64,000 bases of DNA. Origin: an uncultured Trueperaceae bacterium (lineage in GTDB: Bacteria > Deinococcota > Deinococci > Deinococcales > Trueperaceae). A program made the translations under genes and the position numbers. The notes under the pieces were generated by a model. The model was not told the DNA's origin. It was given only the letters and a program-made list of their open reading frames with translations, and did no database searches. The DNA is taken from assembly GCA_963799485.1 (NCBI GenBank), contig CAWCXJ010000012.1, positions 128,001-192,000 on the forward strand, written 5' to 3'. Below are positions 1-64,000 of the stretch, piece by piece (within the stretch, counting starts at the first letter, position 1; every line of letters starts with the position of its first letter).

Positions 1-1
1 C

Positions 2-2542
2 CTTAGCGTTGACAGGGCCGAATTCGCTTCGGAAGATGCGAACAAACGCGCCCTCGGGATGCAGGTTCGCACCCGTGAGGGGCGCGCCCGCTTTACCCTC
101 AAACCCTTGCCGGTTCCGGCGACGATTGTCGTGCGCGCCGAGTTGGGCGCTTTGGAAAGCAAACAAGATTTTGCGGTACGCTCCGCCAAGCGGCCCTGGA
201 TTGCGGCGGCGGCGGGCAGCGTCGGCGCGTCGCTCGCGCCCGGTGAGCCGCTGCAAAGTGCCGATTTCGGCGCGTCGGGCACGTTGTTCGCTCGGGGCAG
301 CGCGTACGGACAATTGTTGACCTTCAGCGTGCGCTATCCGCAGTCGGTTTACGGCGACCCCACGGACCCGTTTAACGTCCTGCCGGGTGACACCCTCGTC
401 GAACCCGAAGTGATCACCGGTTCGGGCCGCGACCCCACCGCCGAAGCGAGAAGTCGGGACGGCTTTTACGCCCGCGTGGAAAACGACCTCTCCTTCGTTC
501 AGTACGGCGATTTCGCCACCGACCTGCTCGGGCCGCTCTTGGGCGGTTCCCGCGAGCTGACCGGTTTGAGCGGACGTTACGCCCGTTTCGGCGGCGGCTT
601 TGAAGCGCGTGCTTACGCCTCGTACCGCCCACAAGGCGAAGAGGTTACCAGCCGCGACGTTCCGTCGAACGGGACGAGCCTTTACCTTTTACCGGCGGGG
701 CTCGAGTCCTTGGTCGTTTACGCCGTCACCAAAGATGATTTCGGTTCTCTGACAGGCCAAGAAGAGCTGGTGCGGGGCGCGGACTATACCTATACGCCCG
801 CCACCGGACAGCTCTTGTTAAACGACCCGCTGCCGCTACAAAACAACCTCGGCGACCGCGCCTTTTTACGGCTGAGCTACCGTTTTCCTGCCGACGTGGG
901 CGCACCGAGAGTGTTAGAAGCCGGAGCCCAAGTAGCTTACGACGCAGGCGACCTCAAACCACGCCTCGGCGCGGCGCAATCCCAAGACGGGGTGAGCACG
1001 GCTCGAGCCGTCTCTGCCGGTATGTGCTTTGAGCGCGACGAGCTGAGCGCTGAAGCCGACGTCGCTTACGGTGGCGATGAGAGCAGCAGCGGTTTTGCAG
1101 CGACCGCGCGGGCGAGTCTCGACAGCGAACAGCTCGACGCCTCGGCAACCTACCGCTACACCGCCCCCGGCTACCGCTCGCCCGCTTTGGGCGTCAGCAG
1201 CAGCGCCGGACACGAGGCGAGTTTCGGCGTGTCGTACAACGTTACCGACGCCCTCAACCTTTCGGCAAGTGGAACGGCGGCGCAGGCGTTACGCGCCACC
1301 GGGCAAGACCTGAACTTCAGCGCCGACGTGCTGGGCCGCTACCGCGTCGGCAGCGAAGCCGCACTCGGGTCGTTCGTGTTGGGCAGCAATCCCGAACTGC
1401 AACTCGGGGCCGAAGTCGATACCAGCCTCAGCGATACCCGGAACGACTGGGTGCCGCGTGCGCTGGCAGGCTTTAGAGTCCAAACACCGCTGGGCCTTTC
1501 CGACGCCGAGCTCAGCGTGTTGCACCGGCAAGGGCTGTTAAGCACGCTCCCCAGCGAGACCGATTTCGGCGTGCGCTACCGCCTTTTGGAGAACCTCTCG
1601 CTAACCGTCACCGAACGCTTGACCTGGGGTATAGAAAGCGACCTGCTGGTGGGCCTCGAGACCGGTTTCGACAACGCCTCACTCTTGGGCGGCACCCGCT
1701 ACCGGGGTCAGACGACCCTCAGCACGCAGTACGAGCTGCCGGGCGGCGTGAGCGCCGACGCGGGCCGCGCCCGTTTGGGCCTGCGGACGCAGTACCCGCT
1801 TAGTAATGCGTGGAGTATCGACGGGTCTTTGGAGCAGCTTCTGGACTTTTCCGACGGTGGCAGCCGCAGCGCCGCCTCGTTCGGGACAACTTACGACACC
1901 GACGATGTAGACGCGCAGGCGAGCTATCAGTTTAGTTTGGCAGACAGTCTGACCCGGCAGCTGCTGAGCGCGGGCAGCAACTTCCGCGTCAACGACCATC
2001 TTTTCGGCGGGGTAAGCGCGCTTTACAGCCTCGAGCTTGGCGGCGCGGACACCGAAGGGTCGCTGCAAGGCTTTTCTTTCAACATTGCCGGTGCCTACCG
2101 GGGCGCTGTTATCGACGTATTGATGAGCCACACCGCGCTGTTCGGTTCGCTCGCGCCCGGCGGCGCAGAGCTGACCGGCGACGTGCGCGCCGCCGTTCCC
2201 CTAACTGACCTGTTCGACCTGCGCGGCTCTTACTTGTACCGCAGCGAAGCTGCGACCGGGCTTCAGGACGTAGCGGCGCTCGGCGTCGGTGTCTATCCGT
2301 GGAACGGTGGCAGCGTTGCCCTGTACGGACAACTGTTTCACCTCTGGACGCCCGGAACGTACCTGCCGGGGGTGAGTCTCGAGGTGTCCCAAGAGGTCTT
2401 TTGCGGTATTTACGCGGTAGGCGGTTACAACTACGGCGGGCTGACCGATCCGCTCGGGCCGGGGTACGGCGGCGAAGGTTTCTTTATCCGGGTGGATGTA
2501 ATTGCCGACGAGCGGTTTAGTTGCGCGGGGGCAGGGCAGTGA
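2..2542 (+). CDS. Large secreted/outer-membrane protein, 5'-truncated by the window edge; probable beta-barrel-rich C-terminal region
   Basis: The frame is open from position 2 (LSVDRAEF...). Long run of alternating Gly/aromatic amphipathic beta-strands, with YGDF, NGTSLYLL and DYTYTPATGQLLL segments. The stop overlaps the next GTG start (GTGA). Confidence 0.7.
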   Translation, partial: LSVDRAEFASEDANKRALGMQVRTREGRARFTLKPLPVPATIVVRAELGALESKQDFAVRSAKRPWIAAAAGSVGASLAPGEPLQSADFGASGTLFARGSAYGQLLTFSVRYPQSVYGDPTDPFNVLPGDTLVEPEVITGSGRDPTAEARSRDGFYARVENDLSFVQYGDFATDLLGPLLGGSRELTGLSGRYARFGGGFEARAYASYRPQGEEVTSRDVPSNGTSLYLLPAGLESLVVYAVTKDDFGSLTGQEELVRGADYTYTPATGQLLLNDPLPLQNNLGDRAFLRLSYRFPADVGAPRVLEAGAQVAYDAGDLKPRLGAAQSQDGVSTARAVSAGMCFERDELSAEADVAYGGDESSSGFAATARASLDSEQLDASATYRYTAPGYRSPALGVSSSAGHEASFGVSYNVTDALNLSASGTAAQALRATGQDLNFSADVLGRYRVGSEAALGSFVLGSNPELQLGAEVDTSLSDTRNDWVPRALAGFRVQTPLGLSDAELSVLHRQGLLSTLPSETDFGVRYRLLENLSLTVTERLTWGIESDLLVGLETGFDNASLLGGTRYRGQTTLSTQYELPGGVSADAGRARLGLRTQYPLSNAWSIDGSLEQLLDFSDGGSRSAASFGTTYDTDDVDAQASYQFSLADSLTRQLLSAGSNFRVNDHLFGGVSALYSLELGGADTEGSLQGFSFNIAGAYRGAVIDVLMSHTALFGSLAPGGAELTGDVRAAVPLTDLFDLRGSYLYRSEAATGLQDVAALGVGVYPWNGGSVALYGQLFHLWTPGTYLPGVSLEVSQEVFCGIYAVGGYNYGGLTDPLGPGYGGEGFFIRVDVIADERFSCAGAGQ

Positions 2543-5500
2543 ACGGGTTTGTGAAACGCATGGTGCGGACAGTTGTGCTGCTCCCCCTATTTTTCAGCTG
2601 GGGATTTGCACAGACACCGGCCTGTTCGACGCTTTATGGCGGGGGCGTTGCAGCTACGAGTACCAACGCCGGGCCGATTTTTTCGATCAACACGGCGACC
2701 GGGGCCAGAATTTCAAACGTGTTTACGCCACCTTACGGAACTGCCGCATTTGCGCGGAGTCCGGTAAACGGTCGCATTTACTTCATCGAGTATACGAGCG
2801 GCACGACCTCTTCCAGAGTCGGGTATTACGACCCCGCTACCGGAACTACCACCACAGCAGCGGCGACGATCAATAAGGGAACGGATTCAGGACTATTCCT
2901 TCGTTTTGGCTTCAACGCCGATGGGGTAGGTTACGCGTCGATTGCCGACAACAATTCCGTCTATACGATTACCCCTTCGGGCAACACCGCTACGGTTGCG
3001 CGCCTCGGGACGATTACGGGTTTGCCAACAGGTTTAAGCGGCGATTTTGCTATTACTGCCGCAAACCGGGCGTGGCTAAGCGGCAACGGTGAAGTCTACC
3101 GGATCGACCTCAATAAACCTACCTTGCCAGCAGTCGTAATCTACGACTCGAATAATGTCAACATCAACGGGGTCGCGTTCGACACCAACAGCGATCTGTT
3201 GCTTTCCGATACGACGCAGCTTTTTCGCATCGATCCGGGAACCCTGCAAAAGACAACTGTCGGTACGGGCTTTAACATCACGACGCGCAGCGCCGACCTT
3301 GCCAACTGCGTGATTCCGACGCTCGAGCCCAACCTCACCATCATCAAGTCTGTTGCTCCAGCAGGGCCGGTCGCGCCGGGAACGGTGCTGACCTACACCA
3401 TCACCACGACCAATAGCGGGAACGCGGTCGCGGTCAACACGACGTTTCAAGACAGCATTCCGGCAAACACGACCTACGTCGCCGGTTCGACGACCAAGAA
3501 CGGCGTAGCGGAGCCCGACGCTGCAGGTGGCGTCATGCCCTTTGTCACTGCCGCGACGATTACGAGCCCCAGCACGCAGTTCGGGCCGGGGATTGTCGGC
3601 ACCGGCACCGCAAACCAAGCGACTGTAAGCTTTAAGGTCAGGGTCAACAATCCTTTTCCTTCAACTGTAGCAGCAGTAACCAACAGGGGCTTCGTCGAGT
3701 ACGATTCGGGTGCTGGCGATACACGCGTCATTCAGCCCACCACGCCTCCCGGCGGCGGCGATAGCGCGACACCTATCACCATCGGCAACCGCGACTTCGG
3801 TGACGCCCCCGACGCAGCGACCGGCACCGGGACGGGCAACTATCAAACGACCGGCAGCGGACAACGGCCCGAGTCACGCCATCGTTTCGGGTTTACGGCT
3901 CGGCTCGGTTGTCGCCGACGCCGATGACGGCACCTTGCAAAATGTGGGCGCAACAGCTGATAACACGACCGGAACGAACGACGAGGAGGGTGTAAGCAGT
4001 TTCCCGGTCTTTACCACAACGTCCGGACAAACGGTAACCGTGCCGGTAGCAGTCACCAACACGACAAGCGCGGCGGCATCTTTGGTCGGCTATCTCGACT
4101 TTAACAAAGACGGTGACTTTCTAGATACCGGCGAACAGTCGGCGCTTGTACCGGTGGCAGTAAATCAAACGTCGGCCAACGTCGTTTTTACGACCCCTAC
4201 AGGACTCACGGCGGGGACGACCTACGCGCGTTTTCGTATCGGCGGCGTTGCGGGCGAGGTGACGTCATCGGTTGGGGGAGCCTCGAGCGGTGAGGTCGAA
4301 GATTACCGAGTCACAATTGGTTCACCTGATTTGACGATAAGCAAAACGCACACTCCGGCAACTTTTGTGCGGGGCAGGAGCGGTACCTACACCCTGACAG
4401 TCGGTAACATAGCGGCAATCAACCGACCTCCGGAACTATCACCTTGACCGATACCCTGCCCGCAGGCTTAAGCGTCAACGGTGGCGCTACCGGAACGGTG
4501 ACGCCGGGCGGGACGAACGCCGCCAACTGGACGTGTTCTTCAAATGCAGCGTCGCCGCAGGTCATCACCTGCTCGAGTACCACAGTCATAGCAGCGAGTG
4601 GGAGCAGCGTGTTTAATTTGGGCGTCAGCGTGGCCCCCGGTGCCGGAACCCCGGTGGTCAACAACGTAGCAGTGTCCGGTGGGGGCGAGGCAGCGGCAAA
4701 TAACGGGAACAATACAGCGAGCGATTCGGCGGTTACGGTTGCACCGACCGACCTTACGCTTAGCAAATCGCACAGCGGCGACTTTACAGTCGGCGGCGCA
4801 GGAACGTACAACTTTACGGTCAATAACAGCGGCGGGGTCGCGAGTTCCGGCACCATAACCGTGACCGACACGCTACCTACAGGTCTGAGCTTTGTCACCG
4901 GTTCGACGACCGGGACAGGCTGGAGCTGTTCAGCCTCGGGCCAAACCGTCACCTGTACAAGCAGCACGGCAATTGCCGCAGCCGGGAGCAGCACCTTTGC
5001 TTTTAACGTCAACGTCGGCGTAGCCACCGCGCCGGGAACGAACAGCGTGACCAACACAGCGAGCGTTTCAGGTGGCAGCGACAGCAACACGGCAAATAAC
5101 AGCGCTAACAACGGTGAACGGCGACCCGACGACCGTGCTTTCACCTGATCTGACTGTAACCAAATCGCACACACCGAGCAGCTTTGTTCAGGGTGGCGTA
5201 GGGAATTACCGAATCAGGGTGTATAACGACACCGTAAACGCGACGGCCTCGACTACCGGCACGATCACCGTCACCGACACCCTGCCGGTTGGTTTGAGTG
5301 TCCCAGCCGGTGCCGTGACGCTTACGGCGGGCGGGACGGTCTGGAGCTGTACGGCGTCCGGGCAAGTCATCACCTGCAGCTACACGAAACCGATTCCGGT
5401 AGGCAGCGGCAGCATATTCAGGTTTAATGTCAACGTCGCATCACCGGCCCCGGCGAGTGTAACCAATAACGTGACGGTTTCAGGTGGTACTGAGGCGACC

Positions 5501-5920
5501 GCAAACACAGGCAACAACACGGACTCTGACCCGACCACAATCGTTGATGCGGGCAACCTCACGCTCGTTAAAAGCGTCCGTAACGTCACGACGAACTCAG
5601 CGTTTAGCAGCGCCGGGAGCGGGGAACCGGGAGACGTGCTCGAGTACTGCGTCGGCTACAGCAACCCCGGTCAGAGTCCGGTGACGGGTACGGTCGTAAG
5701 CGACAGTATTCCGACAACGACCACGCCGCTCACCTCGGTCGGCGACTACGGCAATCAGGCGATTCGCTGGCGGATAACCCAGCCGAGCGCCGGCACGCAA
5801 AACCTCAGTGCGGTCTCAGGCGACGACGACGGTGAGCTGGGCGCGGTGCTGACGGTGCGGGTCGGCGCGGTTCCGGCGGGCGGCGCAGGCGACGTCTGTT
5901 TTCGGGCGCAGATCAAATAG
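2539..5920 (+). CDS. Secreted surface protein (signal peptide, beta-propeller-like N-terminus, DUF11 repeats, GEVED domain), split by 3 frameshifts (~3853, ~4408, ~5108)
   Basis: Four overlapping ORFs join into one Thr/Gly-rich protein with repeated L(T/S)xxKS/T...TDTLP...VTN modules and a literal GEVEDY motif. The junctions restore YQTT-AADNGPSH, GN-SGNQPTSGTITLTD and SA-TTVNGDP. Confidence 0.75.
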
Positions 5921-5981
5921 CCTTACGCTTAACCGTGAGAGGGATTGCGGCAAACCTGTCGCGGTCCTCTTAACGTAAGGC

Positions 5982-7376
5982 ATGTCCGACACAAAAATCC
6001 GCAAACAGATTCAAGACGAACGCGTTCAAGAGCTTAACGATAAGGAGACTCAAGAAGGGGAGTACGTCCTCTACTGGCTGCAAAGTTCGCAGCGGAGCGA
6101 GTACAACCACGCCCTCGAGTACGCCGCTCTCAAGGCCAACGAACTGGACAAACCCCTGCTCGTCGCATTTGGCCTCACCGACGACTACCCCGAAGCAAGC
6201 CTGCGGCACTACCACTTTATGCTGCAAGGCTTGCAAGATGTTGCGAAAGCTTTAGAGAAGCGCAAGGTCAAGTTTGCCCTGCAACGCGGCGCACCCGATG
6301 ATATTGCCGTAAAACTCGCCGAAGACGCGGCGCTGGTCGTGTGTGACCGCGATTATCTGCGGCTTCAGCGCAAATGGCGTGAGCGCCTCGCCAAAAAAGC
6401 GCCGTGCCGGGTCGTGCAGGTCGAAACCAACGTCGTGGTGCCGGTCGAGCTGGCGTCGGGTAAAAAAGAACACGCCGCCCGCACCTTGCGGCCCCGGCTC
6501 AGCAAGCATCTGGACAAATTTCTGATTCCGTTAGACGAGGTAAAGCTTAAAGTAGATTCTCTTGACCTGAACATCAAAGGTGAAGACATCTCCGAGCTCG
6601 ACACGTTTTTGGGGAAACTGACGCTCGAGCCCGACCCCCCGCCCGTCAAACTCTTTAGGGGCGGCACCGAAGCCGCGAAAAAAGTCCTGAGTAATTTTCT
6701 CAAAAACGACTTTGCCGACTATACCGAAACCCGCAATCAGCCGCAGACGAGCCATGTGTCGCACATGAGCAAATATCTGCACTACGGGCAGATTTCGCCG
6801 GTGTATATCGCCCTAGAGGTCGAGTCCGCCGGAGCGTCTAAGGAGAATGTGGACAGCTACCTTGAAGAACTCATCATCCGCCGTGAACTGCCGATGAACT
6901 TTGTGTTTTACGAACCCGACTACGACCAATACCGCGCCCTGCCCGCGTGGGCGCAAAAGAGTCTGGCAGAACATAAAGACGACAAGCGCAACCCTGAGTA
7001 CACCCGCAACGAGCTCGAGGCCGCTGAAACCGACGACCCCTACTGGAACGCCGCCATGAATGAGATGAAGGTTACCGGGTATATGCACAACTATATGCGG
7101 ATGTACTGGGGCAAAAAGATTCTCGAGTGGTCAGCCAGCCCCGAATACGCCTTCGAGACGACGCTTTACCTGAACAACAAGTACTTTTTAGACGGGCGCG
7201 ACGCCAACTCCTACGCCAACGTCGCCTGGGTTTTCGGACAGCACGACCGGGGTTGGAAGGAGCGGGCGGTGTTCGGCAAGGTGCGCTATATGTCGGCGGG
7301 CGGACTGAAACGCAAAGCCGACCCGGACGCGTACGTCGAAAAGGTGGCGGGGTTCATCGAAGAAGCCCGGACCTAA
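5982..7376 (+). CDS. phr: Class II CPD photolyase (deoxyribodipyrimidine photo-lyase)
   Basis: YVLYWLQSSQR..NHAL N-terminus; GYMHNYMRMYWGKKILEW, YFLDGRDANSY and HDRGWKERAVFGKVRYM motifs typical of class II photolyases. Confidence 0.92.
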   Translation: MSDTKIRKQIQDERVQELNDKETQEGEYVLYWLQSSQRSEYNHALEYAALKANELDKPLLVAFGLTDDYPEASLRHYHFMLQGLQDVAKALEKRKVKFALQRGAPDDIAVKLAEDAALVVCDRDYLRLQRKWRERLAKKAPCRVVQVETNVVVPVELASGKKEHAARTLRPRLSKHLDKFLIPLDEVKLKVDSLDLNIKGEDISELDTFLGKLTLEPDPPPVKLFRGGTEAAKKVLSNFLKNDFADYTETRNQPQTSHVSHMSKYLHYGQISPVYIALEVESAGASKENVDSYLEELIIRRELPMNFVFYEPDYDQYRALPAWAQKSLAEHKDDKRNPEYTRNELEAAETDDPYWNAAMNEMKVTGYMHNYMRMYWGKKILEWSASPEYAFETTLYLNNKYFLDGRDANSYANVAWVFGQHDRGWKERAVFGKVRYMSAGGLKRKADPDAYVEKVAGFIEEART

Positions 7377-7634
7377 GCAACGAGCTATGAGCAGTAAGTA
7401 AAAGCGTTTGGCTTACTCGCTGCTCATGGCCGGGTACTCATTGCTCGTTCATCGTCCCCTATAAAAAACCTCACACCTCACGCAAATCCTGTGCGAAAGT
7501 GCATCTGCGCTTGACGAAAGTTAGAAAAAGTAAATCCAAATGGGCGTGGGCTGCGTATACCTAATACAAGAGGCTCACAATTTCTACCGCCCTCGAGGTG
7601 AGTCGCTTTTTACTCAGGGCCAGGAGGCAAGTGT

Positions 7635-8741
7635 ATGAACGTCAACAAGGTGCTTAATGGCAAAGTAGACCGCCGCCGACTACTCGGCAACCTGGGGCTG
7701 CTCAGTGCCGGTGCAGTCCTGACCGCGTGCGGCGGTTCCGTCGTCGGGCAAGTCGGTGCGCAGCAGTCCGGTGACGATTACGACGCCGCGATTCTGAACT
7801 TCGCGCTCAACTTGGAGTATCTAGAAGCCGCCTACTACCTCGCCGCTGTGGGCCGCCTGAACGAGCTGCCCGGTTACGATCCCGAAAAGGTCATCTTGCC
7901 CGACGGTTATACCGGCACCGACCCGAGCACCTCGCTCTACGCCTCGATGTACACGGGCGGTATGAGCACCCAGACGGTGACGAAAGTTACCGAACTTGTC
8001 GGCGCACTCGCCAACGAAATCGCCCAGGACGAACTCTCGCACGTCGTCTTTTTACGCACGGCGCTTGACAGCGTCGGTGCGCCCGTTGCCGACTTGCCGG
8101 TCGTCAACTTAAACAGCTCGTTTAAGGCCGCTGCGACTGCCGCCGCCAGCTTTACCGCCAACGGTCTCGGTTTCGACCCGAACGCGTTCAATCCCTTTGC
8201 CAACGACACCTTCTTCCTCTTCGGTTCGTACATCTTTGAAGACGTCGGCGTTACCGCTTACAAGGGTGCAGCCAAGTACATCACCAGTCCCGACTACTTA
8301 GAGGCCGCCGCCGGCATTCTGGCAGTCGAGGCGTACCATGCGGGCAACGTTCGCAGTTTCCTCTACACCTCGGACATGCGCGCCGACTACCGTTACGGCG
8401 GCGTCGATATCTGGACGATTGCGCGCGCCATCTCGGACGCCCGCGATTCGCTCGACGGCAGCACCGACTTAGACCAGGGCATCGTCGGCAACCCCACCTA
8501 CGATACCGTCAAACCCGCCGGACACGCCGGCCCCGACGGACTTGTCGCCAACATCATCCCGGCAGACAAAAACGCCATCGCCTTTAGCCGCACCCCGCTG
8601 CAAGTTGCCAAAATCGTTTACTTGAGCCCCGACGCCGTCGTTTCCGACGCGAGCTTTTTCCCGCAGGGTATCAGCATTCCTGCAAGCCTCACCGACCAGT
8701 TCGGCGCGCTGCTCGACCCGAACTTCCCGAACAACCTCTAA
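7635..8741 (+). CDS. Ferritin-like (Ferritin_2) desiccation-related protein with Tat-type lipoprotein signal
   Basis: DRRRLL twin-arginine motif and LTAC lipobox; ILNFALNLEYLEA, EIAQDELSHV, FEDVGVTAYKG and AVEAYH motifs; SD AGGAGG upstream. Confidence 0.85.
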   Translation: MNVNKVLNGKVDRRRLLGNLGLLSAGAVLTACGGSVVGQVGAQQSGDDYDAAILNFALNLEYLEAAYYLAAVGRLNELPGYDPEKVILPDGYTGTDPSTSLYASMYTGGMSTQTVTKVTELVGALANEIAQDELSHVVFLRTALDSVGAPVADLPVVNLNSSFKAAATAAASFTANGLGFDPNAFNPFANDTFFLFGSYIFEDVGVTAYKGAAKYITSPDYLEAAAGILAVEAYHAGNVRSFLYTSDMRADYRYGGVDIWTIARAISDARDSLDGSTDLDQGIVGNPTYDTVKPAGHAGPDGLVANIIPADKNAIAFSRTPLQVAKIVYLSPDAVVSDASFFPQGISIPASLTDQFGALLDPNFPNNL

Positions 8742-8757
8742 ACGTATTGCAACCTGG

Positions 8758-8785
8758 AAGGGGCTTGTTACAAAGTCCCTTTTTT
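8758..8785 (+). terminator. Intrinsic terminator
   Basis: AAGGGGCTT-gttaca-AAGTCCCTT followed by a T-run, 16 nt after the stop codon. Confidence 0.65.
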
Positions 8786-8820
8786 CGTATTTTTGCTCCC
8801 ACATCTTTATAGTGAGTAAC

Positions 8821-9678
8821 ATGAAATATCTTTTGCTTATCCTCTCCCTGACCCTAACGGCTTGCGACCTGTTCGGCGGTGTTACACCTCAACCTGCGCC
8901 GCAACGCGTCACGCTGAGCGCGTCTCAAACCGAGGGCGAAATCCCCTTCACCGTAACCTTCACCGCCGAAGCGAATCCTGCTGGTGTGTTTAACTGGGCG
9001 GTCGGTGGCGAGCCGCAAGCGGAAACGTCCGACACCTTTACCAGGGTGTTCGACAGCTCCGGCCTTTACGTTGTAAGTGTGTCGGCAAACGGGGCGTCGG
9101 ACAGCGTAACGGTCACGGCAAATGCGCCCGACACCCCTAATACGGGGCCGAATATCGGCAAGCTCGAGCTGTCTCAAACCCCCGGCGGCCCTGCGCCGTG
9201 GGCCGTGCGGTATACGGTCACTGCCGATGTTGAACTAGGCGCTTCTGTCACCGGGCTCGAGGCCCGTTGTGGTGAAAACCGGGCGTACCGACAGCTCGTT
9301 TCAGGAAGTTTTGCCTGTGTGCATAACAGCGCCGATACGGTGAAGGTCAGGTTCGTGGTCGCCGGCGAGACCGCCGCGAGCGCCGAAGCTGTCCCGGACA
9401 TCACCGAAAATAGCGGCGTAGCGTTCGCCGGGCGCTGGCGCTACAGCTCACGCGGCGTGACCGAAACCTTTGCCATCGTTAAGGGCAGCGAAACCGCAGG
9501 GGAGAGCGCCGACGGGCGTTTCAAGCTCTTTACCGTCGGGCTGCGCGAAGGACTCGTCGCCGAATTTACGGTAGACGGGCGCACCGTCGTATTGACCCCG
9601 ACGCCGGCTGACGACGGAAAACAGCTCTTTGAGGGCCGTGTATACGGGCTGGTGCTCGCGCCCCTACCCACCAACTAA
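8821..9678 (+). CDS. Lipoprotein with PKD-like Ig domain
   Basis: LTAC lipobox; 'GEIPFTVTF...FNW...GLYVVSV' PKD-like segment. Confidence 0.65.
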   Translation: MKYLLLILSLTLTACDLFGGVTPQPAPQRVTLSASQTEGEIPFTVTFTAEANPAGVFNWAVGGEPQAETSDTFTRVFDSSGLYVVSVSANGASDSVTVTANAPDTPNTGPNIGKLELSQTPGGPAPWAVRYTVTADVELGASVTGLEARCGENRAYRQLVSGSFACVHNSADTVKVRFVVAGETAASAEAVPDITENSGVAFAGRWRYSSRGVTETFAIVKGSETAGESADGRFKLFTVGLREGLVAEFTVDGRTVVLTPTPADDGKQLFEGRVYGLVLAPLPTN

Positions 9679-9734
9679 AGGACAGCCGAGCGGGTCACAT
9701 TATCGTTCTTACAGGCGTGTCACAATAACGTCAC

Positions 9735-10085
9735 GTGACAGACAATCCCGCCTCGCTCAGCGTAATTCTGGCTCTAGGCGGCTGCATAATTTTGTGGCTG
9801 GTGGCTCGAGACGCTCTGCCGCTGCCACATGTTTCTAAAGAGCGAATCGTCGTCGTTTTGCTCTGGGCCGGTCTGATAGGTCTTTTGTGGGTCTCGGATT
9901 ATCCGGCGGCGTGGCGCGTCCCTGAAATGGTCGAATACTTGGCGGAAACGACGCTTTCGGTGTTTCGTATCCTCCTCGTGACCGCGACCGGTACGGTACT
10001 TTTCGGCAGCATGGTTGCGATGCTCTTTTTTACCCGGCCCAAATCTCGCCGCCGTACCAAGCTGGACCAACCCAAGCTAGACTAA
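9735..10085 (+). CDS. Hypothetical membrane protein (about 3 TM)
   Basis: Three hydrophobic stretches and a basic tail; ends 4 nt before the next gene. Confidence 0.5.
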   Translation: MTDNPASLSVILALGGCIILWLVARDALPLPHVSKERIVVVLLWAGLIGLLWVSDYPAAWRVPEMVEYLAETTLSVFRILLVTATGTVLFGSMVAMLFFTRPKSRRRTKLDQPKLD

Positions 10086-10089
10086 TCAG

Positions 10090-10668
10090 GTGAAACCTAA
10101 CCGCGCAGAGAAAACACAAGCGAAAACACACGAGAAAACACATCAGACTGCCGTCGTCATCATTCCGCCCAAAAGGGTGTGGGAACCCGTTCAAGCGATT
10201 CGCCGAGTACACGACAAGCAGTTTCGGCGCTGGATGCCGCATCTGACGCTGCTCTATCCGTTTGCGCCCAAACGCGACTTTACCCGCATTTTACCCGAGC
10301 TTGCCGAAGCAGGTTGGGCGCAGGGACCGTTCGAACTGACGCTGGCGCGCTTTGATTCGTTTCGGCACGGACGCAATTACACGGTGTGGTTGGAACCTGC
10401 GCCCGCCGAACCCCTCAGCAAGCTCTACCGGGCGCTGACGAAAGCTTTGCCGCAGTTTTCCGACACCGGCTCGTTTAGAGACGGCTTTACGCCGCACCTG
10501 AGCGTCGGACAAGTCGAAGGCGCAGGCAAGCTTAAAAAGCTTTTGGCAGAACTGAACGGGAACTGGGAACCGCAGCGGTTCTCTGTTACCGAGCTGTCTT
10601 TAATCTCGCGTAAGGGGCCGCCCAACGATATTTTTCAGGTTGACCGGCAGATTACCCTGGGGGGATAG
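10090..10668 (+). CDS. 2H phosphoesterase / 2'-5' RNA ligase family protein
   Basis: Two HxT/S motifs (PHLTL, PHLSV). Confidence 0.8.
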   Translation: MKPNRAEKTQAKTHEKTHQTAVVIIPPKRVWEPVQAIRRVHDKQFRRWMPHLTLLYPFAPKRDFTRILPELAEAGWAQGPFELTLARFDSFRHGRNYTVWLEPAPAEPLSKLYRALTKALPQFSDTGSFRDGFTPHLSVGQVEGAGKLKKLLAELNGNWEPQRFSVTELSLISRKGPPNDIFQVDRQITLGG

Positions 10669-10895
10669 GTCACAGCGAGCTGGTGTGGCACTTGTCCCGG
10701 TAACTGCCCACGAAGCTCGCCAGTATCACTTCAGAGTGCGTGTCCCGGACTGGTTTCATGCTCTAGAGCCGGCTTAAACAAAAGGGTAACTGCCAAAAGT
10801 GGCAAGTATCCTTATGGTCAGATACACGCTCTGTCCGATATTCGCCCGGTAGCATGCAAATTATAAAAATGCCGTACAGCGCCGCTTCCGGCAAA

Positions 10896-10929
10896 GGCCC
10901 GCCCGACCGGTCAAACCGTCGGGCGGGCC
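10896..10929 (-). terminator. Hairpin terminator downstream of citrate synthase
   Basis: 12-bp GC stem GGCCCGCCCGAC/GTCGGGCGGGCC, short T-tail on the minus strand. Confidence 0.6.
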
Positions 10930-10961
10930 AAAATCCTGACTCCAACTAGCGCATCAGAGAC

Positions 10962-12104
10962 CTAACGCGACTCCAGCGGCGTAAACGTCTTGCCTTTTTC
11001 GCCCTCGTAAGAAAGTTTAGGCCGCATCAGGCGGTTGTCGGCGTACTGCTCTAAAAGGTGCGCCATCCAACCCGGCGTCCGGGAGACGGTAAAGATGGGT
11101 GTGTACATCTCGCCGGGAAACCCGAGCATCCGGTAGACCGACGCGGAGAAAAAATCGACGTTGGGCCTGACCTGTTTGCCTTTTTTGTCCATCTCGCGCT
11201 CCATGACCCGCTCCATCTCCTGCGACATCTCGAACCACTTCGAATCGCCGGACTCTTCGGCGAGTTTTTCGGAGACGCCCTCCAAAATCGCTGCGCGCGG
11301 GTCGAGCACGCGGTAGACGCGGTGCCCGAAACCGGGGATGCGGGCTTTGGGTTCCGAGAGTTTTTTCATCACGAAGTCTTCGACCGCTTCGACGCTGCCG
11401 ATTTCTTCTAACATCTGCATCACTGCCGTATTCGCGCCCCCGTGAAGCGGCCCCTTGAGTGAGCCAATGGCGGCGGTGATAGCGCTGTACACGTCGGTCA
11501 GGGTCGAAGCGGTCGCCCGCGCCACGAAGGTACTCGCGTTCGAGCCGTGTTCGGCGTGCAGCACGAGCGCCACGTCCATCACGCGCACGGCGGCCTCGGA
11601 AGGCTCTTCACCGCTGGTCATATAAAGAAAGTTCGCGGCGAGCGGCAGGTCGGGGTGCGGCGCGACGGGTTCTCGAGCTTCGCGGATACGCTGCAAGGCG
11701 GCGGTCAGGGTAACGATTTGCGCGGTCAGCCGGAGTCCGATGCGGCGCACGTTCTCGAGGTCAACGCCGTCGCTCTCTGTGTCCGACGCGGCAAGGAACG
11801 AAACGGCGGTGCGTAGGGCGTGCATCGGGCTTTCTTCTCTGGGGAAGTGCCGCAACACGTCGATGGCGTCATCAGGTACGGTGAAGTGAGGTTTGAGCGA
11901 CGTATGAAAATCGGAAAGCTCGCTCTCGGTGGGCAGCGAACCGTTCCACAACAAGTAGACCACCTCTTCAAACGAGGCTTTGTCGGCCAACTCGCGGATG
12001 TCGTAGCCGCGGTAGATGAGTTCGCCCTTCATCCCGTCGATGCTGCAGATTTCGCTGGTGTCGATAACTACCCCGTCGAGTCCGCGCTGAATCGTTTCGT
12101 CCAT
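10962..12104 (-). CDS. gltA: Citrate synthase
   Basis: GELIYRGY, HAEHGSNASTF, GPLHGGAN, GFGHRVY and PNVDF motifs; start placed at MDETIQ after the GGAGG SD. Confidence 0.93.
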   Translation of the reverse strand: MDETIQRGLDGVVIDTSEICSIDGMKGELIYRGYDIRELADKASFEEVVYLLWNGSLPTESELSDFHTSLKPHFTVPDDAIDVLRHFPREESPMHALRTAVSFLAASDTESDGVDLENVRRIGLRLTAQIVTLTAALQRIREAREPVAPHPDLPLAANFLYMTSGEEPSEAAVRVMDVALVLHAEHGSNASTFVARATASTLTDVYSAITAAIGSLKGPLHGGANTAVMQMLEEIGSVEAVEDFVMKKLSEPKARIPGFGHRVYRVLDPRAAILEGVSEKLAEESGDSKWFEMSQEMERVMEREMDKKGKQVRPNVDFFSASVYRMLGFPGEMYTPIFTVSRTPGWMAHLLEQYADNRLMRPKLSYEGEKGKTFTPLESR

Positions 12105-12210
12105 AAATTCCTCCATTAGGTCGCTTTTTTGCTGTTGCTTTTCTGCTATTACTCTAGTGTAGCTGCCCGCCGCGCAGGTCATGGTAAGGTCTGTGGGCTT
12201 TTGCGGGTTT

Positions 12211-13134
12211 CTAGCTTGCCGCGCTCTCCGGGTCGCTGTTTTTATCCCCGTCCGGCTCACGGTCACCGCGTAAAACGCTCAAGACGGTTTCACCGTAGCG
12301 CGAACGCTTGATCGGCCCGACCCCCTTGACGGTGCCGAGTTCGCCTAACGTTTGGGGATTTGCAGCAGCAAGCTGGGTGAGCGTGTCGTTGGTAAAGACG
12401 ATATAGGCCGGGACACCCTCGGCCTTGGCAGTTTCGCGCCGCCACGCCTCGAGCCGCTTGAGCCGAGTATCGGCCTCTACTGAGAGTGCGGTTTGCGGTT
12501 GCGGCTGAGCGGCGACAGCAGGTGCTTCGGTATGGGTCGGGGTGTCCGTTTGCGCTACGCGCTCAGGTTCGGCTGCGGGTGTAAAGGGCGGGGCAGACTC
12601 GCTCGCCGGTGTAGGTGCGCCGTCCGTGCCGTCTGAAAACGCCGGGCTAGCTGTTTGGACGGGTGTCTGAGCGGGTGTGTAGCTACCTGAAGCGGGTGTT
12701 TCGGGCGTATCCGTGTTCCCTTCGCGGTAGAGCAAATAGGCCCCGGCAGCCACCAGCACGAGCGCAAACGCCACCGAACCGAGGAGCCCGAACGAGCCCA
12801 ACGCGACAAGCGCGCCCAGCACTGCAAAGATACCCGCGCTGTAGAGCGCCCAGCGGTTGGGCTTGGGTTCGGTGCGGTCGATGGCGAAAAACCCGGCTGC
12901 CAAACTCAAGAGCATCCCGCTGTCGGTGCCTATAAGTGTGCCGACGGCGATACCCATCAAGACGCCGCCTGCGACCAGAAAATTGTAATTTTGACGCGAC
13001 ACATAGCCGACCAGAAAGATCGCGCTGATAAGCGCCAGCCAGAGCCAGTCCGCGCCGCCGATGCGTGAGAGCAGCATAATGACGCCGATAGTGATAAGCG
13101 CGTAGGCCAGTAGGCGCTGTGGTCTCGTTTTCAT
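12211..13134 (-). CDS. Membrane protein with Pro/Thr/Ala linker and C-terminal HRDC domain
   Basis: About 5-6 hydrophobic helices, then LEAWRRETAKAEGVPAYIVFTNDTL...VKGVGPIKRSRYG (HRDC). Confidence 0.8.
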   Translation of the reverse strand: MKTRPQRLLAYALITIGVIMLLSRIGGADWLWLALISAIFLVGYVSRQNYNFLVAGGVLMGIAVGTLIGTDSGMLLSLAAGFFAIDRTEPKPNRWALYSAGIFAVLGALVALGSFGLLGSVAFALVLVAAGAYLLYREGNTDTPETPASGSYTPAQTPVQTASPAFSDGTDGAPTPASESAPPFTPAAEPERVAQTDTPTHTEAPAVAAQPQPQTALSVEADTRLKRLEAWRRETAKAEGVPAYIVFTNDTLTQLAAANPQTLGELGTVKGVGPIKRSRYGETVLSVLRGDREPDGDKNSDPESAAS

Positions 13135-13425
13135 CCGGGCCTCCTCGTCCGCCCATGATAGCGCACCCCGGCCATGTAACGAACCTTCCGTCTTTGCGTG
13201 TTTGCCGCATAGCTATCTGTCCTATAGGTATACGCGAATGTATTACATGTATGTACAAAGTGTAACCATGTAAGGAACGTGAGGTTTTCACACGCGCAGA
13301 GTGCTAGCATATACCCAACATGTGTGACATCCGCTCGAGGGGACGATGAAACCGCCGGAACAGCCACTACGACGCGTTACCAGCATCACACGGCTGTTCA
13401 CGCTGCTGTTTACGCCGCCTCTTGA

Positions 13426-14607
<1,182 letters not shown>

Positions 14608-14621
14608 TGGAGAGGGTTTAG

Positions 14622-15596
14622 GTGGCGCAGCTCAACTTTGTACAGACGGTCGCGCATACCCTGAGCTTTGAAATGGCCCTCGACGATAACGTCGTGCTGC
14701 TCGGCGAAGATGTCGGCAAACGCGGCGGCGTCTTTCTAGCCACTGAAGGGCTTTTTGAGCGTTACGGCCCCGACCGGGTCATCGACACACCCTTGTCCGA
14801 AGCGGCGATTATCGGCGCGGCGGTCGGCATGGCGGCGCACGGCCTCCGGCCCGTCGCCGAAATCCAGTTTTCGGATTACGTCTATCCGGGTTTCGACCAA
14901 CTGGTCTCGCAGGCCGCCAAGCTCCGTTACCGTTCCGGTGGACAGTTTTTCGCGCCGATGGTCGTGCGGATGCCTGCCGGGGGCGGCGTCAAAGGCGGTC
15001 ATCACCACTCGCAAAACCCCGAAACGCACTTTGTTCACACGCCCGGCCTCAAGGTGGTTTATCCGTCGTCGCCCGCCGACGCCAAAGGACTCTTGAGTAC
15101 CGCCATCCGCGACGACGACCCGGTGATTTTTATGGAACCCAAACGCCTCTACCGGGCCTTCAAAGAAGAGGTGCCGGACGGCGAACACCTGATTCCGCTC
15201 GGGCAGGCGCGTGTCAAACGCGAAGGCGACGACGTGGTGCTCATTTCTTACGGTGCCAGCGTTGCGGAAACCCTTAAAGCTGCCGACGCGCTCTCCAAAC
15301 AGGGGATTTCAGCTAAGGTTATCGATTTGCGTTCGCTGTTGCCGTGGGACAAGGGGGTGGTTTTGGAGGCCGTCGCAAAGCTCGGACGCGTCGTGCTGGT
15401 CTCCGAAGCGCCCAGAACCGGCGGCTTTGTGAGCGAAGTTGCCGCGACCATTTCCGAAGAGGTTTTGGATATGCTGCTCGCGCCGCCCGTTCGCGTCACG
15501 GGTTTTGATACACCGTATCCCTACGCTCAAGACAGGCTCTATCTGCCGGGGGTAAACCGCATTTTGAAGGCGGTGCAGCGGGTACTCGAGTACTGA
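14622..15596 (+). CDS. 2-oxoacid dehydrogenase E1 beta
   Basis: [24 protein letters not shown] and HHSQ motifs. Confidence 0.92.
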
Positions 15597-15787
15597 TGCT
15601 CCCCGTAAACCTGTTTGTTTCACCGGATACTGCCGCAGCTTACGCCCAGGGCCATCCGTATTTTCATCCGCCGGTTGTTTTGAAACGTAAGCTGACCGAA
15701 CAACTTAAACCCTTCTTTTACGGCGAAGAAACCTTCCCTTTCGCCGGTTTTATCTGGCTACTTAGGAGAGATTCGCGTCATGCCTAG
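15596..15787 (+). CDS. Small hypothetical protein between E1 beta and E2
   Basis: TGATG overlap with the upstream stop and overlap with the downstream start; fills the whole gap. Confidence 0.4.
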   Translation: MLPVNLFVSPDTAAAYAQGHPYFHPPVVLKRKLTEQLKPFFYGEETFPFAGFIWLLRRDSRHA

Positions 15788-17144
15788 AGAACTCGTACTC
15801 CCCGAACTCGCCGAGTCGGTCGTCGAAGGTGAAATCGTCAAATGGCTCGTCGCCGAGGGCGAGCGCGTCGAGGAAGACCAACCGGTTGTCGAGGTCATGA
15901 CCGATAAAGTCACCGTCGAACTGCCGAGCCCGTTTGCCGGAGTGCTGGAAACGCAGCTTGTCGCCGAGGGGGATGTGGTCGCGGTTCACGCGCCGATTGC
16001 CCGCTTTGCCGACGAAGCGGTCGGCGAACAAGCGGCGGGCGCAACCGAAACACCGTCACCGACAGCCGATTTGGTTCAAGTTGAAGCGGCAGACGACACA
16101 GAAGACGATACGGCTGAAGACACAGAAGGTACAGACGACGGCGACGCGCGCAGTTTGTTCCGGGCATCCAAAGATGACGACGCTGAACCGGTCTATCAGG
16201 TTTTACGGCAAGAAACAGCCCGTGAGCCTGAACGTACGGGGCCTTACGGTCGCCCGGTGGCGGTTCCGGCAGCGCGTAAACTCGCCCGTGAGTTGGGCGT
16301 AGAGCTGAGCGCCGTTTCCGGGAGTGGCCCGAACGGGCGTATCCGCGTAGACGACGTGCGGCGTGCTGCCGAGCAAGGTGAGACTCAAACGCCGACTACG
16401 CCCAAAGCGCCCGCGTACAAAACGCCTGCGGGCTACGAAGGTCGTGAGGAGCGCGTCCCCGTCCGGGGTTTACGGCGCGCCATTTCAAACCAGATGGTCG
16501 CCTCGCACTTGCAGACCGTCCGGACACTGCATGTTGACGAAGTAGACGCTACCGAGTTGGTCGCGCTGCGATCACGCCTCAAACCGCTTGCCGAAAAACG
16601 CGGGGTCAAGCTCTCGTATCTGCCGTTTATCATGAAGGCGACGGTGGCGGCGCTGAAAGCCTTTCCGGTGGTGAACTCGAGCCTCGACGAAGCCGCGAGT
16701 GAGGTCGTGCTCAAGCGGTTTTATAACCTGGGTTTAGCGGTCGCCACCGACGTCGGTCTAGTCGTGCCGGTCATCAAAGACGTCGATAAAAAGAGCGTGC
16801 TCGAGGTCGCCCAAGAGGTCGGTACACTCGCCGTAAAAGCGAGGGACGGCAAACTCGCGCCCGAAGACGTGAAGGGCGGCACCTTTAGCGTCACCAACAT
16901 CGGCTCACTCGGCGGACTTTTCAGCTTTCCGATTATCAATGTTCCCGAAGCTGCCATTTTAGGCGTCCACAGCATCAAAAAACGTCCGGCGGTGATGCCG
17001 GACGATTCGGTTCAGGCGCGGCAGATGCTCTATCTGTCCCTGTCGTTCGACCACCGCATCATCGACGGGGCGGAGGCAGCGCAGTTTACGAGCTACTTGA
17101 TCGAACTGCTCACGACGCCCGAAGCGCTCCTGCTAGAAAGCTGA
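15780..17144 (+). CDS. Dihydrolipoamide acyltransferase E2
   Basis: Lipoyl domain EVMTDKV, E3-binding GSGPNGRI, catalytic DHRIIDG. Confidence 0.93.
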   Translation: MPRELVLPELAESVVEGEIVKWLVAEGERVEEDQPVVEVMTDKVTVELPSPFAGVLETQLVAEGDVVAVHAPIARFADEAVGEQAAGATETPSPTADLVQVEAADDTEDDTAEDTEGTDDGDARSLFRASKDDDAEPVYQVLRQETAREPERTGPYGRPVAVPAARKLARELGVELSAVSGSGPNGRIRVDDVRRAAEQGETQTPTTPKAPAYKTPAGYEGREERVPVRGLRRAISNQMVASHLQTVRTLHVDEVDATELVALRSRLKPLAEKRGVKLSYLPFIMKATVAALKAFPVVNSSLDEAASEVVLKRFYNLGLAVATDVGLVVPVIKDVDKKSVLEVAQEVGTLAVKARDGKLAPEDVKGGTFSVTNIGSLGGLFSFPIINVPEAAILGVHSIKKRPAVMPDDSVQARQMLYLSLSFDHRIIDGAEAAQFTSYLIELLTTPEALLLES

Positions 17145-17276
17145 GCTGCGTAGCCGGATGTTCCCGGTACTCCAGGCGGGCGGACGCACCAGCAGGGTGT
17201 CGATCAACCAAAACAGAGCATAACCAAGACGGAGCATAACCAAAGACAGAGAGGCGCGCCGCTGGGCCGCGCCCAG

Positions 17277-18554
17277 CTAAAAACTGGCAAACCCCCGCTC
17301 CCGCGCCCAGATCACCGCTTCAGTCCGGGAGTGCACCCCGAGCTTGTCGTAGAGGTTGGTAATGTAGTTGCGTACCGTTTGCTCGGCGAGCCCCAAGTCG
17401 GCGGCGATGGCGTCGTTGCTCCGGCCACTCGCGATATGCTCCAACACCTGCTTTTCACGTTTGGTCAGCGCGGCGACCTCCGCCGTATTAACGCGCTTGC
17501 CCGAACGTTTGGCCCGCGCCTGCGCAAGTTTTTCCATCAAGGAGCGGCTGAACCAGGCGGCGTCTTGCATCACCTCGCCTATCGCCTGTGTCAGCTCTTC
17601 TTCGGACTGTTTGCGTTCGGTAATATCGAAAAACATCTGCAGCAAACAGGGTGCGCCGCCCATCTCGACGGTCTCGGCGGACGCCAGGATGTCGCGGACG
17701 CCGCCCGCTTTCGTCCGAAACTGGAGTTCCAGGTCGTGATAACCCTGAGCGTCCCGTAAGGCTGCCGCTATTGCCCTTTGGTCTTCAGGTGAGGCCCACA
17801 TCCCCAGGGTTCGGTTCGTCTGACCGACGGCTTCGGCAGCGGTGTAACCGGTCAGCTTTTCAAAGCTCAGGTTGACGTCGAGAAAGCGCCCCTCACCGAG
17901 GGTCGTCAGGCAGGTTGCCACCGGGCCGACGCGAAACGCCTGTTCAAACCGCCTTTCGCTGTTCAGCAGCTGCTCCTTGGCCTTTTCGTGTTCGGCAACT
18001 TCCGCTTGAAGTTGCGTGTTGGCGGTGCGAAGGTCCAGAGTCCTTTCGCCGACCCGCGTCTCGAGCTGTTCGTTTGCCGTGTCTTGTGCGAGGAGCAAGT
18101 CGCGTACCTGATACTGCCGTTTGCGGGCAGTTAGCGCCGCGCGCACGACCGTGATGAGCGTCGGGACGCGGAGGGGGCGCTCGAGCACCGTCGCGGCGCT
18201 CAAGTTCCCCAAACCGCCCAGCCCCGACCATGACGCGCCGACCAAGAGCACGAGCGGCAGGTCCGACCAGCCCGGTTGCGTTTCGGCGGCGCGCTTTACG
18301 GCGGCGAGCGTCGCCGCCGTAAGCGCCTCTTCGGTGAGTAGTAGCACCCCCACGCCCGCGCTCAGCTGCGCCGCGAGGTCGCCGCCGGAGACTGTATCAA
18401 AGGCCGCGCACGGCAGACCGGCTGCTGAGAGCGCCCGGCATAACAGCAGGGCGTCTCGTCCCAGCGGAGCCAAAACCAAAACGCGCTCCGCCGGACTCGT
18501 TACCGGCTCCGTTACAGAAGCGGTTCCGGGGCCGGTTGGCGGTTCAGTCGTCAT
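17277..18554 (-). CDS. Pseudo-receiver + coiled coil + PAS + LuxR/NarL-type HTH transcriptional regulator
   Basis: N-terminal RVLVLAPLGRDA...QPGWSDLP...VLERP degenerate REC; PAS (DVNLSFEKLTGY...FDITERK); LTKREKQVLEHIASGRSN...TVRNYITNLYDKLGV HTH. Start overlaps the KaiC-like gene. Confidence 0.85.
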   Translation of the reverse strand: MTTEPPTGPGTASVTEPVTSPAERVLVLAPLGRDALLLCRALSAAGLPCAAFDTVSGGDLAAQLSAGVGVLLLTEEALTAATLAAVKRAAETQPGWSDLPLVLLVGASWSGLGGLGNLSAATVLERPLRVPTLITVVRAALTARKRQYQVRDLLLAQDTANEQLETRVGERTLDLRTANTQLQAEVAEHEKAKEQLLNSERRFEQAFRVGPVATCLTTLGEGRFLDVNLSFEKLTGYTAAEAVGQTNRTLGMWASPEDQRAIAAALRDAQGYHDLELQFRTKAGGVRDILASAETVEMGGAPCLLQMFFDITERKQSEEELTQAIGEVMQDAAWFSRSLMEKLAQARAKRSGKRVNTAEVAALTKREKQVLEHIASGRSNDAIAADLGLAEQTVRNYITNLYDKLGVHSRTEAVIWARERGFASF

Positions 18555-20058
18555 CTTGAGCGCGCCGCGTCAGCAAGTCTTCAGCGCGGCCCTGGTAGGT
18601 CGGCGTGCCCGTCAGGACGCCGCTAAACATGGTGATGGGGTCGCCGACCTGAATCCCGGCAGGGGTAATCCGCAGCTCCCGAATGGTATCTTCGTGCGGC
18701 CCGTAACGTTTTTTGATGACCGAAACCGCGAGCCGGAGGTGGCCTTCGGCCTCGAAGTGCCGCAACAGCAGCACCGTGTCGGCTAGGTAACTGATGTCTA
18801 GGGGCTCGAGTTCACCGCTCCCGAGCACGCCCCGTTCGGCCATAATCAAAAACGTCAGGACGCCCTTCCAGCTCAGGTAGGTGAGCAGCTCGTGAAGTTG
18901 CGCGACGAGCAGCGTTTCTTGCGGCATGGCGTTCAAGTAGCCCGTCAAGCTGTCGATGACCACCACCTTGGCCCCGCCTTTGCCCACGGCCTCCCGGACG
19001 ATGTGCGCAAACTCGCCGGGTGACAGCTCCCCGGCGTCCACTTGTTGCAGCCGCACTGTGCCCGCCTCGAGCTGCGGCCTCAGGTCGAGCCCCATTCCCT
19101 GCGAGCGCACGTGAAAAGTTTCGGGGCGCTCGTCGAACAAAAACACCGCCGCGCGTTCGCCACGGGCAGCGGCGGTGTGGGCGTAAAGCGTGGCGAGCGA
19201 GCTTTTGCCGGTGCCGGTCGGGCCGACCAGCAAACAGGCGGTGCCGAACTCGAGGCCGCCCCCCAACAGGTGGTCGAGTTCGCCGACGCCGCTCTCGGCG
19301 ACCGTCCGCTGCCTCGCGCCGTCGTCAGAAGACGCGGGCGTCTCGAGGCGCGGAAAAACCTCCAGCCCGCCCGTGCGGATACGAAAGCTGTGGTAGCCGC
19401 CGTGGTAGGTCATCCCGCGCCCCTTGTCGAGTTTGAGCCGCCGCCGCACGTCGCCGTAGTCGGGCGCGCGCTGCTCGAGCAGCAGCGCCCCGTGCGCCAC
19501 GGTCGCGAGCTGCCGGTCGCCCTGCTCGACCGGTTCACCGGTTAAAAAGAGCGAGGTACACTCGAGGTCGCTTAAAACCTGCTTGAACATCAGGAGCTGC
19601 GAGCGGTAGCGCAGCGGGTTGTCGGTCAGCAGCCGAATCTGCTCGATGGGGTCAAAGACCAGGCGCTCGGGTTTGGTTCGGGTGATGACCGCCATAATCG
19701 CCTCGGTCGTCTCTTTAAGCTCGACCTCGGCGGTGTGAAAGACCGTCTGCTCGGCAGTGATGTAAAGGGCCGCTTCACCTGCTGAAAACTCGTGGACGGG
19801 CATCCCGCCAAGCGACCAGCCGTGCGACGCGGCAATCTCGCGGAGCTCCCGTTCGGTGTGCGACAGCGTGATGTAAAGGACGCGCTCGCCGCGCCGTAAA
19901 CCCTCCAGGAGAAACTGCAAGCCGAGGGTCGTCTTGCCGGTACCGGGCGTACCCTGAACCAGGTACAGCCAGCCGCGCGGCAAGCCGCCGTTCAGCACCG
20001 TGTCGAGCCCGGTCACGCCGGTCGCGGCTTTTTCCGGGCCCGTCTCCATCCGGTTCAT
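18544..20058 (-). CDS. KaiC-like (RecA-superfamily) double-domain ATPase
   Basis: Two RecA-like domains (GTPGTGKT, GPTGTGKS), IDSLTGY, DISYLAD and KKRYG motifs. Confidence 0.9.
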   Translation of the reverse strand: MNRMETGPEKAATGVTGLDTVLNGGLPRGWLYLVQGTPGTGKTTLGLQFLLEGLRRGERVLYITLSHTERELREIAASHGWSLGGMPVHEFSAGEAALYITAEQTVFHTAEVELKETTEAIMAVITRTKPERLVFDPIEQIRLLTDNPLRYRSQLLMFKQVLSDLECTSLFLTGEPVEQGDRQLATVAHGALLLEQRAPDYGDVRRRLKLDKGRGMTYHGGYHSFRIRTGGLEVFPRLETPASSDDGARQRTVAESGVGELDHLLGGGLEFGTACLLVGPTGTGKSSLATLYAHTAAARGERAAVFLFDERPETFHVRSQGMGLDLRPQLEAGTVRLQQVDAGELSPGEFAHIVREAVGKGGAKVVVIDSLTGYLNAMPQETLLVAQLHELLTYLSWKGVLTFLIMAERGVLGSGELEPLDISYLADTVLLLRHFEAEGHLRLAVSVIKKRYGPHEDTIRELRITPAGIQVGDPITMFSGVLTGTPTYQGRAEDLLTRRAQDDD

Positions 20059-20223
20059 CAGGGTCGCCCGGGCCGAAGGCAGGTTGGTCGGCCCGGATCG
20101 GGTGACGTTCGTACTGCTTTTCTGGTGTTTTGGCGTCTAGTATCTAAGTAACTCATCTGTCGGTATGATATACCTAACCGTGTAATTCAAATTGTTATCT
20201 TCCCGCAAAGCTGAACCCGTGTC

Positions 20224-20291
20224 TAGGGGTTGAAACCCTTAGAGAACTGGTACTCGGGCCTCTGTAAGCGTCTTGGAAGGTTTGTTTTAAT
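20224..20291 (+). promoter_or_regulatory. Palindromic operator TAGGGGT-tgaa-ACCCTTA plus extended -10 (TG-t-TTTAAT)
   Basis: Motif 20224-20241; TG at 20283-84; hexamer 20286-91; upstream of the GGDEF gene. Confidence 0.6.
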
Positions 20292-20387
20292 AACGCGGTA
20301 ACACTCCGTTGGGGGCGGACCGGCAATAGACGACCTGCAAACGACCTGCAAACGACCTGCGCCTAGCGCCGCCGTCTGCAGTTTGTT

Positions 20388-21368
20388 TTGTCGGAGGCCC
20401 CGGCGAGCGCTCAACGTGTCAAGGCGCAGAGATTTAGGGAGGGTGTAACTATCAACCGAGCTGTTCTCGAGGCCACCCTCAACACCCTGAGCGAACCGCT
20501 GCTGGTTATCGGTTCCGACCGGCGGGTGACGTTTGTCAACGCGGCGTGGCGACGTTTGCGGGAGCAGCTAGGGGAACCGGACGGGGATAAGGCGTGGCTC
20601 GAGCCGGTTTACGGCACCGCTTACCAAGCCGGGTGCGGAAACCTGCTCAGTAACGAGGCAGCAAGGGGTGTCGAGGCTGTTCTGGGCGGAACTCTGCCCC
20701 GTTACGAGACTGTTTTTAAGTGCGCCGCCGGGTACGAAAGCCGTACCCTCAAACTCGAGGTGTTGCCGCTGGCACTAGGCTGCCCCGGCGCGCTGCTCAG
20801 CTACCATGACCTCACCGAACAGACGCGGCGTGAAACGGAAATCTACAACCTGGCGAACTTAGACCCGCTGACCGGACTATTTAACCGGCGTTTGTTCTTC
20901 GCCGAGGCCGAACGGGTGCTGGCGCTTGCCGAGCGGCACGGGCACCCTTTTACGCTCCTCTACCTAGACCTCGACGGTTTCAAGGCGGTAAACGACTCGA
21001 GCGGTCATGAAGTCGGCGACGAGGTGCTCTGCAGGGTGGCGGCGAGGTTGGGCGGGTGCCTGCGTAAAAGCGACCTGTTGGCACGTCTGGGCGGTGACGA
21101 GTTTTTGCTGCTGTTGCCGGAAACGGATGAACGGGAGAGTTTGGTAACGGTCAAGCGCTGCTTGGAGAGCCTTACCCGACCTTTTACGGTTGACGGTCAT
21201 ACCATCACGCTTACGGGCAGTTTCGGGGTTGCCCACTATCCGACTCATGCCCGCACGATTGACGAACTGGTGCGGCTGGCGGATAAGGCTATGTACCAGG
21301 CCAAAGCGAACGGCGGCGGCGTCCGGGTCGTCCCTAGAGCGACTGTTCACCGCAGCGCTTACCACTAA
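20388..21368 (+). CDS. PAS-GGDEF diguanylate cyclase (start uncertain)
   Basis: DPLTGLFNRR, DLDGFKAVND, RKSD I-site, intact GGDEF; N-terminal PAS-like domain. Confidence 0.88.
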   Translation: MSEAPASAQRVKAQRFREGVTINRAVLEATLNTLSEPLLVIGSDRRVTFVNAAWRRLREQLGEPDGDKAWLEPVYGTAYQAGCGNLLSNEAARGVEAVLGGTLPRYETVFKCAAGYESRTLKLEVLPLALGCPGALLSYHDLTEQTRRETEIYNLANLDPLTGLFNRRLFFAEAERVLALAERHGHPFTLLYLDLDGFKAVNDSSGHEVGDEVLCRVAARLGGCLRKSDLLARLGGDEFLLLLPETDERESLVTVKRCLESLTRPFTVDGHTITLTGSFGVAHYPTHARTIDELVRLADKAMYQAKANGGGVRVVPRATVHRSAYH

Positions 21369-21390
21369 AGGAAAGACACGTTAGGCCGAA

Positions 21391-21458
21391 CCGGGGTTAA
21401 AACCCCTAACGTTTTAGTCTATGTACCTCTGGCTGCGGCGCAACCTTCTTGTTAGGGT
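21391..21458 (+). promoter_or_regulatory. Palindromic operator CCGGGGT-taaa-ACCCCTA plus extended -10 (TG-t-TAGGGT)
   Basis: Motif 21391-21408; TG at 21450-51; hexamer 21453-58; upstream of the desaturase. Confidence 0.6.
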
Positions 21459-21622
21459 TGTAGCTGTAGACAGGTGTTTTATACGCTTTCCAACTGAGCT
21501 GTGCGCACGAAACCGTAAATGCCACCATAAATGTCACCGTTTCAAACAGTTTTAGTACCCGGCCTTGTCCGGTCGTAACGACCCAGCAGACCGCTACTTA
21601 CTTTCAAGCAAAGGAGCCCTCC

Positions 21623-22708
21623 TTGTCGAGCCTGACCATCCCCCCCGCGAGCATCCTAGACGACCTCCGCAGCCGCACGCCCGCCGGTATGCTGAGCCGC
21701 CAGGAAAAAGACCGGCTGATCGAACGCGGCTTTTTGGGTCTTTACCGCTGGTACACCGCCCGCAGCCAGGAGACGCGCAACTGGAACCCGGACAAATCGT
21801 TCGCCTGGCGCAACCTGCGCAAAGACTTCTCCGAACCGCTGATGCAGATTTTGCAGGGCTTCTTTGCCGTCGAGTACTACACCCCCGACTACGTCGACGA
21901 AATCCTGAACCTGGTACGCCGCTCTCACGGGCGCAGCCACTTCCAGCTCCGCTGGGGTTCCGAAGAAGAAAAACACGCCGACACCTGGGAGAACTCGCTT
22001 TTGTTCTCGCAGCAGCGCACGCCCGGCTTTATCGAGTCGTATAAAGAAGACCTGCGCGCCAGCGTCCACCGCAGTTTATGGGAAGGCGACGCGCTGCGTA
22101 ACCTCGTCTACACGGTGTTTCAAGAACGCGCCACCCAGCTCAACTACCTCAACCTGCTCAAGATCGCCAACGGCAAGTCGGACAAACCGCAGCACCAGAA
22201 CGACGCCGACCCGGTGCTAGCGCGTGTGGCCCAGACGATTGCCACCGACGAAGCCGCGCACTACAACTTCTTTCTAGAAGGCGTCAGACTTTTCTTGTAC
22301 TACTACCCGCAGCGCACTTTAGAGGCCATCCAAGACGTGATCACGCACTTTACGATGCCGGCGAACAACATCGTGCCGGATTGGGACAAGTTCAACTACG
22401 CGGTCTACAAAGCCGGGATTTACGGCCCCCGTGAATACGCCCGCGACGTGGTGCAGGTGGTGTTTCGCAACCTGGGGATCGAGAGCCGGAAAAAGCTCGA
22501 GGAGGGCATCAAAAAAGGCCGCATCGTCCCGAGCAAAGCAGACGACGGCACGCAGCTGACCGCCATCTGGGACTCGTTCGATTACGGGCTGGTCGAGGGC
22601 GACGTGCAGCGGATTTACGGCAAGATTACCAGGCACGAGCGTGACTTCGGGCGTTATGAGCTTGACCCCACCGACTTTGTACCAAATCCCGAGTGGCCGG
22701 GGAAGTAA
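21623..22708 (+). CDS. Soluble di-iron acyl-ACP desaturase family protein
   Basis: WGSEEEKH, VFQERAT and DEAAH di-iron motifs; HFTMP; AAGGAG SD before the TTG start. Confidence 0.82.
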   Translation: MSSLTIPPASILDDLRSRTPAGMLSRQEKDRLIERGFLGLYRWYTARSQETRNWNPDKSFAWRNLRKDFSEPLMQILQGFFAVEYYTPDYVDEILNLVRRSHGRSHFQLRWGSEEEKHADTWENSLLFSQQRTPGFIESYKEDLRASVHRSLWEGDALRNLVYTVFQERATQLNYLNLLKIANGKSDKPQHQNDADPVLARVAQTIATDEAAHYNFFLEGVRLFLYYYPQRTLEAIQDVITHFTMPANNIVPDWDKFNYAVYKAGIYGPREYARDVVQVVFRNLGIESRKKLEEGIKKGRIVPSKADDGTQLTAIWDSFDYGLVEGDVQRIYGKITRHERDFGRYELDPTDFVPNPEWPGK

Positions 22709-22740
22709 CGCCTCCAAAGGCCTGCGTGTCAGATTACAGT

Positions 22741-22781
22741 AAAAAGGCCTGAACGTAGAGGGGGGGTAGTACGTTCAGGCC
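22741..22781 (-). terminator. Strong intrinsic terminator on the minus strand, C-rich loop
   Basis: 12-bp perfect stem GGCCTGAACGTA/TACGTTCAGGCC, loop CTACCCCCCCTC and TTTTT tail on the minus strand. Confidence 0.7.
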
Positions 22782-22878
22782 GCAAAACGTTCACGAAACC
22801 GTGGTACTTGCTCCCCCAGCAACCGTTTTTCGCAACTCTGCCCGTCGCCCCTGCGGTTGTTGGGCGCATCCCGGTTTC
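22741..22878 (-). ncRNA. Candidate structured sRNA of about 140 nt
   Basis: Bounded by the operator/promoter at 22885-22952 and the terminator; closing stem GAAACCG/CGGTTTC; hairpin TTGCT-GGGGG-AGCAA; no credible ORF. Confidence 0.45.
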
Positions 22879-22884
22879 ACCCAT

Positions 22885-22952
22885 CATTAAACAAAACGGT
22901 GTCGGGCTGGAACAGAGGTGGCTGTCAAATATATAAGGGGTTTTTACCCCGG
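22885..22952 (-). promoter_or_regulatory. Palindromic operator CCGGGGT-aaaa-ACCCCTT (minus strand) plus TG and AT-rich -10-like element
   Basis: Motif 22935-22952; TG at 22893-92, then tTTAATG (weakest -10 of the four). Confidence 0.55.
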
Positions 22953-23039
22953 TTTTCTACCTTTACCGGAACCGGCACATGGAGCCTGGTCGGGCCGGTT
23001 CGCTTCACCGTTTTACGGCGGGTGAACGCAAGCAACCTT

Positions 23040-23390
23040 TTACCCGACCCTCTCAGCCGAGCAAAAACACATACGCCGCAACATCAGCAGATGGGCGTGC
23101 AGCACCTCTAACGCCGTCACGCTGAGGATGTTGGTTTCGTAGCAGGTGGCGAGGGTCTCGAGGTTCTCTCTTACCAGACCGTAGGCCCTACTGCTCGCGT
23201 GGTCGCGGTAGCCGGGTAGACGTGCGTAAAGTTCATCAATCGTTCTCTGAATCTCCTCGTGGTAGCCGCGCGCCGAGGTAAACTCCCAAGGCCGTTCAAA
23301 GTGCCCCTCGAGGCTGGGTTCTGGAAAACTGTCTGTAAGGCAATCTGTGTTACGCACCGCCACCTCCACGCCTGTAATAGCCTGTTGCAC
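23040..23390 (-). CDS. Hypothetical protein
   Basis: 116-aa ORF 10 nt downstream of the DUF2382-like gene; no recognised motif; start uncertain. Confidence 0.35.
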   Translation of the reverse strand: MQQAITGVEVAVRNTDCLTDSFPEPSLEGHFERPWEFTSARGYHEEIQRTIDELYARLPGYRDHASSRAYGLVRENLETLATCYETNILSVTALEVLHAHLLMLRRMCFCSAERVG

Positions 23391-23400
23391 CGAAGGGCAC

Positions 23401-23708
23401 TTAAAAGGTACTCCCCAAGTCGGTTTTGTCTTTATCCGCAGTTTCGGTTCGTTCGACCGCTATTTTTTCACGCCTGAACGTGACCTGCGGTGCGTCCGTA
23501 TGTTCCGAGCGCTGCGTCGTCACCCGCACCTCTGCGACGAGCATCAGCTGTTTGCCGACGACCGGCACCGCTTCGTAACGGAACACAATCACCGTGTCGC
23601 TCTCATAACGCTTTACGGCGTCTCTGCTAAAGCCGCTGCTGGTCAGCTCGCCAACCACCTGTCGGACGTAGCGAGACTGCCAAAAACACCGATTACACTG
23701 TTCATCAT
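23401..23708 (-). pseudogene. Short YsnF/AvaK (DUF2382)-like stress protein, frameshifted at ~23660
   Basis: AAGGAG SD plus MMNSVIGVFGSLATSD, then a shift into VVGELTSSGFSRD...PVVGKQLMLVAEVRV...VTFRREKIAVER (DUF2382-like). The shift may be an assembly error. Confidence 0.55.
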
Positions 23709-23825
23709 GGTTTTCTCCTTTGCGCTAATTACAGCTGCTTCAACCGCAAATTTGAAGAGGTTCTTACCCCTGCTCGCTAGGTGTTTGAACCCTACGGCTT
23801 GCGCTTTACGGCCTGAACCGGCTAC

Positions 23826-23863
23826 TTTGAACCCGGTACTTTTGAACCCGGTACTTTTGAACC
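23826..23863. repeat. 15-bp tandem repeat (TTTGAACCCGGTACT x2.5)
   Basis: Seen directly. Confidence 0.8.
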
Positions 23864-24402
23864 ATCATCCACTCGAGGTCACCGGCGCGAAGTTCTAGTG
23901 AGCTGATGGTCGCCTTCCGGGGTTTGTTTGCCGCGTCAGCGCCACATTACGGCAAAAACCGATGCGTTTATTCCCGGCTATGCGCGCTGGACTGGAAGCT
24001 CATACAGAAAACTCACACAGACGGTTGTGCTTCTCCGAGTTTCGCACCCGTCAACCCGGCAATGACCGTTTGAGGGTTTGCAAGCTTGGCCTGTAAACAT
24101 GCATAAATACCAGAAGTCGGTGTTTTAAGCCTAGTACTCCCACCCAGATACATCTGTTGTGTGCCGCTTGCGTCTGCTAGATTGCAACTGAAGCGTCGTG
24201 CTCGGCACACCGCAGCTCAACACACCGCAAAAGCAACTTCATAGAACACGACAAACAAGCACGACAAGCCGCGTAGCCGGATCGGCTTTTTAGAAAAGCA
24301 CCGGATTTTGGGCTCGAGCGTCCTTCAGGCGCACATAACATTCAGGCGCACATAAGCTGTCGGCAACACGAGCAGGAGCCAAAGTTAGGAGTCGGGGTAG
24401 TT

Positions 24403-25096
24403 ATGACGGATTGGCACGGCACACAAGCTGAACTCGGGGCGGTTCTTGACTGCTATTACCGACGGGCTTTTCGTGCTCGATAGCGACTGGCGTTTTACTT
24501 TCCTAAACGCACCGGCGGAGCAGTGGTGGCGCGCGCACGAGGAAAAACCGGGCCAAGCAAACCTCGCCGGCGCAAATGCCTGGGAGACATTCCCGGAAAC
24601 CGTCGGTAGCGACCTCTACGAAGCTTGCCACCACGCGTCCCGGGCACAGACCCCCGGCAAGCTCGAGCTTTACGCCGCGTCCCGCAAGCAGTGGCTTATG
24701 CTGCGCCTTTATCCGTTCCCTGACGGGCTTTGTGTTTATTTTGTGGACGTAAGTGACTACAAGCAGCTAGAACACGAGCTGCTCGGGGCACTTCAAGAGA
24801 TAGCTAGCGAAACCCTGTGGTTTAACCATTCACTCACCGATAAGCTGGCGCAAACTGCCGCCAAGACGCGCAGGGCCGCCGCAAAAGCCGCCGCGCCGCC
24901 GCTGACCCGGCGCGAAAAGCAGGTTTTAGAACATATCGCCAGAGGGCACGATGACCGCTACATCGCCGCCGCTCTGGGCCTTGTCGAGCAGACTGTGCGT
25001 AACTACATCACGCGTCTTTACGCAAAACTGGGGGTTCATTCACGCGCTGAAGCCGTCGTCTGGGCGCGTGAACGCGGGCTTGGCAGAACCGAATAG
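24403..25096 (+). CDS. PAS + LuxR/NarL-type HTH regulator (one extra base at ~24447 separates the ATG from the main ORF)
   Basis: AITDGLFVLDSDWRFTFLN PAS; the HTH is very similar to that of 17277..18554 (LTRREKQVLEHIARG...EQTVRNYITRLYAKLGVHSRAEAVVWARERG). Confidence 0.8.
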
Positions 25097-25226
25097 AGCA
25101 GCGAACCCTGTACAGGCGAATTACAGACTGCACCTCTACGTTCCCGACCACAATTTTTCGGTAAATATGTTTGACAAATAGTTGACAGCGCGCGCGAGTA
25201 GCCGGTGACGCACCCGTAATCCCTAT

Positions 25227-25294
25227 TAGGGGTAGCTACCCCTACGTAACCGGTCTTTACTTCTCTGGTGTGCCCTTTTAGAAATTGCTAACTT
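25227..25294 (+). promoter_or_regulatory. Perfect palindromic operator TAGGGGT-agct-ACCCCTA plus extended -10 (TG-c-TAACTT)
   Basis: Motif 25227-25244; TG at 25286-87; hexamer 25289-94. Confidence 0.65.
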
Positions 25295-25312
25295 TGAAAG
25301 GCACGTTAACGG

Positions 25313-25490
25313 CTCGAGCTCGCTTTTTGTCTGAGAGTTACATGGGGTGGGAGTGGCTAAAATTAGATGTTTTGTAAGACGCAGCAAGGTTCAAAGCTTT
25401 GGGGCTTGCTAAGTTTCAAGGGTACAAGGTGACTCGAGTCTACCTTTTGTCTGGGGGTTACAGGGGGTAACTGAGGCTGGATGTTTTGTA
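25313..25490 (+). repeat. Degenerate direct repeat, 120-bp period, with conserved predicted hairpin; candidate ncRNA
   Basis: CTCGAG..TTTTGTCTG..GTTACA-G-rich..GATGTTTTGTA at 25313-25376 and 25433-25490. Confidence 0.65.
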
Positions 25491-25705
25491 GGGAGCCGTA
25501 CAGGTCTAAACGGTTAGGTAACCAAAAGGAGAAATGTGCAGGCCGGTGAACACGCCTCGAGCTTTCAGTGGACAGCCGTCGGCGCGAGCAGCGGTACCGA
25601 CTACGAAAACTCGGGTTCGGAACCGACGACGGTCATCACGCAGTAATAGCGACAGCAACAACGACAGTAAGGCAACCGTAAAGCGCTAAACGAACTACCA
25701 AAACC

Positions 25706-25733
25706 GCTGGGCAGGTGAGCTCACCTGCCCAGC
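25706..25733. repeat. Perfect 28-bp palindrome
   Basis: GCTGGGCAGGTGAGCTCACCTGCCCAGC equals its own reverse complement. Confidence 0.9.
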
Positions 25734-25768
25734 CGCAATCCCCACCTTTTCCAGCAAAGGAGCAGCAC

Positions 25769-26338
25769 ATGAATATCCGTAACGGGTGGCGCACCGCCGT
25801 CACCGACACTACCGGTAACACCTCACGACGTTTTCCTCGAGCCTTACGCAGTTATCTACTCGCCTTCGGCGCGCTTCTCCTTTTGACGACGGCCTGCAAC
25901 AACCCGGCGCAAACCCAGGACCCGACGCTCAACGAAGAACTGACGGCGCTTCAGGCCCAGGTCGGCGACTTCGAGTCGCAAGTGACCGAACAGACCCAGG
26001 CGCTGCAAGACGCACGTGCGCGTGTCAACGAATTAGAGGCCCGGCTCGCCGAACAGCAGCAGCAGGTCGCAGAGGCCGAAACGGTGGTGCAGGAGCGTGA
26101 CCAGTTCAGGCAACAACTTGCGGCGCGGCAGACTGCCTTGCAGAGAGCGCAGGCGCGGATTCGGAACCTGGAACAGCGGCGCGAGCTGACGCTCGAGGAG
26201 CGCTTAGCGTCGATCAACCAGCGGATCGATATTCTTCAGCAGGAGCGCGCCCAGCTCAATGGTCAGGCCGGGGGTCAGGCCGGGCCGGGAACGCAAGCTC
26301 CGGCAACGAACGAGGTTGGGGCCGACTCCACCCCGTAA
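25769..26338 (+). CDS. Coiled-coil lipoprotein, hypothetical
   Basis: AAGGAG SD; LLLLTTAC lipobox; Gln/Glu/Arg heptad-rich body. Confidence 0.65.
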   Translation: MNIRNGWRTAVTDTTGNTSRRFPRALRSYLLAFGALLLLTTACNNPAQTQDPTLNEELTALQAQVGDFESQVTEQTQALQDARARVNELEARLAEQQQQVAEAETVVQERDQFRQQLAARQTALQRAQARIRNLEQRRELTLEERLASINQRIDILQQERAQLNGQAGGQAGPGTQAPATNEVGADSTP

Positions 26339-26452
26339 AGCTTATTGATTGAGCGCGCGGCGCACTTCGCCGCGCTTCAACCAACATTTTTTACGCGGCG
26401 CTTGTCAAACAACCGTTACAGGATATGGGCTACCCAGAGGAGAGCCTAGAAA

Positions 26453-26608
26453 ATGTCAACGACAACAGCAAACCCAAAAGGCTCGAGCACCGCTACCGGA
26501 CTGTCTGATGCTGTGAGTACAGGTCGTCAGGTCGCGGCTGAACTCGTCAACCGTGGCTTTGACTGGGGCGTGGTGACGCTCGGGCGCGAAGTGTTTACTG
26601 CGCTGTGA
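26453..26608 (+). CDS. Small hypothetical protein (51 aa)
   Basis: GAGGAG SD; MSTTTANPKGSSTATGLSDAVSTGRQVAAELVNRGFDWGVVTLGREVFTAL; below the ORF-track cutoff. Confidence 0.35.
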   Translation: MSTTTANPKGSSTATGLSDAVSTGRQVAAELVNRGFDWGVVTLGREVFTAL

Positions 26609-27629
26609 CAGGCCGAACGTTACGCACGAGCAGCACCGCGTCGTTAAAGTCGTTGAGCCGGTTCGACTCGTCGGTAGCGAGGACAAACCCGCCGTCCCCC
26701 AGCGGATAGGCCCGGACGTGATGCGGCGAGGTATCGAAGGTATTGCGCGCGTCTTCGGTATAGACGGTGCGCTGCTCGAAAAAGCGGGTCGTCGGCCACA
26801 CGGAATAAAAACCGAAAGGCTCAGCGGGCGGCGTAAAGCTCACGACCCCCGCTGCAACCTCTGTGGCTACGGGCGTAATGACGGGCTCGAGCCTTTGACC
26901 GTTAAGCGTCGGGAAGATGGGAAGGCTTAAAAGCGGTTGCAACGATTCGGCGTTACTCGCGCCGTAAAAACCAAACTCGAATACCGGCGCGACGTCCGGA
27001 ACGGCGAACGTGGCGAGCACCTGAACCGTAACCGGCTGTGCGGGGTCGGCGCGGACGAATGTTTGCGCGGAAACCTCGTCGCCCAGGGGATAATTTGCCG
27101 GTTCATCGACCAGCGGAGAGGTTGCGGGGTCTTGGTCGCCGGTTTGCAAGCCGAAACCGTAGGTGTCGAAAATCCACTGCAGGGAAGGCTCGAGGGTCCC
27201 GTTCTGGCCCTGAACGTGGAGGCCGCCCAAAGCGACCTGCACCGTGTTACTACCGGCTGCGTTACCACCGGCTGCGTTACTGCCCGCAAGGTTGAGCAAA
27301 GCTTGTTGGGGGCCGAGATTACCTGCAACCGGCGTAAACGTCACGGTAAGCTCTCGGCTCTGACCGGCGCTGAGGCTAAAAGTTGACGTGCCTTGGAGCG
27401 CAAACTGCGCCGCATCTTCACCGGTCACGGTAGCTGAAACCTTGAGCACACCCGTCCCGGTATTTGTTACTTCTACGGTACGCGCGTCGTTTGAGATGTC
27501 GCCACCCGCGTTAAAAACCACTACGTCGCGGCTTGGCGTCAAACCTCCGGTTACAGTACCTCCCGGCACGCCACAACTCGCTAAAACTACGCCCAGCACG
27601 AGCGTTAAAGGTAAAGCTGGATATTTCAA
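26595..27629 (-). CDS. Lipoprotein with Ig-like (ASH/choice-of-anchor D-like) domain
   Basis: LASC lipobox; VTNTGTGVL...LSAGQSRELTVTFTP; C-terminal NDFNDAVLLVRNV. Confidence 0.65.
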   Translation of the reverse strand: MKYPALPLTLVLGVVLASCGVPGGTVTGGLTPSRDVVVFNAGGDISNDARTVEVTNTGTGVLKVSATVTGEDAAQFALQGTSTFSLSAGQSRELTVTFTPVAGNLGPQQALLNLAGSNAAGGNAAGSNTVQVALGGLHVQGQNGTLEPSLQWIFDTYGFGLQTGDQDPATSPLVDEPANYPLGDEVSAQTFVRADPAQPVTVQVLATFAVPDVAPVFEFGFYGASNAESLQPLLSLPIFPTLNGQRLEPVITPVATEVAAGVVSFTPPAEPFGFYSVWPTTRFFEQRTVYTEDARNTFDTSPHHVRAYPLGDGGFVLATDESNRLNDFNDAVLLVRNVRPVTAQ

Positions 27630-27804
27630 GGTAACCCACCCCTTTCAGAAGGCGACCTTAGCACAAGCGGATGAGGGTGCCGCTGGGCAAATGCACCTGC
27701 ACGTTGGCGAGTAGGTTGGCGCGGGCCGACCGTAAGCTGTAGCGGCGACGGCTCCGAAACCCCTAGCTCACGCTTCTCCCGAAAAACACTTTAGAATATC
27801 TTTT

Positions 27805-28014
27805 ATGAGGCGTTATGCGTTACTACGACCTACCGAACTCGCACAGCTCGCAGAGCTCAGCGAACGGCACGAAGAGCTGATGCGGCGGCTCGAGACCGGC
27901 GAACCCGACCCGCTACTAGGGCCCCGCGACGTGCAGCTTGAAATCCGGCAGCTCCGCCAGGAGGCGCTTAAGGTGCTGAAAAGCGTGTCGCAAAATATCG
28001 AACAGCTCCCTTGA
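27805..28014 (+). CDS. Small hypothetical protein, probably leaderless
   Basis: TAGAAT 7 nt before the ATG; helical, charged 69 aa; first gene of a 3-gene run. Confidence 0.55.
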   Translation: MRRYALLRPTELAQLAELSERHEELMRRLETGEPDPLLGPRDVQLEIRQLRQEALKVLKSVSQNIEQLP

Positions 28015-28023
28015 GCCCTTGTT

Positions 28024-28935
28024 ATGAACCCTAGCGCCACCCTGATCCACAACGCGCACGCCGCCGGTCGATTGCGTCTTTCGACCGCGCGCATCATCGA
28101 GCTTTTGGCGGAAGCCGGTTACGACGCCGAGCACATTCCGACCGAGAGTGAAGCCGAACTTGCTAACGTCCTTACGAACCCCGGCGAACTCGTCGTGGCA
28201 GCGGGCGGCGACGGCACGATTCGCGGCGTCGCGCTGGCTTTAGCTGCGTCAGGGTCAGCCGTCCCTTTAGCCCTCGCACCTTTAGGCACCGCTAACAATA
28301 TCGCGCACACGCTGGGGCTGACCGACGTGACCGAAAACTTGTTGCGTGGCCTCGCTACCCCTTACGCGCGCCCCTTCGACCTCGGTCTGATTCGCGCGCC
28401 GTGGGGTCAGGCGCGGTTTCTCGAGGCGTTCGGGGTCGGCTTGTTCGCGCACGGCATGGAGAAATACAACCCAGGCGAGGGCAAAAGCCTCTTTCGGGCG
28501 GCACAAGCGGCGATTGAAACCCTGACGCAGTACGAGGCGCGCGAGTGGCAGCTCGAGCTCGACGGGCGCGACCTCTCGGGCCGTTACCTGCTGCTCGAGG
28601 TGATGAACACCACGTCGATGGGGCTGCGCCTGCGCCTCGCACCTGACGCCGACCCGAGCGACGGTCTGTTCGACGTCGTGCGAGTGCGCGAAGACAAGCG
28701 GATCAGCTTCCAGACGTACTTCCGCAAACTTACGGCGGGTGACTTGGAGACCCTGCCCAACATCGACATCGTTCGGGGGCGGCGGCTCAAGCTTCTTTGG
28801 GACGGGCAGCCCCTGCACTTCGACGAAGAGGTGCGCGGCGACGACCCGGCGCGTGTTCCCGGTGGTGAAATCGACATCGAGCTGCAGCCGGGCGCGCTCA
28901 CGTTGTGGCTGCCCGAGCAGGCTCGAGCCCCGTAA
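28024..28935 (+). CDS. Diacylglycerol kinase-family lipid kinase
   Basis: AAGGDGT, PLGTANN and DGLFDV motifs. Confidence 0.88.
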   Translation: MNPSATLIHNAHAAGRLRLSTARIIELLAEAGYDAEHIPTESEAELANVLTNPGELVVAAGGDGTIRGVALALAASGSAVPLALAPLGTANNIAHTLGLTDVTENLLRGLATPYARPFDLGLIRAPWGQARFLEAFGVGLFAHGMEKYNPGEGKSLFRAAQAAIETLTQYEAREWQLELDGRDLSGRYLLLEVMNTTSMGLRLRLAPDADPSDGLFDVVRVREDKRISFQTYFRKLTAGDLETLPNIDIVRGRRLKLLWDGQPLHFDEEVRGDDPARVPGGEIDIELQPGALTLWLPEQARAP

Positions 28936-28951
28936 ACGTACACTTAACTTT

Positions 28952-29653
28952 ATGAAAATCGACCTCCACCTCCACACCGAAGCTTCGTTCGATTGCGTGG
29001 TGCCGCTGCCGCAACTTTTACTGCAGGTCGGGCGCGCGGGTATCGATGTTCAGGCCGTGACCGACCACAACGAAATCTGGGGCGCAGAAAAGCTTAGGGC
29101 GTTGGCCGCTGCGCGCCGTAAAACCCACCCTGAAACGCCGCAGATTATCGTCGGCGAAGAGGTCAGTACCCGCGAGGGCGAAATTATCGGGCTCTTTTTA
29201 ACCGAGCGAATTCCCCGTGACCTGAGCCCCGAGGAAACAGTCGCCCGTATCCGGGCGCAGGGCGGGCTGGTGCTCTTGCCGCACGGCTTCGACCCGCTGA
29301 AAAAGAAACGGCTCAAACCCGAGGCTTTGGCGCGTATTGCCGGTGACGTCGATATCGTCGAGAGTTTTAACGCGCGTATCTCGAGGCCGCGCTGGAACCG
29401 CGCCGGGGCTGTGTGGGCGGACGCGCGCGGCCTCCCGAAAAGCGGCGGCTCGGACGCGCACACCCTCGCCGACGTAGGCGACGCCTGGACTGAAACGCCG
29501 CAACGCGACGTGAGCACGCCGGAGGGACTGCTCGAGGCGGTGCGCGCAGGTGAGGTGGCGGGCCGCTGGACGCATCCGCTTCTAGCGTTTGGCTACAAGC
29601 TGTGGGATTCGGGCTTTGCCATTTCAAAGCGTTACGTTTCCGGCAGACGTTAG
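28952..29653 (+). CDS. PHP-domain phosphoesterase
   Basis: DLHLHT, VTDHN, GEEV and GGSDAH motifs; start at MKIDLH. Confidence 0.88.
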   Translation: MKIDLHLHTEASFDCVVPLPQLLLQVGRAGIDVQAVTDHNEIWGAEKLRALAAARRKTHPETPQIIVGEEVSTREGEIIGLFLTERIPRDLSPEETVARIRAQGGLVLLPHGFDPLKKKRLKPEALARIAGDVDIVESFNARISRPRWNRAGAVWADARGLPKSGGSDAHTLADVGDAWTETPQRDVSTPEGLLEAVRAGEVAGRWTHPLLAFGYKLWDSGFAISKRYVSGRR

Positions 29654-29907
29654 GTTTAGGCTCCGCGTCCCCGAGTTTCGCGTCTAAAGCGCCGTAAAAG
29701 GCGCGCTCAGGTTGTATTACGGTATTTGGTCGATCACTGTAACCGTTGTGAAAACCCCAACTCGCACACGCGGCGTTCGCAACCTCTCGTATTACTTCCC
29801 ATGTTACCGCCTATATCCTGTCCTGGACGACGCTTTTTCATATGTAGCTTTCATATGTGGCGTAGCCGGGTCGCTAGTCCCTGCGCTATACTCGCTCAAG
29901 GAGGGTT

Positions 29908-31371
29908 GTGTCCCATCTAGACGAGGCGCTCGAGCTGCTGCTGGCGCGCACCCACAGAGACCCCGAACTCGCTGCGGCGCTGCGAACCCTCTTGGAGGGT
30001 GTTTTGGCGCGTTTACCCGAGCCCGGGCCGGTCGCTGGGCCCGTACCCGAATCTGCGCCGGTCGCAGTAGCCCCCGCAGAACCGGCGTCTGCTCCTGAAG
30101 CCGAGTTAAACGGTGAGACAACCGGTGCGCTAACCGACGAGATAACCTTCGTCGAGTGGCCCGAGTTGGGAGCCGTAGGCAGAAATCTGCAGCTCAAGGC
30201 GGGTGCGTGCCGCTGGGTAGCGGCCTACGGCTACACCGAAGAACCCGCGGCCCTCGGCGAACGCTACGCGCTGCTCGACCACGCGAAAGCGGCAGGGTGT
30301 TTTTTGTGGATGTTTGACCGCGTCCGCGTCAATCCCTACAACACGGCCGGGCTCACCACCCTGGCTGAACTGTTCGAGTTGACGGCGCAGGCGCTGAACT
30401 TCTGGCGCGACGCCGGCGACACGCCCGAGGAGCGGGCAGCCGATCACCTCCTGGCGGACGCGCAGGCGGCGGTGCGCGCCGCTGCCTGGACGCTGGCCGG
30501 CTATAGCGACCCCGATCAGTACGACCTCTACAAAGCGCTAAAACTGAGCGCGCAAGCCTCGAGAACCTATTTGCCGCAGCTCAGTCTGGGCTACCGCCCC
30601 CCGGCGCTGGGCGAACTCACGGTGCGGCTGGCAGCGCTTGGCGAGGCCAGGCAAGCGCGCGAGGCGCGGGCGCGGGCAAGCAAAAAACTTTACGGCAAGG
30701 CGCACTATCACATCAAGCTGGTTGCTAAAAACCCGGCCGACATGGCCCAGTGGCGCAAGGTCGATGAGGCCGTGCGCGAGCTGCTGGCGCAGGGCGAAGC
30801 GGTCGCGGGTCTCCTCGAGCCGCTCCGGGGGCGCGCCGTACCCCCGGATTTGTCCCGGCTCGCCGCGCTGCTGAGGTTGCCTTTAGCCGCGCCGCCCGCA
30901 CCCGTGGGGCAAACCTCGTTCGTCCCCGCCGCGCCGCAACTGCCGGAAAGCGCGAGCGAGGCGGTGAGGCGCGTCGGGCAGCTTTTGGCAGGGCGTGAAA
31001 TCCTGATCGTCGGCGGCGACGAACGCAAAGAGGCGGTCGCGGGGCTTGCCGCGGCGTTCGGTTGCCGCGTGCGGTGGCTCGAGACCGCGCCGCACACCTC
31101 GCTGTCGCTGCTCGAGCCTGCCGTGACCGAAAGTGTCGCGGTCGTCTTGCTGCTGATCCGCTGGTCGAGCCATGTTTACGGCGAACTCGCGCACGTCTGC
31201 AAGGCGCGGGGCGTGCCGCTGGTCAGGCTCGCGGGGGGCTATAACCCCAACCGGGTCGCGCACGACGTGCTGGGGCAAGCGGCGGCGCGGCTCAGCCCGG
31301 ATAGTAGACCTGACAACAAACTTGACGACGCTGACGATACCGACGACAAAGCGCTCGAGCACACGGCCTGA
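29908..31371 (+). CDS. Hypothetical protein with C-terminal DUF2325-like domain
   Basis: AAGGAGG SD; C-terminal ILIVGG...VVLLLIRWSSH...CKARGVPLV. Confidence 0.6.
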   Translation: MSHLDEALELLLARTHRDPELAAALRTLLEGVLARLPEPGPVAGPVPESAPVAVAPAEPASAPEAELNGETTGALTDEITFVEWPELGAVGRNLQLKAGACRWVAAYGYTEEPAALGERYALLDHAKAAGCFLWMFDRVRVNPYNTAGLTTLAELFELTAQALNFWRDAGDTPEERAADHLLADAQAAVRAAAWTLAGYSDPDQYDLYKALKLSAQASRTYLPQLSLGYRPPALGELTVRLAALGEARQAREARARASKKLYGKAHYHIKLVAKNPADMAQWRKVDEAVRELLAQGEAVAGLLEPLRGRAVPPDLSRLAALLRLPLAAPPAPVGQTSFVPAAPQLPESASEAVRRVGQLLAGREILIVGGDERKEAVAGLAAAFGCRVRWLETAPHTSLSLLEPAVTESVAVVLLLIRWSSHVYGELAHVCKARGVPLVRLAGGYNPNRVAHDVLGQAAARLSPDSRPDNKLDDADDTDDKALEHTA

Positions 31372-31581
31372 AGGCCCAGGCTCGTGAAAAAACGCCCGCC
31401 GAATTGTTCACCTGCCGCCGCGCCACGTCACCGTAAACCCGGTCGAGAAGTCGGGACGGGGCACGGTGTCGGCGTCGATGTCTCGGTAACTGAACGCCCC
31501 CTTGGGGGCGGCCCAGCCCCCGCAGCCGCTATATCCGACTGGTGCGGTAAACGCGTCACTGTGAACTTTCGGCGCAGCTAA

Positions 31582-33063
31582 ATGGATTTTTATCTGCTCG
31601 TCGCCAGCCTGCTCGTCGTCGCCGCCGTTCTGAGTACCCGCGCCACCCAGCGTTTCGGTTTACCGGCGCTCGTACTTTTTGTCGCTATCGGGATGCTGGC
31701 CGGGAGCAGCGGGCTCGGACGGATTCGTTTCGACGACTACGCGCTCAGCCTCGAGGTCGGTCTGGTCGCGCTGGCGATCATCTTGTTCAGCGGCGGTCTA
31801 GACACCCGGATGCGGCTCTTTCGGGCGTCTTTGGCACCGGCTCTCAGCCTTTCGACGGTAGGTGTCGTGATTACGATGGGGGTGGTGGGCGGCGCGGCCT
31901 GGCTGCTCACGCCGCTCGGCTTCGTGCAGAGCCTTTTGCTGGGCGCGGTACTCGCCCCGACCGACGCCGCCGCCACCTTCAGCGTCTTAAAAGGGCGCGG
32001 TATCCCGGCGCGCCTGCGCGGGGTGCTCGAGACCGAATCGGGGACGAACGATCCGGTGGGTATCTACCTTACGGTGGCCTTGACGACGGTGCTCGTCAGC
32101 GGTCAGGCCAACGGCCTGAGCCTCATCGGTGGCGTCGCCCTGCAGCTCGCGCTGGGCGGCGTTTTGGGGTACTTGTGGGGTTTAGCGCTCGTGTGGCTTT
32201 TTAACCACGTCAAGCTGGACAGCTCCGGGCTCTATCCGCTGCTGGCCCTCGCCAGCGGACTGTTCGCCTACAGCGCGACCAACCTAGTAGGCGGAAACGG
32301 CTTTTTGGCGGTCTACCTGATGGGCCTCGTCGTCGGCAACCGGCGCGTTCCGCACCGGCAAAACCTCGCCTACTTTATGGAAGGGCTCGCCTGGGGCGCA
32401 CAAATCGTGATGTTTTTGCTGCTCGGTTTGCTCGTTTTTCCCGACGAACTTCCCGGTATCTTGCCGGTTGCGCTGCTCCTGACGCTCGTCTTGACCCTCA
32501 TCGCCCGCCCGCTGGCGGTGGTTTTGTGCCTCGAGCCCATCCAAAGATTGACGCAACACCACAGTTTTACCTGGCAAGAGTACAGCCTGCTCAGCGGCGC
32601 GGGTCTCAAGGGAGCCGTGCCAATTATTCTCGCTATCTTTCCGCTTCTGAACCGGGTCGATAACGGCAACGCGATCTTCAACATCGTCTTCGTGGTCGTC
32701 GTCGTAAGCACGACCCTGCAGGGGCTCGCCATCGGCCCCTTGGCCAAGCGCCTGGGGCTCCTCAAACAAGAACCGCCGGAGTCGCCCTTGCGGATTGAAC
32801 TCGGCGGCGTCGCACCCCCCGGCAGCGCGGTACTCGACGTGTTTTTAGAGCCCGATACCCGCGCCGTAGGCCGACCGCTGCGCGATTTACGGCTCTCTCA
32901 AGACGTGATTATCGCCGCTATCTACCGGGACGGAGAGCTCATCACGCCGCGCGGCGAGGTCGTGTTTAGAGCGGGCGACCACGTTTTTGTCATTACCAGA
33001 GACGTCGATAAAATCGGTATTCCGGCAGCTTTCGTCGCGAAACGGCGCGAGGGTGAGGCTTAG
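31582..33063 (+). CDS. K+/H+ antiporter (NhaP2/CvrA family) with TrkA-C domain
   Basis: TDAAA, ESGTNDP and GLKGAVPI motifs; C-terminal IYRDGELITPRG RCK_C. Confidence 0.9.
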   Translation: MDFYLLVASLLVVAAVLSTRATQRFGLPALVLFVAIGMLAGSSGLGRIRFDDYALSLEVGLVALAIILFSGGLDTRMRLFRASLAPALSLSTVGVVITMGVVGGAAWLLTPLGFVQSLLLGAVLAPTDAAATFSVLKGRGIPARLRGVLETESGTNDPVGIYLTVALTTVLVSGQANGLSLIGGVALQLALGGVLGYLWGLALVWLFNHVKLDSSGLYPLLALASGLFAYSATNLVGGNGFLAVYLMGLVVGNRRVPHRQNLAYFMEGLAWGAQIVMFLLLGLLVFPDELPGILPVALLLTLVLTLIARPLAVVLCLEPIQRLTQHHSFTWQEYSLLSGAGLKGAVPIILAIFPLLNRVDNGNAIFNIVFVVVVVSTTLQGLAIGPLAKRLGLLKQEPPESPLRIELGGVAPPGSAVLDVFLEPDTRAVGRPLRDLRLSQDVIIAAIYRDGELITPRGEVVFRAGDHVFVITRDVDKIGIPAAFVAKRREGEA

Positions 33064-33420
33064 GTTCGGGGTAACGCTTTGGCTTGCCCCGAGCTTCAGC
33101 GGGATTCGGCGAGGGTTTTCACTTCGCCCTGCCGCTGTTGCAACAAGCGACACTCTTGTCAACTTGTGACCAGGCTACCGCATTTAACCGCAACGAGGAC
33201 GACGACATCCCGGCACTCTCGAGAGAAGGCTTGCAGATTACCACCGACGCGACCATCCGTTTTCGCATCGACCCGGCTCAGGCCGACGCCATCTTTCAAA
33301 CGCTCGGCACCGACTACGAAAACACCTTGATCCGCCCGCAGGTGCGCTCGGTCATCCGCGACCGGATCGCGCAGTACAACGCCGCCGAGGTCATCAGCAC
33401 GCAGCGAACCACTCCAGCAG
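33064..33420 (+). pseudogene. SPFH/prohibitin-domain gene remnant
   Basis: EGFHFALP...ALSREGLQITTDATIRFRID...LIRPQVRSVIRD..AQYNAAEVIS matches the SPFH core; N-terminal TM and C-terminal coiled coil are missing. Confidence 0.6.
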
Positions 33421-33458
33421 GGTATCAAAACTACGCTCGCACAAGAACTCGAGCTGCT

Positions 33459-34355
33459 TTAGGTCGGTGCAACCCTGCGCGCGACCCGTTGTTCGCGCCG
33501 CTTGGCGTAACTTACGACAGCGATACCGGCGAGCGCGACAATGCCTCCCACCAGCGTTAAGGGGGACGGCACTTCAGCGAGCAGGAGCCACGAAAAGAAC
33601 AAGCTGAAGACCGGGACGGCGTAGAGAAACGTCGTCGCCAAAGTCACCGGTAACTTGGAAATCGCATAAGAAAACTGTGCGTAGGCGACCGCCGCCGGAA
33701 ACACCCCGATGTAGACCGTCGCCGCCAGCGGCAGCGTTCCCGCGCCCGCGACATCGGTAAAAAAACCGGGCAAAAAGACGAGCAGCGGCAGTGTCCCGGC
33801 CCAGGTGCAAAAAGCTGTGACCTCGACGGCCCGGTAGCGCGCGAAGAGCGGTTTTTGCAACACCGTAAAAAACGCCGTGGAAAGTGCCGACAAGAGAATT
33901 AAAAAAGCAAAAGGGTTGAGGCTGAGGCCCGCGCTGTCGCCCAGCACAATCAGCAGCACGCCCACGAAAGAGACCCCGGTACCGACCCAACCGAGCCGCG
34001 ACAGCCGGTCGCGGAGAACGAAAAAGGCCACGATCGCCGTAAGCGCCGGGGCTGTGGCGATAATCAGGCTGGCCGCCCCCGCCGAGACGTGCAGCTCGCC
34101 GTAGTTGAGCGCGAGGTGGTAAATGGTAATTCCTAAAAGTCCGGCGAGAAAAAACGTCGGCAGGTCGCGCCGGTCAGGAAACAGGCGTCTTTTCGTTGCC
34201 GCCAGATAGACCGCAAAACACAGCGACGCCACGAGAAAACGCAGCAGCGTCAGGTCAGCCGCCGAGAGCCCCTCGAGCCCCAGTTTGATTGCCGGAAACG
34301 CCGAACCCCACAGCACCGCGAGGACGAATAGATTAAAGAACATACCCCAGGTCAT
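33459..34355 (-). CDS. DMT/EamA family transporter
   Basis: LWGSAF N-terminus, about 10 TM, duplicated EamA pattern. Confidence 0.88.
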   Translation of the reverse strand: MTWGMFFNLFVLAVLWGSAFPAIKLGLEGLSAADLTLLRFLVASLCFAVYLAATKRRLFPDRRDLPTFFLAGLLGITIYHLALNYGELHVSAGAASLIIATAPALTAIVAFFVLRDRLSRLGWVGTGVSFVGVLLIVLGDSAGLSLNPFAFLILLSALSTAFFTVLQKPLFARYRAVEVTAFCTWAGTLPLLVFLPGFFTDVAGAGTLPLAATVYIGVFPAAVAYAQFSYAISKLPVTLATTFLYAVPVFSLFFSWLLLAEVPSPLTLVGGIVALAGIAVVSYAKRREQRVARRVAPT

Positions 34356-34419
34356 AAAGACAGGCTACCCCGTAACTCGGGAGTAGCCTATCTGGTTTCG
34401 TGTTCAAAGTGTCCGGCCT

Positions 34420-35404
34420 TTAAGAAGGCAGCGCCACCGGGCGACCGCACGCGCAGCTTTCAGACTCGCGTATCATTTTGGTCTGGCCTTCGCGGTACCA
34501 GAGGGTGTCGCAGTCGGGGCAGCGGATTTCGTTTTGCGAAATGCTGCGGAGCGCGTCGGACTCCAGCCAACGCGCCTCCCCGCACCAGTGACAGACGACT
34601 TCAGCGCCGCCGTCCTCTGCAATCATCCGCTCGCGCTCTTCGGGCGAAAAGTAAGCGAGGGCGTCCAGGGCTTTTTCGTCCGAACAGCGGCATTCAAAAC
34701 GGAGCGGCAAGGCGTCGGGCGTGAGTAGTTTGAAATCCAGACCCCAGCACAGCTCTTCGATGATTTCAATGAGCGACGCGCGGCGCATCGCGTCGGTGAA
34801 TTGGCCCAACGCGCGGACGTTGGCCTCGAGCAAATCTAGCGCCGCGTCGTCGGCGTCGGGCAGCGCCTGCAAGATGACGCCGCCGGATTTGACCACACCG
34901 GAGGGCTCTATATACACCCCCAACAGTACCGCCGAACGAATCTGCTCGGACTGCGCCAAAAAAACCGCGACGTCTTCAGCGATTTCACCTGTGACCAAAT
35001 CCACCGAACTGCTGTACGGGTCGCCGTAAGGCGCGTGCGCGCGGATGACCTGCAGGTCGCCCTTGCCGAGCGCCCCGCCGACGTTGAGTTTGCCGTCCGG
35101 ACGAGGCGGCAGCGTCGCGTCCGGATGATTGACGTAACCGCGCACCGCACCGTCTAGTCCCGCGTCGGCAATCACGCCGCCGAGCGGCCCGTCCCCGCGC
35201 AAACGGAGCGTCACGCGGTCTTGCGGGTTTTTGAGGAGAACGTGCGATAAGAGCAGCGCCCCGGTCAGGGTGCGGCCCAGAGCTGCGGTCGCGGTTGGGG
35301 AGGTGTCGTGACGGACACGCGCGTATTCGACGAGTCTGGGTGGTGTCGGCGGCGACCACGCGGACGCCGCCAGCGGCTGCGACGCCGCGAAGCAGGTAAG
35401 ACAT
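34420..35404 (-). CDS. hslO: Hsp33 redox-regulated chaperone, one extra base at ~35335-35340
   Basis: MSYLLRG...ADTT | LVEYARVRH..SPTATAALGR; SEQIRS; CRCS...CHWC zinc motif; extra C-terminal CPDC...CAC. Confidence 0.88.
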
Positions 35405-35641
35405 GGGTTGTCCTTTCGGATTACAAAACTCAAGTATTGCTAGTGCCGCCCCAAGGCGGCGTAACCAGAGAATTATACGGTTTGGAGGCAAGTTTCAGGG
35501 TAAGGCTCAAGACGACCTTACCGCAACGCGGCAGCGCCTACTCGCAGCTCGAGCGCGAAGCGGTATCTACAGGTGTACGCCCTCGGCCCAACTTGCGATA
35601 AACCGTGAGGGGTCGTTGCGCCCGGTGTGTCGCTGTGCCTG

Positions 35642-36184
35642 CTAGCGGTCGTCCTTTCCGAAATGCTCTTGATAACGCTCCAAAGCCTCCCGGATAACGT
35701 TGTGAGCGTCCCCCAACCCCAAAAAATCGCTGACTTTGACGTCCCGCTTCAGCGTGTCCTGATAGTCCTCGAAAAACCACTCGAGCTTCTCGCGTTCGTA
35801 AGCAGGCAGGTCGGAGAGGGTCTTGTGGTCTTTATACATCGGGTCGGTAACGTGAACACAGATGAGCTTGTCGTCCCTTTCGTCGCGGTCGGTCAGAACG
35901 AAGATACCGAGGGGCCGAACCTGCACCAGACTCAGCGGCGCAACCGGGTTTTGCATCAGTACCAACACGTCTAGCGGGTCGCCGTCGGTGGCGAGGGTGC
36001 GCGGCAAAAAGCCGTAGTTAGCAGGATAAGGAACCGGCGGGTGCATGATGCGGTTGACGCTTAAGAGGCCGAGCGCCTTGTCAAGCTCGTACTTCGTCGT
36101 GTCGCCGCGCGGCACCTCGACGACTGCGCGCATCTCAAAGGGAGCATTGTCACCGATAGGAACGTCGTGCCAGGGATGGGTCAT
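35642..36184 (-). CDS. ppa: Inorganic pyrophosphatase (family I)
   Basis: HPWHD, KYELDK, YPANYG and DGDPLD motifs. Confidence 0.93.
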   Translation of the reverse strand: MTHPWHDVPIGDNAPFEMRAVVEVPRGDTTKYELDKALGLLSVNRIMHPPVPYPANYGFLPRTLATDGDPLDVLVLMQNPVAPLSLVQVRPLGIFVLTDRDERDDKLICVHVTDPMYKDHKTLSDLPAYEREKLEWFFEDYQDTLKRDVKVSDFLGLGDAHNVIREALERYQEHFGKDDR

Positions 36185-36204
36185 AAGCCCAGCATAGATT
36201 ATCT

Positions 36205-38470
<2,266 letters not shown>

Positions 38471-38484
38471 GCCTAGAGCGTATC

Positions 38485-39112
38485 TCAAAAAGCCCTGCAA
38501 GGTAGGGGAACTGCATAAAAAGGGATGCGCTCGAGCCACCCATGCCCAGGGTCGGTAAGCGTGAGCGCCTGAGGTAACCAACGTTTCCGGCTCGTATCCA
38601 GCTTTGGGTAGACGGTCTCAAAATCCCTCTGGTCTTGACGCCGCTCACCAGTACCGGTGTTTTTGCTCTTAAAAAGCAGTACGAGTTCAGGGGCGAGGAA
38701 CGGAACGCCTGTCGGGGACTGCAAAAAAGCTTTTTCAGCAGGGCAGGTGATGCGTGGGTCGCGGCGATACGTCCAGGTCTCCGCGTTCATATCGGTGAGC
38801 TGAACGTCGATAAACATGCCCTCTCGGTGCGCGTGAATCTGGATTTGAGGTTCTTTGGGGCTGCCCATAGGCCACGGCTCGAGTTGCCCGCCTAGCGGCA
38901 AAACGAGCTGCCAACCCCGGTCTGTCAGATGCTGCCGTAAATCGGATATAGCCGTGCGTGAGACGACCACATCAACATCGTGATGGACGCGGCTGACGCG
39001 GTTTGTAAAAAGCTCGAGCGCCCAGCCACTCCCGACAAACCAGGGGTGCGCGAAGGTACCGAGTTCGTAAGCCCCGCGTTCAACCGGCGTAAACCCGTAA
39101 AACGCCGTCCAC
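38485..39112 (-). CDS. Nucleotidyltransferase (aminoglycoside-2''-adenylyltransferase-like family); one extra T near the start
   Basis: PWFVGSGWALELF...RVHHDVDVVV, LAPELVLLFKSK and DQRDF. The GTG at 39112 becomes in frame if one T of TTTT (~39100) is removed. Confidence 0.7.
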
Positions 39113-39133
39113 TACGCTTCTGATTGTTTGCCC

Positions 39134-39571
39134 TTACGCCTCGGCTGCGTCGCCGAAGTCCGACAAGCCGACCTGTTCGACGACTTCCTGCGCCACCCAA
39201 ATCGGCGCGTCCGTGCGGACTGCCAGGGCGAGGGCGTCCGAGGGGCGGGCGTCAAGCTCGAGTTCAATTCCCCGGTTCTCGAGCACGACTCGCCCGTAAA
39301 AGGTGCCGCCTTCAGAAGTCGTCACGAGTTCGGTGACTTCGACGCGTTTTACGGTTGCGCCGAGCAGCTCGAGCCCTGAGAGCATCAAATCGTGCGACAG
39401 GGGCCGTGTGGGGGGCTCCGCGCTCCGGCCCGCGAGAATCGAGAGGGCCTCGAGGTGGCCTATCGTAATCGGCACAAACTCACCCGAGAGCGTTTTTAAC
39501 AGCACGATAAAAAATTCGCCGTTGCCGGCGACCGCCACGTCTTCTAACACCGCTTCGACGAGTCCGTTCAT
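39134..39571 (-). CDS. Bifunctional nuclease family (DUF151) protein
   Basis: PITIGHLEA, RPLSHDL and DARPSDALALA motifs. Confidence 0.88.
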   Translation of the reverse strand: MNGLVEAVLEDVAVAGNGEFFIVLLKTLSGEFVPITIGHLEALSILAGRSAEPPTRPLSHDLMLSGLELLGATVKRVEVTELVTTSEGGTFYGRVVLENRGIELELDARPSDALALAVRTDAPIWVAQEVVEQVGLSDFGDAAEA

Positions 39572-39780
39572 GAGATTAGCTTACTCGTTTTGCCAGGAGT
39601 GTTGACGAGCCTGCGCAAATTTTTGCTCAAGCGTAAAGCCGATCTGTGCGGAGAACAGAGAATACAGGCAGGAGAATGCAGAACGAGACCGCTAGATTCT
39701 CCCTTCTGTATTCTGCTTTCTCGTGCAACCGAATTCACGCGAGCCAAATCTCCGAATCGACTTGCTAAACTGTCCCTAAT

Positions 39781-41199
39781 ATGCCTGAACTCGAGCCCGT
39801 CATCGGCCTGGAAGTCCACTTGGCCTTAAGCACCAGAAGCAAGATGTTTTGCGCCTGCTCCGCCGAAACCTTCGGCGACCCCCCCAACACGCACACCTGC
39901 CCGGTCTGCCTGGGTCTCCCCGGCAGCTTGCCGACCCCCAACCGCGAAGCCTTTGAAAAAGCCCTGACGCTCTCCCTCGCACTCGGCTGTTCTGTACCGG
40001 AACGCACGCAGTTTCACCGTAAAAACTACTTCTACCCCGACGCGCCGAAAAACTATCAGATCAGCCAGTACGACCATCCGGTAGGGGAAGGCGGCACCCT
40101 GACGCTCTCTACGGGGCGGTGTATCGGTATCACCCGTTGTCACTTGGAAGAGGACGCCGGACGCTCGCAGCACCCGACTTACGCCGACTACAGCCTCGTA
40201 GACCTGAACCGGGCCGGCGCGCCACTGGTCGAGATGGTCACAGAACCCGACCTTCGCACGCCGGAAGAGGCGAGGGAGTTCTTGAACACCGTTCGGGCCG
40301 TAGCAAGGGCCCTCGGCGTCTCGGACGCAAACCCCGAAGCGGGCAAGATGCGCGCCGATGTCAACGTTTCGGTGCGGCGACCGGGAGAGCCGTTCGGTAC
40401 CAAGGTCGAAGTCAAAAACCTCAACTCGTTTAGGAGCGTGCAGCGGGCTTTGGAGTTTGAAATCAAACGGCAGAGCCGGATTATAGAAGACGGCGGCAGC
40501 GTCCGGCAAGACACGCTCGGTTGGGACGAGGGCGGGCAGAAGACGTATTTGCTGCGGACCAAAGAGGGCGAGGCCGACTACCGCTACTTCCCCGACCCCG
40601 ATTTGCCGCCCTTTTATATTGATGAGGACTGGCTTACGCGCCTCAGAACCGCCATGCCGGAGCTGCCGGACGCCAAAGCCGCGCGTTACGCCGCGCTCGG
40701 AGTACGCGCGGAAAGCGCGGCGCTGCTCGCTTATGACGTGGATTTCTCAAGGTTTTTTGACGCGGCCCTCGAGTTCCAAAACAACGCCCAAGCTCTCGCC
40801 AACTGGCTGAGCGGCGACGTGACGGGCTACCTCAACACGCACGGTTTGACGCTGACGAGTTCCCGGCTGACCCCGGAACATCTTGCTGGACTCGTCGGTT
40901 TGGTCGAGGCCGACACGATTTCAGGCAAAATCGCCAAGGATTTGCTGCCCGAAGTCGTCGGTGGGGCAGACCCGGCGGCGTTGGTGAGAGAGCGGGGGCT
41001 CGAGCAAGTCACCGACACGGCAGCTTTAGAGGGCGTGGTCGCACAGGTTCTAGCTGAAAACCCGAAGCTGGTCGCAGAGGCCAAGGCGAACCCTAAAGCG
41101 GTCAACGCGCTTTTAGGCCGGGTGATAAAAGCAAGTGGCGGCAAGGCGAACCCGGCGCGGGTGCGTGAACTTATCACCGAGAAATTAGCAGGGAGCTGA
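39781..41199 (+). CDS. gatB: Asp/Glu-tRNA amidotransferase subunit B
   Basis: [28 protein letters not shown] and YRYFPDPDL motifs. Confidence 0.96.
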
Positions 41200-41273
41200 T
41201 GGTAGGTAAAGATATGCTCAGCCTCTGTACCCGCCGACACGAGCCCCGTAAACCTGCCCGGTAAGATACTCCT

Positions 41274-41963
41274 ATGAACCTTATGGCTGTTTTTGCCCAT
41301 CCTGACGATGAACTCGGTTGTGTCGGTACGTTGGCCAAACATGCGGCGCGTGGCGACCGTGTGATGCTCGTCTGGACGACACACGGCGAGTTGGCAAGTC
41401 AGTTCGGCGACACCGACCACGCCGAGGTGCGGCGTGTGCGGCAAGAGCACGGCGCTTGGGTTGCGGGGCAGCTCGGGGCCGAATATCACTTTTTCGATAT
41501 GGGCGACTCACGCATGACCGGGAGCCGTAACGAAGGTTTGGCTTTGGCCCGTCTTTACGCAGACTTCAAGCCCGACGCCGTCATCGGCTGGAGCGACGAC
41601 CACGCGCACCCCGACCACCGGATGAGCGCCAAAATCGCCTTCGACGCGGTTACGCTGGCGCGGATCCCCAAAATCATCAATGAAGAGTTAGCGGAGCGGC
41701 TCGAGCCCCACCGTAAACCTGTCCGGTTTTATCAGTACCCCTCGGCGGGTTCGGCGTATCCAACCTTGCACGTCGATGTGTCGGAACACGTAGAGGTCGG
41801 TGAACGCGTGTTTGCCTACTACCGCGACTTTTACGGTTGGGACGCCCGTCCCGAATGGTTTAAGCGTAACCTGACGGCGCGCGGCGCTGAAGCGGGCGTG
41901 AAGTTTGCCGAGGCGTTTCAGTTTCGGGGGCGTTTCGTGCCGGCGCGGGTGTATCTGCCCTGA
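41274..41963 (+). CDS. PIG-L/LmbE family deacetylase
   Basis: AHPDDE and HPDH motifs. Confidence 0.88.
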   Translation: MNLMAVFAHPDDELGCVGTLAKHAARGDRVMLVWTTHGELASQFGDTDHAEVRRVRQEHGAWVAGQLGAEYHFFDMGDSRMTGSRNEGLALARLYADFKPDAVIGWSDDHAHPDHRMSAKIAFDAVTLARIPKIINEELAERLEPHRKPVRFYQYPSAGSAYPTLHVDVSEHVEVGERVFAYYRDFYGWDARPEWFKRNLTARGAEAGVKFAEAFQFRGRFVPARVYLP

Positions 41964-42176
41964 CCTGCGCCCTTGCAGTATTGCTGCACACGGCTCTCTC
42001 ACGCTGCCTCGTCATGATAACGGTATGGTCTTTAGCACCGCTGCAAGTTTAACCGCAAGTGTGGCTGCTTGTTCACCCGCTCCCGGACTGTTAGAATGCC
42101 CAGGTTTGACGTGCAGGGGGACTGTCGGCAGGTATGTTAGTATCTGCCAATCTGCCGCCGCAACTGAGAGGGTTTC

Positions 42177-43271
42177 GTGAAGGTGTTTCGTACTGCAGTT
42201 ATATTTTTAGGCTTGCTCTTTCTGCTCCCGCTAGGGGCGGCGCAAGAGATTGCCGAACGTTCGACCCCTGAACTGCTCCGCTACGGCAGGGCGCTTTATG
42301 AGCGGGGTGAGTGCTTTTCGTCGCGCTACTTGTTTCAGCAGGTGCTGGAGCGGGAGCCGCAAAATCCGGAAGCGCTCTCCGGCAAGGGCAGGGCGCTTAT
42401 CTGCGAAGGGTCGTTCGACGAAGGCATCGGCGCGCTTGAACAGGTTGCCGAACTCGCCCCCAACGCGGTCGGCGTCTATACCCAGCTGGCTGAAGCGTAT
42501 CTAGAGCAGTACCAGCGTGACCCGAAAACGCACGAGGGGCGGCTTCAAGACGCGCTCGGCGCGCTCGAGCAGGCCGACGCACAGGGCGCGAACAGCGCGG
42601 CAGTGATGAACCTGCGCGGCGTCGTCTACTACCGTCAGGGCGATTTGCAGCAGGCTAAAGACGCGCTCGAGCAAGCGACCGAACAAGCCCCCGATGTAGC
42701 CGACTATCAACGCAATCTGGGTCTCGTCTATGTGCAACTCGGTGATACCGAGGCGGCGGTAAAAACGCTGCGGCGGGCGGTTTCTTTAGAGCCCGACAAT
42801 GCGCTCGGTCACAATCAGCTCGGTCAGGCGTACCTACTTTCAGAGCGCTGCGACGACGCGGTGTTCGAGTTGGAGCAGGCGGCGACGCTCGCCCCGAACG
42901 AAGCTGCGGTCAACCTCAACCTGGGCATTGCCAACTTCGACTGTAAAAACTTCGAAGCGGCGCGCCCCTACTTCGAAAAGGTTATCGCGCTGGAACCGAC
43001 CGCGTTCGCTCCGGCGTATACTTACCTAGCGCGGATCGACCTCGAGGCGAACGACTTCGACTCGGCTGTGACGCAAGCGACCAAAGGGGCGCTCTTGCCC
43101 CCCGCCAACGCCGAAGCCTACTACTGGCTCGGTCAGGCGTATGCGGCGCGTGGCGGCACGGCAAGTGACGGTACGCTCGACAGCGATAAAGCCGAGGACG
43201 CCTACCGGCGGGCGCTCGAGCTAGACCCCTTGTACGTTCCGGCGCAAGACGCGCTGGACGCCGCTAGGTGA
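42177..43271 (+). CDS. Secreted tetratricopeptide-repeat protein
   Basis: Signal peptide followed by multiple TPR units. Confidence 0.85.
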   Translation: MKVFRTAVIFLGLLFLLPLGAAQEIAERSTPELLRYGRALYERGECFSSRYLFQQVLEREPQNPEALSGKGRALICEGSFDEGIGALEQVAELAPNAVGVYTQLAEAYLEQYQRDPKTHEGRLQDALGALEQADAQGANSAAVMNLRGVVYYRQGDLQQAKDALEQATEQAPDVADYQRNLGLVYVQLGDTEAAVKTLRRAVSLEPDNALGHNQLGQAYLLSERCDDAVFELEQAATLAPNEAAVNLNLGIANFDCKNFEAARPYFEKVIALEPTAFAPAYTYLARIDLEANDFDSAVTQATKGALLPPANAEAYYWLGQAYAARGGTASDGTLDSDKAEDAYRRALELDPLYVPAQDALDAAR

Positions 43272-43387
43272 CACCAACACCGGGCACCCCCTAACGGGTT
43301 TTCAGAGGGCCGAAGCAGCAGCGGGATGTCTGCTTTACGCCTCACTTTGTAACCAAACTTTTGCTCAACGTCCCGCTCTGGAGGCAC

Positions 43388-44209
43388 ATGTCGTACTTAG
43401 GTATGAAACAACTGCTAGAGGCCGGGGTTCACTTCGGTCACGAAACCAAACGCTGGAACCCGAGGTTCAAGCGCTACATCTTTGCCGAGCGCAACGGGAT
43501 TTTTATCATCGACTTGCAAAAGACACTGGTCGAGTCGGACAAGGCGTTCGAGTATCTCAAAGACACGGCGGCGCGTGGCGGTACCATCCTTTTCGTCGGT
43601 ACCAAAAAGCAGGCGCAGGAGATTTTGGCGGCTGAAGCCAAGCGTTGCGGGATGCCGTACTTAAACGAGCGCTGGTTGGGCGGAACCTTAACCAACTTCA
43701 AGACCATCCGCGCCCGCGTCGAACGGCTCAAACAGCTCGAGGCCATGTTCGAAGACGAGTCGATCCTCCGCTACGGTAAAAAAGAGCAGATCGACCTCGG
43801 CAAAGAGTTGCAACGCTTGCAACGTTACCTGGGCGGTATCAAAGAGATGACCCGCCTGCCGGACGTGTTGTTCATTATCGACCCGACCAAAGAGGCGATT
43901 GCCGTGCGTGAGGCGAATAAGCTCGGGATTCCGGTCGTCGCTTTGGCCGACACCGATTCCGACCCGGACGTGCTCGACTACATCGTCCCCGGTAACGACG
44001 ACGCCATCCGCTCGATTCAGCTGGTCACGGCGCGGCTTGCCGATACCATCGTCGAGGTACGTGGCGGCGCTGCCGACGCGCCCGCGCCGAGCGAAGCCGC
44101 TACCGACGAGGAAGGTCGCCAGACCATCCCGACGCCGCTGTCTTCGCCTGAACGCACCATCACCGAGGCAGCGCAGCGTGGCTCCGGCCCTGCCGACGAC
44201 CAAGGTTAA
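43388..44209 (+). CDS. rpsB: 30S ribosomal protein S2
   Basis: [19 protein letters not shown] and PGNDDAIRS motifs; GGAGG SD before ATG 43388. Confidence 0.97.
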
Positions 44210-44255
44210 ATAATCGGTTAGATAACCGGGCCTGAGCATTCACCCTCACTTCTCC

Positions 44256-44277
44256 GGCGGGGCCTTCGGGTCTCGCC
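44256..44277 (+). other. cUUCGg tetraloop hairpin between rpsB and tsf
   Basis: GGCGGGGCC-TTCG-GGTCTCGCC. Confidence 0.55.
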
Positions 44278-44361
44278 TGTGCGCTGCCTACGCTTAAAGT
44301 GACGGTAGAACCAGTTACCTAAAACTCATACCTAAAACGCAGTACCCCGAAAGGAAATCTA

Positions 44362-44955
44362 ATGGCTGTTACAATGGACGATATTAAAAAACTCCGCGCT
44401 ATGACCGGCGCAGGCATGATGGACGTCAAAAAGACCCTCGAGGAAACAGACGGCGACGTCGAGCGCGCCGCAACGCTCTTGCGTGAACGCGGTATCGCCA
44501 AAGCTGCCAAAAAAGCCGACCGTGAAGCGCGTGAAGGCTTTGTCGGGTCGTATATTCACCACAACGGCAAGATTGCGACCTTAGTCGAACTCAACTGCGA
44601 AACCGATTTTGTGGCCCGTAACGATCAGTTTCAGGCGCTCGCCCGCGACCTTGCAATTCACACCGCGATGGCGAACCCGGCCTATAAAAGCCGTGACGAC
44701 GTACCCGCCGAGGTCATCGAAGCCGAACGCACGGTTCTGACCGAGCAGGCCAAGCAAGAGGGTAAGCCCGACAACGTGGTCGCCAAAATGGTCGAAGGCC
44801 GAATCAACAAGTACCTGCAGGAAGTGTGCCTTTTGGAGCAGCCCTTTATCAAAGACGACAAAAAGACCGTCGAGCAGCTCGTCAAAGAAGCCGTTGCTAC
44901 AATGGGTGAAAACATCCAGGTCGGTTCTTTTTACCGCATCGCTATCGGCGAATAA
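44362..44955 (+). CDS. tsf: Elongation factor Ts (short form)
   Basis: LRAMTGAGMMD and ELNCETDFVA motifs. Confidence 0.97.
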   Translation: MAVTMDDIKKLRAMTGAGMMDVKKTLEETDGDVERAATLLRERGIAKAAKKADREAREGFVGSYIHHNGKIATLVELNCETDFVARNDQFQALARDLAIHTAMANPAYKSRDDVPAEVIEAERTVLTEQAKQEGKPDNVVAKMVEGRINKYLQEVCLLEQPFIKDDKKTVEQLVKEAVATMGENIQVGSFYRIAIGE

Positions 44956-44966
44956 TGCGGGCCTGA

Positions 44967-45686
<720 letters not shown>

Positions 45687-45708
45687 GCTGAGAATTAGAG
45701 GAGGAACT

Positions 45709-46272
45709 GTGAGCGAACTAGGGAGCATAACGTCGAGCCTCCGGGCGAGCATGGAAAAAACCCTCGAGGCGTTTGAAAACAATATCGGTATGGTCAGGAC
45801 GGGCCGCGCCAATCCTGCCGTTTTGAACCGTATCCAGGTCGATTATTACGGCTCGAGTACCCCCTTGAATCAGCTGGCGACGGTCTCGAGCCCCGACCCC
45901 CGGACACTGCTGATTACGCCGTTCGACAAAAGTGCTATCCGCGAGATCGAACGGGCTATTCGTGAGAGCGACCTGGGTTTCAACCCGAACAACCGTGGCG
46001 ACAACATCTTTATCAGCGTTCCGGCGTTAAACGACGAGCGCCGCCGCGCCCTGGTCAAGCAGGTCAAAAACATGGCGGAAGAGGCCAAAGTTGCGCTCCG
46101 TAACCACCGCCGCGACGCCAACGACGAACTCAAAGAGTACCGTAAAGAAAACCTTTTGACCGAAGACGACGTGCGTCAGGGCGAGGGTGAAGTGCAGAAA
46201 TTGACCGATACTTACGTCGGAACGATTGACAAACGGGTCAAGGCCAAAGAAGAAGACATTATGGCGGTGTAG
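45709..46272 (+). CDS. frr: Ribosome recycling factor
   Basis: RTGRANP and VDYYGS motifs; conserved synteny. Confidence 0.96.
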   Translation: MSELGSITSSLRASMEKTLEAFENNIGMVRTGRANPAVLNRIQVDYYGSSTPLNQLATVSSPDPRTLLITPFDKSAIREIERAIRESDLGFNPNNRGDNIFISVPALNDERRRALVKQVKNMAEEAKVALRNHRRDANDELKEYRKENLLTEDDVRQGEGEVQKLTDTYVGTIDKRVKAKEEDIMAV

Positions 46273-46678
46273 GCTCATATCAAGTTGCTGCCCCTAAACC
46301 ATAAAGTCTCGCGGTCTATACGGGGAGGTTTTACGGTTCAGGACACTTAACGCTTCTACTTGACGCTTCGTGGCAACTGCCGAAAACGTCCTGGTAAATC
46401 TCCCCTGAGCTGTCCCTAAACGTCAAAGTTCGGGCGGCGCTTTTATCTAGCCGTGCTCAGCGCGGAACGTTGCCGTAACCGCTGCTGTAACCGCTTGTAG
46501 TAACCGGAGCTCTCGGGCCTCGAGGTCGGCTTGGGGCGTGCGCGGCACATCACCGTGGTTGCCGGGTTTTGCCGTGACAAAAGCCCGAGGCTCGAGTCGT
46601 GTGTAGCCGACACCGATACAACTGCTCCCGTTTAACTCTGCGGGAGCAGTTGAAGATTTAGGTTTAGTGCCGGCGACG

Positions 46679-48577
46679 TTACTTCTGCGAGGTACCCGCC
46701 ACGAGCGCCGGTTCGCCGATGGCCCCGGCATTTTGCGGTACAGCTTCCTGGAGTGCGCGCTCGTCCGGAATACCTTTGCGAAGCGGCAATTCGGGGATAA
46801 AGAAAACGATAAGCGTGCCCACGGCGATAATGGCAAAGCTGACCCAAAAGAGCAGGCGGATGCTCTCGGCAAAGCCTTGTTCGACAGCCCTCAAGACCTG
46901 CGCCGAAAGCGTTTGGGCCTGCGTGTTGAGTCCTGCTCGCAGCTGCTCGAGTGCCTGCGCCTTGGCTGCCGCTGAAAGCGGTGGTGCAGCCCGAACGAGG
47001 TCTTTGACTTGTGCCGGGGTCTGTGCGCCGTTTAGCAGCGCCACGCGCGCCGCTGCGTTCCCGCCGACTGCCGCCTCGGTTTGCGCGTAAAGCCGGTCGA
47101 ACCCGGCGGCAATGCTCGCGCCGATATCGCCTCCTGCGCCCGCACCCTGGAGCGCGCCGATATCGAACTTCTGCGACTGCAACGCCGGAATATCCGGCAG
47201 ATGTTTGGGAATCGCCGTCCCGACGCTGAGCGTCAGCAGCGAGCCGAAAACCGCTAAACCGATGGTCGAACCGATCTGCCGAAAAAACTGGCTTGCGCCC
47301 GTTGCCACGCCGAGTTGAGCTTGCGGTACGGCGTTTTGAATTGCCAGGGTAAAAAGGCTTTGCGCCGGGCCGAGGCCGATACCGACGATCACCATCCGCC
47401 AGGCAAGCCCGAGCTGGGTCGTATCCAGACTGATGCTCGTCAGGGTAAAGACGCCTGCGAGCAGCATGAGCGACCCGAAGATCATAAAGAGTTTGTAGCG
47501 CCCGGTGCGCGTGACCAAGAGCCCCGTCAGCGTCGAACTGGCGATCAGCCCCGCCATCAGCGGTAACAGCGTAAACCCGGAATTGGTCGCGCTGATGCCC
47601 AGTACCAGCTGCATAAAGAGCGGCAAGAACATGATGATGCCCAAAAACGCGATGTTGATGATAAACGACGCGCCGTTGGCGATGCTAAAGACCGGCACGC
47701 GGAACAGCTCGAGCGGCAAAATCGGGTTTTTTACGCGCAATTCGACCACTACAAACATAACGAGCGAAAGTGCCGCGACCCCGAACAAAATCAAAATCGT
47801 CGGTGAGGCCCACGGATAGGTCGAACCGCCCCAGGTCAGCGCCAACAGCAGCGGCACGAACGCGCTCAGGATGAGCCCGGCCCCGGCAAAGTCGATCTTG
47901 CCGCCGCCCGACCCGGCTTTCAGGAGCGGCATTTTGCTGGCAATCAGATAGAGCGCGACAAGTCCGAGCGGAAGGTTCACGTAAAACACCCAGCGCCAGC
48001 CCGCGACGGCGTAGCCGAGGAGCGTCACGGAGCCGTGGTCGGTAAAAAAGCCGCCGATTATCGGGCCGAGTACCGACGCGAGGCCGAACACGCCGCCGAA
48101 CAGCCCCTGATAGCGGCCCCGTTCGGCGGGTGGGAAGATGTCGGCGATGATGGCAAACGCGCTCGAGAACAGCGCCGCACCGCCCAAGCCCTGAATCGCC
48201 CGGAAGACGATCAGCTGCGTCATCCCCGAACCGAGCAGCGGCAGCGCGCCGAACTCCCCGGCCAGCCCGCAGAGCACCGAACCAACCAGAAAGAGCGAGA
48301 CGCCGAAGCTCAAAATCGGTTTGCGCCCGTACATGTCGGACAACTTGCCGTAAATCGGCACCATCACGGTTGAGGCGAGCAAATACGCGGTCGTCACCCA
48401 GGTGTAGAGCGACAAACCGTCGAGGTCGGCGATAATACGCGGCATGGCGGTCGAGACAATCGTGTTGTCGAGCGCGCCGAGCAAAAAGACGACGAGCACT
48501 GCGCCGAGCGTGAGGTTGCGCTCGCTTTTGGTAAATGCGCGCTGAGCCACTTGAGTTTGAGCTATAGGTTGAGACAT
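46679..48577 (-). CDS. 14-TM MFS efflux pump (DHA2, EmrB/QacA family)
   Basis: [21 protein letters not shown] and [10 protein letters not shown] motifs; long loop before the last TM. Confidence 0.92.
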
Positions 48578-49071
48578 TATTCTCCTACGGGTGTAAGGTC
48601 GGGCGTTTTTTTAGCGTTATCAGGTGAAGCATTGAGCTGGTCGCTCAGGGTCTCGAGTAAACCCAGAAACTGTTCTTGAGCGTCGCCGAGGCCGGCAAGA
48701 AAGGGCTCGAGCAGCCCTTCGACGCTGCCGCGCACTTCAGCGTGTAACTTTTTTCCGGCAGGGGTCGTCTCGAGGCGTGTCCGGCGCGAATCGTGTGCGT
48801 CGATTGCCTTTTCTATCAAACCCGCCTGAAAAAGCGTTTGCAAAATCCGACTCGTCGTATCTTTGGGGAGTTTGAGGCGTTCGGCAAGTTCGGTCGGATA
48901 ACGCACGCCTCTTGCAATCGCTGCGAGTACCAGAAAATCTCGGTACGAGAGGCCGTGCGTAGTTTCCAGAAGAGGATTGACGTAATCGTGAACAGCGCGG
49001 CCGATACGCCAATGCGCGGCAAAAAAGCGGGAAGCGGCTGAGCTTGGAGGGGGAGTGTCGGGTGGATGCAT
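48577..49071 (-). CDS. MarR-family regulator
   Basis: Winged-helix with DAHDSRR; stop/start overlap with the MFS gene. Confidence 0.88.
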
Positions 49072-49078
49072 ACCTCAA

Positions 49079-49130
49079 TAGTTGTACGCCTAACTAGTTG
49101 AATATTTCAACTATCTACGAGCACAACTAT
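49079..49130. promoter_or_regulatory. Probable MarR operator array
   Basis: TAGTTG-N6-TAACTA, TAGTTG-N7-CAACTA and a third CAACTA half-site, immediately upstream of the marR ATG. Confidence 0.65.
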
Positions 49131-49446
49131 TTTATATTCTCTGAAACCTGCTGTTACCGGACCGTGCCGTAAATCTCGCGTATCACCTAGGTAAAACCCG
49201 TCACCCTGATGAACCTGAAGTCAGGCGAGGGGGTTTTCGCCTGCCGAACGCTCGGTTTACGGCGGTTCAGCAGGCTCTAAGTAGCGTTTACGCCTTGGGA
49301 TAGACCGTTACCACTGCAACAACCGGCACCGCGATTTCGGGAAAAAGGTCGCGCCCCTGTGTAACTGTCGAGGCCAAACGGGCCGAGCGTACCGAAAACG
49401 CTGACGGTCGCCACGTAGCGGGTCACAAACAGTCTTACCGGATTTT

Positions 49447-50703
49447 TCACGGCTGATCCGCGAGGACACTGACCGGCACGCCGTCCTGGAGGTCGGACGG
49501 CACCGGATAAACGACCCGGGTGCCCGGTTGCAACCCCCGGACGATGATTTCGTCACCGGCTTCGTTGACGACGTTGACCGCCTGACGTTGGGTCGCGCCG
49601 CCTGTAACGGTAAATACGTAACTCTGACCGCCGCTCGTTTGCACCGCCCCGGAGGGAAGTTTGATCCCCTGGGCCAGCGTCAGCTCGTAGTCGAGCTGCG
49701 TCACCGTACCGGTCGGAATCCGGTCTTCGGACGGGTAGAGCTTGGCCGTAACTTCAACCAGCCGGGTCTGCCCCGGAACCTGCGACGTGCGGAGAATCTG
49801 CGCGGCGTAGTCGAGCCCGCTATAGCTGATCCAGACCTGCCCGGCCTCTTGAAGGCGGGTGGCGTCTTCGACCGGGACGCTAAAGCGGGCGAGCTGCTCC
49901 TCGGAGCTGACCAGTCTAAAAGCGGGGCTACCCGCGCCGATAAACTCGCCCTGTTCGACGAGCACCTCGGCGACTTCACCCGCGTAAGGTGCGGTGATGT
50001 TGGTTTCGGCGAGGGCGCGTTCGGCCTGACGCAGCTGGGTTTCGGCTCCCTGAATCTGCAAGCGGAGCAGCTCCAAGTTTTCACTCGGTGCGCGCTCTGC
50101 CTGCGCGAGCGCGTCTTGTGTCTGCTGGTACGCCGCCTGCGCGCTCTCGAGCTGCGCTTTGAGCTGGGTCAGCTCGGTTTGCGCGATGCCGCCCGAACCG
50201 AATAACCGCTGCCCCTGCGTGTACTGCTGCCGGGCTAGCTCGAGGTTCGTCTCTGCGCCTCTTAGCGCATCTTGCGTTTGGGTCAGGCTGTCCCGCGCCG
50301 CACGCTGGGCGCTCGTCAGGTTGATGCGGGCGCTCTGCACGGCGGTGCGCGCACTGTCTACCTGAAGTTGCAGGTCTACCGGGTCGAGCCGAACCACGGT
50401 GTCACCCGCGCTCACCCCGCTGCCCGTTTGCATGACGATACTCGCCACTTGCCCGGAGGTACCCGCCGCCACCTGACTGTCCTGCGCCGGTTCGATCGTT
50501 ACCGAGGCGCTCCGCGAGGTGCTGAGGGTTCCTCGCTCGGCCACGACGACGCGCACTGCGCGGGTTGCCGCCGACCCCGGCGTCCCGGCCTGAGCGCTGT
50601 TTTGGGCGCTAGCTTGGGTGCTGTCCTGGGCGTTGGCCGGGTTGCACACAGCGAGTGCGGCGACGAGCACTGCGAACAGTAGCGGCGTTAGCTTGGCGTT
50701 CAT
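49447..50703 (-). CDS. Efflux membrane-fusion (periplasmic adaptor) protein
   Basis: Signal peptide, lipoyl-like halves (SGQVA...GDTVVRLD; ITAPYAGEV) and a long alpha-hairpin. Confidence 0.88.
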   Translation of the reverse strand: MNAKLTPLLFAVLVAALAVCNPANAQDSTQASAQNSAQAGTPGSAATRAVRVVVAERGTLSTSRSASVTIEPAQDSQVAAGTSGQVASIVMQTGSGVSAGDTVVRLDPVDLQLQVDSARTAVQSARINLTSAQRAARDSLTQTQDALRGAETNLELARQQYTQGQRLFGSGGIAQTELTQLKAQLESAQAAYQQTQDALAQAERAPSENLELLRLQIQGAETQLRQAERALAETNITAPYAGEVAEVLVEQGEFIGAGSPAFRLVSSEEQLARFSVPVEDATRLQEAGQVWISYSGLDYAAQILRTSQVPGQTRLVEVTAKLYPSEDRIPTGTVTQLDYELTLAQGIKLPSGAVQTSGGQSYVFTVTGGATQRQAVNVVNEAGDEIIVRGLQPGTRVVYPVPSDLQDGVPVSVLADQP

Positions 50704-51770
50704 TTTTCCTCCTGATGGCTGGCGGTTCTAGGATTAGGCGGCGGGGCGTCGAGTTCAGCGGGCCCGGCGAGGTCGACGAGGGTGCCGCTTTGCAGCTCGA
50801 GCAGCGCGTTTAACAGGTCGTAGCGTGCGCTCTGCGCGCCCTGTTCGGCCTGGGCACGTTGCAACTCGGCTTGGCTGAGCGCCAGTCTCGAGATCAGGCC
50901 GCCTTTGAAACGTTGCTGCTGGGCCGCTAAGCGTTCGTCTGTATTTTGCAGCGTTTCTTGCGCCACCCGGTAGCGCTCTCTGGCGCTTTGCGCCTGGTTA
51001 AAGAGCGTGCGTACCTGGATACGAAAACCGCGCCGGGCTTCGGCGTCGCCGGCACGCGCGTTGGCGAGTGCGCTTTGGGCACCCTCGAGCTGCGTCGGGG
51101 ACGCGTAAGACGGGTCGAGCACCGCGTCGGCAAGTTCCGCCCCGGCAAGTTCCTGCGCGGCCTGCACGACGGTCGGGTGCCGCGTCGCCGCCTCGAAGAC
51201 GGTGTCGAGTGCGGGAACCGGGACGAGATAAGCATCGGAAAAGTCGGTCAGTTGTGCGGCGCTAAGCTCGCGGCCCAACAGACCCGCTAAGTTACTCAGC
51301 GCGACGTTTAGCCCGTCCTGGGCCGAACGCAGCCCGTTACGGGCTTCGTCCAGACTGACCTGCGCTTCATCGACGTCGGTTTGCACCGCGCTCCCACCCT
51401 CGAGCCGGATTTGGGCCAACTCGCGGGCTTTTTCGCCGAGCGCCTCCCCGCGCCGCGCGACGGTTACCCCTTCGCGCGCCTCCAACACACCCGTATAGGC
51501 CGAGGCGATCTCCTGGAGCGCCGCATAAAAGGTCTGTACATAGGTGACCCGGGCGAGTTCTAGACGCTGCCGTGCCTGAAGCTTGTCGCTCCGCACCGTA
51601 AGGGGGTCTCTTTCGACCCGCTGCCGGTTGAGCGCGGCGTCTTGCAGCTCGGTACGCGCGCTCAAGACGGCGGGTCGCTGCGGCGCTTGCCGCAGCGCGT
51701 CGGTCAGACTCAGGAGGGCTTGTGCTTGAGCAGACGCGATAAGCAGGACCAGGACGAAAAACCATTTCAC
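50700..51770 (-). CDS. TolC-family protein
   Basis: Signal peptide; helical repeats (RLEGG.., RFKGGLISRLAL); overlaps both neighbours. Confidence 0.75.
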   Translation of the reverse strand: MKWFFVLVLLIASAQAQALLSLTDALRQAPQRPAVLSARTELQDAALNRQRVERDPLTVRSDKLQARQRLELARVTYVQTFYAALQEIASAYTGVLEAREGVTVARRGEALGEKARELAQIRLEGGSAVQTDVDEAQVSLDEARNGLRSAQDGLNVALSNLAGLLGRELSAAQLTDFSDAYLVPVPALDTVFEAATRHPTVVQAAQELAGAELADAVLDPSYASPTQLEGAQSALANARAGDAEARRGFRIQVRTLFNQAQSARERYRVAQETLQNTDERLAAQQQRFKGGLISRLALSQAELQRAQAEQGAQSARYDLLNALLELQSGTLVDLAGPAELDAPPPNPRTASHQEEK

Positions 51771-53485
51771 CCTAGTACCTCCGAAGGGGGTAACGCGTAA
51801 AAGCCGTAAATGTCGAGCAGCGCTTGCAGGGCGCTCTGCCGCGCCTGGCGCAACTCCAAAGCTGTTTGTAACAGTTCTACGAGCGCCTGCTGCGTTTCGA
51901 GCGGCGTGATCAAACCGAGTTCCTGACGCTGCTGATTCTCCCTAAAGTCTGCCTGCGCGTTGCGAAACTGAAGCTGCTCGAGCGTCAGGGTGCGCTCTGC
52001 TTGTACCCGGCTGCTTCTCAGCGCGGCCCTTTGTACCGCGGCCCCGGCGCGGCTCGCCTGCAACCCGGCGCGCGCGGCCCCCAGCTGCTCTTTGGCAGCG
52101 TCAAGCGCGTCAAAACCACCAAGCGGAATCGTTGCCGAAACCCCCACCGTAAAATTGCTCCGGATAGCACTCTCAGGCAGCGTGCGGGCCGGATTCTGAT
52201 AGCTGTAGCCGACGCTCGGTTGCAGGGTGCGCGACTCGATCGAGGCGGAAAGCGAAGATCTGTCGTCCAGGTTGTAATTGTAACTCGCCTGTACCGTCGG
52301 ATAGACCTCGCGGCGCGCGCCACCGACCCCGACTGCGGCCTGCGCGACGGGAACTTCGGCGCGCAGTACCGCCAGGGGCGTTCTGGTCGGAGGTTGAGGC
52401 AGCGCTGCCAGAAGTTCAAAGCTGGGCGCGGGCGTATCGCCGACCAGGTTCGTAAGATTCAGCCGGGCAACCGCGACGTTCTCGCGGGCGTTCCGGGCAA
52501 AGTTCTGCGCTTCTTGAAAGTTCACCTGGGCGTCACGCAGCTCGCGCGCGTTGGCTGCGCCCAGCTCGAAGCGCGTCCGCGTCGCAGCGAGCGCGTCTTG
52601 GGCCAGCGCCACGCCTTCTTGTGAGAGTTCCAAAGACTGTTCGGCAAGCCGCAGGTTGAGCGCCGCGCCGAGGGCGCGCGTCTCGAGCCCGGTCAAGGCT
52701 TCGCGGTAGTCGAGCAAGCTGTTTCTGACGGCGAGTTCTGCCTGACGCACGGCGTCGGCCACGTCACCAAAAGGAAAAGGCCGAAAGCTCACGTTCGCCG
52801 AAACCTGTTCGGACGTGGTCGGGATGCCCCCCTCGGCTTGGCTGACAGCAAGCCCCTGTGCGGTTACGGCGTCCTTTAGCCTCAGGCTGGTCAGGCCCGC
52901 TGTGGTCTCGAGCTGCGCCGGGCCGCGCAGGGCTTTTAACTGCGCTTCGGCAGCCCGCAGCGCGGCGCGGGCGGCGGCAAGCTCAGGGTTCCCGGCGAGC
53001 GCCGCGAAAAAGGTGTCGAGCTGCGCCTGCCGCGCCGCGAGCGCCGCTTCCTGCGCTTGCAATTTTTTTAGCCGTGCTTGCAAGGCTGCCGCGCGCGGCT
53101 CCAACGCCTCGAAACGCGCCTGTAACGCGGCCTTTTGAGCGGTAAGCGCGGTTTTTTGCAACTTCAGCGCCTGCTGCTGCGCGCCGGAGCCGCGTTGTTG
53201 TGCCAACGCTTCTTCCTGTCTGCTCAAGGCTTGCGCTTGGGTCGCTAACGCTTCTCGCTGCGTTTCCAGGCCACGCCGCTCCTGTTGCAGTTCTGCTTCC
53301 TGCGCTTCCAGCACTGCGCGCCTGGCTTTTAGCGCCTGCGCGGTGGGGACAGGTGCAGTGTTCTCGAGTGCAGGTATTTGTGCTTGTTGTACATCTTGTG
53401 CGGAAGCAGAGGTGAGGGCCGCGCTCGTTGCGAGGGCTACCACCAAAAGCAGCGCAGGTAAAGCCGGCGTGCGAACTAGTGCCAC
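51767..53485 (-). CDS. TolC-family protein with N-terminal coiled-coil extension
   Basis: RFELGAANAREL and ELGLITPLE OEP repeats; long Gln/Ala/Leu coil after the signal peptide. Confidence 0.75.
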   Translation of the reverse strand: MALVRTPALPALLLVVALATSAALTSASAQDVQQAQIPALENTAPVPTAQALKARRAVLEAQEAELQQERRGLETQREALATQAQALSRQEEALAQQRGSGAQQQALKLQKTALTAQKAALQARFEALEPRAAALQARLKKLQAQEAALAARQAQLDTFFAALAGNPELAAARAALRAAEAQLKALRGPAQLETTAGLTSLRLKDAVTAQGLAVSQAEGGIPTTSEQVSANVSFRPFPFGDVADAVRQAELAVRNSLLDYREALTGLETRALGAALNLRLAEQSLELSQEGVALAQDALAATRTRFELGAANARELRDAQVNFQEAQNFARNARENVAVARLNLTNLVGDTPAPSFELLAALPQPPTRTPLAVLRAEVPVAQAAVGVGGARREVYPTVQASYNYNLDDRSSLSASIESRTLQPSVGYSYQNPARTLPESAIRSNFTVGVSATIPLGGFDALDAAKEQLGAARAGLQASRAGAAVQRAALRSSRVQAERTLTLEQLQFRNAQADFRENQQRQELGLITPLETQQALVELLQTALELRQARQSALQALLDIYGFYALPPSEVLG

Positions 53486-54279
53486 TGCCGCTCCTGCCGT
53501 TTGGTACGACCGGGGTTACTAGCGACCAGCTTGCCGGGTCTTGATAGCGTCTTCCTTGGTGTACGCTGAGCTGTAGGGTGTAGCAGAAATTCCATACAGA
53601 CAGTATAGGCAGACCTTGTAAAGAGTTCTGCAAGCGGATGTAAAGATTGGGCGAAGACCGGAGTTTGGTAACGTCTTTTCGGGAGATGCACTTGTAATTG
53701 ATCGCTGATTGTCTTTACAAATGTACGGCTGGTACCCTTGCTGGTTTATCTCGCTAAAATGTTTGCGCCGACACGCCGGACAGCCTCAAAGAACATCGAG
53801 CTTAGGTAGCTCGAGCCGCCTGCAAGTCATCACCTACTGAATCCTACGTGGTTATCCGGGAAGTCGGGATGGTCGCCTTGAAATCAGCTCACTTTTCACC
53901 CGCCCGGAGCACCGTCAAAAGCCAGCAGTGCAGCCCCGGGCAGATAGCCGAGCAGCACGGTACAACGCCCGGAACCTTTCCCCGACCGGTCGGCCCGGAC
54001 GAGTACGGTAGAACCGTCCCGACGCTGACCTGTCCGAGCGGCGAAACGTCTTTCTACGATCGCCCTTAGCAGATATCTTCTGGTCGGCGATACCTTCTGT
54101 CTAAACTTCGCTGACCGGCACGCACACTTAATAATGACACCTGTATCGCTCGTGGAAATGCCCATAGACAAAACGGCGTAAAAACTTCCCCGGGCGCTCT
54201 TTCCAGCCGTCGCCGTGTCAAAAATCGGCTGCCGTTTTACCCTTTCAACGTTTCAGCCCGCCAAAAGCGCCGCGCCACG

Positions 54280-54308
54280 TTGACGCTTTTTTGTCTAAAA
54301 CTTATACT
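54280..54308 (+). promoter_or_regulatory. Sigma-70-type promoter of the urate operon
   Basis: TTGACG-N17-TATACT. Confidence 0.7.
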
Positions 54309-54379
54309 CGCTTCACGGTTTCCGCGCGCCCGGTTTCGTGAAACAGTTACATTTTGCCCGGACACCCGACAGGAGACCG

Positions 54380-54895
54380 ATGTCACTTTCAGTTGCGGCG
54401 CTGAACGCACTTGACGAACCTGAATTTGTCGCCGCGCTCGCGGACGTGTTCGAGCACTCACCGTGGGTCGCTGCCGGAGCCTACAGCGAGCGTCCGTTCG
54501 GGTCGCTGGGCGAACTTCACAGTGCAATGTGTGAGGTCGTGGGGGCGTCGGGTACCGAGGCGCAGCTAGGGCTTATCCGCGCGCATCCCGACCTCGCGGG
54601 CAAAGCGGCGCGCGCCGGAGCGTTGACGGCGGCCTCGAGCTTTGAGCAAGCCGGAGCCGGCTTAGACCGTCTGACCGGGGCTGAATACAGGCGGTTTCAC
54701 GCGCTTAACGGTGCGTACCAGGCGCGTTTTGACTTTCCTTTTATCTTGGCGGTCAAAGGCCACACCAAAGAGAGTGTGCTGGCGGCGTTTGAAGCGCGGC
54801 TCCCGAACGCGCCCGAGGCCGAGCGCAAAGCAGCCCTCACCCAAATCTACCAAATCGCACGCTTTCGCCTGGAGGCGCTGCTAGGAGTTTTATGA
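54380..54895 (+). CDS. uraD: OHCU decarboxylase
   Basis: FEHSPW, AHPDLAG, SSFEQAGAGL and FDFPFILAV motifs; AGGAG SD. Confidence 0.92.
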   Translation: MSLSVAALNALDEPEFVAALADVFEHSPWVAAGAYSERPFGSLGELHSAMCEVVGASGTEAQLGLIRAHPDLAGKAARAGALTAASSFEQAGAGLDRLTGAEYRRFHALNGAYQARFDFPFILAVKGHTKESVLAAFEARLPNAPEAERKAALTQIYQIARFRLEALLGVL

Positions 54896-54942
54896 CCAAG
54901 GCGAGACTATGACTAGGGCGGAATTGTGACGAAGGCGAGCTT

Positions 54943-55893
54943 ATGACCAGCGTGAAGATTGCGTCTATCGATTACGGCAAGGGCGGTATCGGCTGCTACC
55001 GTTTTGCCGCGAAGCCGCTCGTCGTTGCCGCGATTCCCGAATCGGCGTTTACGGGGCGCGGGAACGAGCTTTTCGGCGTCGAGGTCGACGTGCAGGTGTT
55101 GGGTGGCCCTTTTACGGCGGCGTATACAGACGGCGACAACCACAACGTCGTAGCGACGGACACGATGAAAAACTTTGTTTTAGCGCAGGCTCTGGCGTTT
55201 GAAGGGAGTACCCTCGAGGCGTTTTTAGACTTCCTCGGACGGGCGTTTTTGGCAACTTATACGGATATGAAGGCGCTCCACGTGACCGGGCGTGAGTTGC
55301 GGTTTGAAGGGATGACCGCCCCGGACGGCGACGGCTTTTCCCCCAGCACCGTACTTTTTTCGCGTTCACGCGACGATTACGGCGCGGCGGAACTTTTGCT
55401 CGAGCGTACCCCCGGCGGCGTCGCCCTGACCGACCACGAGTGCGGGCGGCTCGAGTTGCAGCTTCTCAAAACGACCGGCAGCTCGTTTGCGAGTTTTGCC
55501 CGCGACGCCCACACCACCCTTCCTGAAACTCAAGACCGCCCGCTCTATCTCTACTTGGACGTGTTCTGGCGTTACGCCGACCCCGCACAAGTGGTTTCCG
55601 AAGACACCACCCATTACGTCCCTGCCGAACAGGTGCGCGACCTCGCCGCCACCGTCTTTCACGACTTTAACAGCCGTTCGATTCAGCACCTTGTTTACGA
55701 AATGGGGACGCGTCTTCTGGCACGCTTTTCCCAACTCGCCGAAGTCCGTTTCGAAGCGCAAAACCGGCTTTGGGACAAGGCGTTCGAGACCGACAAACCT
55801 GCTGAAAAACCTGCGGTGCAGGTACGCACCGACCCGCGTCCCCCTTACGGGCAGATCGGTTTGACGTTGACCCGTGATGATGCCGGAAGCTAG
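54943..55893 (+). CDS. pucL: Urate oxidase (uricase)
   Basis: YGK, VVATDTMKN, SIQH and PPYG motifs. Confidence 0.9.
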   Translation: MTSVKIASIDYGKGGIGCYRFAAKPLVVAAIPESAFTGRGNELFGVEVDVQVLGGPFTAAYTDGDNHNVVATDTMKNFVLAQALAFEGSTLEAFLDFLGRAFLATYTDMKALHVTGRELRFEGMTAPDGDGFSPSTVLFSRSRDDYGAAELLLERTPGGVALTDHECGRLELQLLKTTGSSFASFARDAHTTLPETQDRPLYLYLDVFWRYADPAQVVSEDTTHYVPAEQVRDLAATVFHDFNSRSIQHLVYEMGTRLLARFSQLAEVRFEAQNRLWDKAFETDKPAEKPAVQVRTDPRPPYGQIGLTLTRDDAGS

Positions 55894-56238
55894 ATGAGCG
55901 GGCTCAGCACCCATGTTCTCGATACGGCGCGCGGCCTTCCTGCTGCGGGGGTGTCTATGCAGCTCTGGCGACTTACCGGGGAAGAGCGTAGTTTGCTGGG
56001 GACGTACACCACGAACGAAGATGGACGCGCGACACTCTTGTCCGGTGACGCCTTACAAGTCGGGACATACGAGCTGATTTTTGCTGTCGGGACGTACTTA
56101 CGCACTTTTCAGGCTGCGCCCGAACCGGCTTTTTTGGAGGATGTCCCGGTGCGTTTCGGCGTGCCTGACGCGGGCGCACACTACCACGTGCCGCTCCTCT
56201 TGTCGCCCTACAGCTACAGCACCTACCGGGGCAGCTGA
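55894..56238 (+). CDS. uraH: 5-hydroxyisourate hydrolase
   Basis: LSTHVLD, TNEDGR and C-terminal YRGS. Confidence 0.95.
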   Translation: MSGLSTHVLDTARGLPAAGVSMQLWRLTGEERSLLGTYTTNEDGRATLLSGDALQVGTYELIFAVGTYLRTFQAAPEPAFLEDVPVRFGVPDAGAHYHVPLLLSPYSYSTYRGS

Positions 56239-56266
56239 GGCCCGGTCTTGTTTATGTTTGAGCTGT

Positions 56267-57595
56267 ATGGCTGAGCTGGTTGTTCGGGGCGGCTTGCTGG
56301 TTTCGCCGGACGGGGTGATGCGAGCTGACCTGGCGGTCGAAGGGGGCGTCGTCGCCCAAGTAGGGGAGGTCGGAGCGGGCCGCACCGAAATAGACGCCGA
56401 AGGGCTCCATATCTTTCCGGGCCTTATCGACGCACATGTGCATTTTAACGAACCGGGCCGGACGCACTGGGAAGGCTTCGCGTCTGGGAGCGCCGCACTC
56501 GCTGCCGGGGGCGCGACGCTCTTTTTCGAGATGCCCTTAAACGCCCACCCGCCGCTCCTGACGCCCGCCGAATTTGCCACCAAGCGCGCCGCAGCGGAGC
56601 GGTCGTCCGTTACCGATTTTGCCCTCTGGGGCGGCTTGACGCCGGACAATTTGGGCGAGCTGCCGGCGCTCGCGGCGTGCGGGGTGGTCGGGTTCAAGGC
56701 GTTTATGGCGAACAGCGGGATTGACGAATTTCGGGCGGTCGACGACGTTACGTTGCTCGCGGGGATGAGACAAGCTGCCGCGCTGGACCTACCCGTCGCC
56801 GTTCACGCCGAAAGCGAGAGCTTAACCCAGGCTTTGAGCGCCAAAATTCGCGCGGCAGGCGGGCGGAGCATTACAGATTATCTGGCCTCGAGACCCCCTG
56901 TCGCCGAACTCGCGGCCATTCAGCGTGCTTTACTTTTCGCTGAAACAACCGGAGCCGACCTGCACATCGTTCACGTCAGTACGGCGCGGGGTGTGAAGCT
57001 TGTGCGTGAGGCCGCCGCGCGGGGCGTCCACGCAACCTGCGAGACCTGCCCACACTATCTGTACTTTTCTGAGGACGATTTACGGCGTAAAGGCGCGGCG
57101 CTCAAATGTGCGCCGCCGCTCCGCTCCGAGGCCGAACGCAGGGCGCTGCTGGGGACGCTGGGTGACCTCGAGCTGATCGCCTCAGACCACTCGCCCGCGC
57201 CACCCGACCTCAAAACCTCAGCCGACCTTTTCGAGGTCTGGGGCGGGATTTCAGGGGTGCAGGCGACACTTGGCGCGCTGCTGAGTTTGGGCGTTTCACC
57301 CGAGCAGCTTGCGCGGTTGACGGCGCGGGGGCCAGCTGAACGGTTCCGTCTGAAGGGTAAAGGGCGGTTAGAAACCGGTTTCGACGCTGATTTCTCTCTG
57401 GTTGACCTGAACGACACGACGACCTTCGACGAAACCACCTTGCTGACGCGTTACAAAGACGGGGCGTACTCCGGCGAAACGCTTCGGGGCCGCGTCCGGG
57501 CCACCTACTTACGCGGTAGAGCTATTTTTGCTGACGGTCGGATTATCGCTGAACCAGCAGGCAAGCTCGTCACGCCTGAAAGGATTTCCCATTGA
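56267..57595 (+). CDS. allB: Allantoinase
   Basis: DAHVHFNEPGRTHWEG, MPLN, ETCPHY, KCAPP, SDHSP and WGGISG motifs. Confidence 0.92.
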   Translation: MAELVVRGGLLVSPDGVMRADLAVEGGVVAQVGEVGAGRTEIDAEGLHIFPGLIDAHVHFNEPGRTHWEGFASGSAALAAGGATLFFEMPLNAHPPLLTPAEFATKRAAAERSSVTDFALWGGLTPDNLGELPALAACGVVGFKAFMANSGIDEFRAVDDVTLLAGMRQAAALDLPVAVHAESESLTQALSAKIRAAGGRSITDYLASRPPVAELAAIQRALLFAETTGADLHIVHVSTARGVKLVREAAARGVHATCETCPHYLYFSEDDLRRKGAALKCAPPLRSEAERRALLGTLGDLELIASDHSPAPPDLKTSADLFEVWGGISGVQATLGALLSLGVSPEQLARLTARGPAERFRLKGKGRLETGFDADFSLVDLNDTTTFDETTLLTRYKDGAYSGETLRGRVRATYLRGRAIFADGRIIAEPAGKLVTPERISH

Positions 57596-58365
57596 CTTTG
57601 CCCGCATCGACTTTGCCTGATTTTACGGCGCTCGGTCAGACCCGCACACGGCTCACCGCGTCGCACGCCCTGATTGCGCCTGACGGACACGTCCGCACGC
57701 AGTTGCCGGGGTGGAGAAATACATCTGTCGTCGTTCTCATCTCCGCGCAACTCGGCGCACGTTTTACGCAGTATCTCGCCCACCTGGAAGCGGGCGGTGA
57801 GGCGGCGGCAACAGCCTATGAGCGGTTTGTCTTCGTGGTTTCGGGGAAGGTGGGGCTGGGGCTTTCCGGCACCCACACCCTGACAGTGTCCGATTACGTC
57901 TATCTACCTGCGGGCGTGCCTGCAACCCTTTACGCCGACGTCCCCGCAACGCTCTGCGTGTTTGAACGCCGTTATTTGCCGCTACCCGGCGTGTCTGCGC
58001 CTGAAATTGTTTTCGGCAACGAACGCGAAACTTTTGGCGAAGCCTTTATGGGTGACGACGGCGTGCATGTCCGCAAGCTCTTGCCTGAACACCCCGGTTT
58101 CGACCTGATGCTCAGCACGATGACCTTTCAACCCGGCAGAAGTTTGCCCTTTGCCGAAACGCACGTGATGGAACACGGCTTGTTGATGCTCTCGGGCGGT
58201 GGTATCTACAAACTCTCCGAAAGCTGGTATCCCGTGACTGAGGGCGACGTGATCTACATGGCCCCGTACTGCCCGCAGTGGTTCGGGGCGTTAGGCGAGA
58301 CCGAGGCGAAATACTTACTTTACAAAGACGCGTTCCGCGACCCGTTCGCGCTCTCGGAAGGCTGA
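57592..58365 (+). CDS. allE: (S)-ureidoglycine aminohydrolase (bicupin)
   Basis: ETHVMEHG, APYCPQWF and YLLYKD motifs. Confidence 0.9.
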   Translation: MTLPASTLPDFTALGQTRTRLTASHALIAPDGHVRTQLPGWRNTSVVVLISAQLGARFTQYLAHLEAGGEAAATAYERFVFVVSGKVGLGLSGTHTLTVSDYVYLPAGVPATLYADVPATLCVFERRYLPLPGVSAPEIVFGNERETFGEAFMGDDGVHVRKLLPEHPGFDLMLSTMTFQPGRSLPFAETHVMEHGLLMLSGGGIYKLSESWYPVTEGDVIYMAPYCPQWFGALGETEAKYLLYKDAFRDPFALSEG

Positions 58366-59597
58366 TGGACGTCGACGCTGCGCGGTTGACCGAACAGTTA
58401 GCGACGCTCGCCGGATTTTCCGACGCGCCTGCTCCGGCAGTGACCCGCGTCGTTTACACCCAGGCCGATTTGGACGCGAGAGCCTACCTCAAGACCCTGA
58501 TTGCCGAAGTGGGGCTTTCTATACGTGAAGACGCGCTCGGCAACCTCTTTGCTCGTTGGGAAGGGCAGGGGCCCACCTTGCCCGCCGTAGCGACAGGTTC
58601 GCACATCGACGCGGTTCCGTTTTCCGGGCGTTTCGACGGTACGGTTGGAGTGCTGGGCGGTCTTGAAGCGATTCGTGTGCTTAGGAGCTCAGGCTTTCAG
58701 CCGCGCCGGAGTCTGGAACTCATCTTGTTTACTGCCGAAGAACCGACGCGCTTCGGGGTAGGGTGTTTCGGCAGTCGGGCGCTGGCAGGTGTTTTGAGTC
58801 CGGACGCGCTCGCCGAGCTTAAAGGGGAAGACGGCTCGAGTGTCCTCGAGGCCGCTCGGCGAGCAGGTTTTACCGGAGATTTGAACAAGGTGAAGCTCGA
58901 GCCCGGACATTATCACGCTTTTACCGAACTCCACATCGAACAGGGGCCGAGGCTCGCGGCGGCTGGTATTCCTATCGGAGTGGTAAGTGCAGTGGCGGCC
59001 CCTGCAACGCTGCACGTGACCTTAAACGGTTCGGGCGGACACGCGGGCGCGGTGTTGATGCGCGAACGCCGGGACGCGCTCGTAGCCGGGGCCGAAATCG
59101 CGTTAGCGGTCGAGGCGGCGGCACTTGCGACCGGTGCGCCCGATTCCGTTGCGACAGTCGGCATCTTCGACGTGCATCCGAGAGCGGTCAACAGTATCGC
59201 GGGCCGTGTCTTTCTGACTATAGATGTGCGCGATACCGACCTTGAGCGGCGCGACAAGGTGGTGACGCGAATTCAAAAAGATATCTCGGCAATCTCGCGA
59301 AAAAGAGGCGTTGAAGCTGCCGTAGAAATCTTAAACGCCGACCCACCCGCGACCTGCGCGTCCGAAATTGTCGGAGCCGCCCACGCCGCCGCCGAAGCCG
59401 AAGGCTTGAGCGCCCAGACACTCGTCAGCCGCGCCTACCACGACACCTTGTTCATGGCCCGCGTGTGTCCGGTCGGGATGATTTTTATTCCGTCTCAAAA
59501 CGGTTACAGCCACCGCCCGGACGAGTACAGCAGCCCCGAAGAAATCGTGCAGGGCGTGCGGGTACTGGCGCGGACGCTGGGGGCGCTGGCAGAGTGA
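58365..59597 (+). CDS. M20-family amidohydrolase, ureidoglycolate amidohydrolase-like
   Basis: GSHID, EEPTRF, ELHIEQGP, SRAYHD and GYSH motifs; TGATG coupling to allE. Confidence 0.8.
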   Translation: MDVDAARLTEQLATLAGFSDAPAPAVTRVVYTQADLDARAYLKTLIAEVGLSIREDALGNLFARWEGQGPTLPAVATGSHIDAVPFSGRFDGTVGVLGGLEAIRVLRSSGFQPRRSLELILFTAEEPTRFGVGCFGSRALAGVLSPDALAELKGEDGSSVLEAARRAGFTGDLNKVKLEPGHYHAFTELHIEQGPRLAAAGIPIGVVSAVAAPATLHVTLNGSGGHAGAVLMRERRDALVAGAEIALAVEAAALATGAPDSVATVGIFDVHPRAVNSIAGRVFLTIDVRDTDLERRDKVVTRIQKDISAISRKRGVEAAVEILNADPPATCASEIVGAAHAAAEAEGLSAQTLVSRAYHDTLFMARVCPVGMIFIPSQNGYSHRPDEYSSPEEIVQGVRVLARTLGALAE

Positions 59598-60117
59598 CGA
59601 CGATGATGTCGCTCCAGTACGTTCAGGCGGTACGTCAGGAAAGCCGGTCGGTCGCCAAAGGCGGTATTAAAGCTTTGAGGTTTCAGCACTGTCATTTACG
59701 CTGTAATGTTTACGCCATATTATTTACGCCGTAACCGGTTGTTCAGGCCAGAGCAAATTACGACTTCTTTTTGTGAAAGCTCTCCCGGCGCCTCAGTGAC
59801 AACACGTCTTGGTGACAACATGCAAGGACAACTAAACCTGCGGCAGCTTTAACGTGACTGACTCTCAAAGCAGGTGTCGAGGCTAAACGTCTTAGAGCAG
59901 ATCGGGACCGCGATGACCTCTTCAAACTCCTCGCGACTTTGCGGTTGCCCGACTTTGGTACGCTGCCGTTTGAACAAGCCCGCCGCAGCGTGCTAGACTA
60001 CTACGTTGGGTACCGTGACACACTACTTAAGTCAAGCACGGCCTACCAAGTAAGGGGCACAAGGTTGCGTTCACCCTATTAGATACGCGGCTTTAGCCAC
60101 CAGAAAGAGGCACAGCT

Positions 60118-60384
60118 ATGATTACCAAAGAGCAAAAAAGCGAAATTTTTACCGAATTTGGCGGTAGCGCCCAAAATACCGGTTCGACCGAAGTGCAGGT
60201 GGCGATGCTGACCACCCGTATCAATCAGCTCAGCCAGCACTTGCAAGCCAACCGCAAAGACCACCACGGTCGCCGGGGGCTCCTGACGATGGTCGGACGC
60301 CGTAAACGACTTTTGAAGTACCTCGAGGCCAAAGACTTCGACGGTTATAAAGCGCTTATTGCCCGTCTGGGTTTGCGCCGCTAA
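60118..60384 (+). CDS. rpsO: 30S ribosomal protein S15
   Basis: TGSTEVQVA and DHHGRRGLL motifs; TGc-TAGACT extended -10 at ~59991-59999. Confidence 0.97.
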
Positions 60385-60561
60385 CTTGCCTTATCCGCTT
60401 ACGGAGACGCTACGACAGCCAAACTAAGGCTCAGCCGGGTGAGGTCGCACGCGATTTTGCCCGGTTTTGAGTTACGCCCTATTTTACGAATTGCACGACT
60501 ATTCTGCGCGACCGGAACCGCTATTTTGTGACAAAGACTATCCAAAACAAAAGGAGTTTAG

Positions 60562-62748
60562 GTGAATATTCCAGAAGCTAAACGCTACAGCACCACGCTG
60601 GGAGGGCGCGAGCTGGTGCTAGAAACCGGCAAATACGCCAAGCTCGTGTCCGGCAGCGTCACGGTGCGTTACGGCGATACGGTCGTGCTCGTGACCGCGC
60701 ACATGTCGGACTCGGCGGGTACGACCGACTTTTTGCCGCTGACGGTCGAATACGAAGAGCGGCACTACGCCATCGGCAAGATTCCGGGGTCGTTTATGAA
60801 ACGCGAGGGTCGCCCCGGCACCCAAGCCACGCTCAACGCCCGCATCACCGACCGGCAGATTCGGCCTCTCTTTCCCAAAGGCTTACGCAACGAAGTACAG
60901 GTCATCATTACAGTGCTTTCAGCCGACCGGCAAAACGACCCGGCGATGATCGCCGCGATCGGTGCGTCGGCAGCACTAAGCATCTCAAACATTCCCTGGG
61001 ACGGGCCGACCGCGTGTATCAGCGTCGGTTATGACGAGGGTCAATACGTCCTCTACCCGACGTTTCAGCAGCTTGAAGGCTCCGCGCTCGAGCTTACCGT
61101 CGCCGCGTCCAGGGACGCCGTGCTGATGGTCGAAGCGAGCGCCGACGAATTACCCGAAGACGTGATGGTCGGGGCCATCGAGTTTGCCCAGCGCGAGCTG
61201 CAACCCGTTTTAGCGCTGATTGAAACCATGAAGCGCGAAGTCGGTCACGAAAAAGCCACCTTCGAGGCGAAAGCGTCCGTGTCCGACGGAGAAAAAGAGA
61301 GCATGTACCAGAGCGCGGTTCACGCCGGGCTTAAAGATGCGCTGCTGACACCCAACAAAAAAGACCGCAGCGCAGCGACGAAAACGCTCCGCGACACGCT
61401 GATCGCCGCACGTGTCCCGGACGCTGACTCCGACGAAGACAAAGCACAGATTGCCCTCTTAAAAGAGGCGTTTTCAGCGGCGGTGCAACGCGAATCGCGG
61501 CGGATGGTGCTAGAAGACCATCTCCGCGCCGACAACCGTAAACCGGACGAGATTCGGCCCATCTGGATCGAAGCGGGCGTACTGCCCAAAGCGCACGGCT
61601 CGGTGGTGTTTACCCGCGGCGAAACGCAGGTTCTAGGCGTCGCCACGCTCGGTACCGGCAAAGACGACCGGCTGATCGACGACCTTGGCCTCGAGACCAG
61701 TGAAACATTCATGCTTCACTACAACTTCCCGCCCTTTTCGACGGGCGAAGTCAAACGGCTCCGGGGTATCTCGCGGCGTGAACTCGGGCACGGCAACCTG
61801 GCAAGACGTGCGCTCGAGCGGATGATTCCCAGCCAGGAAGATTTCGGTTACGTCATCCGGGTCGTCGCGGAAACCTTGGAGTCCAACGGCTCGTCGTCGA
61901 TGGCGTCGGTCTGCGCCGCCACCTTGTCGATGATGGACGCGGGCGTTCCGCTCAAAAAACCCGTCGCCGGAATTGCGATGGGGCTTATTAAAGAGGGCGA
62001 CGACTACCAGATTTTGTCCGATATTCTGGGCTCCGAAGACGCCTTGGGCGATATGGACTTCAAGGTGACAGGCACCCGCGACGGCGTTACGGCCTTGCAG
62101 ATGGACATCAAGATTCAGGGCATCACCGCCGAGATTATGAAAGCGGCGTTGGCGCAGGCCCGCGTCGGCCGCACGCACATCTTGAGCATTATGGACGAAA
62201 CCCTGAGCGCCCCGCGCAGCGAAGTCTCAAAGAACGCGCCGCGGATCGTGTCGGTGCAGATTCCTACCGAAAAAATCGGCAGTGTGATCGGGCCGGGCGG
62301 CAAGCAGATTCGTGAACTCGAGGCGATGGGCGTCCAGATCGACGTGGGCGAAGACGGTCTGATTAAGATCTACAGCGAAGACGCGAGCGCCGCCGACGCC
62401 GTAAAAACGCAGATCGAAGGGCTGACGGCAACGCCCGAAGTCGGTAAAACCTACGACGGTAAAGTTGTCAAAGTCGCCGATTTCGGTGCGTTCGTCAATA
62501 TCTTCCCCGGTACCGACGGACTCTTGCACATCTCACAGGTTGCCGAAGAGCGTGTTCAGAACGTCGAGGACTTTCTCAAAGTCGGCGACCAGTTACAGGT
62601 CAAAATTGCCGGCATCGACAACCGCGGCAAACTTGATTTGATCCGGCCTGAACTCGAGGGAAAAATTGCGCCGCGGGCCCCGCGCTCTAGCGCCCCGCGA
62701 GGCGACCGTTCAAACGGCAACCGCGACCGCGGTTCACGCCGTCCGTAA
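60562..62748 (+). CDS. pnp: Polyribonucleotide nucleotidyltransferase
   Basis: DFLPLTVEY, FTRGETQ, ESNGSSSMAS and DMDFK motifs; KH and S1 domains. Confidence 0.97.
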   Translation: MNIPEAKRYSTTLGGRELVLETGKYAKLVSGSVTVRYGDTVVLVTAHMSDSAGTTDFLPLTVEYEERHYAIGKIPGSFMKREGRPGTQATLNARITDRQIRPLFPKGLRNEVQVIITVLSADRQNDPAMIAAIGASAALSISNIPWDGPTACISVGYDEGQYVLYPTFQQLEGSALELTVAASRDAVLMVEASADELPEDVMVGAIEFAQRELQPVLALIETMKREVGHEKATFEAKASVSDGEKESMYQSAVHAGLKDALLTPNKKDRSAATKTLRDTLIAARVPDADSDEDKAQIALLKEAFSAAVQRESRRMVLEDHLRADNRKPDEIRPIWIEAGVLPKAHGSVVFTRGETQVLGVATLGTGKDDRLIDDLGLETSETFMLHYNFPPFSTGEVKRLRGISRRELGHGNLARRALERMIPSQEDFGYVIRVVAETLESNGSSSMASVCAATLSMMDAGVPLKKPVAGIAMGLIKEGDDYQILSDILGSEDALGDMDFKVTGTRDGVTALQMDIKIQGITAEIMKAALAQARVGRTHILSIMDETLSAPRSEVSKNAPRIVSVQIPTEKIGSVIGPGGKQIRELEAMGVQIDVGEDGLIKIYSEDASAADAVKTQIEGLTATPEVGKTYDGKVVKVADFGAFVNIFPGTDGLLHISQVAEERVQNVEDFLKVGDQLQVKIAGIDNRGKLDLIRPELEGKIAPRAPRSSAPRGDRSNGNRDRGSRRP

Positions 62749-62990
62749 AAAACGCCTGGGCAGCTCTCGGAGTCTTGTTCCTACAAGCTGCTCGGGCGTC
62801 CGCATAACCTTAAACCTGCCGGATACCCAACCGGAGACCGACTTGTAACGCGGTAGGGCCACACCGCCGAACAGCTACTATGCTATGGCCGACAAATCAA
62901 CGAGGCTGCCGTCTCCCCGAACGAGCACGCCTGTCTACCCAAGCACGTACCCAGGGGGCCGTAAACCCTGCGGCATCCACAAGGAGATTT

Positions 62991-64000
62991 ATGAACCGTC
63001 CTCGCAGACGTGAACCCAACAGCAACCGTAACGGCAGCCGAACCGCTGCCCAAGACGGAGACAGAGAAGCAGACGCGCCTAACAAGGCGCTCCGCATCAT
63101 CCCGATTGGCGGGATGGGCGAAATCGGCAAAAACATGTTCGCTCTAGAATACGAAGACGAAATCATGCTCATCGACGGCGGCCTGGCCTTTCCCGACGCC
63201 GACATGCTGGGCGTCGACATTTTAGTCCCCCGTATCGACTGGGTGATCGAAAACGCTGCCCGTATCAAGGGCTGGGTTTTGACCCACGGTCACGAAGACC
63301 ATATCGGCGGACTGCCGTATATGATCAAGCTCTTGCCTAAAATTCCGATGTACGGCGCAAAGCTGACGCTCGGGCTGCTCCGCGGCAAGTTCGACGAGTT
63401 TCGCCTCAAAGAGTCCGACGCCGACCTCCGCGAAATCTCGACCGACGAGCGCATCAAGGTGTCGAAATACTTTACCGTCGATTTTTTCCGGATGACGCAC
63501 TCGATCCCCGACAATTCGGGGCTGATTATCCACACCCCCATCGGTCGCGTCGTGCATTCAGGCGATTTCAAACTCGATTACAACCCCGCCGACGGCAAAA
63601 CGAGCCACCTGCACAAACTCGCGCAAGCTGGGCAAGAGGGCGTCTTGGCGCTCATTTCGGACTCGACCAACGCCGAACGCCCCGGTTATACGCCGAGCGA
63701 ACGCGACGTGATGATCGCCGTCGATCAGCTTGTTTCCAAAGCCTCCGGGCGCGTCATCGTTACCACCTTCGCCTCACACGTCCATAGGTTGCAAAACTTT
63801 ATCCGGGTTGCCGAAACGTACGACCGGCGCGTCGTCGTCGAAGGCCGCTCGATGGTCAAAAACACCCGCATCGCCCAAGAACTCGGCTACTTGGAGGTCA
63901 AGCACCCGCTGGTGAGTTCCGACGAGATGAACAACTTGGCCGATGATAAGGTGCTGTTTTTATGTACCGGTTCGCAGGGGCAACCGATGGCGGCGCTCTC
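62991..64000 (+). CDS. rnj: Ribonuclease J (3'-truncated by the window edge)
   Basis: AAGGAG SD; IIPIGGMGEIGKNM, THGHEDHIG, HSIPD, DSTNAE and TGSQG motifs; absent from the ORF track because no stop is reached. Confidence 0.93.
   Translation, partial: MNRPRRREPNSNRNGSRTAAQDGDREADAPNKALRIIPIGGMGEIGKNMFALEYEDEIMLIDGGLAFPDADMLGVDILVPRIDWVIENAARIKGWVLTHGHEDHIGGLPYMIKLLPKIPMYGAKLTLGLLRGKFDEFRLKESDADLREISTDERIKVSKYFTVDFFRMTHSIPDNSGLIIHTPIGRVVHSGDFKLDYNPADGKTSHLHKLAQAGQEGVLALISDSTNAERPGYTPSERDVMIAVDQLVSKASGRVIVTTFASHVHRLQNFIRVAETYDRRVVVEGRSMVKNTRIAQELGYLEVKHPLVSSDEMNNLADDKVLFLCTGSQGQPMAAL

Follow-up and report, generated by a model that had tools for sequence, protein, structure and literature searches.

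Genes and promoters of the island

The window (the whole 64,000-nucleotide stretch of DNA analysed, from an uncultured Trueperaceae bacterium) contains a 9.5-kb island with a two-gene regulator operon, a second regulator gene and five promoters of one fixed layout:

17277..18554, minus strand: regulator gene (425 aa), with pseudo-receiver, coiled coil, PAS and GerE/LuxR HTH; 11-nt overlap with the kaiC-like stop
18544..20058, minus strand: gene for a KaiC-like double-domain ATPase (504 aa), at the head of the regulator operon
20224..20291, plus strand: promoter S1, with distal palindrome 20224-20241 (one mismatch, right half), proximal site 20247-20264 (ends CTCTG), -10-like TTTAAT 20286-20291 and predicted start ~20298
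21391..21458, plus strand: promoter S2, with distal palindrome 21391-21408, proximal site 21414-21431, -10-like TAGGGT 21453-21458 and predicted start ~21465
22741..22879, minus strand: candidate ~139-nt RNA from S3, with hairpin 22781-22746 and a U-run; convergent with the desaturase gene
22886..22952, minus strand: promoter S3, with distal palindrome 22952-22935, proximal site 22930-22913, -10-like TTTAAT 22891-22886 and predicted start ~22879
23728..23795, minus strand: promoter P5, with distal site 23795-23778 (two mismatches), proximal site 23772-23755 (one mismatch, ends CCTCTT), hexamer TGTAAT 23733-23728 and predicted start ~23721
24446..25096, plus strand: second regulator gene (216 aa), with PAS and GerE/LuxR, no pseudo-receiver
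25227..25294, plus strand: promoter S4, with distal palindrome 25227-25244, proximal site 25250-25267, -10-like TAACTT 25289-25294 and predicted start ~25301
25301..26338, plus strand: predicted S4 transcript, a long leader followed by a coiled-coil lipoprotein-like ORF 25715/25766-26338

The first-pass annotation had described four 18-bp palindromes (S1–S4), built on the core GGGGT-N4-ACCCC, and their coordinates, letters and intergenic placement (4/4 by the ORF list and Pfam) are all correct, as is its observation that TG lies 42–43 nt past each motif and is followed by a hexamer. Allowing at most one mismatch, the GGGGTNNNNACCCC core has 6 matches in the window compared with 2.24 ± 1.56 in shuffles, a count reached by 2 of 100 shuffles of the window. 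Random scatter across the genome had been named as a test of the regulon. By total number, the seven exact cores in the whole genome (3.66 Mb) are not above chance (base composition predicts 8.8 and a first-order Markov model 3.25); by position they are clustered, with 3/7 inside 3.85 kb (p ~1.2e-4).

Each promoter consists of an 18-bp inverted repeat, 4–5 nt, a degenerate second 18-bp site ending in TCTG, 21 nt, and T(A/T)nnnT. At S1–S4 a CTCTG box lies 17–18 nt past the palindrome and exactly 21 nt ahead of the hexamer; in S3 the first gap is 17 nt rather than 18, while the second is 21 nt as in the other promoters. The proximal site is a poor palindrome (4–6 mismatches in 10 core positions), and its centre is 23 bp from that of the distal site (22 in S3), which is not exactly two helical turns. 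The earlier statement that the window holds no further copies stands for exact cores and fails for a degenerate fifth pair (minus strand, 23755-23795), which has the 5-nt inter-site gap and the 21 nt to the hexamer of S1–S4. We conclude that P5, new in the present analysis, is a fifth promoter of the module.

No TTGACA-like -35 was found in the five promoters, and a scan of 19900-26500 for sigma-70-type -35/-10 pairs returned none (1.3 expected). All positions relative to +1 depend on reading T(A/T)nnnT as the -10; if it is, the site centres would lie near -65.5 (distal) and -42.5 (proximal). The palindrome had been interpreted as a lone class-I site. This no longer holds, as the palindrome at ~-65.5 is paired with a degenerate class-II site at ~-42.5: a second site is present in all 17 promoters aligned from this genome and its relatives, with no -35 consensus, unlike a single upstream site joined to an ordinary core promoter. 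The extended -10-like elements were found in part, since TGn precedes the hexamer at 4/4 window sites and in 0/13 promoters of relatives; conservation of the element thus does not extend to TGn.

Downstream of S1 lies a PAS-GGDEF gene (20388-21368; GGDEF Pfam E 9.5e-50) and downstream of S2 an acyl-ACP-type desaturase gene (21623-22708; FA_desaturase_2 E 8e-24), and we infer that the two promoters drive the diguanylate cyclase and the desaturase gene, respectively. P5 is followed by AAGGAG, an ATG at 23708, a DUF2382 gene (Pfam) and a 116-aa ORF (23390-23040). Two non-coding RNAs had been predicted, of which the one from S3 is retained: its candidate ~139-nt transcript folds at -57.6 kcal/mol (z -2.1), ends in a strong terminator (a 12-bp GC-rich hairpin, then UUUUU) and contains no convincing ORF. 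For S4, terminator prediction finds nothing on the plus strand up to the coiled-coil lipoprotein gene, and a ~460-nt leader of that gene is therefore the more likely product. Within the leader region, 120 nt are duplicated in tandem (25285-25526) and a perfect palindrome spans 28 nt (25706-25733); the leader fold is no better than that of shuffles (z -0.1), and the ORF translation has a lipobox-like LLLTTAC. Rfam gave no match at gathering score, and matches at E ≤5 were at chance level, with none in the S3 or S4 transcripts. The island went undetected in five same-genus genomes, and its desaturase gene arose by recent copying of a host gene. The island nature, P5, the pseudo-receiver and the co-transcription of a KaiC-like gene with the larger LuxR gene were absent from the first-pass annotation.

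The KaiC-like ATPase and the two LuxR-type proteins

The first protein of the regulator operon matches Pfam KaiC (PF06745) in two stretches (E 2e-67) and can be aligned over its full length to solved KaiC structures (top chain 8zn5_B, E 2e-48); the genome has no other double-domain KaiC-family gene. The operon thus has the double-domain KaiC of the KaiABC clock, and KaiB (PF07689) had no match in this genome, rated 99.99% complete. The second protein, the 425-aa regulator, contains PAS (residues 201-315) and GerE (residues 362-417) by Pfam, which found no domain other than these two and hence no autoinducer-binding domain of quorum-sensing LuxR proteins. Its N-terminal 160 aa align over the full domain to receiver domains with weak E values (0.014-0.8), the matches including chain 2j48_A (labelled 'two-component sensor kinase'), which we take to be the CikA pseudo-receiver. 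The column of the acceptor Asp holds E, G or A in 8/8 orthologues and the acidic pair is absent too; judged from these residues, the usual Asp is not available for phosphorylation of the pseudo-receiver. Neither the acceptor Asp nor the cognate histidine kinase of a response regulator was found, the island having no kinase gene by Pfam, and the protein resembles DesR/DevR/NarL-type regulators at its DNA end only.

Two GerE-type HTH genes are linked to the sites within the island. The 216-aa protein (Pfam GerE E 2.7e-17, and PAS_4) is 56% identical to the 425-aa protein across linker and HTH; between the GerE/LuxR domains themselves, identity is 74% across 62 residues, and both have EQTVRNYIT. 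The motif EQTVRNY(I/V)T is shared by the 216-aa paralogue and 7/7 of the orthologues compared. Among solved HTH structures the top match is DesR (4ldz, E 1.3e-10), with TVRNYI in common, then GerE, VpsT, DosR (1zlj, E 6.8e-9) and NarL. The proposal that a LuxR-type protein reads the palindromes holds up on these comparisons, and such a protein appears by far the best candidate. TVRNY helices also occur in at least three other PAS-LuxR genes of the genome, and PAS-LuxR genes are numerous in the family.

Across many phyla, a kaiC-like gene is followed by a pseudo-receiver homologue at 29/42 loci, and outside the clade this homologue is fused to a histidine kinase at 21/21 scanned loci; in two genomes of genus g21 the pseudo-receiver is fused to GGDEF. 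A complex prediction for the KaiC-like ATPase and the regulator gave a score of 0.47 (best of three controls, 0.00), which lends weak support to a contact, given that the mark was passed by 116/157 solved complexes and 2/215 mismatched pairs, and that scores passing at ≤0.60 comprise just 18/157 solved complexes and both passing mismatches. Contacts agreed between runs at ≥89%, and the partner pLDDT was ≥76.

Conservation of the module in relatives

The same module is present in nine other genomes of the family, nearly always adjoining the two-gene kaiC-like/regulator operon. The palindrome is 166 nt from the kaiC-like gene's own start here, and 41–49 nt from a -10-like hexamer in the relatives; with such varying distances, autoregulation of the operon is no more than possible. 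We aligned the layout of 17 promoters from 10 genomes: the distal sites share the consensus nnGGGGTcacgACCCCnn, with its G/T/A/C columns at 17/17; each column of the core GGGGT-N4-ACCCC is retained in 13–17 of 17; the last proximal bases are T (17), C (17), T (17) and G (16); and the hexamer consensus is TAGnnT, with diverged spacers. In three relatives, a full palindrome ending in GCC(C/T)CTG precedes a membrane desaturase gene at exactly 21 nt from the hexamer TACGGT, TAGGCT or TAGGAT; because it takes the proximal place in these promoters, we interpret the box as part of a second site. The promoters of the island are thus co-designed with a shared fixed layout, as expected for the local regulon first envisaged, and c-di-GMP synthesis and fatty-acid desaturation, its supposed outputs, recur in relatives.

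A genome-wide matrix scan, which had been suggested as a check, used a weight matrix from nine promoters of relatives only and ranked S2, S1 and S4 second, third and fifth (14.0, 14.0 and 12.5; best score in the reversed genome, 12.0). Because the top score (17.5; contig C13, position 17286) falls within a transposase fragment, the matrix is not fully specific; the composite of palindrome, box and hexamer at this spacing occurs genome-wide only at S1–S4.

In a sample of the order, the strict pattern was detected in 4/151 genomes, all four within the eight having a KaiC-like gene, and in 0/143 without this gene (one hit for the reversed-pattern control). In the family it was detected in 9/128 genomes (two control hits), with the full-length regulator in 8/9; the exception, G224, is a fragmented genome in which the regulator was undetected. 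It is important to note that these counts overstate independence because the genomes are kin (4/36 genera). The strict pattern was absent from the KaiC-positive genomes G031, G068 (pseudo-receiver-GGDEF fusion) and G032, the last with a kaiC-like gene followed by a GGDEF gene and no pseudo-receiver detected. Four genomes (G128, G223, G232 and G233) have the full-length regulator without the strict pattern; G128, the one of the four inspected further, has relaxed versions.

Proposed mechanism, alternatives and known systems

Our working hypothesis, which we consider likely, is that LuxR dimers on the strong ~-65.5 and weak ~-42.5 sites activate transcription in the manner of DesR and DevR. Specifically, the palindromes would be high-affinity operators for a GerE/LuxR-type activator, and a dimer on the strong distal site would assist binding of another at the weak proximal site, which would overlap the -35 region and allow the regulator to recruit RNA polymerase. 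The reader would be the 425-aa pseudo-receiver-PAS-LuxR protein encoded directly after the KaiC-like ATPase gene; the 216-aa paralogue, whose recognition stretch is the same, may bind these sites too, alongside it or in competition, and is possibly a KaiC-independent co-reader. With less assurance, we suggest that the KaiC-like ATPase acts on the pseudo-receiver and so tunes how active the regulator is, with the PAS domain as a putative second input. Predicted outputs are the PAS-GGDEF diguanylate cyclase, the fatty-acid desaturase, the DUF2382 stress-type protein, the short RNA and the long-leader lipoprotein gene, and the locus is probably a self-contained gene island that tunes c-di-GMP signalling and membrane-lipid unsaturation.

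The sites could also be true LuxR-type operators read by the 216-aa protein or another PAS-LuxR paralogue without KaiC having a say, or their role could lie in repression or anti-repression and not in direct activation. EQTVRNYIT recurs in the 216-aa protein, this protein is encoded inside the island beside S4, further PAS-LuxR genes with TVRNY helices exist, and the KaiC–regulator contact is weakly supported; however, the relatives that keep the module have the KaiC-linked regulator with no second LuxR seen in their loci, the pattern occurs in 0/5 same-genus genomes with PAS-LuxR paralogues, and the missing -35 and the upstream placement fit activation, so that we regard this alternative as unlikely. 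A different reader can also be imagined for the box: because TCTG is conserved beyond the need of a weak half-site, it may be contacted by sigma region 4 or another factor. Taken further, an alternative sigma factor would recognise box and hexamer as its -35 and -10, the palindrome would serve another protein and there would be no proximal LuxR site. The retention of TCTG in 16–17 of 17 promoters, above the remainder of the proximal site, and its rigid 21-nt distance to the hexamer are in line with this scenario, but three relatives place a full palindrome ending in C(C/T)CTG at that position in their desaturase promoters, Pfam finds no sigma-factor gene in the island and TAGnnT resembles an ordinary housekeeping -10, all of which leave it quite improbable.

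Finally, the palindromes might be RNA hairpins, as weak bidirectional terminators or attenuators, or copies of a small repeat. S3 is terminator-like on both strands and alone passes a lax terminator scan, S2 lies 23 nt past the GGDEF stop, and two further exact cores on contigs C6 and C8 have the appearance of terminators. Yet the stems are just 5 bp, S1 and S4 have no T-run, S1, S2 and S4 were not called, and terminator-like calls around the locus are at chance level (10 compared with 8.9 ± 3.6); the palindromes lack the stable GC-rich stem plus T-run of an intrinsic terminator. The half-sites hold their letters across 17 sites with no co-variation, which argues for a protein site rather than an RNA stem, the distance to the downstream hexamer is fixed, and the flanks do not resemble one another as those of a mobile repeat would. 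We consider this last explanation highly improbable.

Read as LuxR-type activation from paired sites, the module has its nearest solved HTH relative in DesR of the DesK–DesR system of Bacillus subtilis, which activates a fatty-acid desaturase gene, and it is similar to the des promoter in combining a palindrome with a third, promoter-proximal half-site. It differs in that a KaiC-like ATPase, with a pseudo-receiver lacking the acceptor Asp, would provide the input instead of a membrane histidine kinase and phosphorylation, in its operator letters, in a regulon with a diguanylate cyclase and other genes, and in a desaturase of the soluble acyl-ACP type (PF03405), that of the relatives being PF00487. 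In cyanobacterial KaiC output (SasA/CikA to RpaA), a double-domain KaiC-family ATPase is likewise coupled to a signalling protein, and pseudo-receiver domains are used in CikA and KaiA. In most phyla the partner in the KaiC-like clade is a histidine kinase. Here, in contrast to the cyanobacterial system, KaiB was not found in the genome and a DNA-binding domain on the same polypeptide replaces kinase and response regulator, so that a single protein would connect the ATPase with DNA.

LuxR/TraR-type lux boxes are class II, centred near -42.5. Here too a GerE-type HTH dimer would bind an inverted repeat over the -35 region, as in the three relatives' desaturase promoters, but there is no autoinducer-binding domain and the window promoters have an extra, stronger upstream site. 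Tandem strong and weak sites on a G-rich palindrome are also a feature of DevR/DosR of Mycobacterium tuberculosis: according to the passages of PMC3177182 used here, DevR is a NarL/LuxR-family dimer that binds a palindrome with the G-rich half-site G4G5G6A7C8T9, its strong and weak boxes are in tandem at -42.5 and -63.5, and both are required with critical spacing. Compared with DevR as described there, the centres are 23 bp apart rather than 21, the strong box is usually the distal one, and the regulator would not be a phosphorylated response regulator.

Palindromes and composite promoters

The sites and genes on which the analysis rests are as follows.

Regulatory sites and genes (positions in the window)
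17277-18554, minus strand: gene for a 425-aa protein with PAS domain and GerE/LuxR HTH (Pfam); overlaps the ATPase gene by 11 nt, one operon
18544-20058, minus strand: KaiC-like double-domain ATPase gene, 504 aa (Pfam)
20224-20241, plus strand: S1 palindrome, TAGGGGTTGAAACCCTTA
20388-21368, divergent from the kaiC-like operon, behind S1: PAS-GGDEF cyclase gene (Pfam)
21391-21408, plus strand: S2 palindrome, CCGGGGTTAAAACCCCTA
21623-22708, behind S2: acyl-ACP-type desaturase gene (Pfam)
22952-22935, minus strand: S3 palindrome, CCGGGGTAAAAACCCCTT
to 23401, minus strand: DUF2382 gene (Pfam), with a 116-aa ORF
24446-25096: second PAS-LuxR gene, 216 aa (Pfam)
25227-25244, plus strand: S4 palindrome, TAGGGGTAGCTACCCCTA
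behind S4, after a long leader: coiled-coil lipoprotein-like ORF

Re-reading of the sequence placed the four 18-bp palindromes exactly where the first-pass annotation had put them, and the ORF and Pfam maps bear out that all four are intergenic. The core GGGGTNNNNACCCC with at most one mismatch has six matches in the window versus 2.24 +/- 1.56 in shuffles. Only seven exact cores are present in the whole 3.66-Mb genome, which is no excess over the 8.8 expected from base composition or the 3.25 expected from a first-order Markov model, yet three of them are clustered in 3.85 kb (p about 1.2e-4). Therefore, the motif forms a local cluster, as initially proposed, and not a genome-wide regulon signal.

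The palindrome is accompanied by two further elements. CTCTG (the box) stands 17-18 nt past each of the S1-S4 palindromes in a side-by-side layout, and exactly 21 nt past the box lies a hexamer of the form T(A/T)nnnT (TTTAAT in S1 and S3, TAGGGT in S2, and TAACTT in S4), while the stretches between these shared elements are unrelated in sequence. A genome scan for cores with at most two mismatches followed by CTCTG at the S1-S4 distance gave 16 rows, and only the four window sites combine at most one mismatch with a T(A/T)nnnT hexamer. An ordinary TTGACA/TATAAT pair was not found in 19900-26500 (1.3 expected). Exact cores elsewhere in the genome have neither box nor hexamer and are either inside coding sequence (contigs C1 and C7) or terminator-like (contigs C6 and C8); a one-mismatch core at 31235 lies within ORF 29908-31371 and was taken as chance.

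The KaiC-like gene has its closest relatives in Deinococcales and Trueperaceae assemblies, and the loci of these relatives carry the same module, directed away from the kaiC-like gene, in the order palindrome, 18 nt, (C/T)TCTG, 21-22 nt and TAnnnT. We gathered 17 promoters of the S1-S4 layout from 10 genomes. Their distal-site consensus is nnGGGGTcacgACCCCnn, with G3, G6, T7, A12, C13, C14 and C15 each present in 17/17; the consensus of the proximal 18-mer is ntgGnncnnnCgCCTCTG, with T, C and T in 17/17 and G in 16/17; and that of the hexamer is TAGnnT. Because the spacers vary freely, the conservation of the module argues for a footprint of selection, not for recent common descent alone.

What the box represents is suggested by three relatives in which a full palindrome (CTGGGGTCCTGGCCCCTG, TTGGGGTTCTGGCCTCTG and CTGGGGTCCGTGCCTCTG) lies upstream of a membrane desaturase gene (PF00487), with TACGGT, TAGGCT or TAGGAT exactly 21 nt past it. 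This palindrome occupies the place of the CTCTG-ending 18 nt in the other promoters, which argues that the box is where a second, degenerate operator ends on the promoter side. The CTCTG-ending 18-mers also keep traces of a left half, i.e. GG at positions 3-4 (11/17 and 15/17). If the hexamer is the -10 element (-12 to -7), the proximal site would span -51 to -34 (centre -42.5) and the distal palindrome -74 to -57 (centre -65.5), with 23 bp between the centres (22 in S3). TCTG is more invariant than a weak half-site would require and may double as a -35-like contact.

A weight matrix built from nine promoters of relatives only and run on both strands of the genome placed S2 (14.0) second, S1 (14.0) third and S4 (12.5) fifth, the best score in the reversed-genome control being 12.0; it missed S3 because the first gap of S3 is 17 nt. 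The top score (17.5, contig C13 position 17286) falls in an IS transposase gene fragment and is probably a chance match. Palindromes in two further loci (L068 and L069) were set aside, as they are located in conserved coding-like sequence. In the portions available of the literature outside subscription journals, no paper on this module was found.

Degenerate cores 23 bp apart at 23757 (one mismatch) and 23780 (two mismatches) mark a putative fifth promoter, P5.

Elements of P5 (positions in the window)
23795-23778, minus strand: distal site, followed by a 5-nt gap
23772-23755, minus strand: proximal site, ending in CCTCTT, followed by 21 nt
23733-23728, minus strand: hexamer TGTAAT, followed by AAGGAG
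23708, minus strand: ATG opening the DUF2382 gene, after hexamer and AAGGAG

P5 appears to have the same grammar as S1-S4, but here the proximal site is the stronger one. Outside the window, a one-mismatch palindrome at contig C6 position 668351 (about 1850-1895 of extracted locus L071) stands 22 nt ahead of TAATTT and precedes another PAS-GGDEF gene, which has 39% identity to that of the island; it is a possible further target of class-II type. Additional recurring targets in the relatives are a diacylglycerol-kinase-like lipid kinase and a small protein of 120-140 aa, which in one case carries DUF5670. In one relative (L013 of genome G015), the conserved promoter is followed by a PAS-GGDEF gene (11387-12491) split across two overlapping frames.

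A genome-specific island and its desaturase copy

DNA similarity to five same-genus genomes stops at about 17137 and resumes at about 26608, and the KaiC-like gene was found in none of these five genomes. Compared with them, about 9.5 kb (17.1-26.6 kb) is thus specific to this genome, including both regulators and all five promoters; the exceptions are the coding part of the desaturase gene and the similarity of the LuxR-domain paralogue. The compared genome G005 also has 97-nt and 44-nt matches to the DUF2382 region of the island. The flanks of the island map to unlinked places in G005 (2.58 Mb vs 0.91 Mb, on the same contig and 1.7 Mb apart), and the 17140-26600 stretch behaves like an island located at a break in synteny.

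A second copy of the desaturase coding sequence (21610-22707) is present in the same genome (G000:C9:46135-47232), the two being 99.45% identical over 1098 bp. Because only the C9 copy has flanks common to relatives, it is the resident gene, and the island gene arose by recent duplication of just the coding part, which now stands behind S2 and the 144-nt S2 leader. In the relatives, a different desaturase family lies under the same operator, and desaturation as an output has therefore been kept, or regained, via a different gene.

A proposed path from KaiC-like ATPase to operator

The two LuxR proteins of the island share 56% identity across linker and HTH and 74% across the 62-residue HTH; EQTVRNYIT is common to both, and the recognition stretch is kept in all orthologues of the 425-aa regulator. 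Among solved HTH structures, B. subtilis DesR is the closest (4ldz, E 1.3e-10), and next come GerE, VpsT, DosR and NarL.

We searched genomes for the strict pattern GNNGTNNNNACCCC-N19-21-YTCTG-N21-22-TANNNT. Among 151 genomes sampled from the order, eight have the KaiC-like gene; the pattern is present in four, all among these eight, and in none of the 143 genomes without the gene (one hit in the reversed control). Among 128 genomes of the family, nine have the pattern (two hits in the control) and 11 have a regulator match starting within the first 20 residues, while G166, with a full-length match in its locus, is a twelfth regulator genome. The strict pattern is present in 8 of these 12 genomes; the other four are G223, G232, G233 and G128, of which G128, the one examined more closely, has two relaxed copies of the module, ending in CTCTA and ATCTG. 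In the fragmented genome G224, the pattern lies on a 2.5-kb contig and the regulator was not detected. Three KaiC-positive genomes without the LuxR form are also without the strict pattern. Because the co-occurring genomes are kin (4/36 genera), these counts cannot be taken as independent trials; the co-occurrence favours the KaiC-linked 425-aa regulator as the reader of the sites.

The best explanation of the palindromes is that they serve as operators for a LuxR-type activator, in promoters with a two-site design resembling those of DesR and DevR. The core of the first-pass reading, activation by a LuxR protein, appears to hold, but the element is larger than the single palindrome then described. 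With the hexamer taken as the -10 element, LuxR dimers would occupy the distal site and then the proximal site, from which activation would be exerted. This logic has a precedent in the tandem boxes of DevR, where a strong and a weak box at -42.5 and -63.5 are both needed and half-turn insertions abolish weak-box binding and activity (PMC3177182).

An operator for the kaiC-like operon itself was considered and dropped, because the distance from palindrome to -10-like hexamer varies between 41 and 49 nt in relatives, without a fixed design. In relatives (loci L015, L016, L032 and L066), a -10-like hexamer (TATCAT, CATAAT or TATGAT) lies 5-6 nt ahead of the kaiC-like ATG, which suggests a leaderless mRNA in these relatives; a hexamer at this place was not seen in the window.

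As regards the input, residues 1-160 of the 425-aa protein can be aligned in full, but weakly, to receiver domains (E 0.014-0.8). The phospho-acceptor Asp is replaced by E, G or A in 8/8 orthologues, the starting acidic pair is absent, and the conserved Lys has become Arg; these features make the N-terminal domain a pseudo-receiver. A homologue of this domain is encoded after the kaiC-like gene in 29 of 42 loci, which span Alphaproteobacteria, Gemmatimonadota, Planctomycetota, Myxococcota, Spirochaetota, Chloroflexota and others (multi-phylum cassettes, L017-L055), and it is fused to a histidine kinase in all 21 scanned loci outside the LuxR clade. In two genomes of a sister genus (L068 and L069) it is fused directly to GGDEF. 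The recurrence across phyla argues that the pairing of KaiC-like ATPase and pseudo-receiver is old and widespread and that the LuxR output came in locally as a replacement; c-di-GMP synthesis would be reached by fusion in the sister genus and by transcription here.

Complex prediction for the KaiC-like protein and the pseudo-receiver gave a score of 0.47 (best of three controls, 0.00), in a range up to 0.60 that holds only 18 of 157 solved complexes plus both passing mismatches; the mark itself was reached by 116 of these 157 and, among mismatched pairs, by 2 of 215. Contact agreement between runs was at least 89% and partner pLDDT at least 76; the prediction weakly supports a contact. A search of the genome for KaiB found none. 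In the alignment to chain 8zn5_B, the KaiC motif I-S-T, which we take to be the position of the phosphorylation pair, pairs with I-S-Y of the window protein.

Tentatively, and giving it somewhat less than even weight, we suggest that a KaiB-independent KaiC-family ATPase acts directly on a transcription factor via a pseudo-receiver, that this one-protein relay leads through the operator to c-di-GMP synthesis and desaturation, and that the circuit moves as a gene-capturing 9.5-kb island. Gating of the regulator by the ATPase through the pseudo-receiver would be the less certain step. In most phyla the pseudo-receiver would feed a histidine kinase, and in this clade the relay would be shortened to one DNA-reading protein; the island circuit could capture host genes, with the desaturase copy as an example. 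The KaiB-less ATPase may work as a slow timer, or else sense temperature or energy state. Outside cyanobacteria there are many KaiC homologues, with functions that are largely open; if true, the proposal would give one of them an output pathway whose DNA address is known. The locus would then be a complete, compact and testable circuit of input ATPase, one-protein relay, 18-bp operator with a precise two-site grammar, and five promoters that are ready reporters for what a KaiB-less KaiC senses. Its outputs (c-di-GMP, lipid unsaturation and a stress protein) recur in relatives through different genetic routes, and growth of the regulon would be visible in the recent host-desaturase copy behind an island promoter where relatives use another desaturase family. 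New here are the proposed input by KaiC-like ATPase and pseudo-receiver, the putative fifth promoter, the cross-genus conservation and the apparently mobile, gene-capturing island.

Transcripts and small features around S3 and S4

Two non-coding RNAs had been predicted, behind S3 and S4, and only the former still reads as one. The S3 transcript would be about 139 nt long, closed by a 12-bp GC-rich hairpin and U-run (22781-22741), and its fold is somewhat better than shuffles (z -2.1). Lacking both an Rfam match and a credible ORF, this transcript, which is convergent to the desaturase gene, makes a fair candidate for a small RNA; a 46-aa frame within it continues through the terminator and was judged non-coding. 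Rfam gave nothing relevant in the window (gathering thresholds) or in 19800-26000 (E up to 5), and the 91 nt between the 116-aa ORF and S3 have no fold signal (z 0.06).

S4 is followed by a tandem duplication of ~120 nt (25285-25526), the second copy of which repeats the S4 -10 region (TTGCTAAGTT at 25406); a third, partial copy begins near 25552. No plus-strand terminator is predicted between S4 and the lipoprotein-like ORF, and we read the S4 transcript as a long leader into this ORF rather than an RNA of its own. The idea of a structured leader was rejected, its fold not improving on shuffles (z -0.1). A 28-nt perfect palindrome (25706-25733) lies just ahead of the ORF and scores as a minus-strand terminator. 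A 51-aa ORF (25534-25689) is doubtful despite a good AAGGAG, having no family and an odd, very basic make-up.

The DUF2382 gene and the 216-aa PAS-LuxR gene both look frame-shifted near the 5' end (23650-23708, minus strand, and 24404-24450, plus strand, respectively): a short frame starts at a well-placed ATG, and the domain runs on in another. The cause may be a sequencing error or genuine decay. A 15-nt tandem repeat of about 2.8 units (23823-23863) lies upstream of the 216-aa regulator gene, and the S1 leader contains an 11-nt tandem repeat of about 2.7 units (20330-20359).
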